DNA from: Macrostomum lignano | Taxonomy: Eukaryota | Direction of reading: 5' to 3' | Length of the DNA: 33,177 nt | Assembly (NCBI GenBank): GCA_002269645.1 | Contig: NIVC01002237.1 | Coordinates: 1-33,177 of the forward strand | Shown: positions 1-33,177 of the stretch, piece by piece | How positions within the stretch are numbered: the stretch's first letter is position 1 | How the letters are laid out: each line of letters opens with the position of its first letter | Notes under the pieces: model-generated | Database searches by the model: none | Told to the model about the DNA's origin: nothing | What the model saw: the letters and a program-made list of their open reading frames with translations, nothing else | Made by a program: the position numbers and the translations under genes

Positions 1-413
1 CACCCTCTCTCCGCTCGCCCCCCCCCCTGCGGCGAATGCCTCCTGATGCCTAGGCACGTTTAAAATATCGTTTGTTAACCCCCAATACCAATGCATTTTT
101 GGTGCCCCAAATGATTATATTAGTGCTTTCTTTCATCTATTTCTAACTACGCACTTTGCAACAATGCAAAAATTGATATCTAACATGGCTTCTCCGTTAT
201 TTGATGTCCGCCTTCTTCTAATGAATATCAATATTTACAATATGAGCTGCATCGATTTATATCTGACTGAAGCTGCTTGTTTAAATTGCACTTTTCTGAC
301 GATTCTGTTAATTGATAAACGCCTTGTGGATAGGCTCTCATACTGTAGGCCTAAATGCTTCAGGGCTGGCTGAGTGTCTCAGGGGCTGTTGCCCAAATGC
401 TTCAGGGTCTGGC

Positions 414-829
414 TGCGGCGCTACAATGAGTGCCTGCGGGCGTACAATGAGTGCCTGCGACGCTACAAGGAATACCCGAGGCGCTACAAGGAATACCCGA
501 GCGCTAAAAGGAATACCCGAGGCGCTACAATGAGTGCATGCGGCGCTAAAATGAGTGCCTGCGGCGCTACAATGAGGCCTGCGGCGCTACAATGAGTGCC
601 TGCGGCGCTACAATGAGTGCCTGCGACGCTACAAGGAATACCCGAGGCGCTACAAGGAATACCCGAGGCGCTAAAAGGAATACCGAGGCGCTACAATGAG
701 TGCCTGCGGCGCTAAAATGAGTGCCTGCGGCGCTACAATGAGGGCCTGCGCGCTACAATGAGTGCCTGCGGCGTACAATGAGTGCCTGCGGCGCTACAAT
801 GAGTGCCTGCGGCGCCAAAATGAGTGCCA
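414..829. repeat. 21-bp minisatellite with two unit types (GCGGCGCTACAATGAGTGCCT / GAGGCGCTACAAGGAATACCC)
   Basis: About 20 units read directly, with a duplicated 8-unit higher-order block. Confidence 0.95.
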
Positions 830-1432
830 AAATTTAGTCATGTACAAGTACATTTTGAATTCTTGGCTTTGTCCACCCACCATAAAATCCATGGCGACGC
901 CCTGAACATCGTTACATCTCCGCTGAGCCATCAATCTTTGGCTGGCCTATTCCCATTCCCCAATCTCTCTCTGCCCCCTTGCTGCTCAGTAATTAATTGC
1001 TTAGTAATTGAGCCGCGGCAGCATTTGAGCAGAGTGGATTCCCAGTGAGCTGATATGCATATATATACATGCATATATGACCCAGCTAGGAGACTGAGAA
1101 ATTCTGTCACACAGCATTCTCCATTGGCTAGAATACTAGTATTCTGAGTTTAAGAACTTACCCGCAAATTTAAGCGATGATTGATTGATTGATTTATTTA
1201 TTGATTAGAGATTACATGGCGAACTCCCAGCTGGACCGGGAGCGGCAACCCTGACGGCCTGACCGCCCCACTCATTTTTTCCAGCTAAAAAACACATCGA
1301 ACCAGCTCTTGAAACTGAACAATTTCGGCATCAAGTGGACAGGCCGCGGTCTTCAGCGCTATTGCAGGTACAACAGGGATTTTGATTGTCTCCGACTCTT
1401 CTCAGCCAGCTCGGCAGCAGCACTGAGCTTCA

Positions 1433-1589
1433 ATGGCGGCGGGCGGCGGTAGAAATGAGTACGGCTGCTCGTTGCAGGAGCTGCGCACCCTTATGGAGTG
1501 CCGCGGGCACGAGGCCGTCAGCAAAATTCAAAGCGACTACGGCGGCGTAGACGGATTGTGCAAACGGCTGAAGGCTTCGCCACAGAGCG
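1433..1589 (+). CDS. PMCA: PMCA (plasma-membrane Ca2+-transporting ATPase) coding exon 1
   Basis: ATG at 1433 with an in-frame TGA at 1424-1426. Encodes [53 protein letters not shown], matching the PMCA N-terminal pattern (FGCSL.ELR.LME.R...YG.V..LC.RLK.SP..G). Phase-1 donor G|GTGAGG at 1590. An acceptor-like TTCTCAG ends at 1405, suggesting an upstream 5' UTR exon or trans-splicing. Confidence 0.9.
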
Positions 1590-1838
1590 GTGAGGGGTCG
1601 ATTTCTGAAAACTGAGTTTGTTAGCCAGTTTTGCAGTCTGAAAGTCACTCGGAAGCGACTGATTCAAGTTTAAAAAAAAATAATAACTTCATTTTAAATT
1701 TTAACTTCCTAGAAGTTTTTCTGCTTTTTGCTTTTCACTGTCTTAGAAATAGTCAACCTTTGTGGTTAGGTATTTCCTGGAAACGATCAATCTAATTGTT
1801 TTTAAGTTTCCTAGAAAGCTTTTTAAAGTTGAACCCTT

Positions 1839-2658
1839 TCCAAGAAACGGTGAACCACTATTGATCACATTTTCAAAAAAACAATAAACCACTATTGATC
1901 ACATTTTCCAGGAAACCGTGAACTACTCTTGATTATATTTTCCAGGAAACCGTGAACTACTCTTGATTATATTTTCCAGGAAACCGTGAACTACTCTTGA
2001 TTATATTTTCCAGGAAACCGTGAACTACTCTTGATTATATTTTCCAGGAAACCATGAACTACTCTTGATTATATTTTCCAGGAAACCGTGAACTACTCTT
2101 GATTATATTTTCCAGGAAACCGTGAACTACTCTTGATTATATTTTCCAGGAAACCGTGAACTACTCTTGATTATATTTTCCAGGAAACCATGAACTACTC
2201 TTTATTATATTTTCCAGGAAACCATGAACTACTCTTGATTATATTTTCCAGGAAACCGTGAACTACTCTTGATTATATTTTCTATTAAACCGTGAACTAC
2301 TCTTGATTATATTTTCCAGGAAACTGTGAACTACTCTTGATTATATTTTCCAGGAAACCGTGAACTACTCTTGATTATATTTTCCAGGAAACTGTGAACT
2401 ACTCTTGATTATATTTTCCAGGAAACCGTGAACTACTCTTGATTATATTTTCCAGGAAACCGTGAACTACTCTTGATTATATTTTCCAGGAAACCGTGAA
2501 CTACTCTTGATTATATTTTCCAGGAAACCGTGAACTACTCTTGATTATATTTTCCAGGAAACCGTGAACTACTCTTGATTATATTTTCCAGGAAACCGTG
2601 AACTACTCTTGATTATATTTTCCAGGAAACCGTGAACTACTCGATTTTATTTTCCAGA
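1839..2658. repeat. 35-bp minisatellite (CCAGGAAACCGTGAACTACTCTTGATTATATTTT-T), intron 1
   Basis: About 21 near-identical head-to-tail copies plus degenerate leading copies. Confidence 0.97.
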
Positions 2659-3600
2659 AAGGAGTGACAACAACCAGCGAATTCAATGAATCAACTTCTC
2701 CGTTCTGCGCTTCCTAAACGCAAAACCTGTTATCGTATTTAGCAATAGTTCATTTCAATTGCTGACAACTGAGAGAATTTTTTATTACGCTAAGAAAAAG
2801 TTCAGCTCTATTTAGCTCTAGAATTCGTTAATTCTAGCGTGAGCATTCAGACCAGCTTGCGAGGATGGCAGTGAAGACAAAAGAGATGCTGAGGATAAGG
2901 GCAAAGCGGATGCACCTTTTTTCGTTCTTATTGGAGATTCAGAGAGCAAAAATAGCTGTTTTCTCTCTAATAATAATAGATCACGCCGGCTGCTCAGTTG
3001 TCTGGCCTGACTACAAGCAAAACAAGCTCTTTGATACACGTGGCGGCAGAGAGATCAGCGGAGAAGTCGAAGCTCTGCCTATAACCTTCATCCTCCCTTC
3101 CCGTTAAGCTGAATTTCGATTACTAAAAGAGGAAGCTAAAACTACTGAGGCCAGCTAAGGAGCTGAGCGGAGGGGGTGGGGAGGCGGCGTCGGCCACAGA
3201 TAAAGACGGGTAGCTATGGGGAAGTGCAGACGCTGGCTTGAGACGGATTCGAGAAGTCCAACCCCGGAACAGTCAATGGGGGTCCCTCCGGGCTGGGGGT
3301 GGGGTTGGGGCAGGAGGGCAACTGGGAGCCTCTAAGTTGGGAATTTATCGACTTTCCACCCAGTTGCAGCACGGGTCTGCCCCGGAGTCCCTATAGGAAT
3401 CGAAACGGGAGTCTTAGCAATTAACCCGAGGCCCAGGGCTCTTCTTCGGCTCCGGCAAGGCGAATTAGAGCCAGAGCTTGGAGCAGCAACTCCTGCCCAC
3501 ATGAGTTTACGCACAGAAGATAGGTCAGCTACCCTGCATCATCTTTTCGTATCGCCAAAACTTTAATAAAAGGTCCAAATTTCAAAGTGAATTCTTGAAA

Positions 3601-4016
3601 CTTAGGTGATGTGAAACTTAGGTGATGTGAAATTTAGACGATTTGAAATTTAGGTGATTTGATTTTTAGGTGATGCGAAATTTAGGCGATGTGAAATTTA
3701 GGCGATGTGAAATTTAGGTGATGTGAGATTTAGGTGATGTGAAATTTAGGTGATGTGAAATTTAGGTGATGTGAGATTTAGGCGATGTGAAATTTAGGTG
3801 ATGTGAAATTTAGACGATTTGAAATTTAGGTGATGTGAGATTTAGGCGATGTGAAATTTAGGTGATGTGAAATTTAGACGATTTGAAATTTAAGTGATTT
3901 GATTTTTAGGTGATGCGAAATTTAGGCGATGTGAAATTTAGGTGATGTGAAATTTAGGTAATGTGAAATTTAGGTGATGTGAAATTTAGGTAATGGGAAA
4001 TTTAGGTGATATAAAA
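3601..4016. repeat. 16-bp minisatellite (TTAGGTGATGTGAAAT), intron 1
   Basis: About 26 copies with point variants. Confidence 0.95.
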
Positions 4017-4590
4017 CCTTCCTAGCACATGGCCTATTGCTCATTCAGCAGAATTTTTATAAAGCTTTATTAAAATGAGACTAAGTTTGCAAAAGATGTC
4101 CGAATATGAAGGTTTGTGAGGAGTTGTCACTCCAGGCTCTGGTTCTGGGTGTCCTTGGTTCAACCAGTCACTCGGCATATATCGAGCAGCTTCTGGAGGC
4201 CTGAGGCGAGTCTCCAGGGTAGGCCTCAGGCTCCCAACTTCATCCGTGCTGTGCTTGCATGCCGCGGCAGCACTTGGTTTCAATTGAAATTGATCTCAGC
4301 CGTCGGTTCTATTTTTATTTATCCCTCCTCCCTAACCTCCCTCCACAGCCTCGCCTCCAGTCCCCCTTACGCGCCTATTGTCCCAACTCATTATCAACAG
4401 CAGTCAATAATTCATATATTAATTAGATTTCCTGTTATGTTTCACTCAAACTATTTTTTTGCTGCGTATCTTTTCCCTGCCAACCGGGCAGTCGTCTGCT
4501 TATTATGTTTATGAGATCCATTGGGAATTTCTCATGATTAATATTTATATTTCTATAACTGCTTCCCACCTCATCACTCTCAGCACTAGT

Positions 4591-5835
4591 TCCATCCCCT
4601 GCCTACTGCCTTCCCCTCCCTTCCCTAGTGTCTACCCCACTTTATTGCCTACCTCTCCCTTCCCTACTGTCTACCCCTCCCTATTGTCTACCCCTCCCTT
4701 CCCTACTGTCTACCCCTCCCTATTGTCTATCCATCCCTTCCCTATTGTCTACTCATCCCTTCCCTACTGTCTACCCATCCCTTCCCTACTGTCTACCCAT
4801 CCCTTCCCTACTGTCTACCCATCCCTTCCCTACTGTCAACCCTTCCCTACTGTCTACCCCTCCCTATTGTCCACTCATCCCTTCCCTACTGTCTACCCAT
4901 CCCTTCCCTACTGTCTACCCATCCCTTCCCTACTGTCTACCCTTCCCTACTGTCTACCCCTCCCTATTGTCTACCCATCCCTTTCCTACTGTCTACCCAT
5001 CCCTTCCCTACTGTCTACCCTTCCCTACTGTCTACCCCTCCCTATTGTCTACCCATCCCTTTCCTACTGTCTACCCATCCCTTCCCTACTGTCTACCCTT
5101 CCCTGCTGTCTACCCTTCCCTACTGTCTACCCTTCCCTGCTGTCTACCCTTCCCTACTGTCTACCCTTCACTACTGTCTACCCCTCCCTTCCCTACCGGC
5201 TACACCAGTCTCCCTACTGTCTACCCCTCCCTTCCCTACCGGCTACACCAGTATCCCTACTGTCTACCCCTCCCTTCCCTACCGGCTACACCAGTATCCC
5301 TACTGTCTACCCCTCCCTTCCCTACCGGCTACACCAGTCTCCCTACTGTCTACCCCTCCCTTCCCTACCGGCTACACCAGTATCCCTACTGTCTACCCTT
5401 CCCTTCCCTACCGGCTACACCAGTATCCCTACTGTCTACCCCTCCCTTCCCTACCGTCTACACCAGTATCCCTACTGTCTACCCTTCCCTTCCCTACCGG
5501 CTACACCAGTATCCCTACTGTCTACCCCTCCCTTCCCTACCGGCTACGCCAGTCTCCCTACTGTCTACCCCTCCCTTCCCTACCGGCTACACCAGTATCC
5601 CTACTGTCTACCCTTCCCTTCCCTACCGGCTACACCAGTATCCCTACTGTCTACCCCTCCCTTCCCTACCGTCTACACCAGCTGTCTCCCTACTGTCTAC
5701 CCCTCCCTTCCCTACCGGCTACACCAGTATCCCTACTGTCTACCCTTCCCTTCCCTACCGGCTACACCAGTATCCCTACTGTCTACCCCTCCCTTCCCTA
5801 CCGTCTACACCAGCTGTCTCCCTACTGTCTACTCT
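4591..5835. repeat. Pyrimidine-rich compound minisatellite (CCCTACTGTCTACCC core; longer ~43-bp unit containing CCGGCTACACCAGT in the 3' part)
   Basis: Read directly; source of the 471-aa and 514-aa low-complexity ORFs. Confidence 0.93.
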
Positions 5836-7330
5836 CCTTGTCCACTGTCAACTCCCCTTCCCAGTATCAGCTGATCACTATGTCGGACAACAAAATTTGG
5901 CATCTGATACCTACACTTGCTCTAATAGCCGCTACCAACTAAAAGTACGCACTGAGAGCACTGCAAGCTTGCTGATCCCTCTCCGTGACTCGTATTTGGG
6001 AAAATTTACCCCAGCTAGTCTCAATAGGATTATTTCATCGTTCCCATATCTGGAGGCCGGCTGGATGTGTAGCCATTTTGCCCTGGCCTATTTCCACCCA
6101 AAAAGGCCCGCCAAGTGGAGATATAAATCACGCGTCCGCTGCCCTCTGCTGGTTCTGCGGCTTCCCATATAAGCTCGTAGCCTATTCGGTCGGTTCGCCC
6201 GATGCCTCTCCTCTCCCGCGGGGGGGGGGGGGAGGGCGGTTGCCGGGACCAGCAGGGTTAGGAGCGAGCGATATGCATATATTGAATAAATGCCGCCCTT
6301 GTTCACTGCCAGATGAGATAGACGGCCTTTGCTATACTAGTAGTTCCCATTTCTTCCTGGGATGCTGGAGTTATCCCAAAAATAACGGGGGCACTTTGCT
6401 CTCCCACTGCTTGTTTCCCATTTCGCCTATGGGAGAGGCAGAGGCCTGTAGAGTGGATTGAGTGCGTCAAATGAAAACTGAGTCTCTTTCACTATGCTCA
6501 AGCGAAATCTTGCGAGGCGCAACGCTTTGACATTATCTAATCATGTTAGACAAACTTTGCCCACTCACCTCTCTGTCAACTTTTTTCTGTGTGTCAACTG
6601 ATTTCCTGCACCTTCTAATCTGACTCGTCTGCTCGCATGCATAACTAATATATTTGGGATCTATAAGTGGCAATAAGGGGATTTTTCTCCCTTTTTTCCC
6701 TGTAACCCCCTCCCCCACCCTGACTGAGGAAAACATGCACTTTGGTATGGCAGGGAAATCACAGCCAGAAAGCGCACAGTTACACACACTTCACACGCAC
6801 TGCAAAGAGACTGACGGAGAAGCCGGCAAGAGACTTGTAAACACGAATTGGTGTGCCCCCCACCCATGTCTGATCTCGCTAAGAGAAAAATCAATCGATT
6901 TGTTAACCAACCTCCTCCCAACAAAGTGCCAGTTTTGCGGGCTCGAGCTGGATGATCAATCTTCAAATTTAGCTTTGACATCTTGTAAGGTTCAAAACAG
7001 ATTTATTTAGACCTAATGATCGTGGCTGCATGCTTTCAATATTTCAATATTTATGTGCTAGTTTATGCACCGCTTAATGTAGAACTTCTCGCGAGTTAAG
7101 TAACGATATGTAGCGTATTAAACTTTTTAAAGCTGAAATTTTATAGGGAAGTACAAAACCTCAATCTAAAAAGTCCAAAATGCGTGAGAGCCCTAGGTAC
7201 GCAGTGTATGTCTTCATCTTTCAGTGTGGGACTCCCATATTTACTTGATTGATTGCCCGCGAGCGAATAGTGCAGTGCTGAGTGAATGGGGGTCTAATTT
7301 CAAGCCCGAATCACGCACCCCATTGTGCAG

Positions 7331-7504
7331 GCATCAACGAGAGCGAAGTGTCCAGCCGGAAGCAGGCGTTCGGCGCCAACGTGATCCCGCCGAAGCCGCC
7401 AAAGACTTTTTTACAGCTGGCGCTCGAAGCGATGCAGGACTACACGCTGATTATGCTGATTGTCTGCGCGCTTGTGTCTCTGGGCATCTCGCTGTATCAA
7501 AAGT
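7331..7504 (+). CDS. PMCA: PMCA coding exon 2 (NVIPPKPPKTFLQL, TM1)
   Basis: Acceptor TGTGCAG|GC at 7330. Encodes GINESEVSSRKQAFGANVIPPKPPKTFLQLALEAMQDYTLIMLIVCALVSLGISLYQK. The GTGAGT donor at 7505 gives phase 1, matching exon 3. Confidence 0.92.
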
Positions 7505-7520
7505 GTGAGTGTTTGGGTCT

Positions 7521-8238
7521 GTGGGAGTGGGTTTGCCGGTTGCAGTGAGTGGGTTTGCCGGTTGCAGTGAGTGGCTTTGCCAGTTGCGGTGAGTGGCTTT
7601 GCCGGTTGCAGTGAGTGGGTTTGCCGGTTGCAGTGAGTGGGTTTGCCGGTTGCAGTGAGTGGCTTTGCCAGTTGCGGTGAGTGGCTTTGCCAGTTGCGGT
7701 GAGTGGGTTTGCCGGTTGCAGGGAGTGGGTTTGCCGGTTGCAGTGAGTGGGTTTGCCGGTTGCAGTGAGTGGGTTTGCCGGTTGCAGTGAGTGGGTTTGC
7801 CGGTTGCAGTGAGTGGGTTTGCCGGTTGCAGTGAGTGGGTTTGCCGGTTGCAGTGAGTGGGTTTGCCGGTTGCAGTGAGTGGGTTTGCCGGTTGCAGTGA
7901 GTGGGTTTGCCGGTTGCAGTGAGTGGGTTTGCCGGTTGCAGTGAGCGGATTTGCCGGTTGCAGTGAGTAAGTTTGCCGGTTGCAGTGAGTGGCTTTGCCA
8001 GTTGCGGTGAGTGGGTTTGCCGGTTGCAGGGAGTGTGGGTTTGCCGGTTGCAGTGAGTGGGTTTGCCGGTTGCAGTGAGTGGGTTTGCCGGTTGCAGTGA
8101 GTGGGTTTGCCGGTTGCAGTGAGTGGGTTTGCCGGTTGCAGTGAGTGGGTTTGCCGGTTGCAGTGAGTGGGTTTGCCGGTTGCAGTGAGTGGGTTTGCCG
8201 GTTGCAGTGAGTGGGTTTGCCGGTTGCAGTGAGTGGGT
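7521..8238. repeat. 22-bp minisatellite (GTGAGTGGGTTTGCCGGTTGCA) filling intron 2
   Basis: About 32 copies, covering about 90% of the 790-nt intron. Confidence 0.97.
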
Positions 8239-8294
8239 GGAAGTGACTGCAGGAAAGAGGACGCAGAAATCCACGCTCTCTCTCTTCCCCGCAG

Positions 8295-8681
8295 TCCGCA
8301 CTAAGACGCCCGGCGAGACTCACGGAGACGACAGCGAGGAGCAGGCCGGCTGGATCGAGGGCGTCGCCATCGCCTTCGCCGTAGTGGTCGTGGTGCTGGT
8401 GACGGCATTCAACGACTGGAGCAAGGAGCGGCAGTTCCGCGGACTGCAGGCCAAGCTCGAACAGGAGCACCTGTTCGATGTCATCCGCAATGGCCAGGTG
8501 TCCAAGGTGCTGGTCAACGATATCGTTGTCGGCGACATCTGCCAGGTGAAGTACGGCGATGCCCTGCCCGCCGACGGCATCATCATCCAGAGCAACGATC
8601 TCAAGGTAGACGAGAGCAGTCTCACTGGAGAAAGCGACCACGTGAAGAAGGGCGAGGATCGGGATCCCATTTTGATGTCTG
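8295..8681 (+). CDS. PMCA: PMCA coding exon 3 (TM2, actuator domain)
   Basis: Acceptor CTCTTCCCCGCAG|TC. Encodes ..[74 protein letters not shown], including the TGES motif. Phase-1 donor G|GTGAGC at 8682. Confidence 0.95.
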
Positions 8682-8766
8682 GTGAGCTCGAAATTCTGAC
8701 GTTTTTAACTGTTAGCAGACGCTTGGATTTAAATTTCACTTAAATCAAAGAATGGCTGAATGTCGT

Positions 8767-9267
8767 GAATGACGTACAGAATGACTGAATGACTTACAGA
8801 ATGACTGAATGACTTACAGAATGACTACATTACTTACAGAATGGCTGCATTACTTACAGAATGACTACATTACTTACAGAATGACTAAATTACTTACAGA
8901 ATGACTACATTACTTACAGAATGACTGCATTACTTACAGAATGACTACATTACTTACAGAATGACTGCATTACTTACAGAATGACTACATTACTTACAGA
9001 ATGACTGCATTACTTACAGAATGACTGCATTACTTACAGAATGACTGAATTACTTACAGAATGACTGCATTACTTACAGAATGACTGCATTACTTACAGA
9101 ATGACTACATTACTTACAGAATGACTGCATTACTTACAGAATGACTGCATTACTTACAGAATGACTGCATTACTTACAGAATGACTGCATTACTTACAGA
9201 ATGACTGCATTACTTACAGAATGACTACATTACTTACAGAATGACTGAATTACTTACAGAATGACTA
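8767..9267. repeat. 20-bp minisatellite (GAATGACTGCATTACTTACA), intron 3
   Basis: About 25 copies with variation at positions 9-10 (GC/AC/GA). Confidence 0.97.
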
Positions 9268-10759
9268 ACTAAAGAGATTACAGAGAAATTGTTACAGAAA
9301 GAGTGACAGATTGATTGCTTGTCTCCCTGTCTGATTGATTAGTCCAATAATTAATTAAATCTGATTCGTGTTACTTAGAAATCGTCTATAGAATCACAAA
9401 GTTACTTGCAAATACTCAAGTAAGCCTGAAAATTTTAGAAAATGCTTTTTACGTTCTGGCGAAGGAACTAGTAAAACTGAAGTAAGCAGACAGAAAGATT
9501 GACTGAGAGAGAGTTGAGACACATCCGGGAACTACGACTATATTGACTTTGCCATCGGCCCCGCAGAAGATTGTTTGAACAAAATCTTCTAAACTTCCCC
9601 CCCCCCCCCCAAGAAGAGACCCACTCATCGTTATCGCCGTTCGACGTTCGCTTAGAGACAGTCTTGTGTCAGCGTTCCCTCTAACCGCCCGCCGCCACCT
9701 CTGTCCAAGCTATACCCGAACTTCTCCCAAGCTGATAAAACTCTGCTGTCAGAGTCTGGAGAGAGACTGGGCAGACGTTTGAAGCATCAGAGGAAGATGC
9801 CGATGTTATAGGATGCTTACAGACTGGGTTAATCTTCCTTCCAGCTCCCCGTTCCATCCCAGAAAACCCCGCCCCCGTCTTGCCTTACCTAGCCAGCCCA
9901 TGCGGCGGCAGCTCTAATTAGGGGGAGGGGGGAGGTGCCTCCTTTTTCCTGCCAAAAGTTCTTGCCGACCTTAGTTCGTCTGCGTTCATCTCAGCTAAGC
10001 TACCTTTCCTTGGCGGTAGGCGAGCCGGTGCGCACAGCACAGCTGACCCCGCCGAGGTGGGGGGGGCGGCCACCACTTCAGCAGCTGGTCCGCGCTGCCA
10101 TCAGCCGAGCGAATCGAAGCGAGATGAAGAGGAAAGGGAAAGAAAGAAGAAAGTCAATGTGGCTGTCGTCGCCGAAGAAGAGCCACCGCCCGCCCGCCCC
10201 TCCCGCAGTTTCCCTCTCGACTTTCACCCCCCTTCCGTCTTCACCGCTGCCTGGGGGGGGGTCTGGTTTAAGGGATAGGGGGCGGAGGGGGGCGGCATCC
10301 TGGCGACAGCTCCGGCATTTTGTCAGCACTGCTGCGACTTTCGGAGAGAACAGTCTGGCTATTGGAATTTCGGAATCCACTTTGCCCTCTTTACCCAGCA
10401 GTCGATATGGGGTGAATTTTTTACGCATATCGATTCCCCTGTTTTCTTATGCGCCCTAGGCGTATGTGTAAGAATATATAGTATTTGAAACTCCTAGCAG
10501 TCTTTCTAATAATAATCTTTCATTTCGGCTGGATGTTTTGCGTATGCTGTGATGCATAAGCATTGGGTCACGGCTGCAGGCAGTTGAGGCCTAGGCTGTC
10601 TGAACTGCGAAAAATGTTTTCCCTTTTTCGATCCACGCTCGTATTGCAGGCTTTTGAATTACAATCGCAACTTTTAAGATTTCTGAGTTTCTTCATAAAA
10701 ATGCATTCTTGTACAGTTCTCAGTCGTGCTTATCAACAGCAACACAAACAAAGGCGTTA

Positions 10760-11893
10760 CTTATCAGTTTTATGACTGGCCTCCAATACAGCTCTCGTCA
10801 CCCGAAAACACTGTACCAAGGGCGCTGCTCTCTCCGCTTATCTGTTTCATGACTGTTTTATGGCCTCTAATACAGCTCTCGTCACCCGAAAACACTGTAC
10901 CAAGGGCGCTGCTCTCTCCGCTTATCTGTTTCATGACTGTTTTATGGCCTCTAATACAGCTCTCGTCACCCGAAAACACTGTACCAAGGGCGCTGCTCTC
11001 TCCGCTTATCTGTTTCATGACTGTTTTATGGCCTCTAATACAGCTCTCGTCACCCGAAAACACTGTACCAAGGGCGCTGCTCTCTCCGCTTATCTGTTTC
11101 ATGACTGTTTTATGGCCTCTAATACAGCTCTCGTCACCCGAAAACACTGTACCAAGGGCGCTGCTCTCTCCGCTTATCTGTTTCATGACTGTTTTATGGC
11201 CTCTAATACAGCTCTCGTCACCCGAAAACACTGTACCAAGGGCGCTGCTCTCTCCGCTTATCTGTTTCATGACTGTTTTATGGCCTCTAATACAGCTCTC
11301 GTCACCCGAAAACACTGTACCAAGGGCGCTGCTCTCTCCGCTTATCTGTTTCATGACTGTTTTATGGCCTCTAATACAGCTCTCGTCACCCGAAAACACT
11401 GTACCAAGGGCGCTGCTCTCTCCGCTTATCTGTTTCATGACTGTTTTATGGCCTCTAATACAGCTCTCGTCACCCGAAAACACTGTACCAAGGGCGCTGC
11501 TCTCTCCGCTTATCTGTTTCATGACTGTTTTATGGCCTCTAATACAGCTCTCGTCACCCGAAAACACTGTACCAAGGGCGCTGCTCTCTCCGCTTATCTG
11601 TTTCATGACTGTTTTATGGCCTCTAATACAGCTCTCGTCACCCGAAAACACTGACCAAGGGCGCTGCTCTCTCCGCTTATCAGTTTCATGACTGTTATAT
11701 GGCATATACAGCTCTCGTCACCCGAAAACACTGACCAAGGGCGCTGCTCTCTCCGCTTATCAGTTTCATGACTGTTATATGGCATATACAGCTCTCGTCA
11801 CCCGAAAACACTGACCAAGGGCGCTGCTCTCTCCGCTTATCAGTTTCATGACTGTTTTATGGCCTCCAATACAGCTCTCGTCAGCCGAAAACA
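10760..11893. repeat. 84-bp tandem repeat, intron 3
   Basis: About 13 copies. The central copies appear identical and the terminal copies are variants (some 83 bp). Confidence 0.97.
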
Positions 11894-12068
11894 CATCGAA
11901 ATCTGAAGTAGGGCACTAGTGGCGCAAGTTGAAGTGAAAACTGATTCAACTGAATAACTGAGGAAAGCAGTTTTCTCCAAACGTCTGAGTTATTTACAAG
12001 TGCAAATGTCAGCCTTTAGATCTCATGATATTAACGAAACTCTGTAACGCATCTTAAAAACTCTACAG

Positions 12069-12245
12069 GCACCAACGTGATGGAAGGCTCCGGCCGAATG
12101 ATAGTGACAGCTGTCGGCATCAACTCCCAGGCTGGCATCATCTTCAGCCTGCTCGGCGCCACCGGCGAGGCCGAAGGCGCTGACGGCGACGACAAGCCGG
12201 CACCGGCGCAGGCGCAGAAAAGATCCGCTAACGACAAGCCGAACG
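12069..12245 (+). CDS. PMCA: PMCA coding exon 4 (ends at splice site A region)
   Basis: Acceptor CTCTACAG|GC. Encodes [31 protein letters not shown]..., a highly conserved PMCA segment. Phase-1 donor G|GTACGC at 12246. Confidence 0.93.
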
Positions 12246-12662
12246 GTACGCAGATTAATAAATTTGACGAGCCTATTTTTGCGTATCAGAAAGCAAGTTA
12301 ACTAACGAGTGCAGCATACAAGGCGATTCGTAGAATTTATATTTCATGCATGAAGTTTAGTTCGTGACATGGGCCGCTTTCATGAGCTCGAAAAGCAACA
12401 AGCAAGACGTGTCGACGATATGAATTTTCGAGCTTATGAAACGTTCCCTTCACCTCAAGAACCCAGACTGTCATGTCCAATATCCAACCCGCTCGCACAG
12501 ACTCTGACATCTTCATCTCTCCAGTGCCTCTCTCTTGAAACTATAGCCGAGCAGCCGCAGGGGCACTCAGTAAATAACTAAGCTAAATATTAGCCAGCAA
12601 AAAGATCGCCACAAGAAAAGCAATAAAAATAAGCTTGCCCGACATTTCTGCTTCTATTCCAG

Positions 12663-12680
12663 CCGAGCAAAGTGCGCCGC
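12663..12680 (+). CDS. Candidate 18-nt alternative microexon at PMCA splice site A
   Basis: CATTTCTGCTTCTATTCCAG|CCGAGCAAAGTGCGCCGC|GTGAGT. Frame-preserving and stop-free in phase 1 (adds A-E-Q-S-A-P, and the following D becomes H). No transcript evidence. Confidence 0.5.
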
Positions 12681-13234
12681 GTGAGTAGAGCCTGGTAGGG
12701 TTGTCCGCAATCCGCCAGGCTGCCTAATCAGTCAATGATATATAGTTTTATTTTAGTTGAACATCCTTAATTAGTACGAAGGTGTAGGAAGCGGCGGCAG
12801 TTCCGCCTATTTTTATCGAGTCCCGATTGATCGCATCTTAAAAAAGGCTTGCGCTTCACTTTTTTTGCCATGCTATAACTAATCATAATCACGGGGTCGC
12901 TCCCCCCGGGGCTTTGTATAGGGAAACACTAGCCGCTACTCAATGCTATGGTTTTGACTCTTTGTGACAGGGCGGATAAGGCTGAGCGAGGCTGCATCCC
13001 AGCTGATAGGGATAAAAAGCTAATGGGGATTAAGAGGATGGATGGAGTAGAGAGAGAAGGAAAGCATGAAGCATGAAGGAAGGAAAATGAAGGAAAGCAT
13101 TTTTTAGAATTATCTAGATGTAGCTCGTAGTGAGCACTAGCTATTATTTGAGCTGGCTTTGAGTTAAAGACGCAGTAAAGTATTGAGGGGCAAGCAAAGG
13201 ACATGCCTGCAAAGAATTTGGCTAGGATAGACAA

Positions 13235-13402
13235 GCACAGACCATCAACATACAGGCACAGACCATCAGCATACAGGCACAGACCATCAACATACAGGCA
13301 CAGACCTTCAACATACAGGCACAGACCATCAACATACAGGCACAGACCGTCAGCATACAGGCACAGACCTTCAACATACAGGCACAGACCGTCAAATTAC
13401 AG
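13235..13402. repeat. 21-bp minisatellite (GCACAGACCATCAACATACAG), intron 4
   Basis: About 8 copies. Confidence 0.92.
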
Positions 13403-13409
13403 GAAAATA

Positions 13410-13972
13410 CACAGAAAAAGACACATAAACAGACACAGACACAGACACTAGCGCAGACACAGACAAAGACACAGACATGGCACAGACACAGACACAGATA
13501 CAGACATGGCACAGACACAGACACAGATACAGACATGGCACAGACACAGATACAGACATGGCACAGACACAGATACAGACATGGCACAGACACAGATACA
13601 GACATGGCACAGACACAGATACAGACATGGCACAGACACAGATACAGACATGGCACAGACACAGACACAGATACAGACATGGCACAGACACAGATACAGA
13701 CATGGCACAGACACAGATACAGACATGGCACAGACACAGATACAGACATGGCACAGACACAGACACAGATACAGACATGGCACAGACACAGACACAGATA
13801 CAGACATGGCACAGACACAGACACAGATACAGACATGGCACAGACACAGACACAGATACAGACATGGCACAGACACAGATACAGACATGGCACAGACACA
13901 GACACAGATACAGACATGGCACAGACACAGATACAGACATGGCACAGACACAGACACAGACATGGCACAGAA
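13410..13972. repeat. 23/29-bp minisatellite (GGCACAGACACAG[ACACAG]ATACAGACAT), intron 4
   Basis: Units differ by one ACACAG hexamer; source of the overlapping MAQTQ/HRHR/TDTD ORFs. Confidence 0.95.
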
Positions 13973-15173
13973 ATAACAATTCCAACATCGATCCGCAATG
14001 CTCAGAATTGGTTTCAGAGGCAGCTTATTGGCCTGTGGGCAATAAATGAGGTACCCATAGGCAATAGAATGCAGCACAGCCGAGCGGAGGCCCAGATTCC
14101 TGCCAAAGTCAAATCAAGGCAAATTACTTGAGAAGATTTTGGCCCAACTAGCAGCAGCTGATTCATTCGAGTGTGCTCGGGGATTAAGGATGGGGCAAGG
14201 CAGCAGCGGGGATTTAATCCTATTCTCGACAGCTTTGTCTGCTCTGTCGCCCCCACCCCCGGCATTGGCAGCTGAGTTGAGTAGCCAAATGAAAGGGAAA
14301 TAATGATTTTGGCGCAATATTATGCGTCGAGAATGGCCCTGACGGGATGGGAAAACGGAACAAGCTCAAGCCTTGCTGGCCGAACATTTTCCTCATGGCC
14401 TATTTGGCCAGGCAGTGGGCTAGAAATCCCATGCGAATTCTCCCCCTTGCCCCATCGCAACCTGCCAGCCCATGCGGCAGCAAAGCCTGGTTGCCCTGGA
14501 ATGAGTCGAGGGATTAATTTTCTACCGACTGCACGCACACCTTCTTCGTTGGCTCTGCCTCCTCCGTTCCCCTCTCTCTCTTCTGAATCTTTTTTCCGGC
14601 GTCTCAGGCTGAACACCCCCCCCAGCATGCAGTTTTTGTTATCCCTTAATTCTGATGCCGAATTAATTACCGATCCGCTGGCTAAAAATATCCCCACACG
14701 GGAATTTGCCCCCCTCCCGGACATAAGTTTGTCTGCTCTTCAACTAACGCCTCGAACACATGCAGCTCACCCCCCTTCCCTGTGCTCAATATTAGTTCTC
14801 AGCTCAGGTCTGACTGAGGCGCGGCTAAATCTCCAACTAGAATAATTATATTGTTGAAGCGTGAAACATCTTTGTGTTTTCTCCAACTAAAACAGCAGTA
14901 AAGCTACTTAAAGTAGCTTGTTATTCTTGCTGTGTATTATTTACAATTCGATTTAAATGATTTCTAGACGTGAATTAGCAGTGGACACAGAGAAATTTAC
15001 AACACTATATCGATTTGAAGTGTACTGAGTGATCTTCTGAAAATTTTAATGCTTATTGCACGAGCTCTGTTGCCAATGCGTTTTGGTATATTTTTGTTCC
15101 GCCATTTCCTAGCAAACTGTGCCTTCGAATATATGTTTGAAGTGTTTGCTCATCAGTTTATTTATAAAGCAAT

Positions 15174-15512
15174 CTGTCCCAGGTGCTGACACAGTTACCT
15201 GTCACAGGTGCTGACACAGTTACCTGTCCCAGGTGCTGACACAGTTACCTGTCCCAGGTGCTGACACAGTTACCTGTCCCAGGTGCTGACACAGTTACCT
15301 GTCCCAGGTGCTGACACAGTTACCTGTCCCAGGTGCTGACACAGTTACCTGTCCCAGGTGCTGACACAGTTACCTGTCCCAGGTGCTGACACAGTTACCT
15401 GTCCCAGGTGCTGACACAGTTACCTGTCCCAGGTGCTGACACAGTTACCTGTCCCAGGTGCTGACACAGTTACCTGTCCCAGGTGCTGACACAGTTACCT
15501 GTCCCAGGTGCT
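15174..15512. repeat. 25-bp minisatellite (GTCCCAGGTGCTGACACAGTTACCT), intron 4
   Basis: About 13.5 near-perfect copies, ending about 30 nt before the exon 5 acceptor. Confidence 0.97.
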
Positions 15513-15541
15513 TACAACTCGCCAATCCCTGCCCACGGCAG

Positions 15542-16075
15542 ATCCCGAAGCTGTACAGCTGACTGCTGTGAGCGGCGCCGCCGGTTCCTCGCCAGCCGGG
15601 GGCGACGGCGCCACCAATCACGTGGACGACGAAGAGAAGAAGAAGAAGTACTCGTCAAGCAAGGAGAAGAGCATCCTGCAGGCCAAGCTCACCAGCTTGG
15701 CCATCCGGATAGGCAACGTCGGCTCGCTGATCGGCGCTGTGACCTTCCTTGTCCTCATCATCAAGTACTGCGTGCTAACCTTCGCCCAGCCGCCAACCGG
15801 AGCCGGCCTGGAGTTTAACTTCACCCGCGACCTGCAGAAGTTTATCGACTTCGTCATCATCTCCGTCACCGTGATCGTGGTCGCCGTGCCCGAAGGCTTG
15901 CCGCTGGCTGTCACCCTCTCTCTGGCTTACTCAGTCAAGAAGATGATGAAGGACAACAACTTGGTGCGGCATCTGGACGCCTGCGAGACCATGGGCAATG
16001 CTACAGCAATCTGTTCAGACAAGACTGGCACTTTGACTACTAACAGGATGACTGCCGTTCAGGTGTACCTGGGAG
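15542..16075 (+). CDS. PMCA: PMCA coding exon 5 (TM3, TM4, phosphorylation site)
   Basis: Acceptor CCCACGGCAG|AT. Encodes [77 protein letters not shown], with PEGL and DKTGT motifs. Phase-1 donor G|GTGAGT at 16076. Confidence 0.96.
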
Positions 16076-16154
16076 GTGAGTGGCTGAAATTCACTCGACA
16101 AAGCCACCAAATTCACTCCCTTATCCCCTCGCCTTAATCTCTTAACCCCTTGAG

Positions 16155-16458
16155 AATCCCTTGTCCGAAATCCGCTGTCCAAAATCCCCTGTCTTAAATC
16201 CCATGTCCGAAATCCCGTCCGAAATCCCCTGTCCGAAATCCCCTGTCCGAAATCCCCTGTCTGAAATCCCCTGTCTTAAATCCCCTGTCTTAAATCCCAT
16301 GTCCGAAATCCCCTGTCCGAAATCCCCTGTCCGAAATCCCCTGTCCGAAATCCCCTGTCCGAAATCCCCTGTCCGAAATCCCCTGTCCGAAATCCCCTGT
16401 CCGAAATCCCCTGTCCGAAATCCCCTGTCCGAAGTCCCTGTCCGAAATCCCCTGTCCT
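16155..16458. repeat. 14-bp minisatellite (AAATCCCCTGTCCG), intron 5
   Basis: About 21 copies. Confidence 0.95.
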
Positions 16459-16648
16459 CTTTCCAGAATCACCTTGAAAACGTCAAATACTACGAGCTAA
16501 AATTCCACACTTCAACTCTCCTTAAGTTTTTACCGCATGAAAAAAAAAATTTTGCTTCCAAAATAAGAATCGAACCTGGGACTCATCGAATCAAAGCAAC
16601 AAAGATCGCCTGAATTACTCGAACTCGTTAATCATAATTCCACCGCAG

Positions 16649-16758
16649 GGGCCCTGGAGAAGAAGATTACCAAGAAGTACAGCGACTATCCCAAAGAGAT
16701 TAGCGAAATGCTTTGCAAAGCAATTTCAGTTAATAGCGGCTACACGTCGCGGATTTTG
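16649..16758 (+). CDS. PMCA: PMCA coding exon 6 (short, absent from the ORF track)
   Basis: Acceptor CACCGCAG|GG. Encodes GALEKKITKKYSDYPKEISEMLCKAISVNSGYTSRIL, matching PMCA ISINSAYTSKIL. Donor TTG|GTGAGC at 16759. The 110-nt length converts phase 1 to phase 0, as exon 7 requires. Confidence 0.9.
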
Positions 16759-17290
16759 GTGAGCCAATGTTCTGTTCATTTTCTTATTCCTCAAATTTGA
16801 CGATGCGGTCGGAATCAATTTTATTCCCAATTTTCTCTTTTTCCAAAGCGCTGCCTTTGTGGGCGATTGGCTGGGATTAGCAGGCTAAGACGGCCTCGAG
16901 GCAGACTGCTTGTTTAAGCTTTGAGCTTTTGTGTCGAAACCTGCAGTTCCTTCATCATTTCAGGTCTACCTGTAGCTTTAGCGAGAGTCATTGCACTGTG
17001 CGGAATTCTCTTTTTGAGCTAGATTAAGTCACAGTCGCTTGAGTCACAACTACTACTAAGAATCAATCCTACGGCTCGTAACTGATGATGCCCTGAAGCA
17101 ACCATGAACAATTCCTAGAAGGAACCTCAACAATGTCGAGCCAATCTTAACAATGTCATGAAGCGCCTCTAAAAATATCTCAAAAAATTGGGAAACGTCA
17201 CTTAAACTACATCCAGTATCATGATTTCAATGTACATTGCCTATATTGAACATCAACAAAATGTACATTATATTGAACATCAATGTACAG

Positions 17291-17746
17291 CCCGCCGAGG
17301 TGGCCAACGAGCTGCCCAAGCAAGTGGGCAACAAGACCGAATGCGCCCTGCTGGGCCTGGTGCTGGACCTCGGCAAGCACTATGACGACTACAGACGCGA
17401 GGTACCCGAGGAGGCCATCCACAAGATCTACACCTTCAACTCGGTGCGCAAGTCCATGACCACGGTGATCAATAGGCCCGGCGGCGGCTACATCCTGTTC
17501 TGCAAAGGCGCCTCCGAGATGGTCATGAGCAAGTGCGCGTTCATCCTGGACGGCCAGGGCCAGCCAAGGCCGTTCGGCAAGCCGGAGCAGGAGCAAATCG
17601 TCCGCCAGGTGATCGAGCCGATGGCCTGCGACGGTCTGCGTACGATTGGCATCGCTTTCAAGGAGTTCGTGCCGCGCGGCTCCGGCCAGCTGGGGCCCAA
17701 CGAGGTGCCTTTGGACGGCGAACCGGACTGGGACAATGAGGATCAG
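17291..17746 (+). CDS. PMCA: PMCA coding exon 7 (nucleotide-binding domain)
   Basis: Acceptor TGTACAG|CCC. Encodes QVGNKTECALLG..YTFNSVRKSMTTVI..CKGASEM..MACDGLRTI. Donor CAG|GTGAGT at 17747. Confidence 0.96.
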
Positions 17747-17819
17747 GTGAGTCACTTTTGGTGAATGAAAGAGATTGAGTGTTTAATTTGTAATGCCGTA
17801 CACTCTAAAGAGGTAGGCT

Positions 17820-18181
17820 GTTGTTTAGTAATTGGCGGCATGCAGACTTCAAATGGAGTGAGCGTGTTTGTTTTGTAAGACGGCAGACTTCAAAGGGAGT
17901 GAGCGTGTTTGTTTAGTAAGACGGCAGACTTCAAAGGGAGTGAGCGTGTTTGTTTAGTAAGACGGCAGACTTCAAAGGGAGTGAGCGTGTTTGTTTAGTA
18001 AGTCAGCAGACTTCAAAGGGAATAAGCGTGTTTGTTTAGTAAGTCGGCAGACTTCAAAGGGAATAAGCGTGTTTGTTTAGTAAGTCGGCAGACTTCAAAG
18101 GAAGTGACTTTGTTTGTTTAGTAAGTCGGCAGACTTCAAAGGAAGTGACTTTGTTTGTTTAGTAAGGTGGCAGGCTTCAAA
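17820..18181. repeat. 41-bp minisatellite (AGACTTCAAAGGGAGTGAGCGTGTTTGTTTAGTAAGACGGC), intron 7
   Basis: About 8-9 copies whose sequence drifts progressively along the array. Confidence 0.95.
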
Positions 18182-18256
18182 GAGATGCCGAGTGGCAAAT
18201 TCAGTCAGTTTTAAAAGCGTCCGCTTATCAATGGCTACTCATCCCGAAAACACCAG

Positions 18257-18499
18257 GTGGTGTCAAGGCTGACCTGCATCGGGGTCATCGGTATTGAGGA
18301 CCCGGTGCGGCCAGAGGTGCCCGCCGCTATTCGCAAATGCCAGAACGCCGGCATCTGCGTCCGCATGGTGACGGGAGACAACATCAACACGGCCCGGTCC
18401 ATCGCCACCAAGTGTGGCATTCTGAAACCGGGCGAAAATTTCCTTGTGCTGGAGGGCAAGGACTTCAACAAGCGAATTCGCGACCCCAACACTGGACAG
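18257..18499 (+). CDS. PMCA: PMCA coding exon 8
   Basis: Acceptor CACCAG|GTG. Encodes [52 protein letters not shown]. Donor CAG|GTGAGA at 18500. Confidence 0.96.
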
Positions 18500-19157
18500 G
18501 TGAGAATAGCCGGTAGATTCCTCGCTTGTTATTGGGATGAATGCAGAGCTTATTCAGTCCTCAAATCCGAAGCATTCTACCTAAAGGGTATGGACAATTC
18601 TCAGTTAGAAGGAAAAGGAAGCGTTTTTCCATTTTTAGAATTAAAAAATAGACATATGGATCGTTGTAAATCTAAAAAGCATGTGTTCTGTCTTAGGCGT
18701 TACTACGTGGGGCCCTTGAAAGAAACGAGGAAGCTGTTTCCGCGGTTTGTGGACTGGTCGCTTAGCCTGTTTGAGTCAGACCTTAAAGTAACACCTGTCC
18801 CCGGCACCTGGTACGCAAAGATACACTTCCTGGATAACCCGTACCCATGCAACAAGGCTAAGTGAAAAGTCAAGTCCAGCAATCCTAGGACTACCGGACT
18901 GCCTTGAAAACATGCGGTACGCAAATCCCTTGGATCGGCTTGTGAGTCAGCTTGGAGAAGGTTCCCCAGCCATTCCTGCATCAGAATAGAGGGGTTGCCG
19001 GTGTGTAGCATCGCAGATCTTAGCTCATGAGTCTGGCTGACAAGTTTGCGCGAGATGAATTCCCTTGACGCGGTCAACCAACGACCACTGAGCGAAATGC
19101 GTTACAGTGCCTAACGGCTAAAAATGAAAACATTATAATCACCTTCAACCTGCGCAG

Positions 19158-19544
19158 GTGACCCAGGACCGATTTGATCAGGTGTGGCCTCGGCTCCGCG
19201 TCCTTGCCCGCTCCTCGCCGCAGGACAAGTACACCCTAGTCTCCGGCATCATCGCCTCGAAGATTTCCGCCGGTCGCGAGGTTGTCGCCGTCACCGGCGA
19301 CGGCACCAACGACGGGCCGGCTTTGAAGAAAGCGGACGTCGGCTTTGCCATGGGCATCCAGGGTACTGACGTAGCCAAGGAGGCCTCCGACATCATTCTG
19401 ACTGACGACAACTTCTCCAGCATTGTCAAGGCCGTTATGTGGGGCCGCAACGTGTATGACTCGATCTCCAAGTTCCTGCAGTTCCAGCTAACTGTCAACG
19501 TTGTCGCTGTGGTTGTGGCCGTCTTCAGCGCCTGCGTCATCTCG
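19158..19544 (+). CDS. PMCA: PMCA coding exon 9 (hinge motif, TM5)
   Basis: Acceptor CTGCGCAG|GTG. Encodes [53 protein letters not shown]. Donor TCG|GTAGGG at 19545. Confidence 0.96.
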
Positions 19545-19590
19545 GTAGGGTTGAGATGCTCTGACATTGGGTACTGAGGTTGGGTATGGA

Positions 19591-19953
19591 TTTTTTTTTA
19601 GAGGCAGGGTCTGACAGGGACCCTGGCGCACTTTAAGCGACATTGTCACACAACCGGCGAGAGGCATTACTGCCCATTCTGCCGACTCCCCTGAGCAGGC
19701 ACACAAGCGCGCGGATACGTACGCAGTCACACGCACAGGCACACACTCATACAGGAGTGTACAGCGGCCCTAACTTTATTTATCGTTAGGCATTCACAGT
19801 GCCTTGGGGGTTGGCCCTCAAGGGCGTTGATTGCATGAGTAGAGCCAAGCCGAGGTTCCAATTTAGCTACAAATTAATGTGACTGCACTGGGAATCGAGC
19901 CTGGGCCGCTGGCACATAAGAGCGCCGCGCTAGACCACTGGGCTACGGCCCCC
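19591..19953 (-). mobile_element. tRNA-derived SINE-like element in intron 9
   Basis: The - strand head (19880-19953) reads GGGGCCGTAGCCCAGTGGTCTAGCGCGGCGCTCTTATGTGCCAGCGGCCCAGGCTCGATTCCCAG. It has an A-box-like TAGCCCAGTGG, a B-box-like GGCTCGATTCC, and its 3' half resembles tRNA-Glu. The D-arm does not pair, so it is not a functional tRNA. An A9 run at 19591-19599 is the possible tail, but the 3' boundary is uncertain. Confidence 0.55.
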
Positions 19954-20166
19954 TATAGGTGTGGATTCACTTTTTTATAACCTTAATGCTGTTACATGTA
20001 GATTTTTTTGTAACCCATGACAGGTTTCTTGAGTAAATTCGTTTCATTTTTATAGTAGATTCGAGTGTAGATTGGTGCATTTGAGTAGATTCGATGCACA
20101 CGTACTTACTTACATTGAGTGATCGTATGATCCGTACATTGACAAGTACATTGCCCGTCAAAACAG

Positions 20167-20380
20167 GACACGCCGCTGCGAGCCATCCAGATGCTGTGGG
20201 TGAACCTCATCATGGACACGCTGGCCTCTCTGGCCCTGGCAACTGAGCTGCCTAGCGACGAGCTGCTTGAGAGAAAGCCCTACGGCCGGACCAAGCCGCT
20301 GATTGACACCACCATGCTGAGGAATATTGTGGGCAATGCGCTTTACCAGCTGGTTATCACCTTCTTCCTGCTGTTCTGCG
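20167..20380 (+). CDS. PMCA: PMCA coding exon 10 (TM6-TM7)
   Basis: Acceptor AAACAG|GAC. Encodes [41 protein letters not shown]. Phase-1 donor G|GTAGGG at 20381. Confidence 0.95.
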
Positions 20381-20487
20381 GTAGGGAACCAACTTTTCTA
20401 TTGTAATTGCATGGAGTAGCCTATTGAGTAGTCAGACTAGTCATAACCTACTGTGCTACAATGACCTAATCCAATACCTATCTCTAG

Positions 20488-20690
20488 GCGACAAGATGAT
20501 TGACACGCCCATCGAGATTGGCAGCCGGGTCCCCACCGAGCACTTTACCGCTATATTTAACGCCTTCGTGCTGATGACTCTGTTCAACGAAATCAACGCC
20601 AGGAAGATTCACAACCAGCGGAACATCTTCTCGGGCCTGCAGCGCAACCTGCTGTTTGTGCTCATCTGGATCACCACCTTCGTTCTCCAG
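20488..20690 (+). CDS. PMCA: PMCA coding exon 11 (TM8-TM9)
   Basis: Acceptor TCTCTAG|GC. Encodes PTEHFTAIFNAFVLMTLFNEINARKIHNQRNIFSGL. Donor CAG|GTTAGT at 20691. Confidence 0.95.
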
Positions 20691-20865
20691 GTTAGTCAGT
20701 TTGCAGGGCCCATTGGGGCGCTGCCGCAAATCAAAGACTCGCAACCCGAGGGGAGGCGAGTAGTCACGCTCACACAGGGTGTACAGCGGCCCCGACTGTC
20801 TCATCGTTATTGAGTTTATTGAACCTTATTGAGTTATAAAAAGTGATCTTAATAAATTTCTGCAG

Positions 20866-20973
20866 ATTCTGATTGTCCAGTACGGCGGCATGGTGTTCAG
20901 AACGCGCGGTCTGGAGCTGAGCCACTGGCTCTGGTGCCTCTGCTTCGGTTTTGGCACCCTCGTCTGGCACCAG
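20866..20973 (+). CDS. PMCA: PMCA coding exon 12 (TM10)
   Basis: Acceptor TTTCTGCAG|ATT. Encodes ILIVQYGGMVFRTRGLELSHWLWCLCFGFGTLVWHQ. Donor CAG|GTGAGA at 20974. Confidence 0.94.
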
Positions 20974-21006
20974 GTGAGAGAGAATGCAAACTTTTTCCGA
21001 TTCTTA

Positions 21007-21209
21007 GTTACCTGGATGGGATTCTGTCAGCTGACACAAGTTACCTGGATGGGATTCTGTCAGCTGACACAAGTTACCTGGATGGGATTCTGTCAGCTGA
21101 CACAAGTTACCTGGATGGGATTCTGTCAGCTGACACAAGTTACCTGGATGGGGTTCTGTCAGCTGACACAAGTTACCTGGATGGGGTTCTGTCAGCTGAC
21201 ACAAGTTAC
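21007..21209. repeat. 33-bp minisatellite, left part (GTTACCTGGATGGG[A/G]TTCTGTCAGCTGACACAA)
   Basis: 6 full units plus GTTAC, then interrupted by the LINE tail. Confidence 0.97.
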
Positions 21210-23754
21210 TTACTTACTTACTTACTACCGACGGGGGGCAGAGCGCCGCGAACAGGCCGCGAGGCCCCTATCGCAACCCCAAGCTAAACAGAAACAGAAA
21301 GGCGTTAGCCTTGGGGCTGCGCCCACCCCTCGCCGGCAGAAGAGCTCGCGAGAGTGGCGTCTGCGATTTTCATCCGCCCAGAATCCCGAACGAATGCACG
21401 TAGATCACGGATACGGTCCGGAGTGGTGAGCTCGTCAAGCCTTAGCGGGTGACCGAGGTGACGCCTCCGCGCCTCGTTGAAGTGCGGGCAGAAAGTGACG
21501 TGGTGCGTCGAGGTTTCCTCCTCTAAATCACAGAATGGGCAGATAGGGGAGCAGCCACTTTGCAGTGAAATATGTCTCTGGAAGAAGCCATGGCCAGTAA
21601 TGACCATGCACATCTCCCTCAGGTCAGTTTTACTTAAGGAGATTAGATATTCGGATACTTTCCGGTTAATGGCAGGCATAGCCTTTCGTGCTTGCCGGTA
21701 TTCGGAGCAGCTGTCCCAGTGAGTCTGATGCTGGCGGTTCAGCCAATCTTGAATGGCGCGGTTGATTGATGACTTCGGAGAAGGTAACTTAACTGAGCGT
21801 TGCGCTCCATCAGGGGTGCAACCCCGCTTGGCAAGCTGATCCACAAGCTCGTTGCCGAGGATGTTGCTATGGCCTGGTGTCCAGATAACATTGATCCTGT
21901 TGAGAATCGCTAGGGTCTGCAAGCTTTTGAGGCAGTCTGAGACTGACTTGGTTGAGAGCTTGATAGAAGACAAGGCCTTAATAGCGGCCTGGCTGTCAGA
22001 GTAAAAATAAATGTCAAAGCTGCTGATGCCAGCTTTGTGCAAATGCTCAGCGCACTGGTTGATAGCTACAACTTCGGATTGAAAAACCGAGACATTCTCA
22101 CCAAGATGAAGACTCTCTTGTAAGATCGCTTCACCCTTGTGGAAAATGGCAATGCCTGCACCAGCGAGACCGTCACGCAGGGATCCGTCAGTGAAGCAGT
22201 GAATACCCTGGCTTCTCCGGTTGATGCCTACGTCCAGCGGGTGACTCCCTCTCGGTGGAAGAGTACACTTGAAGCCCCTCCTGAGGATGAGAGTGGGGGA
22301 TTTGCAGTCCACCTCGTCTAAATTGAGGTGGATGCGTTGAAGATCGCGACGGATATAGTCCAGATGTGGGAAAAGAGTCTTCTCAGGCATGAAGCCCGAG
22401 GGCGTGTTAGCAATAAATTTATCACAGATGAGTCGCGCGGCGCCCTTCATCGCCTCAGCTCTAATGAACAAATGCAGCGGAGGCATGCTGAGGATGGTGT
22501 TGAGCCCCTCGTAAGGGGTGGATGGATACGCACCGCTGATGGCTCGGCAGATGTTACCCTGCAGCTGGTACAACCGGTCCCGTACAGTCTTCAACTCCAA
22601 CGCACTGGACCAGATAACACACGCGTAGGTGATACTGGGCCGAACGATGCCGGTGTAAATCCATCTGACCGTCTTGGGAGAAAGACCCCAAGTAGGCCCG
22701 ATGGCTCTCCTCACCTGCGCAAAGCAGCGCCTGGCGCGCCCGATGACATTGTCAGCGTGCTTGGTCCAACGCAGATCGTGGGTGAGCGTCACACCTAGAT
22801 ACTTAGTTTCCTTGACTAAGGGTATGTCCTTACCGTAGATGGTGAGGTTCCGCATGCTCCACTTCCGCTTCCTGGTGAAGATAATGGACACCGTCTTAGC
22901 GGTGCTAATGGTTAGGCCGTGCCGGGTAGCCCAGGCTTGCGCCTTATCGGCGAACTGCTGCATTAAGCTTCGGAGGGTACTGGTGTCAGGGCCACTGACA
23001 ATAGCAGCGACATCATCAGCGTAGCCAGCCTTGACTATGCTGCTGGGGACGTCAGCCGTCAGGAGCTCGTCCATCACGAGATTCCAGAGCAGCGGGGTGA
23101 GCACTCCACCTTGGGCTCCGCCCTTAGTAACCGTGTGAGTGCAGGTGGCATCCATGAGGGAGGAAGTCACCTTCCTGTTCCGGATCATAAAGTCGATCCA
23201 ACGCACAATGCTGGGTCGGACCTTTTTCTGCAAAAGGGAGTCACTGAAGGAGCCAAACAAAACGTTATTGAAGGCCCCGTCGATATCGCAGAAAAGCCCA
23301 CAGGCAATCTGCTTACTCAGGATAGCTTTCTCAATGGCTGAGGTAATAACATGCAAAGCGTGCTCGGTGGTTTTACCTGGCTGGAAGGCGAATTGGTGCT
23401 TACTTATGGGTGCCGTCCTTAACTCGCAGTCGCGCAGCCTCCACAAGATGAGTCTCTCCATCAGCTTAATGCAGAAGGATGTAAGGCTGATGGGGCGGAA
23501 AGATTTCACATTAGTATAGTCGCCTTTGGCAGGCTTGGGGATGAAGACCACCCGAGCGGTCCTCCAGATAGTGGGAATGTACCCAGTGGTGAAACAGTCA
23601 ATGATGAGCTTAGAGAAAAAGGCAGAGAAGCTCTGCAGCTTAACCGCTTCCTGGAGAACACAGGGGGCGATATTGTCAATGCCGGGGGCTTTGAACGGCT
23701 TAAAAGTGTTGGCGGCCAGCTGAATTAAGCTAAGTGCGCCACCAAGAGCTTAAT
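21210..23754 (-). mobile_element. 5'-truncated non-LTR retrotransposon (LINE), LOA/I-group-like, antisense in PMCA intron 12
   Basis: RT + RNase H + CCHC ORF and a (GTAA)n tail on the - strand (TTAC x5 at 21206-21225, the first copy shared with the target). Target-site duplication TCAGCTGACACAAGTTAC at 21192-21209 and 23755-23772. No endonuclease or ORF1 present. Confidence 0.93.
21305..23749 (-). CDS. Partial LINE ORF2: reverse transcriptase, RNase H, C-terminal zinc knuckle
   Basis: The frame is open upstream of the track's start, from 23749 (..[31 protein letters not shown]..). RT motifs [33 protein letters not shown]. RNase H motifs FTDGS, SEVVAI, SDSQAA, WTPGH..GNELVD.LAK. Zinc knuckle CPFC-X8-H-X4-C. 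Stop at 21305-21307. No internal stops or frameshifts. Confidence 0.92.
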
Positions 23755-23916
23755 TCAGCTGACACAAGTTACCTGGATGGGGTTCTGTCAGCTGACACAA
23801 GTTACCTGGATGGGGTTCTGTCAGCTGACACAAGTTACCTGGATGGGGTTCTGTCAGCTGACACAAGTTACCTGGATGGGGTTCTGTCAGCTGACACAAG
23901 TTACCTGGATGGGGTT
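23755..23916. repeat. 33-bp minisatellite, right part (same array resumed after the LINE)
   Basis: Partial unit, 4 full G-variant units, then a partial unit. Confidence 0.97.
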
Positions 23917-24003
23917 TGCCGCTAAAGTATTTATAGAGATCTATAGAAAGTTGCACAAATGAAACAATGATTTCTATTCATCCCAAACGCGCCATTGCCG
24001 CAG

Positions 24004-24195
24004 TTGGTGATCACAGTGCCAATCTCTGTCCTGCCTTCGTGCCTGGAGATTGGCGGCAGCACGGAACAGGAGATCGAACAGATCCTCGAGGAGGAGCAGT
24101 ACGACCAGATGGCCTCGCTCACGGATGTTGAATCGGATATTAACAAGAAGGGACAGGTGTTGTGGATCCGAGGCTTGGCTCGGCTGCAGACGCAG
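24004..24195 (+). CDS. PMCA: PMCA coding exon 13 (first half of calmodulin-binding domain, ends at splice site C)
   Basis: Acceptor TTGCCGCAG|TTG. Encodes LVITVP..KKGQVLWIRGLARLQTQ, matching PMCA GQILWFRGLNRIQTQ. Phase-0 donor CAG|GTAAGA at 24196, the conserved site-C position. Confidence 0.94.
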
Positions 24196-24480
24196 GTAAG
24201 ATGCTGTTCTATCACTGTTCTGTGTCTCTATCTACCTCTGATAATTTTTGTCATTGAATTTTTATCTAAACGAGTTATAAAACTATTGATGGCCAACGTG
24301 TTCCCAGAATAACGAGAAAATCATTCGATTCAGAGAAGGATCCAGAGTTTAGCAATCTTCAAATAGCTATATTTAGTCCCTTGTTCGTCCTTACTGAGCA
24401 GTGGCTTGTATAAGCGCTTTATGTGCCGTTCTGTATTCTGTATTGCTCACTACACTGATCTTGCTATTGTTAGATGGGTT

Positions 24481-24960
24481 GGGGAGAATAGGGAGAAGAG
24501 AGGTTAAGGGTAATAAAGGAGAAGAGAGGTTGAGGCGAATGAAGGAGAGGAGAGGTTGAGGGGAATAAAGGCGAGGAGAGGTTGAGGGGAATGAAGGAGA
24601 GGAGAGGTTGAGGGGAATAAAGGCGAGGAGAGGTTGAGGGGAATGAAGGAGAGGAGAGGTTGAGGGGAATAAAGGAGAGGAGAGGTTGAGGGGAATGAAG
24701 GAGAGGAGAGGAGAGAGTTAAAAGGGAATGAATAGAGGAGAGGAGAGAGTTAAAGGGGAATGAATAGAGGAGAGGAGAGAGTTAAAGGGGAATGAATAGA
24801 GGAGAGGAGAGAGTTAAAAGGGAGTGAATAGAGGAGAGGAGAGAGTTAAAGGGGAATGAATAGAGGAGAGGAGAGAGTTAAAGGGGAATGAATAGAGGAG
24901 AGGAGAGAGTTAAAGGGGAATGAATAGAGGAGAGAAGAGAGGTAAAGGGGAATGAATGGA
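24481..24960. repeat. Purine-rich compound minisatellite (GAGGAGAGGTTGAGGGGAAT.. grading into GAGGAGAGGAGAGAGTTAAAGGGGAATGAATA)
   Basis: Read directly; the + strand is mostly G/A. Confidence 0.92.
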
Positions 24961-25196
24961 GCAGAGCGCGATAGGAAACGAGAGAAAAGAGAAGAAATGA
25001 GAAAGAGAGTACAAATAATTGTAAATGAAAAATTCATATCCAATTTGTGTCGACGTGGAAGAGCGCAGAAATGTTGCTCCCATCCACACACATTCTTTCT
25101 GGTCCCATAATGCCTTACACCGGAATATGGAGTAAGCTAAGAGAGAAGGAGACGCCTGAGACCGTTGCAATCCGCAATTCTCGCTCCAATTTGCAG

Positions 25197-25283
25197 CCGC
25201 TGTCCCCGGCCCAATTGGCGGCCGTCAGGCGATTTAGCGTCGCTGGCATGGCGACTTTAGCCAAGCTTTTCCGCGAAGCTAAG
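25197..25283 (+). CDS. Possible alternative exon at PMCA site C (uncertain)
   Basis: Acceptor CTCGCTCCAATTTGCAG| in phase 0, then GC-rich PLSPAQLAAVRRFSVAGMATLAKLFREAK. The candidate donor AAG|GTTGTT is weak; otherwise the frame runs to a stop at 25496. Confidence 0.25.
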
Positions 25284-26395
25284 GTTGTTAAAAAATCTAA
25301 TTTGTGTCCGCGGGGGTCGTTCGCTGGGGATTGGAGGGTTCGGGACGGGGGTGGCGGTTACAGAATGGGTCCATTCTATCGATCAATATCTAATTTCATT
25401 TTTGCTTGCACAATGCGCCATACACTACTACTGCTCAGTAGGAATGAAAGCATTCTTCTCTTTGGAGCTTCTTTTAGTCTGTCAAAAAGTATGTGAATTA
25501 TACGGAAAATTGGATTTCTGTTCGAAATTAAATTTCAGTTCAAATCACGTTAAACGTTTTATAAAATTTATATCATCAATAATAATTATGCGGTGTCATT
25601 TTCCTGGTGAAAGACAACAACCTGTGTTTGCACGATCGGAAAAATGACCTAATCCGCATTTTTTACAAAACTTAACTGGTGCATTTAAACAAAACTTTTA
25701 TTCTTTATCAAGGTTACGTAATTAGATTACGTAATAGAATAAATATTACAAACTACTTTAATGAGAAGCTTATAGCCGCCGCTGCTGCAATGCAATTTGT
25801 TAACCATCTTTTCTTACTTTGATTTGCTAATCGATTATTTTTTTAATTTGCTGGACCCGTGCCAATCTTGATTTTTGTTATTGCCGATCTGTGTGCCAAT
25901 TTAATATGCGCTTAGTTAAGCATTATTTTTACTTTGCTTTATTTTCCACCTTGATTGTAAAGTGAGTGTTATTTTAAAAAAACAATAGTAATTTAAATTA
26001 ATAATGTCTGTTGGAGATAGATTTATTATTTTTCTATATCAATTTTGGTAATTTTGGTAATATTGAAATTAAAACGATGAACTTGTCTTTATTTGAGTTT
26101 GTATTTAATAAAGTGCTTTCAATCACTAACCGTATTATTTGCTATGCTCAGCTTATAACGCCTAGATCTGTGCTAAACCACAACAAAATGGCAGTCAAGC
26201 CCAGTGAGCCCTAGTGGCTTTGATTTATCTGTGTGACCATCTGCAACAATCGCAGTCGGGACTCAAGGACTACTCAAGTAGATGGACGGGAAACTAATGT
26301 CACAAAATTTAGGATTCTGTTACATGCAAATGTGTAACAGAGTAACAAAATAGATTTCTAAAACCAATGAGTCGATAATTAAGCATAATCCTAAT

Positions 26396-26786
26396 TTTCT
26401 AAACGAGATGCTTTGTGAGTATTAATAGAGCTATGAGGAAGGCAAGGCATCGAAATATGAACACTGGGTCTGCCTCCTATCAATAGCAATAGCACTTTAT
26501 GTGCTGAAAAAGGAATTTATTCTATCTCTGTAGTATACTTTTACAGTAAAACCTCAAGGACTACTCAAGTAAACATATATATAGGACGCTACACTCGAAA
26601 TCTATGGTAAATATTTTGAAGGCAACTTTTCGCCGAAAAAATACACTACAGAGATAGGAGGTTTTAATTTTTTCAGCACATAAATTGTTATTGCTTTTGA
26701 TAGGAGGCAGATCCAGAGTTCATCTTTTGATATGTTGTGCCTTTCTTATTTCTCTATCGATATTCATGAAGCTTTTCGTTTAGAAA
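26396..26786. repeat. Imperfect ~150-bp inverted repeat (foldback), probably a DNA-transposon relic
   Basis: Arms about 26396-26542 and 26636-26786. For example, GTCTGCCTCCTATCAATAGCAATAGCACTTTATGTGCTGAAAAA pairs with TTTTTCAGCACATAAATTGTTATTGCTTTTGATAGGAGGCAGAT. Confidence 0.8.
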
Positions 26787-29700
26787 TAGTTTTAAAGGCA
26801 GGTTTCACCGGAAAAAGACACTACGGAGATAGGAAATTTTACGATTTTCAACACTAAAACAGTGATTGGGTCTCTTAACAGTGTCAGAGAAAGTTCTAAT
26901 CACACTATTTTGTGCCTCACATGCTGCTCTAACGACGCATTAATCGATTTTTCATGTTAAATTGGTCTTGTCATTATTTTAAACGTTTTTTCAAGTGACA
27001 GACCAATTTAACATGAAAAATTTGCAGATTTTTTTCGCCTTTTGCGGATTTCATTTTCATCAGTTAAGACAAAATATTAAGTTGGGCATACCCGTAAGAT
27101 AATCAATGCCACTAGAGACGATTGGGTGCGACTTTGCTAGCTATAACTAGCCAATTGACTATGTTGCTTTTGTCTGTCTCTGTGCTGCTTGCAGTCAAAG
27201 CATCCGTGCTAATGCTTATTGTTACTGTTAAGACTCCATTGTTGTACGTCACTGTTGTCAATTCTTTCTTCTTATGCAATGAGGGTCCGGATTTACCTTA
27301 TACACATACAATTACCTGGAGTAAATTGCTAATATTACATACATGTAAAAAGCTTTTCAAAGTGAGGTTTGCAGTTTAGAAATATGGCTAATAATATACT
27401 CAGCAACGCATGATATCTCTTTATTTGTACCAACAGAAGACGAGTTATCGAATCTTCCAAAACTATGCAGCCACACAAAATTACTCGAAAGATTATTCCA
27501 ATATAATAATGTTTGTTTTGTACTGTTGCCCCAAGTTGACAACGAGAGATCAATCGCCTGTTGCTGCTGAGTTAATTATTTCCATCTATTAATTGCACTT
27601 TCAAAAGCTTGAGCCTGAACATCACAAACCCCTGCACCAGTCCCCGAATGTAAAGAACCTGATATCTGGCTTTTGACCGCCAGCTTGTACATTTTGTACA
27701 TGTGTACACGTATGTCTCGATCTACACTCCAATATGGGTAAAATTATTCCCGCGCGGATACTAAATTTGGAATCCGACAAAAGTGATAACTGAGCATGAA
27801 GAAGTCAACAAGCGGCCGTCAATATTCTCCGGTGTTACAAGTCAGACTCTGCCTCTCCGTAGTTAATCAAACAAAACGTAAGCAAATTCTGTATTTTTTA
27901 CTTATTCTTTTTAAAAATAACATCAACTTGCTCTAGTTAATTCATTTGCTTTAGCTGCATTTTTTACTATGAAAATTGGGGCTGGAGTACTGGAGTTTAG
28001 ACTTTGGAGGTACGAGCTATTATAGCTACTATAGTGTCAATTGTACATACAGGCCCTACCCCCTAACCCAAAACCACCCAGAGCCGTACATATATAATTC
28101 TGTATGCGTCCAAAACAAGTTTATTCTCTGCCCACCCCACTCACCAAGCCTTTGTACATTGGCTTTGTACACACAGCCCAAGGACCCATATAATAATCTT
28201 TCTTGCCCCAAGTCCACCCTCACAAGTCTGTGCCTCCCCTACGGCCTTTCGTGTTTAATTAAGTAAGCTTTGAATGTATTATGCACATGTATATCAATTA
28301 AACAATAGTCATTAAAATCAATAACTACATAGAACATGTATATCATGGCGTCTTATAATCCACAATTGAAAGCTAAATCCGCGTTCGTTAAATATGATTT
28401 AACGGATTTGGATTTCATCTGGACAATACAATGTTTAGTGATAAATATAGTCACAGTTTAAATAAGTTATAGAGTTATATATATGCAGTTATATCGTTAT
28501 AAATGTAAATAAAAGTAACGAATGAGTAAAAGTCTTAAGGTTGTAGTAGATACATGTAGATTAAAATCACAGCTGAATATTTGTCAATCGAATTTTTTAA
28601 AATGAAAAGTGGGGGGCGTAACAAATATAATTGTGAATATTGAATACTATTATTAAAAAATATTCTTATATATACTATCCATCATATTTACTGTTGTACC
28701 ACGATTAATACTCGCATATCCGAATAATCAACTACCGCATGCTAAAAAACTGCCAGCAATTTAATGTTCGCTTTTAAAAATGATTACATAACAAGCGTAT
28801 TATTTTAGCTTCGCTTTGACGTAGCAAATTTAAGTTTTGCGTTTCCATTATCGATAGCTACATTAAAAGTTGTTAGGTGATTAGCTATAGTTTATTATAA
28901 TTAATAAAAATATTCAGAAACGAAGCGATGTAAAATTAACAAAAGTGTTTAAAAAACATTTCTTAAACCGCGCCGTGCCGTCCGAGTTTAGTAATCCCAT
29001 CGAGTTGCCCGTATTATATAAACCAGTCGTTCCCTGTTTTTACTTTTTCTGTTAACTGCAAATCGTTACTCACCGTAGCACCTTATTTCGCAAAACTTAG
29101 ACTTATAATTAAAAGTAATCAGATTCTTTGCAATTTGCACTTTATAATTTAAATAATGCTAAATAGATAGCTCAACTTTTCATTAAACTAACAAATATGT
29201 TTAGCAATCTGCTATTATATAGTGACAAATTGATTTGATTTCATCTGAAACCATTGCACACGTTTTGCTTCGTCATGCTCATATTAACCTGGAATATTGT
29301 TACGTAGTTTGTAATCTAACTATACTCAATGATAAATATCACATTTATCTTAATCGAAGCAAAATACAAGTAGAAAATTGTTTCTTTATTAAACATTTCC
29401 TAATAAAACTGCATGGTTGATAGACCAGTATAACAAAACAATCGTATTCAAACTTATACATAAATATCTAAAATATAGATATCTAAAAGATCACAAGAAA
29501 ATGTGCTGTCAATACGATATTTATATAGTAATATATTTATGCCATCTATATCGCTACCATATGTAACCACTGTAAGTTTATATATATAATAAGTTAAAAC
29601 CAATACTACTACCAATATATATTGTTATGGGTTTGAGTATACAGAACTTCAAGTAGAAGGATGGATCGCTCAACACGCAACACTAAGACATGTTATAAAT

Positions 29701-30104
29701 CTCTGGCCAATAAAAATTAGAAGGCCGGTTTTTTAATAAAATTCCATTCTTCTACTGCTACTACGTAGTTATTAAAAATACCTCAGTCATGTGGCATGCG
29801 GGTTTTAAATAGCGCACTTACAAAATTACCACATGTATCTTATAGCAATACGTCATTTTCCTGCATATGACATTTTTTATTCGGTTTTTCGAGCCAATTT
29901 TTTAAGCCGAAATCGGATGCATTCTCCGATGAGTGATCTTATCTGCTAGCCTAGCAAACTCACTATTGGGAACCAACCTCTCTAACCTCACTGAATCCTT
30001 AAAGTGGTGTTCCTGACACCTACAGCGCCATTCTTGACACCGGGGCTGTTACCAGCGTACTGATACTTGAAATTTTGTCATTTGACTAGGTATAGATTGC
30101 AAAT

Positions 30105-30888
30105 TTTCAACGCTCAGACAGGTATTCTTCCTGATATCTCAATTGTCAACGCTTAAACAGGTATTCTTCCTGACATCTCAATTAAGTGTCAACACTCAAA
30201 CAGGTATTCTTCCTGACATCTCAATTGTCAACGCTTAAACAGGTATTCTTCCTGACATCTCAATGAAGTGTCAACACTCAAACAGGTATTCTTCCTGACA
30301 TCTCGATTGTCAACGCTTAAACAGGTATTCTTCCTGACATCTCAATTAAGTGTCAACACTCAAACAGGTATTCTTCCTGACATCTCAATTAAGTGTCAAC
30401 ACTCAAACAGGTATTCTTCCTGACATCTCGATTGTCAACGCTTAAACAGGTATTCTTCCTGACATCTCAATTAAGTGTCAACACTCAAACAGGTATTCTT
30501 CCTGACATCTCGATTGTCAACGCTTAAACAGGTATTCTTCCTGACATCTCAATTAAGTTTCAACACTCAAACAGGTATTCTTCCTGACATCTCAATTAAG
30601 TGTCAACACTCAAACAGGTATTCTTCCTGACATCTCGATTGTCAACGCTTAAACAGGTATTCTTCTTGACATCTCAATTAAGTGTCAACACTCAAACAGG
30701 TATTCTTCCTGACATCTCAATTAAGTGTCAACACTCAAACAGGTATTCTTCCTGACATCTCAATTAAGTGTCAACGCTTAAACAGGTATTCTTCCTGACA
30801 TCTCAATTAAGTGTCAGCACTCAAACAGGTATTCTTCTTGACATCTCAATTAAGTGTCAACGCTCAAACAGCTTTATTCTTCCTGACA
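30105..30888. repeat. 39/43-bp two-variant minisatellite (ACAGGTATTCTTCCTGACATCTC..TGTCAAC..), intron 13
   Basis: About 18 units of short (39) and long (43) types. Confidence 0.95.
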
Positions 30889-31322
30889 GAAGAAGGGTAG
30901 ACACAAAAATGCCATCGTTGGTACCTGCAGTGCCATTCCTAACACCCGATCGAGGCGTCATTGTTTTTTACACCTTGAGTGCTGTTTTTGACACACTAAA
31001 TCGCAGTTACTAACACTTAAAATGATTCCTATCCAATTGTTAAAAGGTCTCTCTTTAACAGCCCCAATTGTTTGTATGCACTGATCTGATCAGGCTTAAT
31101 TGTCATTTTCTCGTAAGTTCACGGGAAGGGGTCTTCTTCCAGAGCGCTTGGATGCCCTAAGAGCGCTAGCGGATTAAGTGAAAACTCATCGGCTTATTCA
31201 TTCGATTGAGGTTTAGTAGCGGCCAACCCGACTCAATACATGTGCTAATAAGACGCGCCCAATCCGCAAACCCCTTTACAATTTCCCTCACCTTTCATTT
31301 GTCAACAACAACAACTGTACAG

Positions 31323-31556
31323 CGCCGACGGGCAGACGAGTTGCGCTCAATCGATCCCTGGATGGTGTCGGCTCTGCGCAAGATCGAAGAGCGCCGAATG
31401 ACCATAGTTGGAGTCGGGCAGGCGGCTGGGCCTCCGAGTTCCAATAGCAGCGACAGGCTGCTGAGCAGCCGCGGACAGCAGCAGCAGCAGGAAAAGCAAG
31501 ATCAGCAGCCATTAAATGAGTCGGAAGAAGAGGAGCTACAAAAGAAAGATAACTGA
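31323..31556 (+). CDS. Candidate alternative terminal exon of PMCA (site C, phase 0)
   Basis: Acceptor ..CAACTGTACAG|CGC in phase 0. A GC-rich, coding-like island in AT-rich intron DNA encoding 77 aa (RRRADELRSIDPWMVSALRKIEERRMTI..QKKDN*). AATAAA at 31672-31677. Confidence 0.6.
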   Translation, partial: RRRADELRSIDPWMVSALRKIEERRMTIVGVGQAAGPPSSNSSDRLLSSRGQQQQQEKQDQQPLNESEEEELQKKDN

Positions 31557-31671
31557 GAGTCAAGAAACAACTCTTAAAACTCATCGAGTTCGGCCCAGCG
31601 GCTACCTAAAAGCTTATAGCGACGTGTGTAGCTTATATAGTTAATCATGTTTTGTTCAAACTAACAAAATC

Positions 31672-31677
31672 AATAAA
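31672..31677 (+). terminator. Candidate polyadenylation signal for the alternative terminal exon
   Basis: AATAAA about 115 nt after the TGA at 31556. The region is AT-rich, so a chance match is possible. Confidence 0.35.
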
Positions 31678-33121
31678 CAATTTTAGCATGCTTTGTTTAT
31701 CAAATACGTACAGTTAGCATCACTACTAGCTCGTATATTACGCCCATTGCTTGTTTATCATTATTTATACTGTGTCATATTTATATCGATTATATCCTTA
31801 GTTCTGTTATAGTCTCTAATTCAAGTCGTGTTTTACTCTCCCATCCTGACAGAACATAAATACTAAAAATACACGCTCAACCGCTTTAGTTTAACCCAAG
31901 CCTGCCACCTCGACTATATACGGTGTTGTCGCTTGATTAGCTATATAGGCTGCTTCCTTCTATTTGTGGTTTCAATATTTACTGAAATTTTACCATTGCT
32001 TGTAGTGTCTATATACGCTCGTAGTTCTAACATAAAAAAGAACTAATGGAACAAAGAAAGGCGTTGGAGCTACTTAAAAAATCTGCACCGTAACTTTTGA
32101 TTTTCGGTGTAAAGTTTATCGAAAATCTTTTTTAAAGATAAAAATTTTTTTATCCTTATTGTAAAACAAGCAACGCTGTCATCTCGTCTCGCTTCATCTT
32201 GAACTACTATTACTGTCCAAAGCACTACTTTATATCTACAGTACGTTATTTTGTTTACGCATATACTGGCATCTCTATACGAACTACATTATTGTATTTT
32301 AATAATTAACGATCATTAGAAACTGTCAAATAGCGAAATTCTACGCGTGTTTCTATCGATTTTTGCGCGTTTTACTATCGAGCGCTAAAAACAAACGCAC
32401 GCAAAATTTTAATTTAACAAACTATTCGTGTTTGAAAATATCGTTTCTTTTTCGTTCTACCAGCTAAATATAGCAGACGTGAATTTGTGGCGGCAATGAA
32501 AGCGTATAAATTAAAACATTTAATTGACATTTTTGTTGTTTTACTGGAAAAAAAGCACCATTTAGGTTTAGAATAATGAATGTAGAGATGCAGAGTGCTT
32601 TTAAAATAAATTTTCTGAAACACGTTGGCCATTATTTGAATAGTTATCGATTGGTCTGCTAATATTGGCAACAATATTTTTGTAAACGATTTAATTCATA
32701 TCCGGTTTATAATCGCGAACAAAATATTTTGTAAATAACTATATTTAGACTACAGTTAAATTTATTTCTACATATAATCAACCCCATCTATATATTTTTT
32801 TCGATTCGAAAAATTTATCTGAATTAATATGATTCTTTTCTATCGTATTATTTTTTTACTCTCATTTATACTATGGAAAGTAAGATCTATTATTTTGTCA
32901 TACTTTCAACTTAGAAAGGTAATTAAAAGTAAGCTAAATAAAATTCGCTTAAATATAGTTTAGCCGACTTACTATAGTTCAAGTTTAATTTTACTTTTCC
33001 GGATTTATTTTTCCAATATGTGTTCCTTTAAATGAATAGTATAATTCTCCCCAATGGCTCCGTTATTGCCTACCGTACCTCCCGCTCCACTCTCTCCTTC
33101 CCTCCCTTTTTATTCTTGCAG

Positions 33122-33130
33122 ATGCAAACG
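33122..33130 (+). CDS. Candidate 9-nt microexon (ATGCAAACG; MQT in phase 0)
   Basis: Long pyrimidine tract CTCTCTCCTTCCCTCCCTTTTTATTCTTGCAG| followed 9 nt later by G|GTAAGT. Both sites are near consensus and the exon is frame-preserving. Confidence 0.5.
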
Positions 33131-33177
33131 GTAAGTAGCTAGAACAGCTCCAGCCAACTTCAGACACATGTCGGTGT

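What the first reader, a model, noticed from the sequence alone, without database searches (positions are those of the whole stretch)
12663..12680. Unannotated-looking 18-nt microexon exactly at PMCA splice site A
Seen: pyrimidine-rich acceptor with nearby TGC (TTGCCCGACATTTCTGCTTCTATTCCAG), 18 nt, then GTGAGT. It is frame-preserving and stop-free in the phase-1 junction (..KPN-AEQSAPH-PEAVQ.. instead of ..KPN-D-PEAVQ..). Established: vertebrate ATP2B genes use short cassette exons at site A in the first cytosolic loop, and neural microexons regulated by Srrm3/4-type eMIC proteins have UGC motifs near the 3' splice site. Inference: this may be an invertebrate site-A microexon, possibly neural.
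Basis: partly seen in the sequence, partly recalled or inferred. Interest (0 to 1): 0.7.

Follow-up and report, generated by a model that had tools for sequence, protein, structure and literature searches.

The report
Annotated flatworm PMCA site-A microexon
The 18-base stretch is a real coding microexon of a calcium-pump (PMCA) gene of the flatworm Macrostomum lignano. It is already part of the deposited gene model, and it has counterparts in brachiopods and molluscs at the spot where vertebrate pumps are alternatively spliced; a nerve-specific role is untested.

Summary
Window 12663-12680 is ...ttctgcttctattccag|CCGAGCAAAGTGCGCCGC|gtgagt, it keeps the frame, and it turns KPN-D-PEAVQ into KPN-AEQSAPH-PEAVQ. 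A strict version of the pattern is expected 0.012 times in this intron.

It is not unannotated. The window is a whole GenBank contig of Macrostomum lignano (assembly Mlig_3_7). Its deposited protein PAA59731.1 can only be encoded if 12663-12680 is exon 5. That annotation was built from RNA-seq and kept only dominant isoforms.

The same exon is in the models of two sister loci. A paralogue (79% identical) has a homologous 18-nt exon of the same phase (GEQKTP), followed by a 27-nt exon (LLNPDAKRP) used in one of two models. Lingula has the same layout (21 nt, then 27 nt, phase 1). Bivalve and nemertean proteins carry the motif.

A fish ATP2B1-like gene has its 39-nt site-A cassette between phase-1 introns at the equivalent place, so "site A" holds.

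Skipped forms exist only in older, lower-quality gene models, so cassette behaviour is likely but not proven.

The neural, eMIC-regulated idea has no support. UGC also lies near 38% of the ordinary acceptors in these genes.

A conserved 9-nt microexon at splice site C (33122-33130) was seen in passing.

The parts
1433..31556 (+). PMCA (P-type 2B Ca2+-ATPase) gene of Macrostomum lignano, locus BOX15_Mlig031076g1. It has 15 coding exons as deposited. The true last exon probably lies beyond the end of the contig.
   Evidence: An exact splice map of the deposited protein P0241 on the window. Pfam domains Cation_ATPase_N, E1-E2_ATPase, Cation_ATPase, Hydrolase and Cation_ATPase_C. The best solved relatives are human PMCA1 (6a69) and PMCA2 (9gsd).
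12069..12245 (+). Exon 4 (177 nt), encoding GTNVMEGSG...[15 protein letters not shown]...KRSANDKPN. It ends in phase 1 (..AAC G|gtacgc).
12246..12662 (+). Intron of 417 nt between exon 4 and the microexon.
   Evidence: It is 98.1-98.6% identical to the same intron in sister loci L004 and L005.
12635..12662 (+). 3' splice region TTGCCCGACATTTCTGCTTCTATTCCAG. It has a pyrimidine tract (13 of 15), TGC at -27 and -14, and an AG-exclusion zone of 27 nt.
12663..12680 (+). The 18-nt coding microexon (exon 5 of the deposited model), CC GAG CAA AGT GCG CCG C, phase 1 in and phase 1 out. It replaces Asp with Ala-Glu-Gln-Ser-Ala-Pro-His.
   Evidence: It is identical in L004 (11722-11739) and L005 (11016-11033). 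Its homologue in paralogue B is GT GAA CAG AAG ACG CCG C.
12681..12686 (+). Consensus 5' splice site GTGAGT.
12681..15541 (+). Intron of 2861 nt between the microexon and exon 6. It holds minisatellites at 13231-13971 and 15174-15516. I found no counterpart of the 27-nt second microexon of paralogue B in it.
15542..16075 (+). Exon 6 (534 nt). It starts AT CCC GAA GCT (D/H-PEAVQLT...) and contains the basic [18 protein letters not shown] stretch, TM3, TM4 and the phosphorylation motif CSDKTGT.

Best explanation
Window 12663-12680 is a genuine, translated 18-nt exon of a plasma-membrane Ca2+-ATPase gene of the flatworm Macrostomum lignano.

Shown:
- It is spliced in between exon 4 and exon 6 through a pyrimidine-rich acceptor and a consensus GTGAGT donor.
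- Both flanking introns are phase 1. Inclusion therefore keeps the frame, adds six residues (AEQSAP) and changes the junction codon from GAT (Asp) to CAT (His).
- The insert lies in the low-complexity linker between the end of the actuator-domain segment (GIIFSLLGA) and the basic stretch that precedes TM3. This is the region called splice site A in vertebrate PMCAs.
- It is the flatworm copy of an old spiralian site-A module: a first microexon of 18-36 nt ending in Pro, then a second of about 27 nt that begins (Leu/Val)-Leu. This gene copy has kept only the first.

Inferred:
- In whole animals the inclusion form is the main mRNA.
- The exon can probably also be skipped, as its counterpart is in Lingula and as site-A cassettes are in insects and vertebrates.
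- Its effect is probably a small change in the length and composition of the linker next to the lipid-binding stretch that precedes TM3. In vertebrates this region influences membrane targeting and regulation of the pump.
For: - Identity. The window is the complete 33177-nt contig that carries PAA59731.1 (P0241) of M. lignano assembly GCA_002269645.1. P0241 reads KPNAEQSAPHPEAVQ. My exact splice mapper reproduces the whole protein only with an exon at 12663-12680.
- RNA basis. That annotation was made from RNA: STAR plus StringTie, BLAT-mapped Trinity transcripts, TACO with isoform-frac 0.75, and TransDecoder (PMC5730564).
- Sister loci. L004 and L005 carry the identical exon in their models.
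- Paralogue B (79% identical protein). It has ctgcag|GTGAACAGAAGACGCCGC|gtgagt, with the same length and phase and 11 of 18 bases identical. GAG/GAA and CAA/CAG are synonymous changes, and the peptide is GEQKTP(H). The introns around it cannot be aligned.
- Second microexon. Paralogue B also has a 27-nt exon (LLNPDAKRP), used in model P0249 and skipped in P0123, although the DNA is present in both loci.
- Lingula anatina. The genomic layout is a phase-1 exon end, then 21 nt (GAPHNVP), then 27 nt ((L/V)LSGDDQKS), then a phase-1 exon start. Models exist with and without the 21-nt exon.
- Other spiralians. The same ..P|LLSxD.. motif appears, with clean presence or absence, in bivalves, a gastropod, a nemertean and a cestode.
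- Vertebrate comparison. A fish ATP2B1-like gene has its 39-nt site-A cassette between phase-1 introns.
- Chance. The expected count of the strict pattern is 0.012 per intron.
Against: - No RNA-seq reads could be examined here. Expression is inferred from RNA-derived gene models and from conservation.
- Skipping in this gene is seen only in three UniProt models of the older ML2 assembly (P0121, P0245, P0246). These models show other oddities: read-through into the site-C intron and extra exons that look spurious. I could not check how they were built, because that paper is not held.
- All three RNA-based models of this gene group include the exon, so it may be constitutive.
- Sequence similarity to the vertebrate site-A cassette itself is absent. 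Only position and phase agree.
- The functional effect is extrapolated from vertebrate PMCA2 work cited in PMC5641333, where the strong targeting effects need inserts of more than 30 residues, not 6.
Confidence: 0.6

Rival explanations
1. The exon is real and conserved, but in this gene it is constitutive. It is always spliced in, and the skipped forms in databases are gene-prediction errors, since short exons are easily missed.
For: - All three RNA-derived GenBank models of this gene group include it.
- Both splice sites are strong.
- The skipped models come from an older annotation that also reads through the site-C intron (P0121 ends VRCCSITVMCLYLPLI) and adds odd exons (P0246).
Against: - The same older annotation did include the 18-nt exon in paralogue B (P0125), so it could detect such exons.
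- The homologous exon is present or absent between two Lingula models.
- The neighbouring 27-nt exon is used in only one of two nearly identical paralogue-B loci.
- Site A is alternatively spliced in insect models (a 36-nt cassette EAKKQRKKKSLT present or absent) and in vertebrates.
- The GenBank set was filtered at isoform-frac 0.75, so minor isoforms would not appear.
Confidence: 0.32
2. The exon is a neuron-specific microexon, switched on by an Srrm234-type eMIC splicing factor through the UGC motif near its 3' splice site and skipped elsewhere.
For: - UGC lies 14 nt before the exon.
- All four microexons seen in this gene family have UGC within 22 nt of the acceptor, against 15 of 39 longer exons (p = 0.03). 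Three of the four have ..tgcag, against 4 of 39 (p = 0.01).
- The copy in paralogue B has an AG-exclusion zone of 44 nt and an ACUAAC branch-point-like motif.
- These traits are reported for eMIC-dependent exons in flies and mammals (PMC8797185).
Against: - The sample is four exons, two of them homologous, and UGC is common at ordinary acceptors here (38%).
- The window exon has a short AG-exclusion zone (27 nt), a strong rather than weak 3' splice site, and no CUAAY motif.
- The inclusion form is the dominant isoform in models based on whole-worm RNA at three loci. That argues against inclusion limited to a minority cell type, unless the gene itself is neuron-enriched.
- PMCA is not mentioned among eMIC targets in PMC8797185.
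- I did not check whether M. lignano has an eMIC-bearing Srrm234.
Confidence: 0.06
3. The stretch is a chance pseudo-exon, or an artefact of transcript alignment that was carried into the annotation.
For: Frame-keeping AG..GT stretches are common in introns: there are 87 in the downstream intron under loose criteria.
Against: - The strict pattern is expected 0.012 times per intron and is otherwise seen in the window only at another real microexon.
- The 18 nt must be present in transcripts for the model to contain AEQSAPH.
- An exon of the same length and phase, with the motif xEQxxP, is kept in a paralogue whose introns are otherwise unalignable.
- Lingula has the same layout.
Confidence: 0.02

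Closest known systems
Vertebrate PMCA (ATP2B1-4) splice site A cassette exons: 39 nt in ATP2B1, 33+60+42 nt in ATP2B2, 42 nt in ATP2B3, 36 nt in ATP2B4 (the sizes other than the 39-nt exon are from my own knowledge)
   Same: - It lies in the same linker of the first cytosolic loop, between the GIIF.LLGA segment and the basic KKEKS.LQ.KL stretch before TM3.
- It is a frame-keeping cassette.
- Both flanking introns are phase 1, as shown here for a fish 39-nt exon (gatag|AC AAG ... AAA G|gtacgt).
- More than one small exon can sit in this intron.
- The human PMCA2 insert at residues 303-347 is confirmed by PMC5641333.
   Different: - There is no recognisable sequence similarity between AEQSAP and the basic vertebrate cassettes (NKKQDG..ENRKK).
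- The exon is 18 nt rather than 33-60 nt.
- Exon-by-exon orthology with vertebrates is not shown.
- The vertebrate targeting effects need inserts of more than 30 residues.
Site-A microexon pair of other spiralians, present in public gene models and cDNAs but, as far as I could find, not described as such
   Same: - Lingula anatina has 21 nt (GAPHNVP) then 27 nt ((L/V)LSGDDQKS), both phase 1.
- M. lignano paralogue B has 18 nt (GEQKTP) then 27 nt (LLNPDAKRP).
- Bivalves show ..GAGPTQP|LLSDPGRV|D-TEAINLE.. against ..NA-V-LSDPGRV...
- The Tridacna cDNA has the first exon without the second (..GPNEP-Y-TEAINLE), the same configuration as the window gene (AEQSAP-H-PEAVQLT).
- The start of the next exon is alignable: [14 protein letters not shown] and TEAINLE.
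   Different: - The window gene has kept only the first microexon. I found no counterpart of the 27-nt exon in its intron.
- Paralogue C has neither exon in its model.
- The first exon varies in length (18-36 nt), and only its C-terminal Pro and the phase are constant.
Insect PMCA site-A cassette (36 nt, EAKKQRKKKSLT)
   Same: It is present or absent between NCBI isoforms of the same species (Tribolium, Agrilus, Anabrus) in the same linker.
   Different: It is a basic, vertebrate-like peptide that lies closer to the GIIF.LLGA segment. I did not examine its exon structure.
Srrm3/4 (eMIC)-dependent neural microexons
   Same: The length is at most 27 nt, the exon keeps the frame and inserts into a surface loop, and UGC and a UCU-rich tract lie upstream of the 3' splice site (PMC8797185).
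   Different: Neural restriction and Srrm dependence are untested. UGC does not discriminate in this genome context. This copy lacks a long AG-exclusion zone and a strong branch point. Inclusion appears dominant in whole-animal RNA models.

Membership tests
Plasma-membrane Ca2+-ATPase (P-type 2B) | P-type ATPase domain set and closest similarity to PMCAs rather than to SERCA, SPCA or the Na,K-ATPase | tested here: met
   Pfam finds Cation_ATPase_N, E1-E2_ATPase, Cation_ATPase, Hydrolase and Cation_ATPase_C. The best PDB matches are human PMCA1 (6a69, 1390 bits) and PMCA2 (9gsd); SERCA and the Na,K-ATPase score about 260-280 bits.
Plasma-membrane Ca2+-ATPase (P-type 2B) | C-terminal calmodulin-binding region (..GQ.LW.RGL.R.QTQ..) interrupted by splice site C | tested here: met
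   Exon 24004-24195 ends KKGQVLWIRGLARLQTQ|gtaaga. The sister-locus model continues MQT-VRVVNAFRMGLD.
PMCA splice-site-A cassette exon | Lies in the first cytosolic loop between the A-domain segment and the basic lipid-binding stretch before TM3 | tested here: met
   GIIFSLLGA, then 27 aa, then the microexon, then 43 aa, then [10 protein letters not shown]. It aligns opposite human PMCA1 residues 316-321, inside the human site-A exon, but with low alignment confidence.
PMCA splice-site-A cassette exon | Frame-keeping exon with the same intron phase as the vertebrate cassette | tested here: met
   It is 18 nt and phase 1 on both sides. The fish 39-nt cassette is also phase 1 on both sides.
PMCA splice-site-A cassette exon | Both inclusion and skipping mRNAs exist in the organism | tested here: inconclusive
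   Inclusion is found in three RNA-derived GenBank models. Skipping is found only in three older UniProt models of uncertain quality. No reads were available.
PMCA splice-site-A cassette exon | Sequence homology to a vertebrate site-A exon | tested here: not met
   AEQSAP shows no similarity to NKKQDGSVENRKK. Homology is shown only to spiralian counterparts.
eMIC (Srrm3/4/234)-dependent neural microexon | Length of 3-27 nt, frame-keeping | tested here: met
   18 nt.
eMIC (Srrm3/4/234)-dependent neural microexon | UGC close to the 3' splice site, above background | tested here: inconclusive
   UGC is at -14. It lies within 22 nt at 15 of 39 ordinary acceptors against 4 of 4 microexons (p = 0.03; tiny sample, not independent).
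eMIC (Srrm3/4/234)-dependent neural microexon | Long AG-exclusion zone, strong CUAAY branch point and weak 3' splice site (the fly and mammal signature described in PMC8797185) | tested here: not met
   The AG-exclusion zone is 27 nt, 13 of 15 bases in the tract are pyrimidines, and there is no CUAAY within 60 nt. The copy in paralogue B does show these traits.
eMIC (Srrm3/4/234)-dependent neural microexon | Neuron-restricted inclusion and dependence on the splicing factor | not testable with these tools
   No tissue or single-cell RNA data and no perturbation data are available. Indirect evidence points the other way: the inclusion form passes a dominant-isoform filter on whole-worm RNA.

The most novel reading that the evidence does not exclude
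The 18-nt exon is the flatworm remnant of an ancient, alternatively spliced two-microexon module at PMCA site A. The module predates the split of flatworms, brachiopods, molluscs and nemerteans. Because it shares position and intron phase with the vertebrate and insect cassettes, it may go back to the bilaterian ancestor. Joining the two exons writes a junction-encoded Pro-Leu-Leu motif, which becomes Val-Leu when the first exon is skipped. That motif could act as a regulated sorting or interaction signal, possibly under a tissue-specific splicing programme that recognises UGCAG.
Probability: 0.15. Interest if true: 0.6.

Novelty: already known. Interest (0 to 1): 0.25.

Why it matters
For the scan, the call is a true positive on biology: a real microexon at site A. 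It is a false positive on novelty, because the exon is exon 5 of the deposited model BOX15_Mlig031076g1.

The wider point has modest interest. PMCA site A is known as a splicing hot spot in vertebrates, where it steers apical or basolateral targeting. The comparisons made here show a phase-1 microexon pair with a recognisable motif (..P|LL.x.D..) kept from flatworm to brachiopod and molluscs. The mollusc PMCA papers I could read treat this region as a fixed 'insert' rather than as cassette exons.

That makes the age and function of site-A splicing testable in tractable invertebrates. M. lignano has RNAi and transgenesis. This would add to, not overturn, what is known.

Tried and rejected
1. 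First protein search with a 244-aa fragment. It returned no close relatives because the tool appears to drop proteins much longer than the query. Repeating it with the full 1120-aa model found the species at once.
2. Nucleotide alignment of the exon 4 to exon 6 introns between paralogue groups A, B and C. Only the coding exons align, so there is no help from conserved intronic elements. The homology of the 18-nt exons rests on length, phase, order and peptide.
3. Search for a counterpart of the 27-nt exon in the window intron and for any microexon in the paralogue-C intron. Nothing convincing was found.
4. Exact splice mapping of the fish and Lingula models failed. P0239's first exons are not on its scaffold. 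I used tblastn plus direct reading instead.
5. The 52-aa Logan member of the protein cluster (P0247) is unrelated to the gene.
6. The paper describing the older ML2 annotation could not be read, so the weight of the skipped models stays uncertain.
7. Literature searches for PMCA plus microexon, and for eMIC plus flatworm, found nothing on this exon.
8. The cluster listings already showed no further M. lignano or Macrostomum transcripts in the collection.
9. I did not look for an eMIC-bearing Srrm234 in M. lignano, because I had no reliable query sequence.

Full report
**1. The observation**

The region reads ...TTGCCCGACATTTCTGCTTCTATTCCAG | CCGAGCAAAGTGCGCCGC | GTGAGT, with the exon at 12663-12680. 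The upstream exon ends at 12245 in phase 1 (AAC G|gtacgc). The downstream exon begins at 15542 (cag|AT CCC GAA). Skipping gives ..KPN-D-PEAVQ.. and inclusion gives ..KPN-AEQSAPH-PEAVQ...

To test chance I used a strict pattern: at least 11 of 15 pyrimidines, AG, 6-30 nt that keep the frame and are stop-free in phase 1, then GTRAGT. On the + strand of the whole window this pattern occurs only here and at 33122-33130. It does not occur on the minus strand or in any other intron. It is expected 0.012 times in this intron under a second-order Markov model. Loose criteria give dozens of candidates. The signal therefore lies in the strength of the two splice sites, not in the open frame.

**2. What the locus is**

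I built an exon model by hand from reading frames and a recalled human PMCA1 probe. I then searched the full-length protein.
- The best hit is a Macrostomum lignano calcium-transporting ATPase at 99% identity. Three paralogue groups are visible: A is this gene, B is 79% identical and C is 77%.
- The cluster listing shows that PAA59731.1 (P0241, BOX15_Mlig031076g1) sits on a contig of exactly 33177 nt in assembly GCA_002269645.1. The window is therefore that whole contig.
- Pfam domains and the PDB matches to human PMCA1 and PMCA2 confirm a P-type 2B pump.

**3. The exon is already annotated, and the annotation comes from RNA**

P0241 reads ..KPNAEQSAPHPEAVQ... An exact splice mapper reproduces all 1197 residues with 15 exons, and the fifth is 12663-12680.

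The Mlig_3_7 annotation was made from RNA-seq: STAR and StringTie, BLAT-mapped Trinity transcripts, merging with TACO at isoform-frac 0.75, and ORF calling with TransDecoder. Only transcripts with identical CDS were removed before deposition (PMC5730564). The 18 nt are therefore in assembled transcripts, and the inclusion form is the dominant one in whole-worm RNA.

Two sister loci from the recent genome duplication, L004 and L005, carry the identical exon in their models. Their flanking introns are 94-98.6% identical to the window.

**4. Paralogues**

In paralogue B (L001, L002) the models contain ...catttcctttccacccatctgcag|GTGAACAGAAGACGCCGC|gtgagt.
- It is also 18 nt and phase 1 on both sides, with 11 of 18 bases identical to the window exon.
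- GAG/GAA and CAA/CAG are synonymous differences, and the peptide is GEQKTP(H) against AEQSAP(H).
- The surrounding introns and the adjoining linker do not align. The exon is therefore better kept than its surroundings.

Paralogue B also has a second exon of 27 nt, atgcag|TTCTGAATCCGGATGCCAAGAGACCTG|gtaggt (LLNPDAKRP). It is used in P0249 (L002) and skipped in P0123 (L001), although L001 carries the same exon and near-identical flanks.

Paralogue C has no microexon in its model, and I found none in its intron. I also found no 27-nt counterpart in the window intron.

**5. Beyond flatworms**

I extracted the linker from 130 PMCA proteins. This shows a recurring spiralian pattern.
- Lingula: ..DGDQ[GAPHNVP]LLSGDDQKS-D-VEANASTGNSH against ..DGDQ-V-LSGDDQKS...
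- Venerid clams..QNA[GTKGAGPTQP]LLSDPGRV-D-TEAINLE.. against ..QNA-V-LSDPGRV... These two proteins are 88% identical, so they come from different species.
- Tridacna cDNA: ..GSGPNEP-Y-TEAINLE.., with the first exon in and the second out, as in the window gene.
- Gigantopelta ..GQTEPLLSNDADAKVD.., Lineus ..GQSVPLLSSEVDTKPD.., and the cestode Schistocephalus ..QVTTPLLPSPPDHRAD...

On Lingula genomic DNA (L009) I read the exons directly. The upstream exon ends ..CAA G|gt. The first microexon is ccccag|GAGCACCTCATAACGTACCAT|gtaagt (21 nt). The second is ccccag|TATTGTCTGGTGATGATCAAAAAAGCG|gtgggt (27 nt). The next exon starts acag|AC GTA GAA.

The order, the phase and the 27-nt size match M. lignano paralogue B. 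The start of the following exon is also alignable ([21 protein letters not shown]). The window exon is thus the first member of an old spiralian pair.

**6. Is it 'site A'?**

A fish ATP2B1-like locus (L006) shows the vertebrate arrangement. The upstream exon ends ..CGA AAA A|gt. The 39-nt cassette is gatag|AC AAG AAA CAG ... AAA AAA G|gtacgt (NKKQDGSVENRKK). The next exon starts gcag|CT AAA GCA CAG GAT (AKAQDGAAMEMQPL). Phase 1 is found on both sides, as in the flatworm.

The phmmer alignment to human PMCA1 places AEQSAP opposite AIENRN, inside the human site-A exon, but with low posterior probability. PMC5641333 confirms that the human PMCA2 w insert is residues 303-347 at this place. Insect NCBI isoforms differ by a 36-nt cassette here.

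Position and phase therefore support 'site A'. Sequence homology to the vertebrate cassette is not seen.

**7. Cassette or constitutive?**

Skipped forms of this gene (KPNDPEAVQ) occur in three UniProt entries from the older ML2 assembly (P0121, P0245, P0246).
- These entries show other defects, and I could not read how they were made.
- However, the same set does include the 18-nt exon in paralogue B (P0125).

The other lines of evidence are the Lingula pair of models, the variable use of the 27-nt exon, and the filter that hides minor isoforms in the GenBank set. Weighing all of this, I put regulated or partial skipping at about 0.6 and a strictly constitutive exon at about 0.3.

**8. The neural, eMIC idea**

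PMC8797185 lists the fly and mammal signature: UGC near the 3' splice site, long AG-exclusion zones, UCUC-rich tracts and strong CUAAY branch points. It does not mention PMCA.

In the three paralogue groups, UGC lies within 22 nt of 15 of 39 ordinary acceptors and of all four microexons (p = 0.03). The form tgcag occurs at 4 of 39 ordinary acceptors and at 3 of 4 microexons (p = 0.01). This is suggestive, but the sample is tiny and partly non-independent.

The window exon itself has a 27-nt AG-exclusion zone, a strong acceptor and no CUAAY motif. Inclusion dominates in models based on whole-worm RNA. I rate this reading at about 0.06.

**9. Mechanism**

Shown:
- The exon is a symmetric phase-1 exon with strong splice sites.
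- It adds six residues and changes one junction residue in a low-complexity linker.

Inferred:
- It tunes the length or composition of the segment that leads into the basic stretch preceding TM3. In vertebrate PMCA2 the insert size in this region affects membrane targeting.
- A six-residue change is small, so a subtle effect, or none, is plausible.

**10. Verdict**

The exon is real, conserved and correctly placed at site A, but it is already annotated. The neural regulation is unsupported. The cross-phylum microexon pair is the only mildly new element.

Noticed in passing
window 33122-33130 (+); also L004 30130-30138, L001 33622-33630, L002 31902-31910, L003 15938-15946: A 9-nt microexon at PMCA splice site C: cttgcag|ATGCAAACG|gtaagt (Met-Gln-Thr, phase 0). 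It lies after the exon ending ..LARLQTQ. It is in the deposited models of the sister locus (P0242 and P0244: LQTQ-MQT-VRVVNAF) and in a Logan transcript of an unidentified animal (P0127, SRR14039982). The same 9 nt with AG and GT flanks are present, but unused in the models, in paralogues B and C. In the window it lies 47 nt from the contig end and is not part of the deposited model.
   Followed up: partly
window 31323-31556 (+): The deposited protein P0241 ends in an unusual terminal exon (RRRADELRSIDPWMV...KKDN) instead of the conserved VRVVNAFRMGLD tail. In the sister locus L004 the true last exon lies 4.2 kb beyond the 9-nt exon, which here would be past the end of the contig. This C-terminus is therefore probably an artefact of the truncated contig.
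   Followed up: partly
L002 16164-16190 and L001 about 16750-16776: A 27-nt second site-A microexon in paralogue B (LLNPDAKRP, atgcag|...|gtaggt). It is included in one homeologous model (P0249) and skipped in the other (P0123), and it matches in size and phase a 27-nt exon of Lingula (L009 28011-28037). When it follows the 18-nt exon, the junction codon becomes Leu, giving Pro-Leu-Leu.
   Followed up: partly
window 21305-23551 (-), inside intron 20974-24003: A 748-aa ORF with reverse transcriptase and RNase H domains (Pfam RVT_1 4e-27, RNase_H 2e-10), so a retrotransposon. It sits in the middle of a 33-nt tandem array that continues on both sides (21006-21209 and 23755-23916), so it appears to have inserted into the array.
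   Followed up: partly
window 413-828, 1837-2657, 3596-4010, 4595-5832, 7525-8238, 8775-9266, 10777-11894, 13231-13971, 15174-15516, 16155-16457, 17842-18182, 24477-24966, 30107-30888: The 5' flank (413-828) and many introns of the gene carry long, well-kept minisatellites with periods of 14-129 nt and up to 58 copies. Several create long spurious ORFs in both strands.
   Followed up: no
L003 5730-5746 (end of exon 4 of paralogue C): Paralogue C has no separate site-A microexon, but its exon 4 ends ..RGEAAN and is followed by A-AETVKLT. This loosely resembles GEQKTP-H-AENIQLS of paralogue B. It could reflect loss of the intron before the microexon, or it could be coincidence.
   Followed up: no
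proteins P0147, P0167, P0171, P0193, P0205, P0221, P0224 against their sister isoforms: Insect NCBI isoforms differ by a clean 12-residue block, EAKKQRKKKSLT (36 nt), in the site-A linker. Site-A cassette splicing is therefore already visible in arthropod annotations.
   Followed up: no
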